A DNA stretch of 63,949 nucleotides, the filler included, from Raillietiella orientalis (lineage: Eukaryota): assembly GCA_036172245.1 (NCBI GenBank). It is 7 parts of 7 records of this genome, joined end to end, with 100 filler letters (N's around TTAATTAATTAA, not from the genome) between each part and the next. Parts side by side here need not be neighbours in the genome. Positions count along the whole stretch, not along the records: positions 28,988 to 38,324 come from JAYWIR010000281.1; 6 more parts are not named here. One strand, 5' to 3'. Within the stretch, counting starts at the first letter, position 1. Every line of letters starts with the position of its first letter. Shown one piece after another: positions 1-63,949 of the stretch. A program made the translations under genes and the position numbers. The notes under the pieces were generated by a model. That model was given only the letters and a program-made list of their open reading frames with translations. It was not told the DNA's origin and did not search any database.

Positions 1-1495
1 TGTGAAGTCGTTCGTGATGGCAGTTGGTGCGGCGTGGGCTGGGCAGCAGGACTGGGTCCGCTTGGGGATCCCCACGGCGAGGTGCTTGAAGTACCTTGGT
101 GTGCCGTTGGGGGAATACTCCCCTGCGGAAGCGTGATCTGGCTGCCTCCAAAAAGTGGAAACGGCGATCGGCCCGTTCTTGGAAGACAAGTTTCTCCTTC
201 CGGAACGGGCCGCGGTATGGAACGCGTTCGCGGCTCCTATCCTCCGCCCCCTGCTTTTTGTTTGCCCCGTCCCCAGAGAGTTGAAAAAACGGACAAAGGA
301 CCTCCTGAGAATTGCCCTTTGGGGAAGAGGGAGGCCCCGAGTCCCGTTGAAGGACTTGTGTGCTCCGCGTCGGGATGGCGGTCTCGGCCTCTTGACGATG
401 GAGCGAGTAGAGATTCAGCTGTGGTGGCGAACCCTCGCCATCGCAGCGAAGTTATGGAGCACTTCTTGGTGCGTTCCGGCCCGACTTCTTGCCAGCCGTG
501 TATCCGGAACGGAGGGTCTCGCGTCCTATCTTCTGTGCCGTGGCAGGAAGATCAAGAGATGCGGACTTCTCCTGGGACGCATGGCAACTCTGGCTAAGGA
601 AAACGGCTGGATGGTATGCAGCCCCGCCAACTCCTCCGCATGGCTGGAGGAGACAGCTGGCACGTGGGCGAAGATTAATGAAAAAAATGAAGAGATATGG
701 AACTGCCTGCGACGCGGCGCCTTTTCCCGCTGCACTCTGCGGAAGATACTCCAGTTTCCCGCGAGAAGCACGTGGGCAGAGACAACCCCCCTAGCCACGG
801 CGATGCCCTTCCTGAGGAGGGCGCTCTCCAGCAGCCGCAAGCCTAGGTGGCAAGTCTCCTGCCGCATCGCAGGCAAGGAGAAGTTGATCAGCGGCTGGTC
901 CACGGGTGAACTGGCGGACGCCAGTACCCCTAGTGTCCAGCCGAGAGGACTGCAGAGATGGGGCGAGCTACTCGGCATCCAGCCGGATGACCTGAAGTGG
1001 CTCCCGGTATTAATTGGATCTAGGATCCTCCCCCTGAAGTGGCAGGAGTCGGCGCTTCTGTTGTTCCATTGGGGTCTACCCTGCAACGCACGCCGCCACC
1101 ACTGGACCAGGGGTCGAGTAGATCCTACCTGCATTAGGTGTGGGGAACGGGAAACCCTCCCCCACCTCCTTGTTGATTGTGCTGCCATCCGACCCCTGTG
1201 GGAACGTCTTCGTGCCTCCCTACGGATCCAGGAGGGCAGCCAGCCCAGAGACGTTTTTCGGCTTCTGTTCCTGCATGATGCCCTGCGTCCAGCCGCTGCC
1301 CTGGCTGCACTTTGCTGCGTACGCGGGATTGTGACGTGCTGGAGCAACGTCGGAAGACCGAATCACGACAGGGATGCCGTCGTACTTGCAGTCCGCTACC
1401 TGCGGATTGTGACCAGATGGCCCCACCTGGGTATTATACGGACGGACCTCGAGGGCATCCTGCGAAGGATGGACCCTCCTCCCAGTGGTCAGTGA
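1..1495 (+). CDS. ORF2 C-terminal region (post-RT domain and zinc knuckle), 5' partial, one in-frame stop near 135
   Basis: ORF 155..1495 (446 aa) with L1-type GGLG and CCHC motifs. Confidence 0.85.
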
Positions 1496-1702
1496 TCCCT
1501 CCCCAACCCTCTCAAATCTTTTTGTTTTTATGTTTTATTTTTCTTCTTGTTTTTTCCCCCACCCCCTTCCGCTGCCGAGGAGAGTCGCGCCGGTCTGCGT
1601 ACCGGCGACCCGGCAGGTCCAGTTGAGTTGGCCGTAGTGGGGCCTCGTACCACGAACCAAAGAGAATTTTAAATAAACGCCCCGGCGTGACCGGGTGGCA
1701 AC
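1..1702 (+). mobile_element. E1: 3' part of L1/Tx1-clade non-LTR retrotransposon (family A): ORF2 C-terminus plus 3'UTR
   Basis: KYLGV (RT end), PRRDGGLGL, C-terminal CxxC...HxxxxC knuckle (CIRCGERETLPHLLVDC), stop at 1495, pyrimidine-rich UTR, AATAAA + terminal hairpin ending GGTGGCAAC; nearly identical to the 3' part of E14. Confidence 0.92.
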
Positions 1703-1716
1703 TATCAACTTGGCGT

Positions 1717-4586
1717 GTTTTTTCCGCGCTTCTCTGCGCCTGTTGTAAAGCCTTTCGTTGCAATAGTGTTAGTCTGTGGTGCATCTGCGGTATCTTATGG
1801 CAGAAATGCCTGTGGACACCGCGATGGAAGTCGGCGGGGAAGAGCATTGTTCCTCTCCCCAACCCATTGAGGTGAGGGCAACTGCCCCCACGGAGGTGAG
1901 GGCAACCGCTTCCTTGAAAATGGGGGCAATCGCCCCTTCGAAAACAAGTGCTATCGCCACCTTGAAAAAGGAAGCAACCGCCCTCGTGGAAAATGCAGCA
2001 ACCGCACCCTTGAAAAAGGGAGCAACCGCGTCTTTGGATCCGTCTGCTCCAGCCACCAGGACCTCGAGCTCCGTAGCTGCAGCGTCATCTTCTGCAGCCT
2101 TAGCAGAACAGCGCGCCTATCTTGAACAAGGATACAAGCCGTCCTTGATTTACAAGGTAGGAAATTTGTTTGTGGGAAACACCGCTCGTAACTTTGAAAG
2201 AGAGTTACAGCGGTTGGATGTAAAAGAGAAAGAATTGGAAGGTGTCTCCGTGATAAGTGGAGGCCAGCGGGTGGAGCTGAATTGCAAAAATGCAAGTCTG
2301 GCTCAGCGCCTGCTAAAACACTCCCATCACTCTGGAAGGCCGAAAGGTCTCTACCGTAACGGAATCCGCTCCATTGTTGCACATCTTACCGGAGTAACTC
2401 TTCGCATGACCAAAGCTGGCGTGCAGGGAGAGTTGAAAAAACATGGTACGGTGCACGCGCTCTGGACCAAGCCCAACGTCTTCCTAACATACGGAAGACT
2501 GTTCAGTGGCATGGCTGCAGCGCGTGTGACGGTCCACGAAAACGGTGGGCTGCCCCACAAACTCGACGTCGGCAACGAGATCGTCGACGTCTGCTACGTG
2601 GGCAAGTCCAAGTACTGTGGGCACTGTGATGCAACAGGGCACCTGAAAAAACGGCGCCCTCACATCCAGTGTTTCCATTGCGGGGAGAAGGGCCACCTCC
2701 GAAAAGTGTGCCCAAAGCGGGATCCTCCAGTGCCCTCTGCCTTGAAAAAAGGTAAGGGGAAACGCTTGGAGAAAACAAGCAAGATAAAAAAAGCAAAGGA
2801 AAGGCCAAGCAAAAAGCAAGAGTCCGAATGCTCCCAGCAAACGCTAGTCGAGAAAACTCCCGACGACGCTGGTGACAAGGAGGACTGGCGAACAGCGAAG
2901 CCGAAAAGTGAAAAAATCCGTTAAACCGCGGCACATCCGTAAACCGAACCTACAGCGGAATCCGCGAGAACTTCTTTGAATAGAAGGCAACGCCGCGCTT
3001 TGCTCCGCGAATGTTCGGTCGCTTTGAAGCGCGTGGAGATCCCCGAGACCTCCACCGGGGTAGATATCCCCCGCCTCGTTGGCGACGAAGCCGCGATCGA
3101 GGAAGGCGAACCCTCTGTGCAAACAGAGGGGGAGCCGAGCCACGCGCTCGCCGCAATCGAGGACGCCGCCTTCCAGCAGGCGGCGGAAGAGCTCGCGGCC
3201 GAACTCGCGGACCGTGAGAACCGCGGGCGAAAGGCCTTGCAAAGGCCGGCCGCCACCAGGGCACCTCCGACAGGTGACCACGAACCGGATGCCGGAAGTG
3301 TGTCCTCCTCCGCGAAGGCGCCTCGAAGGAAGACTGGACGGAAGTTCAAAAATCCGAAGAGGCGCATCCCGACCAAGAATGAGGGGAACGCACCGGCACC
3401 CGAGGGGGAAGCCGGCAGCGTGGGAACGTAGTTATTGATTTTCCCACCCTCCGCTACCAAGCAGCTGGCGACCCCCATGGAGGAGGGGGATAAGGTAAGG
3501 GATTGCCGCCCCCTCCCAACGGTGGAGCCTGGTCACTAGATAGCCATGAAGGAGGGGGAGCAGACAGCTGACAGGCGCTCCCCCTGACGTTCAGCGCAGC
3601 CGACGAATCGGCCCAAATGGAAGAAGGGGAGCAGGTGCGTGACACCCGCTCCCTTCAACCGTTGCGGTCCGCCGAGGAATCGGCCCCCATGGAGGAGGGA
3701 GAATCGTTGCGCGGTGATCGCGTTCCTTCATCCGTGCCGCCCGACCAGGTGGCGGGAGCCCCTATGCCACTTCCCTAGGAATAACACCTGGGCTCTCCTG
3801 TCGCCCTTGATTACGCGTGGCCTGCTGGAACGTCAACGGTCTGCGCGACGACGGCAACAGACGGCACACGGCCGCCACCCTGCGTGACTTCGACCTGGCG
3901 CTCCTGCAGGAGATCCGCGTGATCACCGCGGAGAACGCCCAGGAGATCGAAAGGATCGCAGGTGGGCGGCTCGTGTGGCAATGCGGCACCCGATACACCT
4001 GCGGCGTCGCGTTTCTTATGAAGCCGACAGTCGACGCAGCCGTGAAGGGCGTGCGCTTTGACGAAGCCGGTCGTGTCGGCTCGCTGATTCTGTGGTGGTC
4101 CGACACGATCGACCTCGTCGTAACAAACGTGTACGCTCCGAGCGGTCCTTCCAGGTACCAGGAACGTAAGGCGTTCCTGGAAACCCTGAAGCGCGACTGG
4201 CTGGTGGAAGCGAACGTGCGAATGGCTCACCTGATAGCGGGAGACTTTAATCTCTGCCTGCTATCAGGTGAGCCACACGCACAGGAACGGACGGCTAACG
4301 AGTTGTGCGCCGCCATGCACACGCGCAACTTGTTAAGATATCTTTCGGAAATGGTCAGAAGCATCGACCACGTCTTCCTGGATATCGAACTGTGTTCCCG
4401 GTTCGGCAAACGGGAAAAAGTTGCGTCGGAGCTGTCTGACCATTACCGGTTGATATTCGAGGTGTGCCCGCGCGAGAAAGGCCCTCCATCCAGAGAGTGG
4501 CGTCTGCCTGGGGACTGAACGCGACTCTCAGGTGCGAAGGAACACCTTCGCGAATTCCTGAGAGGCGTCACCCTCCGCAATCTCGC
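1717..4586 (+). mobile_element. E2: family A element, 5'UTR, frameshifted ORF1 (ATG 1797) and ORF2 APE endonuclease, interrupted at ~4587
   Basis: ORF1 CGHCDATGHLKKR and CFHCGEKGHLRKVC gag knuckles; EN motifs WNVNGL, LQEI, NVYAP, GDFN, IDH, SDH. Confidence 0.9.
1878..2045 (+). repeat. 24-bp (8-aa ATAPLKKG-like) coding repeat in family A ORF1; counterpart at ~36155-36360
   Basis: ATAPTEVR ATASLKMG AIAPSKTS AIATLKKE ATALVENA ATAPLKKG ATASLDPS. Confidence 0.75.
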
Positions 4587-4913
4587 TTGAAACCCGGGTG
4601 CGCCAGGACGTTTATTCTCACGAATAAACCTATACAATCTGTGACTGGACCAGTAGTCCAGCCACGCCCTGGAAAGATATAGCTTGCCTGGCTACCGGTG
4701 CGCAGACCGGTGCGGTCGACCTCGGCAGCAGAGGGGAGGGGGAACGAAACAGAAAGAAAACAAAAAAATAAACAAAAATCGGGGAGGGAGCGGGAAGGGA
4801 TCACAGTCTGCTGGAAGGGTCCGTCACCCTCTGGAGGATGCCGGCAAGCTGTTGCTGCGTGTGTGGTTCCAGATGGGGCCGTCGCGTCGCCATCCTGAGG
4901 AAACGGGCGGCAT
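4587..4913 (-). mobile_element. E3: 3' end of L1/Tx1 element (ORF2 last ~40 aa plus 3'UTR), antisense within E2
   Basis: minus strand reads ATRRPHL...AGILQRVTDP then stop, structured UTR, AATAAACGTCCTGGCGCACCCGGGT. Confidence 0.85.
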
Positions 4914-5457
4914 GCCCTGCCGTCCGGATTCTTTGGGATCGTCTTAAAATTGCCCTTGGGATAGCGGATGGTGGCAAAGTTGGATGTGTTTACAGTCTTG
5001 TCTTCGTGCTGGACGCCCTCAGTCCATTTGCAGCCCTGGCAGCACTTTGCTGCATTCGTGGTATTCTGGCGGCCTGGAGTGATGCCGTAGATGAAGACTG
5101 CATCGTGAGCGACGTCATCGAGTATGCTTCTCGCTTCCTGCAGAGCGCTACCCGATGGCCCCATCTAGGAAAATTTAAAATGGAACTAGAAGGCATCCTG
5201 CGAAGGATGGGCCCTCCCAGCAGTTTTCTGTGATCCCTTCCCGGCCCTCCAAACTCCTTTTGTTGTTTGTTTTTCTCTTTATATTTTATTTTTGTTTTCT
5301 CCCCCATCCCCCTCAACTGCCGAGGATAGCTACACCGGGCTGCGTCCCGGTGTCCCGGCAGTTCCAGTATTGCGTGGCCATCAGTGGGGCCTTGTACCAC
5401 GTTCTGTATTGACTGTTGAAATGTTTTTAATAAACGTCTTGGCGTATCCGGGTGGCA
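4912..5457 (+). mobile_element. E4: 5'-truncated L1/Tx1 element (ORF2 end plus 3'UTR)
   Basis: LAALCCIRGI...TRWPHLG...EGILRRM then stop at 5233; AATAAACGTCTTGGCGTATCCGGGTGGCA. Confidence 0.87.
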
Positions 5458-8400
5458 TCGCCCGCTCCCCGACGAATCAGGTCGAAGAAATCTTCGACAC
5501 TGGACGCCGGGGTAGACATGGGGAGCAGAAGAAGCAGGTCATCTGCACAGGCAGCCACGGCAGGCGTTCCCGGGCCAGAGCTAGGCAGGTATTCCAGCGT
5601 CAGCCTGTACCCTCTCAGCACCAACTCAAAGAAGATGCTGAAGAGCAACGGGCTTAAACTGTCACCCTGCCTGATGCCTTTGCGCACGGGAATACCGTAT
5701 ACGTGGCAGCCGCTAAAACAAATGCAAGTTAGCGCGTGGCGCCAGCATGCGCGCAAGTACTTGAGGAGTTGAGCCGGGAGACCCAGGCGTTCCAAGAGCT
5801 CCAATAGGAGTGCTTGGTTCACGCAATCGAACGCCTTGTGGAGGTCGACTGCGACCGCCAAGGCACCCAGCGTACCCTCTTGCCGCTTCTGTCGATACCG
5901 TGTGCCTTTAGCAGTGGCATTTGTCACGGATCGACTTTGCCGCGCTACGCGCTCCTGCAGCTGCATCCAGGTGCGTGCAAACAGGAGGTTGGCGTCCATG
6001 GATCTCCCGGGAACAGCGTAAGTCTGCTCCGGGCTTACCAAGGACGGCGCGATTCTCCCTAGACGCGCAACCCACATCTTGGAGAACAACTAGACGTCCG
6101 AGTTCACCAAAGTGACCGGACGCCAGTTGTTTAAATGGCGTGCGTCTCCACCTTTCGGAAGGAGACGCACCCTCGCTGAGCGGAAGGAGTTGGGGACATC
6201 CCCCGAAACCCTCATCAGCGACGAGAGGCGATGCACCAGGGGGACGAGCTCCCCCGCGAAGCTCTGATAAAACTCCGCAGGCAGCTCATCCTCGCCTGGC
6301 GCTTTTCGTCTCTTGAGCTTCGCTATTGCGGAGGAAATTTCCTCCTCTGTGAAGGACTCGTCGAGACGTGAGCGTAACTCTTCGCTAACTACGGCAGCAG
6401 CCTGGGAATGCAATATCTCCCAAAAGATAATTTCCGTTGGTGCTTTCGCGTATAGCGAGGAGTAATAATTTTGTATTATGCGGCGAATACCGGCTGGTGC
6501 CAAGCATTCCAGGCCTCTTTCATCGAGCAGGGAAGATGCTCCTGACTGCCAGACCTGGCGCTCGGCTCTCGCCCTGTATTCCGCAAGCCGGCTGACATCC
6601 GCGCGTCTCGAAAAGGTGCGCGCCTGCAGGAAAGTCCTGCTGTTGGTCACCCCTTCTCCAAAGCCTCGCGGAAGCCGGTGCAAGGGAAACCGTTCACAGA
6701 ACTCGCGGACTGAACTCTTTAAATGATCCCAGTCCGCGAGTTCGCGGATGACGAAGGTCCGGAGGTGCTGACGGAGATGATCCGCCGCCTTCGAATGGCT
6801 AAGCCAATCCGCCGGCATCCTCCAGTTCTTTAACGGAGGCCCCTTGCCTGGCGGAAGGAGCTCGAACTTCAACCTGTGATGATCAGAAAGTGCAGACGAC
6901 AATCTTCCTCTTCTCCCCACACGAGGGTGCTGGTTGTCATCGTGGAAGATGTGATCCGGTGACCTTTCCATCTCAGGTACGCCGACCATCAAATTGAGAG
7001 CGCGTACTGACGCGCACATGTCGATGGCCGACGTTCGCTCCCTCGGGCAGCTCCATTCGTCGGAGTGCAGGTAGACGTTGAAGTCCCCTGCGACGAGGTG
7101 CGCCACTTGGGAGCCGGAGTTCTTGAGCCAGTGGCATTTCACTTCCTCGAAGAGCGCAATTCTTTCTTCGAAGTAGCGAGAGCCACTCGGAGCGTAGATG
7201 TTCGTTACGACAAGATCGATGGACTCGGACCACTTGACAACAAGTTGGCCCACGCGTCCGTCGTCGTCGAAACCAACACTAGTACCGCTTCCGCCATTTT
7301 TCCTCTTACGAGGAACGCGACACAGCACGTGTGTGGGTCGCCGCACCCCCAAAGTAGCGTTCCGCCTGCATGCCCCTCGATTTCGGCTGCCTGCTCGTCG
7401 GAGATTACGTGAATCTTCTGCAGGAGCATGAGGTCGAAGGGGCGCAGGGCGTTCGTTACTAAGCGCCTCTTCTCGTCATTCTGCAGTCCGTTCACGTTTC
7501 AAGACGTAACGCAGAGACGACGAGAAGACGCGATTCCACGCATTAATGCTGGGAAGATGGCGGCATTTTGCCCTCTTTACCCGGCGAGCGGACGGTGAGC
7601 AGCACTACTGACAGGACATCACGGTCGCCACCGTCCTCCTTGGTGCACGAAATCGAGTGCTCATTTCCGCGTAACGTCGTTTGACGCTCCGGGATGAGCT
7701 CTCGCTCCTTCGCGGCCTGCGCTGCGCGCCTCAGGGCCTTAGCACGTCGCGCTACGGCTTCCGCGCGTGTGATCCGACGTGCGTCGGTGATCTCAGACTC
7801 CGTTTGGGAGTCTGATTGAAGCGCAGGCGCTTTGCGACTCCCCTGCTCTGTCGGTTTGGAGGTGCTCACGAATGGGACCGCGGACACTTCCTTTTTCGCG
7901 ATCACCGGAACATCGTCCCTGGCGATCGCAACTTTCGCGCCATTCGCTACCGCCGCGGTAGCCTTTGCAGCGGCAGAGGGAACCTTCGCGCGAGTCTTCT
8001 GCATCGCGCGACTGTTCTTTGCCTTGGAGAGGCTCTTGGAACTAGGTTGCGGAGAAGTTTTGGGAGATTTTACTTTTCTCCCTTTCACCGCAACCGTCCA
8101 CCCACCGTCCGTTCGTTCGGAGCGCTCCTCGACTTTCGTGAGGGACGCCTTCGAACGTTCCTCCCCAACCGCCTTGGGCGCAGCTTTCTCTGCACTCTGA
8201 AAAGGCGGAGAAAGCGCGGCCTCCGCGGCTGTCGGGAGATTGCTCCGCGCCTGTCTTGTTGGGGAGGATACAGCTGGCTGCTGCGTGTTTTGAGGCAACG
8301 CAACGCTGCTTTCGTTGGCTTTTTTCGACGGACCTGCAGACGCCTTCGTGAGGTTTCCGACTGAAGCCTCCGAAATGGACAGAGCGCTCAAGGAGACGGT

Positions 8401-9585
8401 TACCACGCAATTTCCTTTCGCGTGTCCTCCTTTCGCCTTGTCGCACGGAGCGACTGGTTTTACTGATCCCATTTCGCGAGTAGCGTTTCCGCGATCAGCT
8501 ACTGGGACAGTAACGGTACGCGCGGAGCCCTCTCGCCCTTTTTTAAATGGCTTCCCTGCCGCGCGATTGCCCTTTTGGGGCTTTGATGCTGAGGGAGCCA
8601 ACTTTGAGACCGCGCTCGGACCTTTTTTATCTTCGGCATTTCGTGAGCCTCCCTGTTTTTTTTTTTTTTATGATGCTGTTTTCTCCTATGCGCACTCTTT
8701 GGCACGCCGGAGTCTAGCAGCCTCCTTTTTTTTCTTTATGTCAGGACACTTTCTAATTTCGTGCCCGGACTCCTTACAGTAGCGGCACTTCGAAGAAGGG
8801 CATTCTTTACCCCGATGCCCTTCTTTGCCGCATTGCTCGCACGCGCGAGCTTTGCTTACAAACCACATGTGAACGACCGTGCCGTTGACCTGTAGCGTGG
8901 CAGGCAGCGTGCGGCGGTTAGGAAAGGTTACCCTAACCGCAGCAAATCCTGTGTGTACAAAAGGGAATTTCCTGTAGGAACTCTCCTTCCTCCACACCGC
9001 ATGAACGGTTGCGAATTTCGCCAACGCGTCCATCAACTGTTTGTCGTTGATCTCCGGCACTACGTCCGAGAGAACAACGACAAAAGACTAGTCCATCGCG
9101 GAAGGAAAAACTTTCTTTCCGCGGATGGACAAAGGAGTGCGGAGGAGCCTCTGCAGAAGTGCAGCCTGCTTGCATCGGACCTTCACATAGCTCAATGCTG
9201 GAACAGCCATGAGTGCTATGAGGTCCTCTTCTCGCACTCCCACACGGTAGAGTTCGTCCGCGAACTCCACCCCAGCCTTACCTACCCCACTTACGTTATA
9301 GCGGAGAGCAGGCTTGTAGCCCTTGGCTACATAGGATTGCATCTACGCCTGGTCGGGAGGCATCCTTGTACGGCTGCAGATGCAGCCAGGTCTGCAAAGC
9401 TCCTGGCCGATGGCGCAAGGCTCGCACACGTTGTCGCCATCACTCCAGCTGCGGGCAGTTCCTGAACCACAGGCTCGAGGTCTTCCACGTTGCGTTGTTC
9501 ACTGCTCATCCTTAGGGATGTGCAGTGGGATGCACAAACAGAACCAAACAGCGGAACCACGGAGCGAAACGAAATCACGTCCGAC
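5458..9585 (-). mobile_element. E5: L1/Tx1 element from 5'UTR through ORF1, EN and RT, decayed, interrupted just after the (C)ADD motif; E3 may be its distal end
   Basis: CEQCGKEGHRGKEC and CRYCKESGHEIRKC knuckles; EN GDFN/SDH; RT NWRPVTL, DLHKAFD, GIRQGDSLSP, CADD; 5' CGGACGTG motif at ~9583. Confidence 0.9.
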
Positions 9586-9594
9586 TCGTATGAA

Positions 9595-9694
9595 NNNNNN
9601 NNNNNNNNNNNNNNNNNNNNNNNNNNNNNNNNNNNNNNTTAATTAATTAANNNNNNNNNNNNNNNNNNNNNNNNNNNNNNNNNNNNNNNNNNNN
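9595..9694. other. artificial contig linker
   Basis: 44 N + TTAATTAATTAA (stops in all six frames) + 44 N. Confidence 0.99.
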
Positions 9695-12010
9695 ATCAGG
9701 TGAGCCTTTCGCACATTGGTATCCGCCAGCCAGTCGCGCTTCAAAGTTTCGAGCAGCCTGGTGCGGTCGCGGTAACCCTGTTTGTCGCTGGGGCCATAAA
9801 CGTTTGTGACGGAGGTGCGTTTGTGCAGGTGTTGCGGAGGTTGCATCGCCAATACAGCCGACCCCCCGCGTCCGCCTCGATCTCCTGGGCGTCTGCCGCG
9901 GTGATCACGTGGATCTCCTGCAGCAGCGCCAGGTCGAGCTCACGCAGGGTGTCGGCTGTATCTCGCCTGTTGCCGTTGTCGCGCAGCCCGTTGACGTTCC
10001 AACAGGCCGCGCGAATCCGACGGCGACTGGCGAGCCCAGGTGTTAGTCCTGGGAAAATCGCGATGCGGCGTCCGCCACCTGCTGGGGCGGGACGCTAGTT
10101 GGAGGGGGAGGTGGAACAGGTACTGACGGCACCTGTTCCTCCTCCTCCATCGGTGCCGGCGCGTCGGCCGGATCACCCGCAGGTGGAGTCGCGCCTACAT
10201 GTTCGCCTTTCTCTATGGGTTCGGGCTGCTCAGGTTTCGCGACTGCAGAGAGGACTTCACCCCCCTGCTATCCCTCCTCCATGGGGGTGGCCGACTCGAC
10301 GGCTTCCGGGCGTGGGTATTCCCCCTCCGGGATTCCCACTGTGCCGCTTCCTTCCGGTTTCTCCTCCTCGTTGGTGAAGGGGAGGCGCCTCTTGGGTTTC
10401 TGGGACTTGCGTCTCGACTTCCTGGGGGGTGCCTCCGAGGAGGAGAATCCGCTTTCGGCCCCCAGGCTGCACTCACCTGCGGGGGCCTTCTTCGTCGGAG
10501 CCGACCTGCGTACGCCCTTGCGCGACGTGGTTTCGCGCTAGGCGAGCGTTGCTGCGAGCTCCTCCGCCGGTTTGTCGAAGGCCGCGACTTCGCCAGCGGC
10601 GACCGTTGCCGCGTTCTGCTCCGCGACCTTATCGAGAGCGGAGTCATCGCTGACGGCGAACGTTGCCGCGGGCTCCTCCGCGACTTTATTTCGCGCGCCT
10701 TCCTGGCTGTCGGCGCGCGAGACTCGCGTCTCACCCTCTAAACGTAGAATGGGCTCGTCCACGCGAGTATTCACCGCGTCCGCATCAGCTGTTCCGCGAA
10801 CATTGCCGCGGGCGGACTCGGCAGGAACGGCTAAGCGTTCGAGTGCCACCGAGCATTCGCGGAGCTGCTTTTTTTTTGAAAGCGGCGCGGCTTTTTCCTT
10901 GTTATCGGCAGTTTTCTTCTCCGACATTTCTTCTGGCATTAATTTCTTTTTTTTTTCTCTTTTGGCCTGAACCAGCTGCCAATTCTTCTCCATTTATGCG
11001 TTCACGGGAGCTCTTTCCTCCGACGTCTGTACGGGAGGAAGGGAGGCTGGCAGTTGGGAACGGCCATTTTCGCGAGCTGGTCTTTCTACCAGCTTTCCAC
11101 GTTTTCCCTGCGCCTTTTTGGCGGCAGGGGGCACCGGGGTGGGGCGCTTGGGGCACACGCGCCGAACGTGACCCTTTTCGCCGCATAGGTGGCACACAAT
11201 GTTCGGGCACCTTTTTCGTAGATGATCTACTGCATTGCATAAGCCACAAAATTGGCGTTTCCCCACGTACCAGAAGTCCACCGCTACTTGGCAGACCTCC
11301 AGCTTGTGGGGAAGCGCACCACCCTCGTTTACTGTGATACGCGCCGCAGCTTGACCTCCGAAAAGGCTATTGTAACCTTGGAAAATCGTGGACTTCGGCC
11401 ACAACGCGTGCACTTCTCCGTGCTTTTGTAGCAGTTCTCGAACCGCTGACCTCGTCTTGCGACTGGAGATCCCAGTGAGATGGACCACCACCGAGCGGTC
11501 CATCGTTATCGGCAAGATCTTCCGACCATCAACGATCAGCAGGTCGGTGATCAGGTGTCGGGCCAAGGTGGTATCCTTGCTTACGACCTCGACCCGCTGC
11601 CCACCGCTGAGGACGCAGAGGCCGTCGAGATCTTTTTCGAAAATATTGGCGTTCTGCAGCGCCTTCGTAAAGGCGCGTGCTGTTCGCCCATCGAAAAGGT
11701 TGCCTACCTTGTAGACTAGCGAGGGTTTATACCCCGCTTTCTTGTAGGCTTCCATCTCGGCCATGGCTTCCACGCTAGGCGCGGCCACCATGGCGGTCCA
11801 TGACCTCGGCGTCGCCGGGGACGATTCCGGGGCGGATGCCCCTGATCCAGTAGGCTGTGGGGACGAACAAGCCTCCATCACGCCTACTACCATCGCGGTG
11901 TCCTCTGGCAACGCTGCCATCGGACACCGACGATGTGCACGCACAAATCACTCAAGAAGAAAAAACACTCGCCTTGCCACGCAGGGGGAGCGCAGGAAAA
12001 GCACGTCCGC
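9695..12010 (-). mobile_element. E6: family A-related element, 5'UTR, ORF1 (ATG 11920) and start of EN
   Basis: ORF1 CGLCNAVDHLRKRC/CHLCGEKGHVRRVC homologous to E2; 5' end GCGGACGTG at 12010. Confidence 0.88.
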
Positions 12011-15007
12011 TCTTCACAGCGGGGATTCGGCGGAGGGCTGAGGTACGACCGGGCATACCACCACGCCCGTCTTTACTCTAGGACTCCCGACGTTCGACGC
12101 CTGGCGAAGTATATAGCTGGGGCTAAGCGACAGACCTGGCAATCCGTTTCGTCCAGCTTGCTGGACGCCCAAGGCCAAGAATGCTCAGCTCCGGCTAGAA
12201 TAAATCGCATCCTGCGGGACTATTACTCTTCCTTGTACGCGCGTAGAACAACAGAAATCGCCGTGGCGCAGCGCTTGCTGCCGAAAGGCGCCCCCGCGCT
12301 GCAGGAGGAGCAGGCACATCAACTCGAGGAGCCTTTCTCGATGGCGGAGATCGTCTCCGCCATCGGAAAGCTCCGAAAGAGGGAAGAAGCAGGGGAAGAC
12401 GGTCCGCCCTCGGAGTTCTACCAAGGCGTCGTGGCGGAGCTGGCCCCCCTGATTCATCGGCTATGCATGCTGATCCGAGAACAAGGGGACGTCCCCAAAT
12501 CGTTCCGGTCAGCTAGAGTACGTCTCCTGACGAAAGGAGCAGACAATCGCAACGTAGGCAACTGGCGTCCCATCACAGTAGTAAATGCGAATGCGAAGTT
12601 GCTTGCCAAGCTTTGGGCTGAGCGACGGGGACGGGTGGCGGAATCCGTGGCGAGTCCGGAGCAGACATACGCTGTTCCCGGACGAAGCATGGAGGCCAAC
12701 CTGTTCCTCGCCAGTACATGGTGGCAGTTGCAACAAAGCGAAGACCAGGGCGGTCAAGAGAATCCTTGATTCTCCTCTGACCAGGGAGGGAACGCCCTTC
12801 ATGGAAGAGCCGCGCCCGGTGCCCTTGCGGTCGCAGTCGATCTGCGTAAAGCGTTCGATTGCGTCGACCAGGAACTCCTTCTGGAGCTCCTGGAACGCTT
12901 GGGATTTCCGGCCGTCTTCCGGGCTTACCTGCGCTCCTGCTGGCGCTTCGCTCTAATAAACATCTATTTTAGCGGCTGGCACCTGTACGGCGTGCCGGTT
13001 CGGCGTGGCATAAAGCAGGGTGACAGTCTGAGCCCCATGCTCTTCAGCATCTACATCGAGCTGGTGCTGAGGGCCCACAGGGAGACTCTGGCAACCCTGC
13101 CAAGCTCGTGTCCCGGCACGCCTGGCGTGTCGGCCTACGCCGACGATCTTCTGCTCCTGCTCCCCGGGTCCACCCCGGCGTCGGCGCTCGAAGATTTCTT
13201 TGAGTTGCTGCGCCGCGGGACGGGCCTCGAGGTGAACAGAGACAAATCTTCCATCGTTCCAACATCACCACAACTTTTCAACAATACGGCGTGGGCCGGA
13301 CGGCCGGACTGGATCCGCTTGAAGATCCCCACGGGCAGGTGCTTGAAGTACCTTGGCGTTCCGTTGGCGGGCTTCTGCGTTGCAGAATCCTGGTTCGACC
13401 GTCTCCAAAAGGTGGAGTTGGCGATCGGCCCGTTGCGGAACGGCAAGTTTTTCTTGCAGGTGCGGGCCGCGGTGTGGAACGCGTTCGCGGCCCCCCTCCT
13501 TCGCCCCTTACTTTTTGTTTGCCCCGCCCCTCCCATCATACAGAGACGGACGAAAGCCCTCTTGAGGACTGCCCTTTGGGGCACAGCGAGGTCGCGAGTC
13601 CGATTGAAAGACTTGTGCGCTCCACGCAGGGATGGTGGCTTGGGCCTCCTTACGTTGGAGCGCATCCAACTTCAAACAACAATTCGAAAGTTAGCACTTG
13701 CGGCTAGCTTATGGATGACGCCATGGTGCGATCCGGCACGGCTCCTCGCCAGAAGAGCGTCCGGCTGCGAAGGATTGTCCTCGATCCTCGTGGCCTACCA
13801 GCGCAGCCTCTTTAACTGTTGCCTTGATTTGCGCCAGATGGTCGCCCTGATAAGGGAGAATACCTAAATCTCCTGCATCCCGGCGAACTGCACTGCGTGG
13901 CTTATGGAGTCAGCTTCCGCGTGGGCTAAGATCAACGGCACGAGCGAGGCGGAATACAACTTCCTGCGACGAGGACCGTACGCTCGACAGCCGCTGCAGG
14001 AGATTATCAACACGCCCCGGAAGTTTCTGTGGGCTTCTTTCAGCCCCCTTGCCCCCGTTCTGTCCTCCCTGAAAAACACTAGGAGCAGCAACGAGCTGGA
14101 ATCGTGGGAAATGTCCTGCCTCATCCGAGGCAGGAAAAGCCTTTAAAGGCGTGGACGACTCGAGAGCTCACGGACGCTGCCACCCCGAGTGTCCCGCCTC
14201 ACGGACTTGCGCGCTGGGGAGAGCTGCTCGCAATACCTCCGGAGGAGGTGAAGTGGCTCCCAGCGTGTTGGGATTGCGGCACACTTCCCTTGAAGTGGCA
14301 GGAGACGGCGTTTCTATTTCTGCACTGGGGACTGTTAAGCAGAGCACGCCTTTCTCACTGGACACTGGGAAATGTGGATGCCCGCTGTGTCGAGTGCGGA
14401 GAAAGAGAAACCTTCCCGCATCTCACTCTCGAGTGTGTCGCCCTGGATGGACTATGGAGTAGAATGGCCCCAATCCTCCATCTTCCAGTAGGCGACCCTA
14501 AGGAAATTTACCGTCGCCTCTTTCTGCGTGACGGCCTGCGCCCCGCTGCGTCTCTAGCAGTCCTCTGCTGCGTGCGCAGCATTGTGCAAAGGTGGCACGC
14601 CAGAAGAAGAGGCCCAAGATGCAGGGACGCCATCCACTGGACGACGATCTCTTTAGAGACGGCGACAAGGTGGCGTCTACCTTTCACAATAAAAACTGAA
14701 CTCGACTGCATCCTCAACAGGATGCGGAGAACCGACTCAGGCGCCCAGTGATCCTTTCCCTGCCCCCCACCTCTCCTCATACAACTGTTTTCCCCCTCGT
14801 TATCTCTTTTTTTGTTTATTTTTGTTCAAGTTTTCCCTCCCCATGCGCCTCGGGAACGGACCTAATCGGTCTATGCATCGACAACAGACACGTCAACCAA
14901 GGTGGGAAAACCAAGTGTTTCCCACAATTAACTTTTGAAAGACTTTATTAGCTAATTTTTGTAAAAAATTAGAATAATAAATGCCCCGGCATATCCGGGT
15001 GGCAAAC
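12011..15007 (+). mobile_element. E7: ORF2 linker, RT, C-terminal domain and 3'UTR, decayed
   Basis: NWRPITVVN, GIKQGDSLSP, YADD, KYLGV, CVECGERETFPHLTLEC; AATAAATGCCCCGGCATATCCGGGTGGCAAAC. Confidence 0.9.
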
Positions 15008-17427
15008 TTTGGCCGCGCCCGAGCACTCCAGGCCCTGGTCGGCAAGCAGACAAGCTGCTCCTGACTACCAGACGTGGCGCTCGGCCTTGGTTTTGTACTC
15101 CGCAATGTACCGGACGTCCGAGCATCGGGAGAATTGGAGGGCCTGCAGAAACTCTCTGCAGTTGGCCGCGCCTTCCCCGAAGCCACGGGGAAGCAGGCGC
15201 AAGAAGAACCGGCTGCAGAATTCGCGGACCGATCTTTTCAGATCGTCCCAGTCTACGAGCTCTCGAACGGCAAAGGTCCGGAGATGCTGGCGGAGGTGCT
15301 CCGCAGCCACCGGATTTCTTAACCAGTTGGCCGGCAACCTCCAGACGTGCGTCGAAGGGCCCTTGCCAGGCGGGAGTTGCTCAAACTCCAGCCTGTGGTG
15401 GTCGGAAAGCTCGGACGGCACGGGACCTCTTCGACCCACCGGGCAATGCAGGTGATCGTCGAGGAACACATGGTCCGGCAAAGCACGCATCCCGGGATCG
15501 TCGGCCAGCAAATTCGAGGCGTGCACCGACGCGCACATCTCGTTCACCAGCCGTTTCTCCTGGCGACTGTGAGACTCCTCCGATAGCGCGTGGACGTTGA
15601 AGTCCCCAGCTACGAGGTGAGCCACGTCGGGGTCAGAGTTGCTCAGCCAGCGGTCGCGCAGTCTCTCGAAAAACTCCAGTTTCTGGGTGTGACGCGTGGA
15701 GCCGCTTGGCGCGTACACGTTCGTGACGACAAGGTTGATCGATTCGGACCACTTGAGAACAAGTTGGCTCACACGACCTTCCTTGTCGAAACAAACGCTC
15801 CGCACCGCTCCCGCCACCCTGCCTTGTTCAAGGAACGCGACTCCGCAGGTATTCTGAGAGCCTGACCTCCAATGGAGCGTCCCGCCTGCGCGAACTTGCA
15901 GATCGGCCGCTTGCTGCTCGGAGAGTGCGTGAATCTCCTGCAGCAGGGCCAGATCGAAGTCGCGCAATACGTTGGCAACCAATCGCCTCTTCTCGTTGTC
16001 CTGCAGCCCGTTGACGTTCCAACAGGTCACTCGGACGCGACGGGAAGAAGCGAGACCGCGCATTGCTGCTACGGAAATGGAGGTGCGTTCCTCTTCCCGT
16101 CCGGCGAGGCATCAGCCGGGAGCACGGCGGATGAGGTAGCGCAAGCGCTTCCTGTCCCCGCCGAGCCGCTCGCGGCCGGCTCGGTTGAGTCGAGGACCAT
16201 TGCCTCTGGCTCCGAGGGGCATCGGGAACCGTTCCCGGCATCAGGCTCTTGCCTGGCAAGTTTTGGCTTGCGCGCAGCCCTGACCTTGTCTGATGCTTGG
16301 CGAGCCTTAGCGCTGCCCTCGGACTACTCCTCGGAGTCCGAATTCCGCGCGCGCGTAGGGCGTTTCGTCTGCCTCTTTATTTGCTGGCAGCCCGGACCTG
16401 GTCCAGCACTCTTAGAGGGTGCCTTCGTCGCCGATCCTCCTTCCTGGGTCATGGCAGCGGCAGCTCTTCTCTCGCCGCGGGTGTGTGCGACGGCGCGCGC
16501 GGCGGCAGCAGAGGCTTTTCCTTGCGCCTTCCTTGGCGCGTGGGGCTGCCTTTTCACCCCGCCTACCTTTTTGATCGGGAAGTGGGAAGGATCGCGCGGT
16601 TTACGCTCCTTCTTTTCCCCGACGAAGGTCCAGCCATCCTCACCGCCTTCCTCTTTGCCTCGGTTGGGCGCGAGGGCTTCCAAGGTCCTTCGCATCCTTT
16701 CCAAGGCCTCCGATACGGCGATGGAGGCCGGTGTCTCCATCGCCACGTCTGACTTCTGCACCTCCTTACCGGAAGGTGTAAGCAGAGTGGCTGGATTCTC
16801 GGGGGTCGCGCGAGGCTTTTCACCCTTGGCTGGCGATCGGCCCGCCGTGGCCGGCTTTCCTTTTGCGTGCAAAGGGGCGCGCGACCACTTTTTCGACGCT
16901 ACAGCGGACTTCTCGGGCGTGCCACCGCTATTTTGCTACATAGCGAGAACGGACGGAAGCGGCAGTTTTGCAGTCTGCCCGAGGTTTTTTTTAGACTGCT
17001 TTGCTCGGGGCTTGTTTTTAGCAGCTTGGAGAAGCTTTTTGTCCTTTTGTGCGGGCTTTTGAGGAGCATTGCTTCCAAACACGCCCGCGCAATCGGACTT
17101 TGTGCTTGTCCGCTGCGGAACCTCGTTCGCGCCGGATTTCTTCCCCGACGACGGAGAGGATGGAGTGGGCGCGGACGGCGATGTTGCAAGGAAACCTCCT
17201 CGTTCTTCTCTTTCGTTTTAGCTTGGCGCACTCGTTAATCAAGTTACTGAGCAGCTTACAGTATCGGCAACTGCGTGTTGGCCACTTCCGTGGACGGTAA
17301 CTCTTCTTCCCGCAGTTGTCGCAAGCTGGGGTTTTCCCGGCAAACCGAAGATAGACGACGACGTCACCGAGGAGGATCTGCGAAGGCATGAGCCTCCGGT
17401 TGTCCATAGTGACGCGCGCAGTCGAGA
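15008..17427 (-). mobile_element. E8: partial ORF1 plus ORF2 EN (ORF 15065..16063), cut on both sides by other insertions
   Basis: MRGLASSRRVRVTCWNVNGL, LQEIH, NVYAP, GDFN, SDH; degenerate ORF1 knuckles at ~17260-17330. Confidence 0.88.
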
Positions 17428-19256
17428 TTCACACCCGGATGTGCCGGGGCATTTATTTCCTTGAAAGAAAATTACATAGAAATGTCGCGTGGCGAACCCG
17501 AATATTCACCACTCCAAAACAGCTTGCTGGTCACCGGCTCCATGCCGGAGAGGTCCTTCCTAAGCGCGGGAATGGGAAATAAAGAAAAACAAAAAGAAAC
17601 AAAAAGTTCAAATGTGGGGGGGAACAAATGTTGTAGGGGTGGAAGGGCGGAGAAGGGATCTCGGTGCGCGTGGAAAGGTCCTCTAGATCCTATTCAGGAT
17701 CCGCACAAGCTGAGTCCTTTCAGCGCCCAAGTGGCGCCACTTGCAGACACTGGCGCGAAAAGGCGAGTCCAGTGTAAGGCATTGCCGGTTGTCTGACGCC
17801 TTCTTCTGGTGGCGTTCCAAGCCGCCACTATACCTCTGATGCAGCAGAGGACTGCTACACTAGCCGGCGGGGACAAGGCGTCACTACAGAAGAGGCGCCT
17901 TAAAACGTCCTTTGGGCCGCATCCGCGCAAGTACAAGATCGCCGCGAGACGATCCCACAAAGGGCGGAGGGCGCTACACTCAAGGGGAAGGTGAGGGAAT
18001 GTTTCTTTTTCCTCACTCCGGTCACAATTAGGATCCACAGCCCCCCGGGTGGTGTGGTGCAGGCGTGCAATGAATGGTAATCCCCTGATTACCACAAACA
18101 ACGCCACATCCTGCCATTTCAGGGGAAGGGATGCACTGTATTAGGACGCTGGGGGCCACTTTATCTCCTCCGGAGATAGTCCGAGTAGCACGCCCCAGCG
18201 TCGAATTCCGTTGGGCGGAACACTCGGCGTCCCAGCGTCAGCTAGCTGCCGAGATGACCACGCCTTTTTCGATTGTGTCCTGCCGCCTATAGTGCAGGAC
18301 ATGGTACATTTCCCCTGCTCGTTACTGTCCCTGGCATTCACAAGGAAGGGAAGCACTGGGTCGAGGGGGGTTATCAAGGCCCACAGAAGCTTGTCGTGGG
18401 ACTGCACGCTCTCCTGCAGCGTCCAGCGGGCGTGCCTTTTCATACAAGTGTTACTTGTGCCCGCCGGAACGTGGATCTTTCCCCGGGTGGAGACTGACTC
18501 GTGCAACCAGGCGGAGTTTTTCCCTGGGAGGCAGGAGATACAGGCGTTCTCCCGAACCGCAACGAAGATGCGTCGCAGCATATAGCCACAGTATGCTCTT
18601 CTGCAGACGCGCGCAGACAGAAACGACAAAAGTCCGCCGATTCCACAGGCTCGTTGGGCCAGGAGGCGTGCTGGAACGCACCAAGGCGTGTCCCTCAATT
18701 CGGCCGCGAGAGCGAGAGTCCTGAATCCAAGTTGCAGTTCCATGCGCTCCAGCGTAAGTACGCCAAGTCCACTGTCCCTACGTGGAGCGCACAAGTCTTT
18801 GAGCCGGACGCGGTGCCTCCGGTTGCCCCAGAGGGCTTTCCGTATAAGGCCCCTAGTCCGTGTCCTAATATGTTAAGGGGTAGGGCACACAAAAAGTAGG
18901 GGGCGAAGGAGGGGGGCCGCGAAAGCGTTCCATACCGTGGCCCGTTCCTGCAAGTGAAACATGCCGTCCCGGAACGTGCCGATCGCCGGCTCCACTTTTT
19001 GTAGACGGTCGGACCAGGCTTCTGCAGAGCAGAAGTCCCCCAACGGAACGACAAGGTACTTGATGTACCTGCCCGTGGGGATCCCCAAGCGGAACCAGTT
19101 TGACCGTCCGGCCCTCGTCGAGTCGGTGAGAAGCAACGACGACTTCGTGCTGTTTACCTGGAGGCCTGTCCCACGGTATAGCAACTCGAAGAAATCCTTG
19201 AGCGCCGATGCCGGGGTAGACCCGGGAAGCAGGAGCAGAAGATCGTCGGCATAGGC
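17428..19256 (-). mobile_element. E9: 3' half of L1/Tx1 element (from YADD to 3' hairpin), decayed
   Basis: AYADDLLLL at contig edge, PRRDSGLG, ETFPHLPLEC; AATAAATGCCCCGGCACATCCGGGTGTGAA. Confidence 0.88.
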
Positions 19257-19356
19257 NNNNNNNNNNNNNNNNNNNNNNNNNNNNNNNNNNNNNNNNNNNN
19301 TTAATTAATTAANNNNNNNNNNNNNNNNNNNNNNNNNNNNNNNNNNNNNNNNNNNN
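19257..19356. other. artificial contig linker
   Basis: same 100-nt N/TTAATTAATTAA/N linker. Confidence 0.99.
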
Positions 19357-20840
19357 CGACGACATCCCAGGCGGGACCCGCGGGCGTCCACGCGGCACGC
19401 AGGGTGCCAGACGCGACGCCATCTTGCTCGGATGCCCCAACACAGCATCCGCTGAGTTATGCAGCAGCGGCGGCGGCAGCGAACACTTTCGTACGCCCTG
19501 CACGGGAATATGGAAAACCGAGGGTATTAATCCTCCAAGACGTCCCGGAACTGATGGCACCGGAGAAAGAAAATGTACGCATAATAACATTCAGAACCGG
19601 GTTAATCCGCGTACATAATATTCGTGAGGTCTACTTCGCCCTGAACCGAGCCAATGTAGACTTCGACCGTGTGCAGGCTATCATCCCGTGCGCGAGTGGC
19701 TTCAGCATCCACACGGATGATGAACAATTGGCAGATTCCCTTCTCGAACAGGGAATAAACATTAACGGTAGAATGATACGGGGGCTGGGCGAGTTGTCCA
19801 CCACCACCGTACACATTGCGGGTGTTAGCAGGCTAACACCACAGAATGAGGTGTGGAGATTCCTTCAACAGTTTGGGGAGATAAAGCAGGCGGCTTTCCC
19901 CAACATTGTGGAACAAGTGTTCGCAGGAGTAGGCTTCGCGAAAATGAAGCTGAAGGATGGGGCACAAATTCCGGCAGTGTACCACCTAGACAATCATTCC
20001 CCTGAAGTAATGTTCCGGTACAAAATGCAACCGCCATTCTGTACCATTTGCAAAACATTCGGGCATCGGATGACAGCGTGCACAAAAGCACGCTGCTACC
20101 GTTGCAATAGGATCGGGCACTTAGCAAGACAGTGCCTTGAGCCGGAGGCGTGTTCGTTCTGCAAACTCCCTGGCCACGCCAAGTGGAACTGCGGAAAGTT
20201 TGAGGAGTGGAGGGCGTTGCGTGGTCTATCTCCCGTGCAAGAGAAACCACAAAAGCCGGCCGAAGAGCCGAAAAGAAATGTTGCGGAGAAGGCGAGGAGA
20301 ACCATCGAAGTCCCTCTTATATCGGAGGACGGCTTCGTGACAGTAAAGAAGAAGGGGAAGAGAAGGATGCTCGAGAACGAGCATCAAGACTCCGAAAAGC
20401 CCCAAGAAATTGCGGAAGAAGGCGAGAAGGCGGAAGAAGAACAAGAAGTGGCGGTGGCGGATAACCCTGCCCCGACATCGCAGGAAGACCTGCTAATAGT
20501 TGAGGAAATGGACAACCTGTCGAAGGAAGTCCAGCAGAAACCCGAACAGGTTGAACACGAGCAACTCTTACGTCGTTTGTGTGAAGTCCAAGAAGACATC
20601 AACAAAATAGTAGGAACGAAACAACGCGATAAGATGGAAAGGCAGATTCTTGCTGTTAAGCAGGATTATTGTGCGATGGTGAGTTTAGAAACACTCCCAC
20701 GCAAAATAGTAGAGAAGGCAGAATGTCCAGCAGAAGATCAAACCGGCACCGAGAGCGATGCCGGAAGTGAGAAACCATCTGCTGCCGGGAGAACGAAAAG
20801 ATCTCCCAGGCAGATGAAAACGAGAAAAGCTAAAAAGTAG
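19357..20840 (+). CDS. ORF1 (gag-like, RRM-like region plus three CX2CX4HX4C knuckles), 5' partial
   Basis: CTICKTFGHRMTAC, CYRCNRIGHLARQC, CSFCKLPGHAKWNC. Confidence 0.9.
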
Positions 20841-20850
20841 GATCCCCAAC

Positions 20851-23800
20851 GTGGCCTCGTCGCTGTCCTCGACCAGGAAGGTTAACATCGCTTCCTGGAA
20901 CGTAAATGGACTTAATGACCCAGGCAAAAGAAAAAGGAGATTGCAGAACATCGCACAACAACATGTGGTGTGCCTACAAGAAACCCACCATCTGGGAAAT
21001 CAAAATGTCCTGGAGATGGAACGCCGCTTTGATGGCAAACTGTTCGTCAGCGAGGGACAGAAAAAGACCATGGGCGTGGCAATCCTCATCAAAAACGAGC
21101 TTGCCCACACCATTTTGGAAACCTTCTGTCCCATACCTGGCAGAATAATCGGCATGCGACTGTCTTGTTCCAGCAACGTTCACCTCTTCCTGGTGAACGT
21201 GTACGGACCACACAAGTTGAAGCATCGGTGCGCGGAAAAACTACACGAAGAACTCCGCAAAAGAGTAGCACCAAAGGACATAATCATCGTCGCAGGAGAC
21301 TTGAATATCCTGGACGAGATTAAATATTCCCAGGACGCCAGAGGAAGAGAGGCGTATCGTCGGTTGTCCGATGATTTCGGACTCTTATGGCGAACAGCTC
21401 ACCACAAACCGATTGATCACGTCCTTCACAGTGCGGAGATCGACAACCGCATACAGGGGTTTCGCGACGTGCAAACTCTGCTGTCCGATCACCCGCTGAT
21501 ACGGTTCTCCCTCCGAACGGAGAATCCTCGACGAAAGAAGGCCACCAGGGCGGCGCTCATCTGCATGCCCGCCTGGTTTGAGACGCTTCCCTGTAACCAG
21601 GAGGTCATCGAGGCGATCCTGCGTGACTCCACCATCCGCAGAGTAGCCGACTGGGACAGGTTGAAGCATAAAATCCATTTATTCTGCAATATGCAGTATT
21701 TGAGTAAGCGACTGAGGCAGGAAGCGTACCGGGAGCTTAACATTCAAGATCGCTCCCTCTCAAAGTACTACGATCAGTAAGAGAGTCGGTACGTCTTCCA
21801 AAATGTAAAAGGGGAAATCGGCGTGCTGGAGAAGAGGAATCTGGCGACAGACATCTTCTGCATCCAGCATGAGGGACAAATGAGAGAAACGTCAGAGGAT
21901 ATTCTCGATGCATTTCATCGGCATTATGAGAATCACTTCAGTCGACAACATTTGTCTACACAAATACAACAAGCCTTTCTGGGACACCTCGAGAAGAGAA
22001 TAGACGACCTCCAACAAAACAGACTGGAGGAGGAGTTCTCCGAAGGCGAGGTGAAAGCTGCATTCGACGAACTACGTAAGGACGTGGCAGCAGGCCCTGA
22101 TAGCGTACCAGTTACGCACTACCAGCGGTACCTGCATGCCTACCTGCGTTTGTTCAAACAGCTCACCCTCTGCATCCGCGAAGAAGGCAAACTACCGAAG
22201 TCCTTCTATGAGAGCAGGATGAGATTGTTGCCGAAAGGAGGCGACCTTACGCAGGTCGCTCAATGGAGGCCAATCTCCGTCCTGAACTCTGATGCCAAGT
22301 GGTTGGCGAAGATCTGGTCCAACCGCTTAGGCAGGGTCATGCCGAAGCTGATCTCCCCAGTCCAAACATGTGCGGTCCCTGGCCGTCGCATGTTGGACAA
22401 TGTCAAGTGTGCCCAGGCTACCGTCGGACTCAGTCGATACGTCGGCGAGAACCTGGTGCTGGTGTTCACTGACATGGAGAAGGCGTTCGACTCCATCGAC
22501 CATAGGATGCTGCTGAAGATTCTGGATAAGCTGGGCCTTCCAGTATACTTCAGCGACTTCGTGAAGATGGTACTCAAAAACCAGTATTGCCGCATCAAAA
22601 TCAACGGCGAGGAGACGGCAGCAATTAGGATGGAACGGGAAGTCCGGCAGGGCGACTCCATAAGTCCGATGCTGTTCGTCATCTACATGGAGGCGTTGTC
22701 TTCCTTTATCGAGAGAAGCGAACGTCTACAAGGAATAACCATCGATGGCCAGCGTCTCACCCATCTGGCGTACGCCGATGACCTCCTCTTCTTCATCAAG
22801 GGAGAGAGGAACCAGCGGGCGTTCCTGGATGTGGTAGACCTGATGGAACAAGGTCTCGGGCTAAAGATCAACGCCCAGAAGAGTCAGCTCCTAACCGTTG
22901 GAATACTAGACCTCTATACCCTCACGGGGAGAGGATTCCGAACGGTGGACACGGCCAAATATCTGGGAGTTCACGTCGACGACGACTCTGCGTCGAAGCT
23001 ACTGTGGACAACAATCCTGGAGAAAACGGCCAAGAAAGCAGCGAAGTTTACCCGACTGGACTTTGGAATAAAGCGAAAGGCTAACCTCTGGAACGGAGTA
23101 CTCCTTCCAAAGGTGCTCTTTGGAGCAGCCTTCGCAAGAATGAACAAAGACACCACGAGGGAATTCGAGAAGCTGCAAAGGAAAACATTGTGGGGCTACT
23201 ATCGCCCAAGAGTACGTCTAAAACCCTTGTGTCGTCCCAGGGACGAAGGAGGCTCCGGGATGAAATCGCTTGCACATTCCATGGAAATCATGGATACGCG
23301 ACACATCCTGGATATCGCCACCCATTGGGATGACTGGCCATATGCGGCGCATAGGGCCTACGCGTTGTTGCTTTACAACTCGAAAGGCCTGGTGACTGCG
23401 CTGCTAGAACGAGCAGGGGAATGGATCCACATCGACCCAACCTGGAGGAGAAAGCAACGGCTAGTGCGTAAGCACAAGATGAAAATCGTGCCGAAAAGCA
23501 GGGAACTCTGGCTGGAAGAATCCATCGTGGTGATCCCCTGGATGCTTCCGGTCCCTCCGGACACGCGAAGCTGGATCTACCAGCGGCCCAGAGTTACCCT
23601 GCAACGAATTCAGGAATGGCGCCGAGGAGGCTACCTACATCACTCGCGTGTACTTCGGTACATAGAGATGATGCTAGGGAGGTTAACCCACCAGAGCCGC
23701 GAGGTGTGGATTAACCACAACGACTTCGCGTGGTCCAGGGTAACCAGGATGAACCTCCGAAGACTGATTAAAGAAGAGGACCGCGACACCAGTGCCCTCC

Positions 23801-24369
23801 AACAAGCCGCCGATCGCTACAGGAGTGACAGGATCAACCTGTTGGCGATCGGAACGACACTCTGAGGGAGTGACCTTCCGCCGGACACCCAGGACAACCT
23901 CCTGATGTTTTACCATGGAGGAATCCTGACGGGGTCCAGGCTACAACACTTCACGAGAAGAAGGGAAGACAGAGACTGCACAGCGTGTGGTGACATCGAC
24001 ACAAGACTTCACATCTTGACGTGTCCCACACTGCTTCACGACTGGCTGATCCTGAAAAGGATCATCGGACGCACCACCAGCTCCGTAATGGAAATCCTCG
24101 CCGGGATGTTTCAGGGAGATGGTAATGTTCCCTGTTACAATCCCATGGTGAGGACGACCATCGCCCTCTTCATCACCGCCATACTTGTGCGGTGGTGGAA
24201 AATGAGGAAAGCCAGGAGAGCCGCACCTCCGATGGAGATCCTCCAGGGACTCCTGAAGAAGGAAATCGGCATCAGGAACTGTGGAAGAATCCAAGCCTGG
24301 ACGTACAGATTCATCCTGAAGAGGATCGAGGACGACGCCCGGGACCATCCAGCTGGAATCCCACCCTGA
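20851..24369 (+). pseudogene. ORF2 (APE endonuclease, reverse transcriptase, zinc knuckle) with two nonsense changes
   Basis: single frame throughout; TAA at 21778 (TAC in sister copy E11) and TGA at 23863; WNVNGL, LQETH, SDH, QWRPIS, DMEKAFD, RQGDSISP, YADD, CTACGDIDTRLHILTC. Confidence 0.9.
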
Positions 24370-24516
24370 AAAGCAGAACTCTAGTGACTTCAAAAAACTT
24401 CAGAGTGAAAAAGTGATAGTGTAAAGAATGAATGAGAGTTCGAATGCAAAAATTGTAGAGTGAATGATACCATACAGAAAATAAATTTACCCCACCCCTT
24501 GTGGGACTTGGGGAAA

Positions 24517-24638
24517 ATCGTAGGCGAGGAAGGCGACTGAGCCGCGATTATTGCTAGTTGAAAACTTTACCCAATACCACGCCAAGGCAGTGCGTAAAAC
24601 CACTGCCGAGGCAATTTTTGTGTGCCCTGACAGGGCAA
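24517..24638 (+). ncRNA. U4: U4 spliceosomal snRNA lacking its first ~19 nt
   Basis: ATCGTAG...GCGATTATTGCTAGTTGAAAACTTTACCCAATACCACGCC matches the metazoan U4 core as I recall it; intact k-turn 5' stem-loop; central stem-loop; Sm site AATTTTTG (24613-24620); terminal hairpin TGCCCT-GAC-AGGGCA. Confidence 0.93.
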
Positions 24639-24657
24639 GTGCCTGCCGAAGATTAGT

Positions 24658-26571
24658 GTGGAAGTGACTGTGCCACCGAGGGAAATACCCGACAGCAGCA
24701 GCAGCAGCAGCGCCGAAGGACCCGAGGTGGAAGTCCTCCAAACAAGAAGTGCGGCAGCAACGGCAGCCGCAAGGAGGCACAAGGAAGAAGTGGAGCAGCC
24801 GTCGACCCCCATGGAAGAACACATGGAGGTAATATGCGGCAGTGGCGAGGAGGCAGCGGCGACGCCGAGGGTCGCGCCCGCGGCAGGCTTTGCTGCGCCG
24901 GCGGCGGCGATGCCGAGGGTCGTGCCCGCGGCGACGGCGATGGAGGTCGTGCCCGCGGCGGCGACGCCGAGGATCGCGCCCGCGGCGGGGAAGGTCGTGC
25001 CGGCGGCGGCGATGCCGAAGGTCCCGCCTACGGCGACATCGACGACGGCGACGACGAGGGTTGCGCCCGCGGTGGCGGCGGCGTCCCAGGCGGGAGCCGC
25101 GGGCGTCCACGCGGCGCACACAGGGCAAGGTGCGACGCCATCTTGCTCGGCGGCGGCGGCGAAACCGCCGTTTTCGTATGCGGCGGTGACGGCGGGGCAG
25201 GCCTCTGCCCTGCCAAACAGGAAATTCGGGAAGCCTGCGAGTGAGAACATCACTCGAACCAAAGAACCCATGGTGAAGTTGAGTCCAGCGTCCAAACCCA
25301 TCACCTTTAAAACCGGGCTGGTCCGGTTTAATAACATAAGGCAGGTGTATTGTGCGCTGTATAGGACAAATGTCGACTTTGATCGATTGCAGGCGATAAT
25401 CCCGAACTCAGCGGGATTCATCCTGTATACTGACTGCGAAGAGCTGCGGGAGGCCCTTATCGAAAAGGGCATCAACATTCAGGGGAAGATGGTGCAAGGC
25501 ATTGGCGAAATGCCTTACACGACAGTCTTCCTAAGTGGAATTGGCATCCTCACCGAGAGAGAAGCGATATGGGACTTCCTGTCCCAATACGGAGAAGTTC
25601 TGGAAATGAAGACCCAGAACATCTCCGGAGACATCTTCTCGGGCGAGTTGATCGCCAAAATTAAATTGAAGGACGGGGCGCAGATCCCAGGCAATGTCCA
25701 TATCGACGAATCGTCGCAAGACGTTTCCGTCAGATATAGGCAGCAGCCGATCTTTTGCACCGGCTGCAAAAATTTTGGCCACCGGATGGGCGCGTGCCCT
25801 AGGTCGCGCTGTTTCCGGTGCGGAAAGATGGGCCACGTGGTCCGAAATTGCACCATGCCCGAAGTTTGCTCGTTCTGCAAACAACCCGGGCATGCGAAAT
25901 GGAGTTGTCCGGAGTTTGCTAACTACCGGACAATCCGTGGAGAATCCCCCGTGAGGGAAAGGGTGCTAGCCGAGGTGATTAAACCTCAGCTAGCCAAACA
26001 AAAGAAGGTGAGGGAGGCAGCTCCGGTCTCGGCGGACGGGTTCGTCGAGATAGGGAAAAAGGGGAAGAGGAAGATGCTCGTGAGGGAGCAACAAACCCCC
26101 CCTACTCGTGAGGTTGCAGCAGTGGAAGGCGAGAAGATGGAGGTGACAGAGGAAGTGGTGAAGATGCCGGAACCCACCCCGGAGTCGCAGGAGGCCCTGC
26201 AACTCACCGAGGAGGTGGTCAAACTAGCGGAGGAGGTTCGTCAAGGCCAGACAGAGGCGCAACAGGAGCAACTCCTGACCCGCATCTCCGAGGCTCAAGA
26301 CGAAGTCAACCGTATGGTTGTGGAGCCGGAGCGAGAGAAGCTGGAGGCCCAGCTCTCGGAAGTCAAGGCGGTCTACTGCGCGACGGTCTCCCTGGAGACC
26401 CTCCCGCGCAAGGTGATCGCCAAGGCGGAACGCTCCGGAGAAGATCCCGAGTCGACCGACCACACCGGCACCGAGAGCGATGCCGGTAGCGAAAAACTCA
26501 CTTCTTCAACGGGGAAACTAAACAAGTCTTTCCAGCAGAAGAAGTTAAGGAAGGCGCGCAAGAACAAGTAG
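24658..26571 (+). CDS. ORF1, intact reading frame with Ala/Pro-rich N-terminus and three CCHC knuckles
   Basis: 637-aa ORF; frame open from 24631, first ATG at 24811; CTGCKNFGHRMGAC, CFRCGKMGHVVRNC, CSFCKQPGHAKWSC. Confidence 0.9.
   Translation: MEVTVPPREIPDSSSSSSAEGPEVEVLQTRSAAATAAARRHKEEVEQPSTPMEEHMEVICGSGEEAAATPRVAPAAGFAAPAAAMPRVVPAATAMEVVPAAATPRIAPAAGKVVPAAAMPKVPPTATSTTATTRVAPAVAAASQAGAAGVHAAHTGQGATPSCSAAAAKPPFSYAAVTAGQASALPNRKFGKPASENITRTKEPMVKLSPASKPITFKTGLVRFNNIRQVYCALYRTNVDFDRLQAIIPNSAGFILYTDCEELREALIEKGINIQGKMVQGIGEMPYTTVFLSGIGILTEREAIWDFLSQYGEVLEMKTQNISGDIFSGELIAKIKLKDGAQIPGNVHIDESSQDVSVRYRQQPIFCTGCKNFGHRMGACPRSRCFRCGKMGHVVRNCTMPEVCSFCKQPGHAKWSCPEFANYRTIRGESPVRERVLAEVIKPQLAKQKKVREAAPVSADGFVEIGKKGKRKMLVREQQTPPTREVAAVEGEKMEVTEEVVKMPEPTPESQEALQLTEEVVKLAEEVRQGQTEAQQEQLLTRISEAQDEVNRMVVEPEREKLEAQLSEVKAVYCATVSLETLPRKVIAKAERSGEDPESTDHTGTESDAGSEKLTSSTGKLNKSFQQKKLRKARKNK
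24850..25095 (+). repeat. imperfect ~27-bp coding tandem repeat (AATPRVAPA-like)
   Basis: recurring GCGGCGACGCCGAGGGTCGCGCCCGCG variants. Confidence 0.75.
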
Positions 26572-26587
26572 AACTCTCTCCCCTTTC

Positions 26588-28887
26588 ATGGCCTCGTCGC
26601 TGTCCAATGCCAGGAGGATTAACATCGCCTCCTGGAATGTGAATGGACTGACGGACCAGGGAAAGAGAAAAAGTGTCAAGCGGACCATCGCAAGACAGGA
26701 TGTGGTGTGCCTACAAAAAATCCACCGTCTCGGGCAGCAGAACGCCCTAGAGATGGAACGCCGATTCGACGGACAACTGTTTGCCAGCGAGGGACAGAAG
26801 AAGACCATGGGGGTGGCGATCCTCATCAAGAACGAGCTCGTCCACACCATTTTGGAAACCTTCTGTCCGGTACCTGGCAGAGTAATCGGCGTGCGACTGT
26901 CCTGGTCCAGTAACGTTCACCTCTTCCTGGTGAACGTCTACGGACCGCACAAGATCAAGCATCGGTGCGCGGAGAAACTGCAAGAAGAACTCCGCAAACG
27001 AGTGGCACCGAAGGACATAGTCATCGTCGCTGGGGATTTCAACATCCTTGATGAAATCAAGTATTCTCAGGATGCAAGGGGAAGAGCGGCGTATCGGCGG
27101 CTATCCGACGAGTTCGGACTTTTGTGGCGAACAGCTAGCCACAAGCCGATCGATCACGTCCTCCACAGTGCGGAGATAGACAACCGCATCCAGGGTTTTC
27201 GCGACATTCCACATCTGTTGTCCGATCACCCATTGGTACGGTTTACACTCCGCACTGAAAATCCCCGTAGGGAAAAGGCCACCAGGGCGGCGCTCATCTG
27301 CATGCCCGCCTGGTTCGAAACGCTTCCCTGTCACCAGGAGGTCATCGAGGCGATTCTGCGGGACACCACCATCCGCAGAGTCGCCGACTGGGACAGGTTG
27401 AAGCACAGGATCCATCTGTTCTGCAATATGCAGTATTTTTGCAAGCGCATGAGGCAGGAAGCGTACCGGGAGCTGAACATCCAAGATCGCTCCCTCTCGA
27501 AGTACTTCGATCAGTACGAGAGTCGGTACGTCTTCCAGAACGAGAGTCAAGGATGCAGATATCTTCTGCATCCAGTGCGACGGCCAAGAGCGGCACACGT
27601 CGGAGGATATCGCGAAAGCCTTTCACAGGCATTACGCGAGACACTTCCGACGACAAGATCTCTGCCGCTCGAGTCAGCAAGCCTTCCTGGGTTACCTCGA
27701 GAAGAGGACGGACGACCTCCAAAGAAGTAGACTGGAGGAGGAGTTCTCCGAAGAAGAAGTGAAGACTGCGTTTGGACAGCTTCGCAAGGATGTGGCAGCA
27801 GGCCCTGATAGTGTACCCATCTCGCACTATCAGCGGTACCTGCACGCCTACCTGCGTTTGTTCCACCAGTTGACACTGTGCATCCGAGAAGAAGGACGAC
27901 TTCCGGAATCCTTCTACGAGAGCAGTATGAGATTGCTGTTAAAAGGAGGCGATCTCACGCAGATCGCTCAATGGAGGCCGATCTCGATCCTAAACTCAGA
28001 TGCCAAGTGGTTGGCGAAGATCTGGTCCAACCGCTTAGGCAGGGTCATGTCGAGGCTGATCTCTCCGGTCCAGACGTGTGCAGTCCCAGGACGACACATG
28101 TCTGACAATGTCAAGTGCGCCCAGGCCACCGTCGGACTCAGCCGATACGTCGGCGAGAACCTGGTGCTGGTGTTCACTGACATGGAGAAGGCCTTCGACT
28201 CCATCGACCACGGGATGCTGCTGAAGGTTCTGGAGAAGCTAGGGCTTCCGGAACACTTCAGCAACTTCGTGAGGGCGGTACTCCAAAACCAGTACTGCCG
28301 TATCAAAATCAACGGCCAAGAGACGGCAGCAATTAGGATGGAACGAGGAGTCCGGCAGGGCGACTCGCTAAGTCCAATGCTGTTCGTCATATACATGGAG
28401 GCGCTGTCTTCTTACATCGAGAGAAGCGGTCGTCTATCAGGGATTTCCATTGATGGTCAGCACCTGACCCATCTGGCATACGCAGATGATCTCCTCTTCT
28501 TCATCAAGGGAGAGATGAGTCAACGAGCGTTCCTGGATGTGGTCGACCTCATGGAACAGGGACTGGGCTTGAAAATCAACGCCCAAAAGAGCCAGCTTTT
28601 GCCCGTCGGAATCCTGAACCTCTCCACTCTCACGGGGAATGGATTCCGCACGGTGGAGACGGCCAAGTACCTGGGAGTCTACATCGGCGACGACTCTGCG
28701 TCGAAGCTGCTGTGGACGGAAATCCTGGGGAAAACGGCCAAAGAAGCAGCAAAGTACACCCGAGCGGACTTTAACATGAAGCGAAGAGCCAACCTGTGGA
28801 ACGGAGTACTTCTTCCAAAGGTACTCTTCGGGGCGGCCTTCGCAAGAATGAATAAAGATACCACGAGGGAAGTAGAAAAGCTGCAAA
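26588..28887 (+). pseudogene. ORF2 EN-RT, frameshifting deletion near 27540, catalytic LQE changed to LQK; 3' partial
   Basis: ORFs 26588..27730 and 27759..; comparison with E10. Confidence 0.87.
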
Positions 28888-28987
28888 NNNNNNNNNNNNN
28901 NNNNNNNNNNNNNNNNNNNNNNNNNNNNNNNTTAATTAATTAANNNNNNNNNNNNNNNNNNNNNNNNNNNNNNNNNNNNNNNNNNNN
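28888..28987. other. artificial contig linker
   Basis: same 100-nt linker. Confidence 0.99.
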
Positions 28988-31900
28988 GATGCTTGCAGTC
29001 CTTGCGCTTAGGGACAGCCCGCTCGGCGTGAAGATTCGTCGCAGCAAGTCTCTTGCGGTGTCCACAAGATGCATTAGTGCTGTTGTTAGCCTACGCCACG
29101 GTCCTTGTAGGAAACCGCAGTCCAGAAGTAGGTGCGGAATCGACTCCGTCGATCCGCACCGAACGCAGTTCGCAGACGCAAGTCCCCCGCAGTCACGATG
29201 CCAACGCTCGTTGCACTGAAAACCCCAGTGAACGAAAAGCAGCACGGCTTGTTTCCAAACAAGGGGGAGCAGCGAACTGTCAATACTCTGTTAAGGGACT
29301 ACAAGTTCTTCGGGGGTGACAGCAAGTTCTTCTGCCCACCGGAGGAGTCCCATTGCAGTAGCACGAGGAGTGGCGGCGTCCGCCAACTCACTCGTCTTCC
29401 AGGCTCCAAGGAGTTTGGTTTTTCCCGCTATCGTGCAGGAAACCTCCCACCTCGCCGGTTGGTAACTGTCGTTTCTTGCCATGAGGGCAGACAGCGCTGC
29501 GACAAGAGGCGTGGCAGCCATGGTAGAAAACCTCACCTCGTCCTGCAGTACTTCTTCCAAGGATCGTAAAAAAAATTGGCGCAGGGGACAAAGAATTTCA
29601 GGGCGTATTACTTGGAACGCCGCCCAGGATTCAACAGACTCCTTCTGCCAAGCTTCAAAGTTCATTGGGCGGCGGGAGACCCACGACTGAGCTTCCAGAA
29701 GTGCGGTCAACTGCCGCAAAGGAAACCCGAGACCCCGCTTCCTGTATTGAGTGCCCGGCAAAAGCGAGAGCAGTACTCCGCTGCCGGCGCATCTTCGCAG
29801 GAGAATGCGCGCAGGCAAACACAGGGGAGATGTACACAGCTGGGCACACAGTGCCAGCAGTCGGAACTGCACCTGCAGTCCGATTCGCTCCATTGACAGG
29901 ATACCGAAACCAAAATCCTGACGTGGAGCACCCAAGTCTTCAAGGCGGATCCTGGGTCTCCCCGGACCCCAGAAAGCGTTTCTAAGCACGCGTTCAGCCC
30001 GCTGTTTTGCCGCAGAGGGGGGGTCCAAAACATAAAACAGGGGACGGAGGAGGGGGGCCACAAAGGTGTTCCAAAGAGTCGCCCGTTCCTGCGAGGTAAA
30101 CTTGCCGTTGATGAACGGGCTGACAACCAACTCTGCTTTCTGAAGGCAGTCCGACCACCCTTCGGCTGCGCCGAGATCGCGCCACAAAACGCAATGGTAC
30201 TCAAAGTACCCGCCCGTGGGGATCCCCAGGCGGATCCAGTCGGACTGCCCCTCCCACGACGTACCCACAGGAACGACCATGCTCTTCTCTCTGTTCACGC
30301 TCACGCCCGCTCCCCGACGCATCAGGTCGAAGAAATCCTCGACACTGGATGCCGGGTGGACATGGGGAGCAGAAGAAGCAGGTCATCAGCGTAGGCGGCC
30401 ACGGCAGGCGTTCCCGGGCAGGAGCTTGGCAAGTGAGACAGCGTCATTCTGTATGCTCTAAGCACCAACTCAAACAAGATGCTGAAGAGCAACGGGCTGA
30501 AGCTATCACCTTGCCGAATGCCTCTGCGCACGGGAATACCGCACACGCGGCAGTTGCTGAAAGAAATACAGGTTAGCGCGTGACGCCAGCAAGCGTGCAA
30601 ATAAAGCAGTAGATGCGCCGGAAATCCAAGGCGTTCCATAAGCCTTAATAGCAGCTTCTGCTTTACGCAGTCGTACGCCTTGTGGAGATCGACCGCGACC
30701 ACCAAGGCGCCTGGCGTTCGCTCCTGCCGTCGGCGCCTGTTCTTCTTGCCTGCAACAGTGACTTTCGCAGCTGCCTGGCTTTCCAGCGCCACAACTTCCT
30801 GCAGCTGCATCCATGTACGCGCGAAAAGGATGTTCGCCTCCAAGGATCGTCTTGGAACCGCGTAGGTTTGTTCCGGGCTCACTACAGATTCCGCGATACT
30901 TCCTAACCGCGCGACCCACAGCTTGGATTTCAACTTCACGTCCAAATTCACCAAGGTGATCGGACGCCAGTTGTTAAGTTGACGCAAGTCTCCGTCTTTC
31001 GGCAGGAGACGCACCTTCGCTGAGCGGAAGGAATCCGGGACATTCCCGGATTCACTCATCAGCGTCGTTAGTCTCAGCCTCAAGGGAATGAGCCTCACTG
31101 CAAAGCACTGATAAAACTCTGCAGGGAGCCCATCCTCGCCTGGCGCCTTTCGTCTCTTCAGCCCTGCGATGGCGGACGAATATTCATTTGCCGTGAAGGG
31201 CTCGTTGAGACGTTCGCGTTCCTCCTCGCCGACAACACGAGCATCCTGAGACAGGAGTATCTCAAAGAGAATATCCTCCGTCGGTGATTACGCGTACAGC
31301 GAGGAGTAGTAGCGATTGACAATGCGGCGTTCTTTTCATCGGCGGATCGCTCGTGGTTTTTTGCGAGTTTTTGCGGACGACGCTTTTATTTGCCGCTGCG
31401 GCTTTTCGTGCAGTGGTCTCTTGAACCCGACGAATTTCCGCTGCGGCTCTTTTTCTTACAAGTACCGGGCACTTTTTGATTTAGTGCCCGGAATCTTTGC
31501 AATAGCGGCATCTTGGAGTAAGACACCCTTTAGTTCGGTGCCCCTCCTTGCCGCACTGCTCGCACGCGCGACTCTGGCCTATGAACCACAGGTGAACGAC
31601 CGTGCCGTTCACCTGCAGCTGCTCAGGCGCAACACGCCTGTTCGCAATGGTGATCCGCGCGGCAGCTTCTCCAATGTGGACAGAGGGGGAATCCTTTAGA
31701 GGATTTGGCCTCCTCCACAGAGCGTGCACGGTGGCGAAATTCGCCAGCACACTTACGACATCGCGGTCGGAGATTTCCGGTTCGATGTCGCACAATTGAA
31801 CGACAAAAGAGTCGTCCATCGCGGTAGGTAGGACTTCCTTGCCATTGATGGTCAACGGCGTACGGAGAAGGCGCTGCACAAGTGCTGCGTTCTTGCACCA

Positions 31901-32333
31901 AATCTTCGTATATTCCAACCTGCCAGCAGGCATCATGGCAAGGAGTTCCTCCTCGCGAACGCCTATCCGGACGAGCTCATCTTTGAGCTCACGACCGATT
32001 CTCCCGTTAAGTGGCCCACTGACCTTATAACGGAGTGCAGGCATGTATCCTGATGACACATATGCCTGCAACTCCGCATCGCAGGGTCCTGGTCTTTGGG
32101 AGGTAACAACGGCGTAACTCCTCACCGGGGGCGAGGAAATCATTACGGAGGATGCGACCACTTCTAGTGCAGCTGAAGTGCATCCAGTGGCTTGCTCCTT
32201 TACACTATACTGTATACTGTCCATGTTGCACTATGCTACTTGGCAGATTGCACAGGAACACAAAAGTGCGAGCGAAAACGCAGGCACAAAGTTGCCCGAT
32301 CGTTGGCGCGGATAGACGCGGAAACACGTCTGC
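28988..32333 (-). mobile_element. E12: L1/Tx1 element with ORF1 (31481..32224) joined at ~31330 to ORF2 linker/RT/C-terminus (EN absent)
   Basis: CEQCGKEGHRTKGC; NWRPITL, DLHKAYD, GIRQGDSFSP, YADD, CVRCGSTESIPHLLLDC; 5' GCAGACGTG at 32333. Confidence 0.87.
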
Positions 32334-33645
32334 ACTGTACGAGCCCAAGAGATCAAACGGATCTCCGGAGGGCGGCTATGCTACAGGTGTGGGAGAGCGA
32401 AAAGTTGCGGTGTAGCCTACCTGCTTCGGACAGCCGTCGAGGCCGCGGCTCGGGGCGTACGGTTCGACGATCACGGTCGTGTCGGCCAGCTGACTCTCAG
32501 GTGGTCCGACTCGATCGATCTGATCGTCACGAACGTGTACGCACCGAGCTGCGCGGACCTGATGAACAGGAGTGCGAGGAAAGAGTTTTTCCTTGCCCTC
32601 CGGCGAGACTGGCTGACCGAAGCAGGCGTGCGGAATGACCATCTGGTTGCAGGCGATTTCAACGTTCGCCTGAAACCAGATGGGCAGAATCCCGAGCGTG
32701 ACCTGGTCAACGAGGTGTGCATGGCGGTGCACACCTGTAATTTGTTGGCCAGTGCACCGGGGATGGAAGACAGCATTGACCACGTGTTTCTTGACGAGCA
32801 CCTGTGCCCTCGCGTGGACAGGCGCGGCAAGTTACCGTGCGAGCTGTCCGACCATCGCCCGCTAGTCCTCGAGATCCATCCGCGCGACAGGGGCCCCCCT
32901 CGTCAGCGTGGCGTCTACCAGGGGACTGGCTGAAGCTCCCGAACGCGGCGGAACATCAACGCACGTTCATACGGAGCTTCAGGCTGCGGACACTCCAGGA
33001 TTGGGACCGCTTCAAGCGGTCGGTACAGTTCTGCGACCAGTTCCCTCTGCACAGCCTACCTACGGGTTTTGGGACCGGGATCCGTAACGAACGAGCCTAC
33101 CTGCAGGCCGTCGTTACGCCAGGACCCCCGACATCCGCAGGCTGGCGGAATACAAAGCGGTAGCCGAGAGGCAAGCCTGGAAGTCTGGATCGGCCAGCTT
33201 ACTTGACGATCAGGGCCAGGAGCACTCGGCACCTGCCCAAATCCGCGGCCTGCTGCGGAGTTACTACTCCTCCCTGTATGCCAGGGCACCTCCGGAGAGG
33301 AACGTCTCACGACTCCTGCTTCCGGAAGGCACTCCAGCGATCGGGGAGGAGCATAGAAAGACCCTTGACGAGCCTTCCACGATGGACGAGATCCTCTCGG
33401 CCATCGGAAAGCTCAAGAGGCGAAAGGCTCCAGGGGAGAACAGCCTGCCCGCGGAGTTTTATCAAACTTTCGCGGCTGAGCTCACCCCCCTGGTACAGCA
33501 ACTCACCTTGCTGATACGCGAAACAGGTGACGTTTCCGCCTCGTTTCGTTCGGCAAAGGTGCGGCTCCTTCCTAAGGGAGGAGATCTGAGGAGCATGAAC
33601 AACTGGCGTCCCATCAAAATAGTGAATGCGGACGCCAAGTTGCTA
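32334..33645 (+). mobile_element. E13: internal ORF2 fragment (EN to RT NADAKLL), cut by insertions on both sides
   Basis: NVYAP, GDFN, IDH, SDH, KAPGENSLP, NWRPIKIVNADAKLL. Confidence 0.87.
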
Positions 33646-35988
33646 GTTGCCACCCAGTCACGCCGGGGCGTTTATTAAAAATTCTTTTTGATTCGTAGTA
33701 CGAGGCCCCACTACGGCCAACTCAACTGGACCTGCCGGGTCGCCGGTACGCAGACCGGCGCGACTCTCCTCGGCAGCGGAAGGGGGTGGGGGAAAAAACA
33801 AAAAGAAAAATAAAACATAAAAACAAAAAGATTTGGGAGGGTTGGGGAGGGATCACTGACCACTGAGAAGAGGGTCCATCCTTCGCAGGATGCCCTTGAG
33901 GTCCGTCCGTATAATTCCCAGGTGGGGCCATCTGGTCACAATCCGCAGGTAGCGGACTGCAAGTACGACGGCATCCCTGTCGTGACTCGGTCTTTCGACG
34001 TTGCTCCAGCACGTCACAATCCCGCGTACGCAACAAAGTGCAGCCAGGGCAGCGGCTGGACGCAGGGCATCATGCAAGAACAGAAGCCGAAAAACGTCTC
34101 TGGACTGGCTGCCCTCCTGGATCCGTAGGGAGGCACGAAGACGTTCCCACAGGGGTCGGAGGGCAGCACAATCAACAAGGAGGTGGGGGAGAGTTTCCCG
34201 TTCCCCACACCTGATGCAGGTAGGATCTACTCGACCCCTGGTCCAGTGATGGCGGCGTGCGTTGCAGGGTAGACCCCAATGCAACAACAGAAGCGCCGAC
34301 TTCTGTTACTTCAGGAGGAGGATCCTAGATCCAATTAATACCGGGGGCCACTTCAGGTCATCCGGCTGGATGCCGAGTAGCTCGCCCCATCTCTGCAGTC
34401 CTCTCGGCTGGACACTAGGGGTACTGGCGTCCGCCAGTTCACCCGTGGACCAGGCGCTAAACAACTTCTCCTTGCCTGCGATGCGACAGGAGACTTGCCA
34501 CCTAGGCTTGCGGCTACTCGAGAGCGCCCTCCTCAGGAAGGGCATTGCCGTAGCTAGGGGGGTTGTCTCTGCCCACGTGCTTCTCGCGGGACACTGGAGT
34601 ATCTTCAGCAGAGTGCAGAGGGAATAGGCGCCGCGTCGCACGCAGTTCCACATCTCTCCGTTCTGCTGGTTTATCTTCGCCCACGTGCCAGCTGTCTCCT
34701 CCAGCCATGAGGAGGAGTTGGCGGGGCTGCATACCATCCAGCCGTTTTCCTTAGCCAGAGTTGCCATGCGTCCCAGGAGAAGTCCGCATCTCTTGATCTT
34801 CCTGCCACGGCACAGAAGATTGGACGCGAGACCCTCCGTTCCGGATACACGGCTGGCCGGAACGCACCAAGAAGTGCTCCATAACTTCGCTGCGATGGCG
34901 AGGGTTCGCCACCGCAGCTGAATCTCTACTCGCTCCATCGTCAAGAGGCCGAGACCGCCATCCCGACGTAGAGCACACAAGTCCTTCAACGGGACTCGGG
35001 GCCTCCCTCTTCCCCAAAGGGCAATTCTCAGGAGGTCCTTTGTCCGTTTTTTCAACTCACTGGGGACGGGGCAAACAAAAAGCAGGGGGCGGAGGATAGG
35101 AGCCGCGAACGCGTTCCATACCGCGGCCCGTTCCGGAAGGAGAAACTTGTCTTCCAAGAACGGGCCGATCGCCATTTACACTTTTTGGAGGCAGCCAGAC
35201 CACGCTTTCGCAGGGGAGTAGTCCCCCAACGGCACACCAAGGTACTTCAAGCACCTCGCCGTGGGAATCCCCAAGCGGACCCAGTCCTGCTGCCCAGCCC
35301 ACGCCGCACCGACTGGAACCACCGTCGACTTCGCCCTGTTCACCGTAAGTCCGGTACCGCGGCTAAGCAGATCGAAGAAATCCCCGATCGCCTTCGCCGG
35401 GGTGGACATCGGCAACAGAAGTAAAAGATCCTCGGCGTATGATGCTACGGCGGGCGTGCCGGGGCACGAGCTCGGCAAGGGGGGCCAAAGTCACCCTGTA
35501 CGCTCTCAGCACCCACTCAAAGTAGGTGCTAAAGAGCAGGGGACTGAGGCTGTCGCCCTGGCGTATGCCCCGCCGCACCGGCACGCCATACAGCTTTTGA
35601 CCGCTGAAAGAGACGGTAATCATCGCATTCCGCCAGCAAGAGCGCAGGTAGGAAATCAGGGAGGGTGATAAGCCCAAGCGACCGAGGAGCTCCAAGAGGA
35701 GTTCCTGGTCTACACAGTCGAACGCCTTGTGGAGGTCGACTGCGAGTGCTAGGGCCCCCTTCCCCGCCCGGAAGTCCCTTCCCAGCCTGACTGGCGGCCC
35801 CAATGTGTTGTTGCCGACTTTCTTTATCCCTTTCTTTTCTCTTCTCTGCAGGTGCACCCATGTGCTTGCGAAGAAGAGGTTGGCATCCATACTTCGCCCG
35901 GGAACCGCATAAGTCTGCTCCGGGCTAATTACGGATTCTGCCACCTGCCCCAGACGCGAAGCTCATAGCCCTGCTATCAACTTGGCGT
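33646..35988 (-). mobile_element. E14: family A 3' half (RT AKLI to 3' hairpin)
   Basis: DLHKAFD, GIRQGDSLSP, YAED, near identity to E1 including 3'UTR. Confidence 0.92.
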
Positions 35989-38283
35989 GCGGACGTGTTT
36001 TTGTAGCGCTCCTCCGCGCTTGGTGTAAAGCGGTTGATTTCGATTGTGTTTGTGTGTGAAGCATCTGCGGTGTCCAATGGCAGAAATACCTGAGGACACC
36101 GCGATGGATATAGGAGGGGAGAGGCTTGCTCCTCTCCCCAACCCACGGAGGTGGGGGCAACCGCCCCCACGGAGGCGACGGCAGCCGCACCCCTGAAAAA
36201 GGGGGCAACCGCCGCCTCGGAAGTGAGGGCAAAGGCCCCCTTGTGAAAGGGTACAAAAGCCCCGCTGGAACAGGGTGCAACCGCTCCCTTGAAAAAGGGG
36301 ACAACCGCAACCCTGGAAAAGGGCGCAACCGCCTCCTTGAAAAAGGGGACACCTGCACCCTCGAATGCGTCTTCGGCATCGCCGAAGACCTGGAGTTCAG
36401 TAGCTGCAGCCCCATCCCCTGCAGCCCTCGCCGGGCAGAAAGCCTACCTTGAGCAGGGATACAAGCCGTCTCTGATATACAAGGTAGGCAATCTGTTTAT
36501 CGGGAACACCGCTCGCAACTTCGAAAGGGAGTTGCAGCGGTTGAATGTAAAAGAGGAAGACCTGGAAGGTCTATCCGTGTTGAGTGGTGGTCAACGGGTG
36601 GAGGTGACTTGCAGAAATGCAAGCCTTTCTCAACACCTCCTGAATACGCCAATCACACTGGAAGGCCGAAAGGTTTTCCCGGTAACGGAGGATCGCTCCG
36701 TGGTGACGCACCTCACGGGAGTCACCTTCCGCATGTCGAAAGCCGACGTGCAGGAGGAACTCGGAAAATACGGAACTGTTCACGCGCTATGGACCAAGCC
36801 CAACGTCTTGCAGAGTTACGGAAGATTGTTTAGTGGCATGGCTGGTGCGCGTGTAACCGTCCACGAAAACGGTGGGCTACCCCACAAACTAGACGTCGGC
36901 AACGAGACCGTCGACGTCTGGTACGTGGGCAAGCCCAAGTACTGTGGACACTGTGATGCCACAGGGCACCTGAAAAAGCGGTGCCCTCACATCCACTGTT
37001 TCCACTGTGAAGAGAAGGGCCACCTCCGCAAAGTGTGCCCGAAGCGCGAACCCCCGACTCCCGCTGCCTTGAAAAAGGCCAAAGGAAACGCGCTGGGGCT
37101 ACGGAAAAGCTTGCGAAGGCACCCGTGAGTCGGAATCCACAGCCGGAGCCCGAGCCCGTGCAGCGAACGCCGGTCGTGGAATCTACTGACAACGCTGAAA
37201 AGAGCAAAGGCTGGCAGAAGGCGAAGCCTAAAGCCAAGAAAATTAAGAAAACCGAAGGGTCGACAGCGGAACCCGCGACGTCTCCTTTAAATAGGAGACA
37301 ACGCCGCGCGTTCATCCGCGAATGTTCGGTCGCTATGGAGCGTGTGGAGATACCCGAGACCGCCACCGGGGGAGATATCCCCCGCGTCGACGCCGACGAT
37401 AACGCGATCACGGAAGGCGAACCCTCTGTGCAAACAGAGGGGGAACCGCGCGACGCGCTCGCCGCGATCGACGAGGCCGCCTTCCAGCAGGCGGCGGAAA
37501 AGCTCGCGGCCGAACTCGCCGACCGTGAGAACGGCGCGCGAAAGGCCTTGCGAAGGCCGGTCGCGACCAGGGCACCTGCGACAGGTGACCAAGACCCGGA
37601 TGCCGGAAGTGCGTCCTCTTCCACGGAGGCGCCTCCGAAGAAGACTGGACGGAAGTCCAAGAATCCCAAGAGGCGCATCCCGACGAAGAGCGAGGGGGAC
37701 GGACCGGCAGCCGAGGGGGAAGCCGGCAGAGTGGGAACGGAGGGAGGAATTTTCCCACCCTCCGCCACCGAGCAGCCGGCCACCCCCATGGAGGAGGGGG
37801 AGCAGGTAGTGCATTGCCTTTCCTTCCACCGGTGGAGCCTGCGGAAAAGATGGTCATGGAAGAGGGGGAGCAGACAGCTGATAACCGCTCCCCCCTGCCG
37901 TCCAACGCAGTCAAGGAATCGGCCCCCATGCAAGAGGGGAAGCAGGTGCGTGAAGCATGCTCCCTTCAACCGTTGCGGTCCGCCGAGGAATCGGCCCCCA
38001 TGGAGGTGGGAGAACTGCTGGGCGGTGCCCCCATGCCTCCATCCGTCCCGCCCGACCAGGTGGCGGGAGCCCCATTGCCACTTTCCCGGGAATAACACCT
38101 GGGCTCGCCTGTCGCCGTCGATTGCGTGTGGCATGTTGGAACGTCCACGGGCTGCGCGACGACAGCAACAGACGGGACACGGCAGCCACCCTGCGTGACT
38201 TCGACCTGGCACTCCTGCAGGAGATCCACGTGATCACCGGGGAGAACGCCCAGGAGATCGAGAGGATCGCAGGGGGGCGGCTG
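35989..38283 (+). mobile_element. E15: family A 5' half (5'UTR, frameshifted ORF1 from ATG 36077, start of EN)
   Basis: GCGGACGTG 5' end; ORF1 homologous to E2; WNVHGL, LQEIH. Confidence 0.9.
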
Positions 38284-38324
38284 GTTGTCACCCGGGTGCG
38301 CCGAGCGTTTATTATACACTATCC
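38284..38324 (-). mobile_element. E16: extreme 3' end of another element, antisense in E15 EN
   Basis: minus strand AATAAACGCTCGGCGCACCCGGGTGACAAC. Confidence 0.8.
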
Positions 38325-38424
38325 NNNNNNNNNNNNNNNNNNNNNNNNNNNNNNNNNNNNNNNNNNNNTTAATTAATTAANNNNNNNNNNNNNNNNNNNN
38401 NNNNNNNNNNNNNNNNNNNNNNNN
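38325..38424. other. artificial contig linker
   Basis: same 100-nt linker. Confidence 0.99.
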
Positions 38425-38447
38425 CTACCTTGTACCGCCACTCAATC

Positions 38448-38492
38448 AATTCTTATATAACATAGAACTTGCAATTCTATAAACTCAAGAAT
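38448..38492 (-). tRNA. trnC: mitochondrial tRNA-Cys(GCA), armless
   Basis: ATTCTTG-agttt-ATAGAA-ttGCAag-TTCTAT-gttata-TAAGAAT-t; next to trnY. Confidence 0.7.
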
Positions 38493-38508
38493 ATTTATAT
38501 TAAATTAA

Positions 38509-38568
38509 TGATAAAAGATTCCATCATTAATAAATTTACAATTTACCGCTCTTCTCAGCCATTTTACC
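38509..38568 (-). tRNA. trnY: mitochondrial tRNA-Tyr(GTA)
   Basis: GGTAAAA acceptor, D arm, gtaaa-ttGTAaa-tttat, 3-bp T arm. Confidence 0.88.
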
Positions 38569-38573
38569 ACCCT

Positions 38574-38627
38574 AAGATTATAAGTTAAATAAACTATTAA
38601 CCTTCAAAGTTAAAAATATAAAATCTT

Positions 38628-38628
<1 letters not shown>
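38574..38628 (+). tRNA. trnW: mitochondrial tRNA-Trp(TCA), T-armless
   Basis: agtt/aact D stem, ttaac-ctTCAaa-gttaa, TV-replacement loop. Confidence 0.88.
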
Positions 38629-40164
<1,536 letters not shown>

Positions 40165-40169
<5 letters not shown>

Positions 40170-40219
40170 TATGGCAGAATTAATGCACTGGACTTAAAAT
40201 CCATCAATAATATTTAGTA
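40165..40219 (+). tRNA. trnL2: mitochondrial tRNA-Leu(TAA), copy 1, T-armless
   Basis: TCTAATATGGCAGA start, tgga-ctTAAaa-tcca. Confidence 0.85.
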
Positions 40220-40227
40220 ATAAAAAT

Positions 40228-40632
40228 ATACTAAAAAAACTAATCTCCACCCTCAAAAACTTTTGGAATGCACTCCCATTACTTACACCCCTAATATATA
40301 CATTCCCATCTCTATCTATCATTTTCCTATTGAATAACAACTACATACCCCACCTAATTATCAAATTAACCATCAAGCAATGACTACAATCATGAAAACA
40401 TACAATTCGCAAAATCTTCAAATCCAAATCCAACATACTCGTCAAAAACCCTACAACCATTAATAAATATCCTTCATACACACAATGAGCCATAAAACAA
40501 CCCCATCGTATATCCCGTCTCACACCACAACCCATCATTAAACAAACAATTAATCTAACCAACTCATCTACCAATTATTTCCACAACACAAATTACATAA
40601 TAAATCAAAGTTCAACATGTCACATCCTCTAA
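40228..40632 (+). CDS. 134-aa mitochondrial ORF, diverged truncated cox2 paralog (possibly a pseudogene)
   Basis: open from ATA 40228 to TAA 40632 in code 5 (three TGA-Trp codons); ungapped match to cox2 TM2 region. Confidence 0.7.
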
Positions 40633-40679
40633 CCCCACACTCATAATTACCCATTAATCCACCCATCATAACTAAACAT

Positions 40680-40733
40680 ACTAACATAGCAATTCAATGC
40701 ACTGGACTTAAAATCCATCAATAATATTTAGCA
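40680..40733 (+). tRNA. trnL2: mitochondrial tRNA-Leu(TAA), copy 2
   Basis: 36 nt identical to copy 1 including anticodon arm; D stem gca/tgc retained. Confidence 0.75.
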
Positions 40734-41390
40734 ATAACATCACTCATATTTCAAAACGCATACTCCCCTCTCATAGAACACCTCATCCTACTACACGATT
40801 ACATCATAATTACTCTAACCATCATCTGTTTAATAATCCTGTACAACACTTTCATCTACCTTCACAATTCCTACACCAATTTCATATTACTCAAAAACCA
40901 CTTCATAGAACTCATCTGAACCTCCCTACCCTCACTCATCCTCCTACTAATCATACTCCCCTCCTTACACATCCTCTATCTCCTAGATACCAGCTACCTA
41001 CCCTCCCTAACTATTAAATCAATCGCCAATCAATGATTCTGAACATACGAATATTCAACTTTCAAAAAAACCAAATTCGACTCCTTCATAACACCAAACA
41101 GAAACCTTCTACGACTACTAGCTACAGACAACCACCTAATCTTACCTTATAATACAATAATTCGCATAATCATCACGTCATCAGACGTTCTTCATTCATG
41201 AACTATCCCATCCCTAGGAATCAAAATCGATGCCATTCCCGGACGACTTAACCAACAAGCCATCTTCCTAGACAAACCCGGCGTATTATTCGGCCAATGC
41301 TCCGAAATTTGCGGCATCAATCACAGATTCATACCCATCCAACTTAACTCAGTAAGAGCAAAAGATTTTATCCACATAATCAAAAATTAG
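40734..41390 (+). CDS. cox2: cytochrome c oxidase subunit 2
   Basis: [39 protein letters not shown]. Confidence 0.97.
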
Positions 41391-41448
41391 AATTTTAGTT
41401 AAAAAATAACAATAACTTGTCAAGTTGTAATTAGTAAAATAAATTCTA
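41389..41448 (+). tRNA. trnD: mitochondrial tRNA-Asp(GTC)
   Basis: AGAATTT/AAATTCT acceptor, ataac-ttGTCaa-gttgt. Confidence 0.88.
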
Positions 41449-41459
41449 GAATTTATTCA

Positions 41460-41606
41460 ATACCTCATTTAACACCAATATTCTGACTACCCCTATACAT
41501 CCTCTTTACTACCCTAACCATAAGCATAACCCTACTCATCCCTATCTACATTAGACCATCCCTATCCCATATACAACACAAAAGAAATACCAAATGACTA
41601 TGATAA
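41460..41606 (+). CDS. atp8: ATP synthase subunit 8
   Basis: MPHLTPMFW...KWLW then stop; ATGATAA 7-nt overlap with atp6. Confidence 0.88.
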
Positions 41607-42234
41607 ACTCCATCTTCACCCCCCTAGACCCCTATACTATAACCCCACCATATTTCATTCCTACTTCCATCGGTATCTTACTAATCATTTCCTATCCTAT
41701 ATGGTTAATACCGACAATATCCAAACTATCCATTGCCGAGCCAATAAAAATATTAACAAAACCATCAACAACAACCTACACCGTCAAACCACCACATCAA
41801 TTAAAATATTTATTGCCTTACTAACTACCATTGCCCTCCTAAACTTATCAAGACTTACCCCCTATACATTCCCCTCATCAGCCCATCTATTCCTATCAAT
41901 ATCCCTCGCCATCCCACTATGAACATCTAGACAAATATTCGCCATCATAAAAAATTACTCAAACTTCCTAGCCCATCTCACTCCCCAAGGAACCCCTCCT
42001 TCACTTTCTCCATTTATCCCCTTACTAGAAATCATCAGACTAATAATACAACCCATATCCCTATCACTACGATTAACAGCTAACATCACTACCGGACACA
42101 TCCTTATCGTTATACTCTCCGACAAACTCACAAATCTCATTCCATCCATTCCCATTATAATACTAGAAATCACCATAGCCTTTATTCAAGCTTATATTTT
42201 CACCACACTAACATCAATATACACAAAAAAATAA
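41600..42234 (+). CDS. atp6: ATP synthase subunit 6 (apparent 1-nt deletion, probably near 41750-41762)
   Basis: IFTPLDP, AHLTPQGTP, LRLTANITTGH, FIQAYIF. Confidence 0.92.
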
Positions 42235-42239
42235 CCACA

Positions 42240-43010
42240 ATAACAAACCACCAACCCTTCTTCATCCAACAATACAGACCTTGACCTATTCTTATCTCTA
42301 TATCACTCCCATCAATAACCCTCTCCCTAACATGCCTCATACACAAAATATACTCACCCATCATCCTATGTATTATAACCACAATTTTAAACATACTCCT
42401 CTGGGGAAAAGACATGAAACGAGAATCCTCATTTATCGGTATCCTTCCAATAAGAATAATAAAAACATTTAAATTTGCAATAATCATATTTATTATCTCA
42501 GAAATCTTCTTATTCGTCTCCTTCTTTTGATCATTCTTTCACTCTAGACTAAGAGTCAACCCACAATTTAGGCTTTCTTGGCCACCAGTTAGTCTCACCA
42601 TACCCGCAGCCATAGAAGTACCCCTATTTAATACCATCCTTTTACTAAGATCAGGCATTTCAGTAACATGAACACATCACTCCCTCCTAAAAAAAAATTA
42701 CTCCATCTCACTCCTCTCTCTACTCATTACCATTACAATAGGATCAATATTCCTTATGACTCAAGCCATAGAATATTTTATACTAAATTTCTCTATTGCA
42801 GACTCAATCTTTGGCTCAACATTCTTCATTGCAACAGGATTCCACGGCTTACATGTACTTGCCGGCCTCATTTGCCTCATTCTATCTATAACTCAAATCT
42901 TTTCACTCTCCATTACCAATATCCACCACCTGTCATTTGAACTCCCTCTTTGATACTGACATTTCGTAGATATTGTATGACTATTTCTATTCTTATTCAT
43001 ATACCTATAA
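42240..43010 (+). CDS. cox3: cytochrome c oxidase subunit 3
   Basis: SPWP, SEIFLFVSFFW, ATGFHGLHV, WYWHFVDIVW. Confidence 0.96.
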
Positions 43011-43014
43011 GTAT

Positions 43015-43069
43015 ACTCTTTTAGTATATACAGTACAAATAACTTCCAATTATTAAGAAATAAAGAGTA
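43015..43069 (+). tRNA. trnG: tRNA-Gly(TCC), T-armless
   Basis: ACTCTTT/AAAGAGT, aataa-ctTCCaa-ttatt. Confidence 0.88.
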
Positions 43070-43124
43070 ATTCTTCTAGTGTAAAACAACACATTATCCC
43101 TTCAAGATAAAAATCTTAAGAATT
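43070..43124 (+). tRNA. trnE: tRNA-Glu(TTC), T-armless
   Basis: gtgt/acac D stem, ttatc-ccTTCaa-gataa. Confidence 0.8.
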
Positions 43125-43177
43125 TGAGTTAAGCTTAAGCATATCACTGTTAATGATAATCAGTTCCCCAACTCAAA
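43124..43177 (+). tRNA. trnN: tRNA-Asn(GTT), T-armless
   Basis: TTGAGTT/AACTCAA, tatca-ctGTTaa-tgata. Confidence 0.85.
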
Positions 43178-43189
43178 TTTCCTACCAAT

Positions 43190-43244
43190 TGTCCACTATT
43201 TCCTAAGCACTTTCAACGCTTCGCTCTATATAAGCTAAAAAGAC
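43190..43244 (-). tRNA. trnF: tRNA-Phe(GAA), T-armless
   Basis: gctt/gagc D stem, aagcg-ttGAAag-tgctt. Confidence 0.82.
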
Positions 43245-43246
43245 CT

Positions 43247-43301
43247 AAAATTATAGTTAAAATAATAACATTTGTTTTGCAAACAAAAATTTCTAATTTT
43301 A
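43247..43301 (+). tRNA. trnA: tRNA-Ala(TGC), T-armless
   Basis: AAAATTA/TAATTTT, tttgt-ttTGCaa-acaaa. Confidence 0.87.
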
Positions 43302-43324
43302 CTCCAATCTATACATCTTACAAT

Positions 43325-43378
43325 GAGACAACATCAGGGACTTCTAATCCCTTAACAGTGGCCTACCATTTTGTCTCT
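43325..43378 (+). tRNA. trnS1: tRNA-Ser1(TCT), D-armless
   Basis: GAGACAA/TTGTCTC, aggga-ctTCTaa-tccct, T arm gtgg/ccat. Confidence 0.87.
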
Positions 43379-43389
43379 TCTACCAAGAA

Positions 43390-43722
43390 ATATTATTTTT
43401 ACCATCTCTACTTATTATCATCATCATTACCTCTCTTGCAATAATCATTAAAATTACACCTCAATTCAATTACAATACTTCAACTCCCTTTGAATGTGGA
43501 TTCGATCCAAAAAACAATGCACGCTTCCCATTCTCCATCCAATTTTTTTAATTACAATCATTTTCTTAATTTTCGATATTGAACTAGCCATCATTCTTCC
43601 CCTCCCACTCCTACCATTATCCCTCACACTCTCTTCAGCAATTGCATTAACATCACTAATTCTCTTCTTAATCTTAAGATTAAAATATGAACTTTACACT
43701 GGTTCCATTTCATGAATATTCT
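43390..43722 (+). CDS. nad3: NADH dehydrogenase subunit 3 (T-run at 43543-43549 one base short)
   Basis: PFECGFDP, RFPFSIQFF, FLIFDIE; probable incomplete T stop. Confidence 0.92.
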
Positions 43723-43723
43723 T

Positions 43724-43773
43724 AGACAAAAGTGATAACACAGTTAGTTTCGACCTAACCTTAAGTTCGTCTC
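43724..43773 (+). tRNA. trnR: tRNA-Arg(TCG), T-armless
   Basis: AGACAAA/TTCGTCT, gttag-ttTCGac-ctaac. Confidence 0.85.
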
Positions 43774-43937
43774 TTACTAGCACACTCCCGGAGATATGAC
43801 TCAACATAAAATTAAAAATCTTATTCCGTTTTGGATTCCGAGACAAATTAAACCCCGTTGCCCCCTCCATTATAACAATACAACCCCATAAAATACCAAC
43901 ACCAATTATAACCCAATCTAACTCCAACCATTTAATC

Positions 43938-45296
43938 TTAACTCCATAAAAAATCATTCACAAGAATCATTCACATTAAACAACACATAATAAAATAACC
44001 AATAAAATATTTACCTTCCATAACATTATACACAATACTCTTCTTACCTACAGTATCAATTACCCCCACATACCACACACCCCCTCACTCCATTCACCCC
44101 TTATCAACTATCTCCACCACCATGCCAACATACATTAATCAATTTCTCAACATCAACCCCCTTATCAACTTCAAACCCATAACTACCACTACCACATCCC
44201 CCCAGCTTACAAACAAACTTGCAATACCCACAAATAATAAACCAACAATTATTCTTACAATTGCTGCATATTTCTCTATAAAAAACAACACAAATCTTTC
44301 AACCTCCTCCACGACTAATATACCTCCTACTACCACTATAAAATTTAACCTCATTAATACAATATCCATAACTCGCAAATCTTGCCTTCCATCATGTATA
44401 TGAATAACTAATCCTGCACACATAAACATCAATGATTTAAACACAGCATGAATCAATAAATGATAATATACTAACACTCCTATACCTAACCCCAACCCCA
44501 TAAACATCATACCTAACTGCCTTAACGTTGAATATGCAATAATCTTCTTTACATCAACCTCTAATCTTCCCATTAATCCCGAATATACCCTCGTTAAAAG
44601 ACCCCCATAAATCACTACATTGCTCACCATCCCAATTTCATTAAATCGAATCATCAAATACACCCCCGCAGTTACTAACGTCGATGAATGAACTAAAGCC
44701 GACACTGGCGTTGGCGCAGCCATAGCCTCTGGTAATCACGCACTAAAAGGTAGCTGAGCACTTTTAGTCATTCTCATTAACACCACAATTCAAAAACATC
44801 AACCACCCGTATCTAACCTGCTAAACCTCCAAGTGCCCCTTATCAACAACCACCCAATACCTATCAATAAAATTCTATCTCCTACACGATTACTCAAAAA
44901 AGTAATTATACCCCCATAATTAGAATTACAATTTATATAAAAAATAACTAGACAATACGAAATAATACCCAGTCCATCTCAACCCAAAATAACAGTTACT
45001 AAACTACCACTCATAATTAACAATAACATCCTCACCACAAACCAAAACACTAACACAAAAAACCACTTCTTCTTCCACTCAATATACTCCCATCTATACA
45101 CCATCACTAAAAAAGAAATAACCATTACATACCTCATAAACAATAAACATTTATCATCCAAAATAAACAACAAACCTCATTCCATTCCCCCTAACCTTAT
45201 CAATGATCATTCCATCATCATCACCCTACCTCAACAAATAAATCACAAACTTACATTCACGGCTATCATCCTAGCCAATACCACTATATAATTCAA
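43938..45296 (-). CDS. nad5: NADH dehydrogenase subunit 5, 452 aa, with in-frame internal deletion
   Basis: GWDGLG, AMAAPTPVSALVHSSTLVTAGVY, KKIIAYST, HAVFKSL, DKGWME. Confidence 0.92.
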
Positions 45297-45351
45297 AGCC
45301 AACAACTACCTACGATACCACAAATCGTTATTCTTATTAAACTATCTTGAC
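45297..45351 (-). tRNA. trnH: tRNA-His(GTG), T-armless
   Basis: acgat-ttGTGgt-atcgt, canonical position between nad5 and nad4. Confidence 0.85.
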
Positions 45352-46617
45352 ATCAACATAAAAATATTATTATCCTTACTACCCTAGCCACCATGCACAT
45401 TATAACAACATAAAAATCTTTCATCATTAATATAAAATTTACATCCATTGCTATATCCCCATGACACAATATTCTTAACATATACATTCTATAACCTCCC
45501 CCAACTATAGTAATAATACCTAAATACAACACCACATACATCACCACATTCACCATCCCCATATACATTATAATTTCACCTAACAAACCCAATCTTAAAG
45601 GACATGATATATTTAAAAAACACAATACCATAATCAAACCTCCTATCCTACTACAACTCAACCTCATTCCACCCCTCAAGTACATCGACCGTCTCCCCAA
45701 TAACTCAAACACTAAACCACTAATAAAAAATAAACCAGAAGATACATATCCATGTGCCACCATCATTAAAACACACCCTATTAAACCCATCTCACCTCCT
45801 ACTAATCTCCCTCCTACGATTGCTCTCATATGACAAATTGATGAATAAGCCATAATTACTTTATAATCTACTTGTCGAAAACACATTAAACCACTTACTA
45901 CACCACCCACTATTCTCACCCCCATCAGTCACAATCTTATAACCCCATAATTATACTTTACAAACAATCGTACTATTCCATAAACCCCTAATTTCAACAT
46001 AACTCCAGCAAGAATTATAGAACCATAAGAAATAGACTCCACATGAGCCTTTGGAAGCCACAAATGAACTCCATAAACTGGCAATTTTACAAAAAAAACC
46101 CCCACCAATACTAAACCTTCCAACCCCATTTTTTCGTCCAATATTCTAACAACTAATCTATCATCTACAAAATTAACAATACCAATTAAAAATCACAAAG
46201 ACATAAAAACCGTATAAACAAATATATAAACACTAGCTCTAAACCGCTCCCTTTGATAGCCCCATCAAACAACAATTAAAACCATAGGAATTATTCTACC
46301 TTCAAAAAACACATAAAACATAAAAAAATCAACTCTCACAAACCTGTAAATTACAAACACACCCAAAATCAACACCGCCACTTTCAACGCCACTTCCCCA
46401 TTAACACCCGTACTACTTTGCATCACTAAAAAAACAACACCACACTTATCAATAACAAGCAATATCTCACCCTATCAACCATGCCACCCCCACCCAAACA
46501 TTGCTCCTTACATATACACCCCATAACTCACAAAAACATAATACCCCAACACACCATCCCCCAGCCATACCCAATACCTACCCTCATAAATAACATAAAC
46601 ACCATAATTCCTAACAT
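45352..46617 (-). CDS. nad4: NADH dehydrogenase subunit 4 (homopolymer at 46428-46434 one base short)
   Basis: [34 protein letters not shown] overlap with nad4L; incomplete T stop. Confidence 0.93.
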
Positions 46618-46895
46618 CCAATAATACTAATAGATTTACAATAATCACTACCAACACTTCGACTAATAAGAACAATCAAACACAACCCCATAGCCCCCTC
46701 ACAAATACTCGACACCATTATAAACAAAATTTCATGCCCACTACCGCTTACACTTATCTCCTCCAAAAAAAAATAACCCAAACCACCTAACATTATCATT
46801 TCTAACCTCAATAACCTTCTTAAAACATGCCGCTTATTCATAAAGAATCTCCATAAACCTAATATAAATACAATTACTATACCTATTTCTACCAC
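46611..46895 (-). CDS. nad4L: NADH dehydrogenase subunit 4L
   Basis: HVLSSLLSLE, ICEGAMGL, GSDY. Confidence 0.9.
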   Translation of the reverse strand: MVEIGIVIVFILGLWRFFMNKRHVLRRLLRLEMIMLGGLGYFFLEEISVSGSGHEILFIMVSSICEGAMGLCLIVLISRSVGSDYCKSISIIGC

Positions 46896-46955
46896 TAATT
46901 TTAGTCCTGGACTATCTATCAATAAATCTCCAGAGCATAGTCATTAACCCCTTGC

Positions 46956-47390
46956 ATACTCATAATTACAATTACATCACTCCTCTACTGCTCATATACA
47001 AACCCAATAATTATAGCTTTATTTCTCGCAATAACTTCATTAACCATTGCCATCACTATCAACCTTCTTTCTATGTCATCATGATACGCCATTATCATAT
47101 TTCTCATCTACGTCGGAGGAATCTTAATCATCTTCTCTTACATAACATCCCTAACATATAATGAACTATCTACATTCAACAAAACCCCACTCATCCTCAC
47201 TCCCCTACTACTCCTCTTACCTCATTCATTCCAGCCTACCTTTCCCTCCTCATCATATACATCAAAAATTATATTATCACTATTTAACATTCCAATAACT
47301 TGATTTCTCATATCCTTCCTAATATTAACATTAATCATTATTCCATACATAACCTTACAAAATAAAGCACCACTCCGTTCCCTCCTATAA
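46956..47390 (+). CDS. nad6: NADH dehydrogenase subunit 6
   Basis: SSWYAIIMFLIYVGGILIIFSYMTSL, C-terminal PLR. Confidence 0.9.
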
Positions 47391-47624
47391 TAACAAACCT
47401 TAATAAAAAACTCAAACATATAATCAATTTACCCATACCATCAAATATTTCCTACTCATGAAATCTAGGCTCTATAATAGGAATCCTTTTAATTACTCAA
47501 CTAATTACAGGCATTATTATCTCCATGCACTACACCCCCCACACCTCAGAAGCCTTTTCATCAATCATCAATATAATACACAATACCAACAACGGATGAC
47601 TCATACGTTATATTCACGCCAACA
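47390..47624 (+). CDS. cob: cytochrome b, 5' part
   Basis: LPMPSNISYSWNLGS, MHYTP, GWLMRYIHAN. Confidence 0.93.
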
Positions 47625-47724
47625 NNNNNNNNNNNNNNNNNNNNNNNNNNNNNNNNNNNNNNNNNNNNTTAATTAATTAANNNNNNNNNNNNNNNNNNNN
47701 NNNNNNNNNNNNNNNNNNNNNNNN
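47625..47724. other. artificial contig linker
   Basis: same 100-nt linker. Confidence 0.99.
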
Positions 47725-50700
47725 CAATTCGAAGTGAGGAGATTCCACCATTGCACTATTGCGCATCTTCATCAAGCATCCATTGGCAGGTCGAGGCAGT
47801 CTACCGGCATGGATCACCACACTTCCTTGCGATTTCCTGTGTTGAGAAGTGGATTAAGATCACTCCGACATTTGATTAGGGTGGGACACTTTGCACTCCG
47901 TGTTGTTTTCATGGCAACTACTGTCGGAATTAGAAAGTGAATTATTTAATTCGATCAGATTCATGGTGTGGTACAAATTTACATCTTTTGCTGGTTTGTA
48001 ATCAATTCGAAGTAAGGAGATTTCACCATTGCACTTTTGCGCTTCTCCACGAAGCATCCATTGGCAGGGCTAGGCAATCCACCGTCATGGATCACCGCAC
48101 TACCTTGCGATTTCCTGTGTTCAGAAGTGGATTAAGAACACTCCGACATTTGATTAGGGCGGGGCACTTTGCACTCCGTGTTGTTTTCATGGCAACCACT
48201 ATCGGAATTAAAAAGTGAATTTTTTAATTCGATCTGATTCATTTTATGGTACAAATTTACATCTTTTGCTGGTTTGTAATCAATTCGAGGTACGGGGATT
48301 TCACCATTGCACTTTTGCGCTTCTTCACGAAGCATCCCTTGGCAGCGCGAGGAAATCTACCGGCATAGATCACCACACTACCTTGCGATATCCTGCGTTT
48401 AGAGGTGGATGAAGAACAGTCCGACATTTCATTAGGGCGGGGCTCTTTGCACTCCGTGTTGTTTTCATGGCAACCACTGTCGGAATTGAAAAGGGAATTA
48501 TTTAATTCGATCTGATTCACGGTATGGTATAAATTTACATCTTTTGCTGGTTTGTAATCAATTCGAAGTGAGGAGAGTTCACCATTGCACTGTTGCGCTT
48601 TTTCACGAAGCATCCGTTGGCAACGCGAGGCAATCTACCGTCATGGATAACCGCACCATCATGCGATTTCCTGGTTTCAGAGGTGGATTAAGAAAAGTCC
48701 GAAATTTCATTAGGGCGGAACACTTTGCACTGCGTGTTGTTTTCATGGCAACCACTATCGGAATTAGAAAGTGAATTATTTAATTCGATCTGATTCATTT
48801 TATGGTACAAATTTACATCTTTTGCTGGTTTGTAATCAATTCGAAGTACGGAGATTTCACCATGCTCTGTTGCGCTTTTTCACGAAGCATCCGTTGGCAG
48901 CGCCAGGCAATCTACCGTCATGGTTAACCGCACCATCATGCGATTTCCTGGTTTCAGAGGTGGATTATGAAAAGTCCGACATTTCATTAGGGCGGGGCAC
49001 TTTGCACTCCGTGTTGTTTTCATGGCAACCAATATCGGAATTAGAAAGTGATCTATTTAATTCGATCTGATTCATGGTGTGGTATAAATTTACATCTTTT
49101 GCTGGTTTGTAATCATTTCGAAGTGAGGAGATTCCACCATTGCACTATTGCGCATCTTCATGATGCATCCATTGGCAAGGCGAGGCAATCTACCTGCATG
49201 GATCAACACACTTCCTTGCGATTTCCTGCGTTTAGAGGTGGATTAAGGAAAGTCCGACATTTCATTAGGGCGGGTCACTTTGCACTCCGTGTTGTTTTCA
49301 TGGCAACCACTATCGGAATTAGAAAGTGAATTATTTAATTCGATCTGATTCATGGTGTGGTATAAATTTACATCTTTTGCTGGTTTGTAATCATTTCGAA
49401 GTGAGGAGATTCCACCATTGCACTATTGCGCATCTTCATGATGCATCCATTGGCAAGGCGAGGCAATCTACCTGCATGGATCACCACACTTCCTTGCGAT
49501 TTCCTGCGTTTAGAGGTGGATTAAGGAAAGTCCGACACTTGATTAGGGCGGGTCACTTTGCACTCTGTGTTGTTTCCATGGCAACCACTATCGGAATTAG
49601 AAAGTGAATTATTTAATTCGATCTGATTCATTTTATGGTACAAATTTACATCTTTTGCTGGTTTGTAATCAATTCGATTTAGGGAGATTTCACCATTGCA
49701 CTTTTGCGCTTCTTCACGAAGCATCCGTTGGCAGCGCGAGGAAATCTACCGGCATAAATCACCACACTACCTTGCGATTTCCTGCGTTTAGAGGTGGATG
49801 AAGAACAGTCCGACATTTCATTAGGGCGAGGCTTTTTGCACTCCGTGTTGTTTTCATGGCAACCACTGTCGAAATTGAAAAGGGAATTATTTAATTCGAT
49901 CTGGTTCACGGTATGGTATAAATTTACATCTTTTGCTGGTTTGTAATCCATTCGAAGTGAGGAGATTTCACCATGCACTGTTGCGCTTTTTCACGAAGCA
50001 TCCGTTGGCATGGCTAGGCAATCCTCCGTCATGGATCACCGCACTACCTTGCGATTTGCTGTGTTCAGAAGTGGATTAAGAATACTCCGACATTTGATTA
50101 GGGTGGGACACTTTGCACTCCGTATTGTTTTCATGGCAACCACTGTCGGAATTAGAAAGTGAATTATTTCATTCGCTCTGAATCATTTTATGGTACAAAT
50201 TTACATCTTTTGCTGGTATGTAATGAATTCGAAGTGAGAGAATTTCACCATTGCACTTTTGCGCTTCTTCACGAAGCATCCGTAGGCAGCGCGAGGCAAT
50301 CTACCGTCATGCATAACCGCACCATCATGCGATTTCCTGATTTTAGAGGTAGATTAAGAAAAGTCCGACATTTCATGAGAACGGGGCACTTTGCTCTCCG
50401 TGTTGTTTTCATGGGAACCACTAGCGGAATTAGAAAGTGAATTATTTAATTCGATCTGATTCATATTATGGTAAAAATGTACATCTTTTGCTGGTTTGTA
50501 ATCAATTCGAAGTACGTAGATTTCACCATGCACTGTTGCGCTTTTTTACAAGGCATCCGTTGGCAGGGCGAGGCAATCTACCGTCATGGATAACCGCACA
50601 ACCTTCCGATTTCCTGGTTTCAGAGGTGGATTAAGAAAAGTCCGAAATTTGATTGGGGTGAAACACTTTGCACTCCGTGTTGTTTTGATGGCAACCACTG

Positions 50701-53700
50701 TGGGTTTTAAAAAGTGAATTATTTAGTTCGATCTGATTCATTTTATGGTACAAATTTACATCTTTTGCTGGTATGTAATGAATTCGAAGTGAGCGGATTT
50801 CACCATTGCAATTCTGCGCTTCTTCACGAAGCATCCATTGGCAGGGCTAGGCAATCCACCGTCATGGATCACCGCACTACCTTGCGAATTCCTGTGTTCA
50901 GAAGTGGATTAAGAACACTTCGACCTTTGATTAGGTTGGGACGCTTTGCACTCCGTGTTGTTTTCATGGCAACCACTGTCGGAATTATAAAGTTAATTAT
51001 TTAATTCGATCTGATTCATGGTGCTGTACAAATTTACATCTTTTGCTGGTTTGTAATCAATTCGAAGTGAGGAGATTTCACCATTGCACTTTTGCGCTTC
51101 TTCACGAAGCATCCATAGGCAGGGCTAGGCAATCCACCGTCATAGATCACCGCACTACCTTGCGATTTCCTGTGTTCAGAAGTGGATTAAGAACACTCCG
51201 ACATTTGATTAGGGTGGGACACTTTGCACTCGTGTTGTTTTCATGGCAACCACTGTCCGAATTGAAAAGGGAATTATTTAATTCGATCTGATTCACGGTA
51301 TGGTATAAATTTACATCTTTTGCTGGTTTGTAATCAATTCGAAGTGAGGAGATTTCACCATTGCACTTTTGCGCTTCTTCACGAAGCATCCGTTGGCAGA
51401 GCGAGGAAATCTACCGGCATAGATAACCACACTACCTTGCGATTTCCTGCGTTTTGAGGTGGATGAAGAACTGTCCGACATTTCATTAGGGCGGGGCTCT
51501 TTGCACTCCTAGTTGTTTTCATGGCAACCACTGTCGGAATTGAAAAGGAACTTATTTTATTCGATCTGATTCACGGTATGGTATAAATTTACATCTTTTG
51601 CTGGTTTGTTATCAATTCGAAGTGAGGAGATTTCACCATTGCACTTTTGCGCTTTTTCACGAAGCATCCGTTGGCAGCGCGAGGCAATCTTCCGTCATGG
51701 ATAACCGCACCACCAAGCGATTTCCTGGTTTCTGAGGTGGATTAAAAAAAATCCGAAATTTCATTAGGGCGGGGCAATTTGCACTCCGTGTTGTTTTCAT
51801 GGCAACCACAATCGGAATTAGAAAGTGAATTATTTAATTCGATCTGATTCATTTTATGGTACAAATTTACATCTTTTGATGGTTTGTAATCAATTCGAAG
51901 TACGGAGATTTCACCATTGCACTTTTGCGCTTCTTCACGAAGAATCCGTTGGCAGCGCGAGGCAATCTACCGGCATGGATCACCACACTACCTTGCGGTT
52001 TCCTGCGTTTAGAGGTGGATTAAGAACACTCCGACATCTGATTAGGGCGGGTCACTTTGCACTCCGTGTTGTTTTCATCGCAACCACTATCGGAATTGGA
52101 AAGTGAATTATTGAATTCGATCTGATTCATTTTATGGTACAAATTTACATCTTTTGCTGGTTTGTAATCAATTCTAAGTGAGGAGATTCCACCATTGCAC
52201 TATTGCGCATCTTCATGGAGCATCCATTGGCAGGGCGAGGCAATCTAGCGGCATGGATCACCACACTACATTGCGAATTCCTGTGTTCAGAAGTGGATTA
52301 AGAACACTCCGACATTTGATTAGGGTGGGACACTTTGCACTCCGTTTTCTTTTCATGGCAACCACTGTAGGAATTAGAAAGTTAATTATTTAATTCGATC
52401 TGATTCATGGTGTGGTACAAATTTACATCTTTTGCTGGATTGTAATCAATTCGAAGTGAGGAGATTTCACCATTGCACTTTTGCGCGTCTTCACGAAGCA
52501 TCCGTTGGCAGCGCGAGGAAATCTACCGGCATAGTTCACCACACTACCTTGCGATTTCCTGCGTTTAGAGGTGGATGAAGAACAGTCCGACATTTCATTA
52601 GGGCGGGACTCTTTGCACTCCGTGTTGTTTTCATGGCAACCACTGTCGGAATTAGAAAGTGAATTATTTCATTCGCTCTGATTCATGGTGTGGTACAAAT
52701 TTACATCTTTTGCTGGTTTGTAATCAATTCGAAGTGAGGAGATTTCCCCATTGCACTGTTGCGCTTTTTCACGAAGCATCCGTTGGCAGCGCGAGGCAAT
52801 CTTCCGTCATGGATAACCGCACCATCATGCGATTTCCTGGTTTCAGAGGTGGATTAAGAAAAGTACGAAATTTCATTTGGGCGGAACACTTTGAACTGCG
52901 TGTTGTTTTCATGGCAACCACTGTCGGAATTAGAAAGTGAATTATTTAATTCGACCTGATTCATGGTGTGGTACAAATTTACATCTTTTGCTGGTTTGTA
53001 ATCAATTCGAAGTGAGGAGATTCCACCATTGCACTATTGACCATCTTCATGAAGTATCCATTGGTAGGGCGAGGCAATCTACCGTCATGGATCACCACAC
53101 TACCTTGCGATTTCCTGCGTTTAGAGGTGGATTAAGAAAAGTCCGACACTTGACTAGGGTGGGACACTTTGCACTCCGTTTTGTTTTCATGGCAACCACT
53201 GTCGGAATTAGAAAGTGAATTATTTAATTCGATAAGATTCATGGTGTGGTACAAATTTACATCTTTTGCTGGTTTGTAATCAATTCGAAGTGAGGAAATT
53301 TCACCATTGCACTTTTGCGCTTCTTCACGAAGCATCCATTGGCAGGGCTAGGCAATCCACCGTCATGGATCACCCCACTACCTCGCGATTTCCTGTGTTC
53401 AGAAGAGGATTAAGAACACTCCGACATTTGATTAGGGTGGGGCACTTTGCACTCCGTGTTGTTTTCATGGCAACTACTGTCGGAATTAGAAAGTGAATTA
53501 TTTAATTCGATAAGATTCATTTTATGGTACAAATTTACATCTTTTGCTGGTTTGTAATCAATTCGAGGTACGGAGATTTCACCATTGCACTTTTGCGCTT
53601 CTTCACGAAGCATCCGTTGGCAGAGCGAGGAAATCTACCGGCATAGATCACCACACTAAATTGCGATTTCCTGCGTTTAGAGGTGGATGAAGAACAGTCC

Positions 53701-56700
53701 GACATTTCATTAGGGCGGGGCTCTTTGCACTCCGTGTTGTTTTCATGGCAACCACTGTCGGAATTGAAAAGGGAATTATTTTATTCGATCTGATTCACGG
53801 TATGGTACAAATTTACATCTTTTGCTGGTTTGTAATCAATTCGAAGTGAGGAGATTTCACCATTGCACTGTTGCGCTTTTTCACGAAACATACGTTGACA
53901 GTGCGAGGCAATCTACGGTCATGGATAACCGCACAACCTTCCGATTTCCTGGTTTCAGAGGTGGATAAAGAAAAGTGCGACATTTGATTAGGGTGGGACA
54001 CTTTGCTCTCCGTATTGCTTTCATGGCAACCACTATCCGAATTGGAAAGTGAATTATTTAATTCGATGTGATTCATTTTATAATACAAATTTACATCTTT
54101 TGCTGGGTTGTAATCAATTCGAAGGATGGAAATTTCACCATTGCACTTTTTCGCTTCTTCACGAAGCATCCGTTTGCAGCGCGAGGCAATCTATCGTCAT
54201 GGATAACCGCACCACCTTGCGATTTCCTGGTTTCAGAGGTGGATTAAGAACTCCAACATTTCATTAGGGTGGGACACTTTGCACTCCGTGTTGTTTTCAT
54301 GGCAACCACTGTCGGAATTAAAAAGTGAATTATTTAATTCGATCTGATTCACGGTATGGTATAAATTTACATCTTTTGCTGGTTTGTAATCAATTCGTAG
54401 TACGGAGATTTCACCATTGCACTTTTGCGCTTCTTCACGAAGCATCCGTTGGCAGCGCGAGGAAATCTACCGGCATGGATCACCACACTACCTTGCGATT
54501 TCCTGCTTTAGAGGTGGATGAAGAACAGTCCGACATTTCATTAGGGCGGGGCACTTTTCACGATGTGTTGTTTTCATGGCAACCACTGTCGGAATTGAAA
54601 TGGGAATTATTTAATTCGATCAGATTCACAATATGGTATAAATTTACATCTTTTGCTGGTTTGTAATCAATTCGAAGTGAGGAGATTTCACCATGCACTG
54701 TTGCGCTTTTTCACGAAGCATCCGTTGGCAGCGCGAGGCAATCTACCGTCATGGATAACCGCACCATCATGCGATTTCCTGGATTCAGACGTGGATTAAG
54801 AAAAGTCCGAAATTTCATTAGGGCGGAACACTTTGCACTGCGTGTTGTTTTCATGGCAACCACTATCGGAATTAGAAAGCGAATTATTTAATTCGATCTG
54901 ATTCATTTTATGGTACAAATTAACATCTTTTGCTGGTTTGTAATCAATTCGAAGTACGGAGATTTCACCATGCACTGTTGCGCTTTTTCACGAAGCATCC
55001 GTTTGCAGCGCGAGGCAATCTACCGTCATGGATAACCGCACCACCTTGCGATTTCCTGGTTTCAGAGGTGGATTAAGAAAAGTCCGACATTTGATTTGGG
55101 TGGGACACATTGCACTCCGTATTGTTTTCATGACAACCACTATCGGAATTAGAAAGTGAATTATTTAATTCGATCTGATTCATTTTATGGTACAAATTAA
55201 CATCTTTTGCTGGTTTGTAATCAACTCGAAGTGAGGAGATTTCACCATGCACTGTTGCGCTTTTTCACGAAGCATCCGTTGGCAGCGCGAGGCAATCTAC
55301 CGTCATGGATAACCGCACCATCATGCGATTTCCTGGTTTCAGAGGTGGATTAAGAAAAGTCCGACATTTGATTTGGGTGGGACACTTTGCACCCCGTATT
55401 GTTTTGATGGCAACCACTGTCGGAATTGGAAAGTGAATTATTTAATTCAATCTCATTCATGGTGTGGTACAAATTTACATCTTTTGCTGGTTTGTAATCA
55501 ATTCGAAGAGAGGAGATTTCACCATTGTACTGTTGCGCTTTTTCACGAAACATACGTTGGCTGTGCGAGGCAATCTACCGTCATGGATAACCGCACAACC
55601 TTCCGATTTCCTGGTTTCAGAGGTGGATTAAGAAAAGTCCGACATTTGATTAGGGTGTTACACTTTGCACTCCTTGTTGTTTTGAGCGCAACCACTATCG
55701 GAGATAGAAAGTGAATTATTAAATTGGATATGATTCACGGTATGGTAAAAAGTTCCATCTTTTGCTGGTTTGTAATCAATTCGTAGTACAGAGATTTCAC
55801 CATTGCACTGTTGCGCTTTTTCACGAAACATACGTTGGCTGTGCGAGGTAATCTACCTGTCATGGATAACCGCACAACCTTCCGATTTCCGGGTTGCAGA
55901 GGTGGATTAAGAAAAGTCCGACGTTTGATTTGGGTGGGACACATTGCACTCCGTATTGTTTTCATGACAACCACTATCGGAATTAGAAAGTGAATTATTT
56001 AATTCGATTCGATTCATTTTATGGTACAAATTTACATCTTTTGCTGGTTTGTAATCAATTCGAAGTACGGAGATTTCACCATTCCACTTTTGCGCTTCTT
56101 CACGAAGCATCCGTTGGCAGCGCGAGAAAATCTACCGGCATGGATCACCACACTACCTTGCGATTTCCTGCGTTTAGAGGTGGATGAAGAACAGTCCGAT
56201 ATTTCATGAGGGCGGGGCACTTTGCACGCCGTGTTGTTTTCATGGCAACCACTGTCAAAATTGAAATGCGAATTATTGAATTCGATCTGATTCACAGTAT
56301 GGTATAAATTTACAACTTTTGCTGGTTTCTAATCAATTCGAAGTGAGGAGATTTCACCATGCACTGTTGCGGTTTTTCACGAAGGATCCGTTGGCAGCGA
56401 GAGGCAATCTACCGTCATGGATAACCGCACCATCATGCGATTTCCTGGATTCAGAGGTGGATTAAGAAAACTCCAACATTTGATTAGGGTGGGGCACGTT
56501 GCACTCCGTGTTGTTTTGATTGCAACCACTGTCGGAGTTAAAAAGTGAATTTTTTAATTCGATCTGATTCACGGTATGGTATACATTTACATCTTTTGCT
56601 GGTTTGTAATCAATTCGAAGTACGGAGATTTCACCATGCACTGTTGCGCTTTTTCAAGAAGCATCCGTTGGCAGCGCGAGGCAATCTACCGTCATGGATA

Positions 56701-56877
56701 ACCGCACCACCTTGCGATTTCCTGGTTTCAGAGGTGGATTAAGAGAAGAATGACATTTGATTAGGGTGGGACACGTTGCTATCCGTGTTGTTTTGATAAC
56801 AACCACTGTCGGAGTTAAAAAGTGAATTTTGTAGTTCGATCTGATTAACGGTATGGTATAAATTTACATCTTTTGCT
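47725..56877. repeat. satellite DNA subfamily 1, ~278-bp monomer, ~33 copies
   Basis: CAATTCGA recurs at 47725, 48003, 48281, 48559, 48837 and onward. Confidence 0.98.
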
Positions 56878-56977
56878 NNNNNNNNNNNNNNNNNNNNNNN
56901 NNNNNNNNNNNNNNNNNNNNNTTAATTAATTAANNNNNNNNNNNNNNNNNNNNNNNNNNNNNNNNNNNNNNNNNNNN
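56878..56977. other. artificial contig linker
   Basis: same 100-nt linker. Confidence 0.99.
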
Positions 56978-58448
56978 GAGTGGTTTTCATGGTAACCAGT
57001 GTCGGGGTTAGAAAGAGATTGTTTCCCTTAGCTCTGATTCAGAATATGTTCCAAATAAGCAACTTTTTGGGGTTTGTAATCACTTCGAAGTCAGCAGATT
57101 TCACCATTGCACTTTTGCGCCTCTTAACGAAGCATCAATTTGCAGTGAGTGGCAATTTCCCGTTATAGAGACCCTCACATCCATGCAATTTGCTTGGTTC
57201 AGAAGCACATTGAGATGAATTTGAAGTTTCCTCAGGGTGTGGCACTTTGGCCTCTGTGTGGTATTCATGGTAACCAGTGTCGGAGTTTGAAAGAGATTGT
57301 TTCCCTTAGCTCAGATTCAGAATATGTTCCAAATAAGCAACTTTTTGGGGTTTGTAATCACTTCGAAGTCAGCAGACTTCACCATTGCACTTTTGCGCCT
57401 CTTCGCGAAGCATCCATTTGCAGTTGGTGGCAATTTCCCGTTATGGAGACCCGCACATCCTTGCAATTTCCTTGGTTCAGAAGCACATTGAGATGAATTT
57501 GAAGTTTCCTCAGGGTGTGGCACTTTGGCCTCTGTGTGGTATTCATGGTAACCAGTGTCGGAGTTAGAAAGAGATTGTTTCCCTTAGCTCAGATTCAGAA
57601 TATGTTCCAAATAAGCAACTTTTTGGGGTTTGTAATCACTTCGAAGTCAGCAGACTTCACCATTGCACTTTTGCGCCTCTTCGCGAAGCATCCATTTGCA
57701 GTTGGTGGCAATTTCCCGTTATGGAGACCCGCACATCCTTGCAATTTCCTTGGTTCAGAAGCACATTGAGATGAATTTGAAGTGTCCTCAGGGTGTGGCA
57801 CTTTGGCCTCTGTGTGGTATTCATGGTAACCAGTGTCGGAGTTAGAAAGAGATTGTTTCTTTTAACTCTGATTCATTATGTGTTCCAAATAAGCAACTTT
57901 TTGGGGTTTGTAATCACTTCGAAGTCAGCAGATTTCACCATTGCACTTTTGCGCCTCTTCACGAAGCATCAATTTGCAGTGAGTGGCAATTTCCCGTTAT
58001 AGAGACCCGCACATCCTTGCAATTTGCTTGGTTCAGAAGCACATTGAGATGAATTTGAAGTTTCCTCAGGGTGTGGCACTTTGGCCTCTGTGTGGTATTC
58101 ATGGTAACCAGTGTCGGAGTTTGAAAGAGATTGTTTCCCTTAGCTCTGATTCATTATACGTTCCAAATAAGCAACTTTTTGGGGTTTGCAATCACATCGA
58201 AGTCAGCAGATTTCACCATTGCACTTTTGCGCCTCTTCGCGAAGCATCCATTTGCAGTGAGTGGCAAATTCCCATCATTTGGACCCGCAGAACTTTCCAA
58301 TTTCCTTGGTTCAGAAGAACATTGAGATTAGTCCGACGTTTCAGAAGAACGTGGCTATTTGGCCTCTGAGTGGTTTTCATGGTAACCAGTGTCGGAGTTA
58401 GAAAGAGATTGTTTCCCTTAGCTCTGATTCATTATACGTTCCAAATAA
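56978..58448. repeat. satellite DNA subfamily 2, 278-bp monomer, ~5 copies
   Basis: GGTAACCAGTGTCGG at 56991, 57269 and onward. Confidence 0.96.
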
Positions 58449-61400
58449 ACGAAGCATCCTTTTGCAGTGAGTGGCAAATCCCCTTTATGGAGAGCCGAAA
58501 GCCATTCCAATTTCTGCTTTCAGAGGATGATTAAGAAGAGTTCGAAATTTCATTTGGGCGTGGCACTTTTACTCTGTTTTGTTTTCATGGTAACCAGTGG
58601 CGGACTTACAAGGGGAATATTCTCCTTCGCTCTCATTTATTATGCGGTCCAACTTTGCAGCTTTTGGGGATTTGTAATCAGTTAGAAAACAGAAGATTTC
58701 ACCATTGCCCTTTTGCGCCTCAGCACGAAGCATCCTTTTGCAGTGAGTGGCAAATCTTTTTCATGGATAGCCGAAAGCCCTTCCAATTTCTGGCTTTCAG
58801 AGGATGATTAAGAAGAGTTCCAAATTTCATTACGGCGTGGCACTTTTACTCTGTCTTGTTTTCATGGTAACCAGTAGGGGACTCAAAAGGTTAATGTTCT
58901 CCTTCGCTCTCATTTATTATGTGGTCCAACTTTGCAGCTTTTGGGGATATGTAATCAGTTAGAAAACAGAAGATTTCACCATTGCACTTTTGCACCTCTT
59001 CACGAAGCATCCTTTTGCAGTGAGTGGCGAATCCCTTTCATGGAGAGCCGAAAGCCCTTCCAATTTCTGCTTTCAGAGGATGATTAACAAGAGTTCGAAA
59101 TTTCATTTGGGCGTGGCACTTTGCACTCTGTCTTGTTTTCATGGTAACCAGTGTCGGACTTACAAAGGGAATATTCTCCTTCGCTCTCATTCATTATGCG
59201 GTCCAACTTTGCAGCTTTTCGGGATTTGTAAACAATTAGAAAACAGAAGATTTCACCATTGCCCTTTTGCGCCTCAGCACGAAGCATCCTTTTGCAGTGA
59301 GTGGCAAATCCCCTTTATGGAGAGCCGAAAGCCCTTCCAATTTCTGCTTTCAGAGGATGATTAAGAAGAGTTCGAAATTTCATTAGGGCGTGGCACTTTG
59401 GACTCTGTCTCTTTTTCATGGTAACCAGTGGCGGACTTACAAGGGGAATATTCTCCTTCGCTCTCATTTATTATGCGGTCCAACTTTGCAGCTTTTGGGG
59501 ATTTGTAATAAATTAGAAAACAAAAGATTGCACCATTGCCCTTTTGCGCCTCTTCACGAAGCATCCTTTTGCAGTGAGTGGCAAATTTTTTTCATGGAGA
59601 GCCGAAAGCCCTTCTAATTTCTGCTTTCAGAGGATGATTAAGAAGAGTTCGAAATTTCATTAGGGCGTGGCACTTTGGACTCTGTCTTGTTTTCATGGTA
59701 ACCAGTGTCGGACTCAAAAGGTAATATTCTCCTTCGCTCTCATTCATTATGTGGTCCAACTTTGCAGCTTTTGCGGATCTGTAAGAAATTAGAAAACAAA
59801 AGATTTCACCATTGCACTTTTGCGCCTCTTCACGAAGCATCCTTTTGCAGTGAGTGGCAAATCCCTTTCATGGAGAGCCGAAAGCCCTTCCAATTTCTGC
59901 TTTCAGAGGATGATTAAGAAGAGTTCGAAATTTCATTAGGGCGTGGCACTTTGGACTCTGTCTTGTTTTCATGGTAACCAGTGTCGGACTTACAAAGGGA
60001 ATATTCTCCTTCGCTCTCATTCATTATGCGGTCCAACTTTGCAGCTTTTGGGGATTTGTAATCAATTAGAAAACAGAAGATTTCACCATTGCCCTTTTGC
60101 GCCTCTTCACGAAGCATCCTTTTGCAGTGAGTGGCAAATCCCTTTCATGGAGAGCCGAAAGCCCTTCCAATTTCTGCTTTCAGAGGATGATTAAGAAGAG
60201 TTCGAAATTTCATTAGGGCGTGGCACTTTGGACTCTGTCTTGTTTTCATGGTAACCAGTGTCGGACTTACAAAGGGAATATTATCCTTCGCTCTCATTCA
60301 TTATGCGGTCCAACTTTGCAGCTTTTCGGGATTTGTAAACAATTAGAAAACAGAAGATTTCACCATTGCACTTTTGCGCCTCAGCACGAAGCATCCTTTT
60401 GCAGTGAGTGGAAAATCCCTTTTATGGAGAGCCGAAAGCCCTAACAATTTCGGCTTTCAGAGGATGATTAAGAAAAGTTCGAAATTTCATTAGGGCGTTG
60501 CACCTTGGACTCTGTTTTGTTTTCATGGTAACCAGTGTCGGACTTACAAGGGGAATATTCACCTTCGCTCTCACTGATTACGTGCTCCAACTTTGCAGCT
60601 TTTGCGGATATGTAAGAAATTAGAAAACAAAAGATTTCACCATTGCACTTTTGCACCTCTTCACGAAGCATCCTTTTGCAGTGAGTGGCAAATCCCATTC
60701 ATGGAGAGCCGCAAGCCCTTCCAATCTCCGCTTTCAGAGGATGATTAAGAAGAGTTCGAAATTTCATTAGGGCGTGGCACTTTGGACTCTGTCTTGTTTT
60801 CATGGTAACCAGTAGCGGACTCAAAAGGTTAATATTCTCCTTCGCTCTCATTAATTATGCGGTCCAACTTTGCAGCTTTTGGGGATTTGAAAGAAATTAG
60901 AAAACAAAAGATTTCACCATTGCCCTTTTGCGCCTCTTCACGAAGCATCCTTTTGCAGTGAGTGGCAAATCCTTTTCATGGAGAGCCGAAAGCCCTTCCA
61001 ATTTCTGCTTTCAGAGGATGATTAAGAAGAGTTCGAAATTTCATTAGGGCGTGGCACTTTGGACTCTGTCTTGTTTTCATGGTAACCAGTGTCGGACTTA
61101 CAAAGGGAATATTCTCCTTCGCTCTCATTCATTATGTGGTCCAACTTTGCAGCTGGGATTTGTAAGCAATTAGAAAACAGAAGATTTCACCATTGCACTT
61201 TTGCGCCTCTTCACGAAGCATCCTTTTGCAGTGAGTGGCAAATCCCTTTCATGGAGAGCCGAAAGCCCTTCCAATTTCGGCTTTCAGAGGATGATTAAGA
61301 AAAGTTCGAAATTTCATTAGGGCGTGGCACTTTGGACTCTGTCTTGTTTTCATGGTAACCAGTGTCGGACTTACAAGGGGAATATTCACCTTCACTCTCA

Positions 61401-63949
61401 TTGATTACGTGCTCCAACTTTGAAGCTTTTGCGGATATGAAAGAAATTAGAAAACAAAAGATTTCACCATTGCACTTTTGCGCCACTTCACGAAGTTTCC
61501 TTTTGCAGTGAGTGGCAAATCCCTTTCATGGAGAGCCGAAGCCCTTCCAATCTCTGCTTTCAGAGGATGATTAAGAAGAGATCGAAATTTCATTAGGGCG
61601 TGGCACTTTGGACTCTGTCTTGTTTTCATGGTAACCAGTGGCGGACTTACCAGGGGAATATTCTCCTTCGCTCCCTTTCATTATGGGGTCCAACTTTGCA
61701 GCTTTTCGGGATTTGTAAACAATTAGAAAACAGAAGATTTCACCATTGCACTTTTGCGCCTCTTCAAGAAGCATCCATTTGCAGTGAGTGGCATATCCCT
61801 TTCATGGAGTGCCGAAAGCCCTTCCAATTTCTGCTTTCAGAGGATGATTAAGAAGAGTTCCAAATTTCATTAGGGCGTGGCACTTTTACTCTGTCTTGTT
61901 TTCATGGTAACCAGTGGCGGACTTACAAGGGGAATATTCTCCTTCGCTCTCATTTATTATGCGGTCCAACGTTGCAGCTTTTGGGGATTTGTAATCAGTT
62001 AGAAAACAGAAGATTTCACCATTGCCCTTTTGCGCCTCAGCACGAAGCATCCTTTGCAGTGAGTGGCAAATCCCCTTTATGGAGAGCCGAAAGATATTCC
62101 AATTTCTGCTTTCAGAGGATGATTAACAAGAGTTCGAAATTTCATTAGGGCGTGGCACTTTGGACTCTGTCTTGTTTTCATAGTAACCAGTGTCGGACTT
62201 ACAAGGGGAATATTCTCCTTCGCTCCCATTCATTATGTGGTCCAACTTTGCAGCTTTTGGGGATTTGTATTCAATTAGAAAACTGAGGATTTCACCATTG
62301 CACTTTTGCACCTCTTCACGAAGCATCCTTTTGCAGTGAGTGGCAAATCCCTTTCATGGAGTGCCGAAAGCCCTTCCAATTTCTGCTTTCAGAGGATGAT
62401 TAAGAAGAGTTCCAAATTTCATTAGGGCGTGGCACTTTTACTCTGTCTTGTTTTCATGGTAACAAGTGTCGGACTTACAAGGGGAATATTCACCTTCGCT
62501 CTCATTCATTATGTGGTCCAACTTTGCAGCTTTTGCGGATCTGTAAGAAATTAGAAAACAGAAGATTTCACCATTGCACTTTTGAGCCTCTTCAAGAAGC
62601 ATCCATTTCCAGTGAGTGGGCTATCCCTTTCATGGAGAGCCGAAAGCCCTTCCAATTTCTGCTTTCAGAGGATGATTAAGAAGAGTTCGAAATTTCATTA
62701 GGGCGTGGCACTTTTACTCTGTCTTGTTTTCATGGTAACCAGTGGCGGACTTAAAAGGGGAATATTCTCCTTCGCTCTCATTTATTATGCGGTCCAAATT
62801 TGCAGCTTTTCGGGATTTGTAAACAATTAGAAAACAGAAGATTTCACCATTGCTTTTTTGCGCCTCAGCACGAAGCATCCTTTTGCAGTGAGTGGCGAAT
62901 CCCTTTCATGGAGAGCCGAAAGCCCTTCCAATTTCTGCTTTCAGAGGATGATTAACAAGAGTTCGAAATTTCATTAGGGCGTGGCACTTTGCATTCTGTC
63001 TTGTTTTCATAGTAACCAGTGTCAAACCTACAAGGGGAATATTCTCCATCGCTCCCATTCATTATGTGGTCCAACTTTGCAGCTTTTGGGGATTTGTATT
63101 CAATTAGAAAACTGAGGATTTCACTATTGCACTTTTGCACCTCTTCACGAAGCATCCTTTTGCAGTGAGTGGCAAATCCCTTTCATGGAGAGCCTTAAGC
63201 GCTTCCAATCTCTGCTTTCAGAGGATAATTAAGAAAAGTTCGAAGTTTCATTAGGGCGTGGCACTTTGGACTCTGTGTGGTTTTCATTGTAACCAGTGTC
63301 GGACTTACAAAAGGAATATTCTCCTTCGCTCTCATTCATTATGGGGTCCAACTTTGCAGCTTTTCGGGATTTGTAAACAATTAGAAAACAGAAGATTTCA
63401 CCATTGCACTTTTGCGCCTCTTCAAGAAGCATCCATTTCCAGTGAGTGGGGTATCCCTTTCATGGAGAGCCGAAAGCCCTTCCAATTTCTGCTTTCAGAG
63501 GATGATTAAGAAGAGTTCGAAATTTCATTAGGGCGTGGCACTTTTACTCTGTCTTGTTTTCATGGTAACCAGTGGCGGACTTAAAAGGGGAATATTCTCC
63601 TTCGCTCTCATTTATTATGCGGTCCAACTTTGCAGCTTTTCGGGATTTGTAAACAATTAGAAAACAGAAGATTTCACCATTGCTTTTTTGCGCCTCAGCA
63701 CGAAGCATCCTTTTGCAGTGAGTGGCAAATCCCCTTTATGGAGAGCCGAAAGCCATTCCAATTTCGGCTTTCAGAGGATGAATAAGAAAAGTTCGAAATT
63801 TCATTTGGGCGTGGCACTTTTACTCTGTTTTGTTTTCATGGTAACCAGTGGCGGACTTACAAGGGGAATATTCTCCTTCGCTCTCCTTTATTATGCGGTC
63901 CAACTTTGCAGCTTTTGGGGATTTGTAATCAGTTAGAAAACAGAAGATT
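58449..63949. repeat. satellite DNA subfamily 3, ~277-bp monomer, ~20 copies
   Basis: GAAGCATCC at 58451, 58727, 59004, 59281, 59558 and onward. Confidence 0.97.

Follow-up and report, generated by a model that had tools for sequence, protein, structure and literature searches.

A candidate U4 snRNA-specific family of L1/Tx1-like LINEs in Raillietiella orientalis

Spliceosomal snRNA genes are known targets of several transposable elements. Keno, a member of the Tx1 clade, is a LINE specific for U2 snRNA genes (PMC4494074; PMC4640811). It is a close parallel to what is proposed here for a family from Raillietiella orientalis, family D, in that a LINE with an apurinic-type endonuclease uses one precise site within a spliceosomal snRNA gene (PMC4494074; PMC4640811). 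However, the target of Keno is U2 and that of family D would be U4. Another example is Utopia. In Phytophthora it occupies U2 arrays holding different Utopia families; U2 from nt 39 lies downstream of the element and an intact U2 (not nt 1-38) lies upstream (PMC4640811). Utopia is comparable in its precise 3′ junction within an snRNA gene, its variable 5′ junctions, its tandems and its mixed-family arrays (PMC4640811), and its arrangement is the one proposed below for family D: a whole or partial U4, the element, and then U4 from nt 20 to the end. It differs in its restriction-like endonuclease, its U2 target and its duplications of 0 or 20 bp, compared with 121 nt here (PMC4640811).

Other systems resemble family D in part. 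The crocodilian Tx1-Mar families with U1/U2 5′ heads, and SINEU, are of the L1/Tx1 type and derive their 5′ ends from snRNA (PMC4494074). Tx1-Mar nevertheless targets the Mariner transposon and not snRNA genes (PMC4494074), whereas at the present locus the 3′ end of an element also abuts U4. U6/L1-type chimeras likewise carry a sense snRNA directly 5′ of a LINE copy, but there the LINE is usually 5′-truncated and flanked by ordinary target duplications (10.1101/2025.02.02.635956); the downstream element here looks full length, and the upstream flank of its U4 is the exact 3′ end of another element. R2 and R1, which sit in rRNA genes, have been put forward as a model of elements transcribed together with their target (PMC4494074). 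Family D may share their logic, in which the element lacks its own promoter and target sequence within the RNA aids precise joining; enzyme type and target both differ. A 2015 survey names only U2, U1 and U6 as transposon targets among spliceosomal RNA genes (PMC4640811), and no report of a U4-specific transposon was found in the literature searched, in keeping with the initial annotation, which named Keno and Utopia as elements targeting U2 and no U4-specific one.

The window, the whole 63,949-nt stretch of R. orientalis DNA analysed, is a chain of contigs of ~9.5 kb joined by N44-TTAATTAATTAA-N44 linkers. The contig at 19357-28887 (JAYWIR010000280.1), bounded by the linkers at 19257-19356 and 28888-28987, carries two family D elements, E10 and E11, with U4 between them. 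Both LINEs are incomplete because the window consists of joined contigs with N linkers between: the 5′ side of E10 is cut by the contig start and the 3′ side of E11 by the contig end. Both ends of this contig fall inside repeats, and the four nuclear non-satellite contigs of the window are patchworks of LINE pieces lying in either orientation. The features of the locus are as follows.

19357..24517, plus strand: E10, family D LINE with a complete 3′ end (Pfam domains; blastn/tblastn against E11)
19404..20840, plus strand: E10 ORF1, partial, with CCHC zinc knuckles (Pfam)
20851..23865, plus strand: E10 ORF2, endonuclease and reverse transcriptase, 1004 codons (Pfam, tblastn)
23866..24517, plus strand: E10 3′UTR, 652 nt
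24480-24485, 24490-24513 and 24514-24517: AATAAA, hairpin and AAAA of the E10 3′ end
24518..24638, plus strand: U4 snRNA, ~nt 20 to the 3′ end (RF00015 match, fold)
24639..24810, plus strand: leader from U4 to the first ATG, 172 nt, with a (CAG)n run
24811..26571, plus strand: E11 ORF1, 586 aa, with Ala/Pro-rich N-terminal repeats and three CCHC knuckles
26588..28887, plus strand: E11 ORF2, endonuclease and reverse transcriptase, cut by the contig end

The U4 identity proposed in the initial annotation is confirmed by cmscan at the gathering threshold, which aligns the full U4 model RF00015 (positions 1-138) to 24495-24635 on the plus strand with 77.7 bits (E 1.5e-15; gathering cut-off 46 bits). 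When the search is restricted to 24517-24760, model positions 20-138 score 70.9 bits, so that the 22 nt preceding 24517 contribute only ~7 bits; in this 5′ end region ~11/20 consensus positions match, with a 3-nt insertion. These 22 nt are better read as element tail, or as ambiguous, and the small contribution places the E10-U4 junction somewhere at U4 nt ~12-20. The model alignment and a free-energy fold recover the k-turn of the 5′ stem-loop (GGC/GCC stem, GA/GA pairs, GCGA loop), the U4/U6 stem I stretch, and the central and 3′ hairpins. The Sm site AAUUUUUG is also in place, and the piece reaches the natural 3′ end of U4. Nucleotides 1-19, the part of stem II that pairs with U6, are not convincingly present, being either missing or unrecognisable. 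The view that U4 is structurally intact from about nt 20 holds. No further snRNA match occurs in the window, even at E<=1.

On its upstream side U4 meets the end of E10, which runs, as first described, from AATAAA through a hairpin to AAAA and is joined straight to U4, with TCGTAGG directly after 24517. The hairpin itself is not more stable than shuffled sequences (z -1.16). Tail, U4 and leader abut exactly, and nothing but U4 separates the tandem elements, another observation that stood.

Family D belongs to the L1-type LINEs on both sides of U4, in agreement with the earlier assignment. Pfam finds zf-CCHC in the family and Exo_endo_phos and RVT_1 in both copies, and no Pfam match to a C-terminal zf-RVT in E10. 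The closest solved structure to its ORF2 is LINE-1 ORF2p (E 1e-45 for the reverse transcriptase part and 5.7e-10 for the apurinic-type endonuclease part), with R2 far weaker among solved structures (2.6e-25). A protein search with the reverse transcriptase ORF gave relatives only 25-28% identical among the top-ranked matches, in the near length class as well as in the longer one, the named best ones being lizard and fish reverse transcriptases. We call family D L1/Tx1-like, with the Tx1 clade as a candidate placement.

The two elements differ considerably from one another. Their ORF2 sequences are 82% identical, and their ORF1 proteins, in which the three CCHC knuckles align, 48% identical (230/481 residues). 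With a Nei-Gojobori script applied to ungapped codon alignments, E10 and E11 show dN/dS of 0.127 for the endonuclease (317 codons) and 0.150 for the reverse transcriptase (437 codons), at dS 0.62-0.66. Each copy carries a single disabling lesion in ORF2: in E10 an in-frame TAA at 21778 (TAC in E11), and in E11 a frameshift near 27540, where 29 nt are missing by comparison with E10. The start position of ORF2 is GTG in E10 and ATG in E11. These comparisons indicate that E10 and E11 are related but distinct active sublineages, separately selected, and not decayed duplicates. The dN/dS values, the ORF1 divergence and the single lesions point to two independent insertions rather than duplication in place, and two independent insertions of separately selected sublineages around one U4 are far likelier than a single accident.

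Downstream of U4, the ORF1 frame of E11 has a TGA at 24628 and is open beyond it, from 24631, as had been seen. The first ATG 3′ of U4 in any frame, however, comes at 24811 (CCCCCATGG) and belongs to the ORF1 frame, so that the open stretch upstream of it carries no weight and was rejected as coding evidence. The further claim that E11 has no recognisable 5′UTR does not survive, as 24639-24810 can be an ordinary 172-nt leader. This leader is either the 5′UTR of E11 or the 3′ flank of U4, with an undefined boundary between the two, and it shows no similarity to the 5′UTR of the second LINE family of the window (48 and 64 of 300 shuffles were as good). From U4 nt 20 to the ORF1 ATG (24518-24810, 293 nt) there is no ATG in any frame, a situation met with P = 0.023 in shuffles and in 7/924 windows of the contig; it gives a weak hint in favour of U4 specificity. 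A stretch at 24748-24770 was considered as the 5′ end of a next U4 gene, in which case the leader would consist of a spacer followed by nt 1-19 of that U4, and was rejected as unsupported: the likeness is weak, the stretch is a CAG/GCA-rich run, and there is no model match at E<=1.

Contigs from an independent run, X1, bear on both junctions. Record 3 (455 nt) matches 24186-24369 (10 differences) and 24476-24641 (5 differences) on either side of 105 unlike letters, and reads as a different 3′UTR variant in which the tail meets U4 at the same junction. Record 4 (354 nt) spans 24612-24971, from the U4 3′ end into the leader and ORF1 of E11. X1 contigs with other 3′UTR variants rejoin the window sequence at 24473-24478. 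Every X1 contig departs from the window sequence at 24609, the best ones differ from it by 2-5%, and the junction contig may come from this very locus in a different strain and not from a second copy. Several X1 contigs end at ~24507-24516, which breaks in the k-mer graph explain as well as different flanks do. Summed contig depth, which is not a copy number, falls from 77-92 on the 3′UTR to 33 in the junction bin; as this measure also loses contigs over conserved stretches resembling human sequence, U4 among them, the drop was left out of account.

Further copies were sought in other collections. In the genome_contigs collection the tail had 0 matches, and of 32 pattern matches for the reverse transcriptase ORF 0 were relatives. 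With antisense spurious ORFs across leader, U4 and tail as probes, 0/311 candidates matched in the 90%-cluster protein library, and the representative protein library returned one match, of low complexity. The sole metagenome locus matching the 22-nt tail was set aside as a chance match, its contig having no U4 match and no resemblance outside these 22 nt.

A second LINE family in the window offers a comparison from the same genome. A 16-nt word, present at 1701-1716, occurs in three contexts: between the 3′ end of element X and the 5′ start of element Y, between the 3′ end of X and an antisense reverse transcriptase, and between an antisense reverse transcriptase and the 5′ start of Y. The word encodes the reverse transcriptase motif (D/H)AKL(I/L), in frame with the flanking reverse transcriptase. 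The second family is thus demonstrably site-specific, and its target is the conserved (D/H)AKL(I/L) codons in the reverse transcriptase genes of other LINEs. In its tandem pair exactly one 16-bp target duplication lies between the elements, and the three contexts make a tandem pair holding a single target duplication a pattern of the LINEs of this genome. Its 3′ end is built like that of family D, with AATAAA and then ~23 nt that include a hairpin, and it too lacks a long A tail; the spacing differs, with 16 nt between its elements and 121 nt between E10 and E11.

Our preferred reading, to which we give a probability of roughly 0.55, is that family D is an L1/Tx1-like LINE specific for U4 genes that integrates at about nt 19/20. 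Its 3′ end has an AATAAA of its own and a short defined tail in place of a long poly(A); that end abuts U4 at nt ~20 in E10, and an element of a different sublineage begins behind the U4 3′ end. The X1 contig that repeats the tail-to-U4 junction, the site-specific neighbour family and the precedent of the Utopia arrays in Phytophthora are consistent with this reading and lend it support. A LINE has been counted as target-specific when one kind of sequence makes up >20% of its flanks (PMC4494074); the window shows just one family D 3′ junction and one 5′ region (1/1 each), with one X1 variant contig in addition, and this small number speaks against the reading. Of the U4-targeting LINE in the initial annotation, the U4 and the LINE type stand and the independent sublineages add support, whereas the absence of an E11 5′UTR does not stand; the Tx1 clade, a whole U4 with its promoter upstream, transcription from that promoter and the ~120-bp duplication stay conjectural. 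Other observations also speak against U4 specificity: a duplication of 121 nt would be unusually long, the 5′ end of E11 is undefined, the stretch downstream of E11 where U4 would be expected lies off the contig, family D has no close relatives elsewhere (25-28% identity at best), and L1-type enzymes fuse snRNA copies 5′ of LINE copies without targeting.

Under the preferred reading, a U4 gene would be nicked by the endonuclease on its bottom strand, at nt ~19/20, and the nick would prime reverse transcription. The new copy would then attach its 5′ end to the same U4 gene, at the 3′ end of that gene or immediately beyond it, either by top-strand cleavage ~120 bp downstream or by pairing of a cDNA whose U4 part derives from a U4-element co-transcript. 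U4 from nt 20 to the end would be duplicated and a whole U4 would stay upstream; a second insertion, into that upstream U4, would yield E10, U4(20-end) and E11 in this order. An insertion would in this way rebuild a complete U4; neither U4 nt 1-19 nor a U4 promoter was seen upstream of E10, the 5′ flank of which lies beyond the contig start at 19357.

An unlikely alternative is a chimera formed in one event by template switching, with U4 as an accidental passenger and family D without preference for it. The reverse transcriptase would copy E11 RNA to its 5′ end, jump to the 3′ end of U4, stop at U4 ~nt 20 because of U4/U6 stem II or bound proteins, and jump again to the 3′ end of E10 RNA. Sense copies of U1-U6 snRNAs 5′ of a LINE are a known L1-type product (10.1101/2025.02.02.635956), and tripartite chimeras from double template jumps have been reported in Magnaporthe (PMC2104539). 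The family D enzyme is L1-like, U4 (24518-24638, plus strand) lies in sense directly 5′ of E11 (plus strand), and it ends at its natural 3′ end, as if a mature snRNA had served as template. The reported cases, however, usually combine a 5′-truncated LINE with a full-length U6 (10.1101/2025.02.02.635956), whereas E11 has a complete ORF1 and a 172-nt leader and its U4 lacks the 5′ end. A single event would also need two jumps and the RNAs of two sublineages, and upstream of U4 it would have to leave the exact 3′ end of E10 where an ordinary flank is expected. Nor does it predict the same junction behind the different 3′UTR of X1, unless that contig is the same locus, and the second family shows that tandems here arise by repeated site-specific insertion.

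A further alternative, improbable in our view, makes U4 from nt 20 to the end a 5′ head inherited within the E11 sublineage, which would have acquired it on a single occasion through template switching or 5′ transduction. The head would resemble the U1 and U2 heads of some crocodilian Tx1-Mar families, and the tandem would have arisen separately, by self-tail targeting or unequal crossing-over. Record 4 of X1, which again joins the U4 3′ end to an E11-like leader, is in line with this, as is the ATG-free run through U4 and leader. The 3′ end of E10 would nevertheless need to fall precisely at the head's first base, and growth by crossing-over misfits neighbours that differ at dS ~0.6 under selection; such a head also explains no function, as snRNA genes have no internal promoter (PMC4494074). 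Very improbable is chance or artefact, in which a U4 pseudogene in LINE-rich DNA was randomly hit by E10 or repeats were mis-joined: the LINE mosaics of the four nuclear non-satellite contigs and the contig ends within repeats would allow it, but two X1 contigs bridge both junctions, these are exact with no extra DNA between tail, U4 and leader, and a random insertion within one ~140-bp sequence is itself improbable.

The U4-specific reading can be extended to the fate of the host gene, in a form that we regard as improbable. Insertions would spare U4 by duplicating nt 20 to the end and rebuilding a promoter-bearing whole U4 upstream; the U4 promoter would drive a capped U4-leader-ORF1 RNA, ATG-free over the 293 nt of U4 and leader, and the U4 part of this RNA would guide the next 5′ joining. 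If true, this would be an R2-like co-transcription strategy on an RNA polymerase II snRNA gene, leading to arrays of the element and U4(20-end).

LINEs that insert site-specifically in multicopy RNA genes serve as models of targeted DNA integration that does no harm. A U4-specific family, if true, would add a new spliceosomal RNA gene target, and a ~120-bp duplication, if real, would represent a way of inserting that leaves the host gene unharmed and may make use of the host promoter. Because a second site-specific LINE is present in the same assembly, R. orientalis may prove rich in targeted L1/Tx1-like enzymes.

Two LINE copies of family D, an L1/Tx1-like family, flank a piece of U4 snRNA in the following arrangement.

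19357-24517 (+), E10, the upstream family D copy
24518-24638 (+), U4 piece, from about nt 20 to the 3′ end
24639-24810 (+), candidate leader of E11, the downstream family D copy
24811 onward (+), ORF1 of E11

The initial annotation took this spacer to be U4, and the Rfam U4 model confirms it at the gathering threshold, matching 24495-24635 (+) with 77.7 bits (cut-off 46; E 1.5e-15; model positions 1-138). A search restricted to 24517-24760 recovers positions 20-138 at 70.9 bits; together, the two scores make the presence of the U4 body from nt ~20 certain. The 22 nt preceding the body add ~7 bits, agreeing with the consensus at ~11/20 positions with a 3-nt insertion, and are better taken as the tail of E10 than as U4; the tail-to-U4 junction could fall at any point from U4 nt ~12 to 20. 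The structure is kept, as had been proposed: the model alignment and a free-energy fold contain the 5′ stem-loop (GGC/GCC stem, tandem GA pairs, GCGA loop), the stem I stretch, the central hairpin, the Sm site and the 3′ hairpin. E10 likewise ends as first described, with AATAAA (24480), a hairpin (24490-24513) and AAAA (24514-24517) leading directly into TCGTAGG. No other snRNA in the window was matched at E≤1.

The window comprises seven separate contigs sorted by falling length and set apart by six pairs of 44-N runs around TTAATTAATTAA. As these are separate pieces in a chain, adjoining contigs have no physical linkage.

1-9594, contig 1, G+C-rich
9695-19256, G+C-rich
19357-28887, E10-U4-E11 structure
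28988-38324, G+C-rich
38425-47624, animal mitochondrial DNA
47725-56877, satellite
56978-end, satellite
9595-9694, 19257-19356, 28888-28987, 38325-38424, 47625-47724 and 56878-56977, N44-TTAATTAATTAA-N44 linkers

The three other G+C-rich contigs (1-19256 and 28988-38324) form a mosaic of L1-like LINE pieces facing either way, several of which are nested in antisense within other RT genes (for instance, with a 3′ end at 5458). The mitochondrial contig (34-42% G+C, strong GC skew) encodes, under code 5, cox1, cox2, atp6, cox3 and nad3, then nad5, nad4 and nad4L on the opposite strand, then nad6 and cob, the order of the arthropod ground pattern. Pfam confirmed COX1, COX2, COX3, two Proton_antipo_M and Cytochrome_B; ARAGORN in default bacterial mode returned 0 tRNAs on this contig, and Rfam two weak tRNA matches. 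The last two contigs (47725-63949) consist of a 277-278-bp satellite in 33, 5.3 and 19.9 copies with 88-94% matches.

The contig starts inside E10 and stops inside E11, truncating the 5′ side of the former and the 3′ side of the latter; of the 3′ ends only that of E10 is visible, and of the 5′ regions only that of E11. Both encode an ORF1 with CCHC knuckles and an ORF2 with Exo_endo_phos and RVT_1. The solved structure nearest to the RT part is LINE-1 ORF2p (E 1e-45; R2 at 2.6e-25), and LINE-1 is also nearest to the endonuclease part (5.7e-10). A search of 5.8 billion protein clusters gave top-ranked relatives with only 25-28% identity, led among the named ones by lizard and fish reverse transcriptases; family D may belong to Tx1. 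No further family D copy was found in the window, where the remaining LINE pieces, those of 1-19256 and 28988-38324, show 23-34% protein identity to it. The two copies share 82% DNA identity in ORF2 over 2461 aligned columns (84-85% in protein) and 48% protein identity in ORF1 (230/481 residues; DNA 53-67% per 200-column block). A Nei-Gojobori script applied to ungapped codon alignments gave dN/dS values of 0.127 for the endonuclease part (317 codons) and 0.150 for the RT part (437 codons), with dS of 0.62-0.66. Each ORF2 carries one disabling lesion, a TAA at 21778 in E10 (TAC in E11) and a frame-shifting 29-nt gap near 27540 in E11, whose ORF2 ATG is GTG in E10. The low dN/dS and single lesion per copy indicate that most of the divergence built up in active lineages; E10 and E11 represent distinct retrotransposition events, one from each of two sublineages, rather than a duplication decayed in place.

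The E11 ORF1 frame is indeed open from 24631; the further claim that E11 has no recognisable 5′UTR does not follow, because 24518-24810 lacks ATG in any frame and the first one, at 24811 (CCCCCATGG context), is in the ORF1 frame, so that an ordinary leader of 172 nt could occupy 24639-24810. The absence of ATG from the 293 nt of 24518-24810 (shuffles, P 0.023; 7/924 contig windows ATG-free) is a post-hoc hint only. The leader contains a (CAG)n run (24695-24712), and the N-terminal part of ORF1 (24853-25090) has Ala/Pro-rich repeats spaced irregularly, 21-54 nt apart, a region that is partial in E10 because its contig begins at the matching point. Arg-rich antisense open frames of 213 aa (24487-25128, -) and 303 aa (24567-25478, -) cross the leader and U4; both seem to be incidental products of GC-rich repeats, and a protein search found no relatives of either.

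Run X1, an independent public sequencing run, shares 38% of sampled words of 23900-25100, and 196 of its contigs were placed on the E10-U4-E11 contig at 80% likeness (12 at 99% or more, 37 at 95-99%, 42 at 90-95% and 105 below 90%). Record 3 (455 nt) matches 24186-24369 (10 differences) and 24476-24641 (5 differences), the 106 letters between these blocks being replaced by 105 unlike ones; it is a further 3′UTR variant that shares the tail and enters U4 in the same way. Record 4 (354 nt), spanning 24612-24971, leads from the U4 3′ hairpin into the E11 leader and ORF1. Both junctions are thus real DNA outside assembly GCA_036172245.1. Three further joints (24369>24478, 24386>24478 and 24208>24473) represent 3′UTR variants with the last ~40 nt in common, and single 3′UTR positions are covered by up to 8 different contigs, which indicates that family D is multicopy. 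Since every X1 contig departs from the window at 24609, and the closest of them diverge by 2-5%, record 3 could come from a further copy or from this locus in a different strain. Contig depth, which is no measure of copy number, was left out of the argument; contigs resembling U4 may also have been removed by filtering.

A second, non-family-D LINE family is represented by element parts X and Y.

4-1716, X, 3′ part of an element, contig 1
1702 onward, Y, 5′ part of an element, head to tail with X
35332-33632 (-), X again, 95% identical
35974 onward (+), Y again, 78% identical
1701-1716, 33632-33647 (-) and 35974-35989, 16-nt word

The word at 1701-1716 is common to the X and Y alignments, with an exact 11-mer core at 1706, 33632 (-) and 35978. 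It lies between an X 3′ end and a Y 5′ start, between an X 3′ end and other DNA, and between other DNA and a Y 5′ start. Where only one element adjoins the word, the opposite flank is a LINE RT gene in antisense, and the reverse complement of the word codes for a conserved (D/H)AKL(I/L) motif in frame with the flanking RT. These contexts and the motif show that the family inserts antisense into LINE RT genes at a single site, precisely at the codons of this motif, and makes a target duplication of ~16 bp, exactly one copy of which separates the tandem pair in contig 1. Its 3′ end is built like that of family D (AATAAA, ~23 nt with a hairpin, no long A tail). Site-specific insertion and element-duplication-element tandems are therefore habitual among the L1-like LINEs of this genome, which raises the prior for insertion into U4, although 16 nt separate the elements there and 121 nt at E10-U4-E11.

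According to one survey, snRNA-gene targeting had been reported only for Keno and Utopia (U2), Dada-U1 and Dada-U6, and Utopia shows precise 3′ junctions, variable 5′ junctions and tandem occurrence (PMC4640811). Arrays in Phytophthora have, downstream of Utopia, a U2 that begins at nt 39, and upstream of it intact U2 genes, not nt 1-38; the authors could not exclude partial U2 duplication on insertion (PMC4640811). This layout is the same as that proposed here for family D and U4. Dada targets have been extended to tRNA and 5S, though not to U4 (PMC8869645), and a literature search covering few subscription journals or Repbase reports found no paper on a U4-specific transposon. Insertion of family D specific for U4 genes is given a probability of about 0.55, on an evidence base of one or two junctions. 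It accounts for the two junctions, for the presence of two sublineages and for the X1 variant, and agrees with the second site-specific family and the Utopia arrays.

Template switching offers another route to such structures. Some Tx1-Mar families, which target a Mariner element, have U1- or U2-derived 5′ heads ascribed to it (PMC4494074), snRNA/LINE-1 chimeras are described with sense snRNA on the 5′ side of a usually truncated LINE part (10.1101/2025.02.02.635956), and double template jumps have been reported (PMC2104539). A chimera accounts for U4 ahead of E11; a plain one gives no reason for the exact 3′ end of E10 adjoining U4 at nt ~20, which requires a double template jump or targeting, and a multi-jump chimera is considered unlikely. 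A heritable U4 head, with the tandem due to another cause, leaves that 3′ end equally unexplained and is more doubtful still. Chance or artefact, including mis-assembly, is highly improbable given two exact junctions and bridging X1 contigs.

The E10-U4-E11 structure is real, and its initial interpretation is partly supported. U4 targeting would require a 121-nt duplication or homology-guided 5′ joining, both hypothetical; it may rebuild an upstream U4 and allow read-through from the U4 promoter. If a census of junctions confirms it, U4 becomes a new target of an element of known kind, and the geometry may be an unusual one that spares the gene.

Follow-up and report, generated by a model that had tools for sequence, protein, structure and literature searches.

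A LINE lineage encoding an APE domain and a reverse transcriptase (RT) in Raillietiella orientalis probably integrates through target-primed reverse transcription at a single specific sequence of 14–15 bp, and this sequence is an RT-coding motif of other LINEs. Three junctions, the identity of the motif at them, and the difference between interrupted and intact RT copies were observed directly. We analyzed a window of 63,949 nucleotides, filler included, made up of seven short contigs, the seven parts being joined by N44-TTAATTAATTAA-N44 linkers. The contigs are repeat-only pieces of about 9 kb from a fragmented assembly. A mitochondrial contig also lies within the window, and contig 5 gave no matches with ARAGORN or TRF. 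The evidence base consists of only three loci of a 14-mer, and no insert in the window has both of its ends.

A 14-nt sequence abuts LINE termini at three loci

Contig 4 (28988–38324) holds five elements, E12–E16, and both of the junctions noted in a preliminary description of this DNA; the third junction lies in contig 1. The features are as follows.

1..1702, plus strand: c1a, a second family-A 3′ half, ending ...CCGGGTGGCAAC
1703..1716, plus strand: third copy of the 14-mer, TATCAACTTGGCGT
1717..4590, plus strand: el1717, an E15-type 5′ half with ORF1 and APE
28988..32333, minus strand: E12, a LINE truncated by the contig start
32334..33645, plus strand: E13 fragment, C-terminal part of APE and N-terminal part of RT, ending ...RPIKIVNADAKLL
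33632..33645, plus strand: target 14-mer, ACGCCAAGTTGCTA, the D-A-K-L-L codons of E13
33646..35988, minus strand: E14, a family-A 3′ half that begins at the RT motif (AKLI...) and finishes with the 3′ end ...AATAAACGCCCCGGCGTGACTGGGTGGCAAC
35975..35988, minus strand: target 14-mer, ACGCCAAGTTGATA, the A-K-L-I codons of E14
35989..38283, plus strand: E15, a 5′ half with 5′ end GCGGACGTGTTTTT, 5′ UTR, ORF1 with a CCHC knuckle, and the start of APE
38284..38324, minus strand: E16, the 3′ end (...AATAAACGCTCGGCGCACCCGGGTGACAAC) of a further element, truncated by the contig end

The window contains exactly three copies of the 14-mer TAKCAACTTGGCGT, with no match in any of 100 shuffles (0 expected), and all three abut termini of one LINE group: two 3′ ends and two 5′ ends. 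At the first junction, the plus strand reads ...AATGCGGACGCCAAGTTGCTA and then directly GTTGCCACCC..., which is ...GGGTGGCAAC in reverse complement; on the minus strand, positions 33632–33645 appear as TAGCAACTTGGCGT, immediately after the E14 3′ end. At the second, ...CCCTGCTATCAACTTGGCGT (35975–35988; plus-strand reading TATCAACTTGGCGT) is followed directly by GCGGACGTGTTTTT, the E15 5′ end. The preliminary description had taken these two joins for real element termini, and the sequence confirms that they are. It had also proposed that the same 14 nt flank both types of end, which holds: they do so in the same orientation, as a target-site duplication of 14–15 bp predicts. The third junction, absent from that description and newly found here, has nothing but a single 14-mer separating the 3′ end of c1a from the 5′ end of el1717 in a head-to-tail tandem, an arrangement that fits repeated use of one site. 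Breakpoints are nucleotide-exact at all three loci. In the forms cited here, the 3′-end pattern is ...GGCGTGACYGGGTGGCAA, the predicted flank CTAKCAACTTGGCGT, and the 14-mer-bearing target AATGCGGACGCCAAGTTGATAGCAGGG.

The 5′ junctions of E15 and el1717 represent independent events, since their upstream contexts differ (E14 RT versus the c1a 3′ end), the two elements share ~79% identity, and their 5′ ends are offset by 8 nt, el1717 beginning with GTTTTTTCC and falling 8 nt short of a start at GCGGACGT. Overall, el1717 and E15 are about 79–86% identical (78.6% over 2312 nt). c1a is 95.7% identical to E14 over 1682 nt and has the same 3′ end, ...GGGTGGCAAC; the two could stem from one insertion via segmental duplication, in which case the number of independent events would fall to three. 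E14 lacks poly(A) and its ORF is in three broken pieces; the ORF of c1a (137–1495) is open.

The interrupted sequence encodes a conserved RT motif

Read in antisense, the 14-mer of contig 4 gives host RT D-A-K-L-[L/I] codons, as the preliminary description had read it. A frame check bears this out: in E13, translation gives RPIKIVNADAKLL as far as 33645, in E14 it gives AKLIAGL on the minus strand, descending from 35988, and on the far side of the 14-mer the host RT reading frame is continuous. Likewise, tblastn with the intact RT of the window placed residues 28–182 at 33202–33666 (plus strand) and residues 172–304 at 35986–35516 (minus strand). Through this intact RT, the motif aligns with NIDAKIL of human L1 ORF2p.

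The third base of the terminal triplet varies with the host, being TAG beside E13 and TAT in E14, and E13 relatives in the public run X1 read ...TTGCTAGCC among the matches listed. Because the variable base follows the host, the flanking 14-mer is target DNA and not transduced sequence. A reading of the 14-mer as part of the element (5′ leader or 3′ transduction) was rejected on this ground and because over 1 kb of host RT continues from the 14-mer without a break in the same frame.

The two RT copies that carry the exact 14-mer are both broken at it, compared with none of the five copies with 3–4 mismatches (Fisher p = 0.048; window). For X1, the one run returned by a run search (share 0.10), Logan contigs were compared at 88% likeness, giving 185 short pieces; the observations that follow come from those listed, namely 8 pieces out of 199 and 6 loose ends out of 94. 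Contigs of related RTs pass across the site without a break (loose ends at 33642 and 33646), and one such uninterrupted RT bears the exact 14-mer (loose end at 33646). Another contig (record 7) matches 35715–35988 and continues with 83 nt unlike E15, and a contig with ≥88% likeness to the E14 3′ end runs into a different flank (loose end before 33651).

The elements are L1/Tx1-like LINEs

Pfam matches to Exo_endo_phos and RVT_1, together with solved-structure comparisons, indicate an ORF2 with an N-terminal APE and an L1-like RT. Human L1 ORF2p was the top solved-structure match (RT of the intact family-B copy in the window, E = 9e-46); for APE, it was likewise the best match among solved structures, at E = 1e-6 to 6e-10. 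APE matches at E ≤ 1 comprised chains of the human L1 endonuclease and of the bacterial exonuclease III type. R1Bm and TRAS1 endonuclease chains were absent at E ≤ 1 for two A-like APE domains and at E ≤ 0.01 for family B, which is weak evidence against membership of the R1 clade. A protein search with the intact family-B RT returned 21 matches, all at ≤29% identity and mostly unnamed, and hence uninformative on clade or host, and an Atlas look-up gave zf-RVT-type clusters only. By this coarse comparison, against a structure library with few LINE clades, the elements appear L1/Tx1-like; it does not separate L1 from Tx1. ORF1 carries a zf-CCHC match in el1717, in C2minusA (10994–11947, minus strand), and in families B1 and B2, and a weak one in E15. 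CCHC zinc knuckles in ORF1 are a feature of Tx1 elements, although not exclusive to them.

Site use differs across the wider LINE group

The termini of the LINE group are conserved as 5′-GCGGACGTG ... AATAAA-hairpin-CCGGGTGGCAA(C)-3′. Each of the seven 3′ ends closes with ...CCGGGTGGCAA(C) or a variant of it, ~25 nt after AATAAA and with no A run; an L1-clade-type 3′ poly(A) tail is absent in 7/7. A mini-hairpin of ACGCC and GGCGT at the 3′ end was considered and rejected, because the loop would be too small and the predicted fold instead has a stem based on CCGG/CCGG. A scan for the degenerate 3′-end pattern gave no matches in metagenome, genome, or viral contigs, and when the C-terminus of the family-A ORF2 was used for a protein-level locus search, no relative was returned.

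The preliminary claim of a fixed site stands in part. Three exact junctions agree with it, and both 3′ ends of the young family (E14 and c1a) are followed by TAKCAACTTGGCGT, versus 0/5 among the more diverged 3′ ends. The same 14-mer lies upstream of two of the five 5′ ends (E15 and el1717). The claim does not extend to the wider group, in which elements with the same termini and more diverged bodies sit at other sites (5/7 3′ ends, 3/5 5′ ends). The off-site 3′ ends are at 15005/6, 5457/8, ~4586–4593, ~17427–17432, and 38284, and the off-site 5′ ends at 12010, 32333, and 9584 (only 10 nt of flank visible at the last). By eye, no common nick motif was evident in the other 3′ flanks. The E12 5′ end GCAGACGTGTTTC at 32333 abuts the E13 APE region in antisense, away from the 14-mer; E15 is itself cut at 38283/38284 by E16, antisense within the E15 APE region and not at the 14-mer; and el1717 is cut at ~4586–4593 by the 3′ end of the minus-strand fragment d. 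Across the LINE group in the window, terminus and host lie on opposite strands at 8/9 junctions (binomial p = 0.039).

The preliminary description further held that family A inserts into its own copies. E15 does sit in the RT of E14; same-family status is not deducible from these halves. The 5′ halves of E15 and el1717 reach only APE, the 3′ halves of E14 and c1a start at the RT motif, and the overlap is zero, so 5′ and 3′ halves are not assignable to one family.

A model of antisense insertion into the RT motif

In the model that we favor, the target would be 5′-ACGCCAAGTTG(A/C)TA(G)-3′, coding for D-A-K-L-[I/L], a motif in the fingers of LINE RTs, and the element would enter antisense to the target RT. 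A first nick, presumably on the RT sense strand after ...TTGMTA, would yield the end that primes cDNA synthesis; a second would fall on the antisense strand 14 nt upstream, putatively after ...GGCGT. Fill-in would then duplicate the 14-mer on both sides, a step suggested by the bracketing of the same 14 nt by ends of separate inserts. A second strike on a duplicated copy would produce head-to-tail tandems with a single 14-mer spacer, and a strike on the RT of an earlier insert would produce an alternating +/−/+ nest. We infer that the specificity resides in the endonuclease.

That site choice is real and governed by nucleic-acid pairing rather than by the endonuclease is, in our judgment, unlikely, although the 8/9 opposite-strand junctions would fit it. 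This could operate in two ways. Read-through transcripts carrying the downstream 14-mer might anneal to the nicked target; such annealing has reportedly been proposed for R1Bm. Every donor copy at the site is followed by the 14-mer, so its read-through RNA would be complementary to the primer. Alternatively, RT-coding RNA might pair with the genomic antisense strand, with the displaced sense strand being nicked and serving as primer, and this version would also account for the antisense orientation. The first 8 nt of the element (GCGGACGT) can pair with the antisense target GCGTCCGC across the putative second nick with one G-U, but this complementarity was noticed post hoc. Against pairing, nucleotide-exact breakpoints at all three loci better suit protein-determined cleavage, and E13 and E14 are only ~67–70% identical in comparable RT regions, which would leave only a short pairable patch.

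Somewhat less likely still is the absence of any true specificity, in which case segmental duplication or gene conversion would have multiplied a few ancestral events within a repeat graveyard, on top of a general tendency of these LINEs to insert antisense into other LINEs. The near-identity of E14 and c1a, flank included, could mean that a single event underlies both 3′ junctions; the majority of related termini lie elsewhere; and in dense nests any new insert lands in another element. However, the two 5′ junctions are not one event, given their differing upstream sequence, divergence, and end offset, and a 3′ junction and two 5′ junctions bracketing exactly the same 14 nt would be unexpected in the absence of a site preference (0 chance matches).

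Rearrangement is improbable. An inversion with its ends in the RT 14-mer and the inverted spacer would have turned a tandem array of the contig 1 kind into contig 4, E13 and E14 having once been one element; the RT 14-mer and the inter-element spacer are indeed inverted copies, and the N-terminal part in E13 and the C-terminal part in E14 would sum to one ORF2. Yet recombination would have had just 14 nt to act on, a very short stretch in which the copies are mismatched at one base, and the tandem spacer would still require site-specific insertion. In addition, the E13 APE region is only 66% identical to that of el1717, although el1717 need not match the 5′ half that belonged to E14. Equally improbable are chimeric contigs joined at repeats, which ~9-kb repeat-only contigs of a fragmented assembly might invite: the joins fall exactly at conserved element termini and not within shared repeats, assemblers usually join on overlaps longer than 14 nt, this type of junction recurs in two contigs where its partners differ, and related X1 contigs break exactly at 35988 and 33642/33646 among the matches listed.

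The most far-reaching reading would be an obligate "LINE of LINEs", in which the constrained RT-coding motif serves as a homing site and each transposition destroys one RT gene. Pairing of the element RNA with genomic RT copies may on this reading set both site and orientation, which would account for the 8/9 antisense junctions as well. We regard this reading as doubtful. Homing endonucleases offer an analogy, as they use conserved catalytic motifs. If it were true, the RT gene lost could be one of the element's own family, and the dynamics would be those of replacement rather than growth.

Comparison with known site-specific LINEs

Known targets of site-specific LINEs are rDNA, snRNA genes, telomeres, microsatellites, and one DNA transposon. 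A literature search, with subscription journals and Repbase reports outside its coverage, did not find such an RT-motif target described. Site-specific LINEs are known as a class; we hold with moderate confidence that what is new is a LINE RT coding motif as target. If true, a transposon would be parasitizing and inactivating its own class, with a conserved RT-coding motif as its safe haven. This would bear on how transposon families limit each other and on the origin of inverted nests and tandem arrays in heterochromatin, and a compact APE endonuclease with 14-bp specificity, if specificity resides there, would deserve attention as a means of targeted integration. The target-site duplication of R1 has a length of 14 bp as well.

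Precedents are drawn here from excerpts of the cited papers. R1 (R1Bm, insect 28S rDNA), an APE-type LINE, shows precise two-strand cleavage, a conserved multicopy target, a fixed duplication, and independence of poly(A) (PMC1919474), as the present elements would under the favored model; its target is rDNA, whereas here it is a LINE gene. APE-type LINE endonucleases with ~10 bp recognition and LINEs targeting another transposon have likewise been described (PMC1919474, PMC4494074): the Tx1L target lies inside the Tx1D transposon, and the Tx1L endonuclease recognizes ~10 bp. Tx1L (Xenopus laevis), Keno, Kibi, and Koshi are similar in being APE-type, in having ORF1 and ORF2, and in using a defined insertion sequence (PMC4494074, PMC1919474). 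Zepp and ZeppL of green algae nest in their own copies and form clusters or tandem arrays rich in 3′ ends; in the excerpts, a fixed RT-coding nucleotide site and an antisense rule are not given for Zepp (PMC8226300, PMC3446292), and the host here appears to be an animal, to judge from the mitochondrial contig in the window. CNL1 of Cryptococcus neoformans reportedly prefers its own copies for insertion, in subtelomeric arrays, but it is related to R2 and MoTeR, is linked to telomere repeats, and has, in the part of the account used, a sequence specificity stated as undefined (PMC12810828). The elements of the Tx1 group target a DNA transposon, snRNA genes, or microsatellites, whereas the lineage described here enters the RT motif of LINEs in antisense.

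Composition of the window

Rather than a single locus, the window (63,949 bases) is a string of seven contigs of descending length joined by linkers of the form N44-TTAATTAATTAA-N44. "Elements" on either side of a linker are not physical neighbours.

Contig and linker spans
1-9594: contig 1
9695-19256: contig 2
19357-28887: contig 3
28988-38324: contig 4
38425-47624: contig 5
47725-56877: contig 6
56978-end: contig 7
9595-9694, 19257-19356, 28888-28987, 38325-38424, 47625-47724, 56878-56977: linkers

Contigs 1-4 (GC ~0.53-0.60) carry non-LTR retrotransposons in dense nests, with CCHC knuckles in ORF1 and an ORF2 composed of an APE endonuclease, an RT and a weak zf-RVT C-terminus. Contig 5, translated with TGA as Trp, is a piece of metazoan-type mitochondrial DNA on a strand with very little G (GC skew as low as -0.73). 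Its plus strand encodes cox1, cox2, atp6 and cox3, and its minus strand two ORFs of the Proton_antipo_M family, probably nad5 and nad4; ARAGORN in default mode found no tRNA there. Contigs 6-7 (47725-63949) are satellite, with a 277-278 bp unit in long arrays (33, 5 and 20 copies; 88-94% matches).

Element termini abut a 14-nt site in RT-coding sequence

The preliminary description placed two LINE termini against a 14-mer, TAKCAACTTGGCGT, antisense to RT codons: the 3′ end of E14 in the RT of E13, and the 5′ end of E15 in the RT of E14. Both junctions lie in contig 4 and were borne out as written when read from its sequence. E13 (plus strand) reads ...W-R-P-I-K-I-V-N-A-D-A-K-L-L up to its last base, 33645, and the following base opens the reverse-complemented 3′ end of E14. 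The window holds three exact matches to the 14-mer, and 100 shuffles gave none; the third match lies in contig 1, between the family-A 3′ half c1a and the 5′ half el1717.

Pieces meeting at the 14-mer
33646-35988, minus strand: E14, running from its 3′ end (...AATAAACGCCCCGGCGTGACTGGGTGGCAAC) to the A-K-L-I-A-G-L... motif of its RT, first codons at 35988-35975
35989, plus strand: 5′ end of E15, GCGGACGTGTTTTT, directly after the E14 RT codons
1-1702: c1a, ending ...CCGGGTGGCAAC, 95.7% identical to E14 over 1682 nt
1703-1716: third 14-mer copy
from 1717: el1717, directly after the 14-mer, 78.6% identical to E15 over 2312 nt

Each of the three copies thus borders at least one terminus, for a total of two 3′ ends and two 5′ ends. 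Read along the inserted element, the same 14 nt come after its 3′ ends and before its 5′ ends, the arrangement expected of a target-site duplication, as the preliminary description also held. A C always precedes the 14-mer, which leaves room for a 15-bp duplication with the element ending in ...GGCAA. The 14-mer is target DNA, not element: in contig 4 it keeps the host reading frame and joins without a break to 1.3 kb (E13) or 2.3 kb (E14) of host element beyond, and its single variable base tracks the host (TAG beside E13, TAT in E14).

Using tblastn, we aligned an intact RT of contig 3 with contig 4; residues 28-182 matched 33202-33666 (plus) and residues 172-304 matched 35986-35516 (minus), so E13 and E14 break at the same RT residue. 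The breakpoint block, NSDAKWL in the intact RT, aligns with NIDAKIL of human L1 ORF2p, in agreement with the earlier view that the target is a conserved RT motif.

Putative empty sites and occupancy

We compared these sites with X1, a public sequencing run assembled as Logan contigs (88-99% likeness), which may derive from the source organism or a relative. Among the matches listed, at least three contigs match E13 to 33642 and continue with TATGCCAAATTGTGGGCTGAGCG, and at least one matches to 33646 and continues with CCAAGATGTGGGCAGAGCG; these encode uninterrupted RT across the site (D-A-K-L-Y-A-K-L-W-A-E-R and D-A-K-L-L-A-K-M-W-A-E-R). Another, also among the matches listed, follows the E14 RT from 35715 exactly to 35988, and its next 83 letters are unlike E15. 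These contigs behave as empty sites.

Seven RT copies in the window span the motif. Both copies with the exact 14-mer (E13 and E14) are interrupted at it, and all five with a mismatched site are intact (Fisher p = 0.048, a small sample of seven), a pattern running in the direction predicted by sequence specificity.

Mismatched, intact sites
C2plus (contig 2): ATGCGAAGTTGCTT, 3 mismatches
E12 (contig 4): ACGTGAAGTTGAAA, 3 mismatches
f (contig 1): ACGTCTAGTTGTTC, 4 mismatches
B1 and B2 (contig 3): ATGCCAAGTGGTTG, 4 mismatches each

A possible site preference within part of the group

Conserved termini define a group wider than family A, with five 5′ ends and seven 3′ ends in the window. The fixed site claimed earlier was seen at the ends of E14, c1a, E15 and el1717 and did not hold for this wider group, in which two of five 5′ ends and two of seven 3′ ends lie at the 14-mer.

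5′ and 3′ ends of the group
35989: E15 5′ end, after the 14-mer
1717: el1717 5′ end, 8 nt shorter, after the 14-mer
12010: C2minusA 5′ end, GCGGACGTGCTTT, not at the 14-mer
32333: E12 5′ end, GCAGACGTGTTTC, not at the 14-mer
9584: f 5′ end, TCGGACGTGATTT, not after the 14-mer, 10 nt of flank visible
1702 and 33646: c1a and E14 3′ ends, at the 14-mer
15005/6, 5457/8, ~4586-4593, ~17427-17432 and 38284: C2plus, e, d, C2minusC and E16 3′ ends, elsewhere

The 3′ ends lying elsewhere adjoin varied points in ORF1, APE, linker or RT of other LINEs. As copies with off-site termini are ~67-87% identical to family A, the specificity, if real, is confined to a sub-lineage. Among the X1 matches listed, one contig resembling the E14 3′ end runs into a different flank, and public metagenome, genome and viral contig collections yielded no further relatives to enlarge the sample. 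The 5′ halves (E15, el1717) stop within the APE domain and the 3′ halves (E14, c1a) start at the RT motif; with zero overlap between them, a hit on the element's own family, as earlier proposed, cannot be shown. The APE domains of E13 and el1717 are 66% identical, which speaks against E13 being of the E15/el1717 type.

Separately, junctions placing a conserved terminus of the group against the interior of another LINE were on the opposite strand in eight of nine cases (32333, 33646, 35989, 38284, 12010, 15006, ~4590 and 5458, in contigs 1, 2 and 4) and on the same strand in one (~17430; binomial p=0.039). A general antisense bias of the group, independent of the 14-mer, is possible.

Proposed insertion mechanism

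Throughout the group, AATAAA lies ~25 nt from the 3′ end and a predicted short hairpin comes next, with no poly(A) at the end (1672-1702, 33646-33676, 14975-15006, 5427-5458, 17427-17460 and 38284-38314). In the predicted CCGG-loop-CCGG hairpin, C-to-U changes in the 5′ arm preserve G-U pairs. The RT of stringent-type LINEs recognises the element's own 3′ end, and these features would fit such a LINE.

We moderately favour sequence-specific target-primed reverse transcription at the 14-mer. Judging from the junctions, the first nick would fall on the RT sense strand after ...ACGCCAAGTTGMTA, its 3′ OH priming cDNA from the RNA 3′ end, and the second 14 nt from it, on the antisense strand, following ...CAACTTGGCGT; fill-in of the resulting 3′ overhangs would yield the duplication. 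In the contig 1 tandem, the second element would have used one of two duplicated 14-mers, which would mean that the 14-mer and one flank contain most of what is recognised. The 8-nt offset between the E15 and el1717 5′ junctions would fit microhomology, the target end ...GGCGT pairing with the cDNA complement of GGACGT in the element's first 8 nt to give ...TTGGCGT|GTTTTT, as in el1717.

The element's first 8 nt (GCGGACGT, 35989-35996) nearly complement the antisense target strand GCGTCCGC where it spans the putative second nick, and seven of them (GCGGACG) equal RT sense sequence right at the 14-mer boundary (33625-33645). This complementarity, noticed after the fact, could aid 5′ joining or be chance.

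Target choice may rest on the endonuclease, where specificity has been located for R1Bm, TRAS1 and Tx1L (reported in PMC1919474), or on RNA-target pairing, which is the main rival. Low weight goes to the copying of a small number of ancestral junctions by duplication, to inversion between the inverted 14-mers, and to misassembly.

Other LINE structures in the window

Contig 3 (19357-28887) holds B1 and B2, two head-to-tail copies of a different LINE family. B1 is largely open and B2 is frameshifted between APE and RT; their ORF2 proteins share ~84-85% identity, and two 300-nt stretches of DNA share 82%. Less than 0.8 kb separates the B1 ORF2 stop (23865) from the start of the B2 ORF1 reading frame (24631), and this spacer holds TTGCTAGTTG and ACGCCAAGG, which recall the target motif. 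In contig 1 (~4590-5458), short A-like 3′ fragments d (minus) and e (plus) meet head to head at 5131/5132, their 3′ ends facing outward, flanked by convergent el1717 and f; the pair may have arisen by double priming or by nested insertion with deletion. E12 (31317-31993, contig 4, minus strand) passes from ORF1 at reference residue 311 almost directly to RT residue 46, an internal deletion that takes out its entire APE domain.

Relation to described systems

The best solved-structure match for both APE and RT was human L1 ORF2p. Poly(A), a hallmark of L1, is absent here. The structure search returned no R1Bm or TRAS1 endonuclease at E<=1 for two A-like APE domains or at E<=0.01 for family B. 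A full-text literature search, whose coverage left out most subscription journals and Repbase Reports, found no LINE targeting an RT-coding motif of LINEs. On the basis of three junction loci in a fragmented assembly, a site-specific LINE homing into the RT motif of LINEs is the most likely reading, so that the earlier interpretation is supported in part. In outcome it resembles CNL1 (PMC12810828) and Zepp/ZeppL, for which self-nesting is reported (PMC8226300, PMC3446292). In its workings it is like the site-specific APE LINEs: Tx1L, reported to target the Tx1D transposon, and Keno, Kibi and Koshi, reported to target an snRNA gene and microsatellites (PMC4494074), as well as R1, described as cleaving both strands of its 28S rDNA target specifically (PMC1919474).
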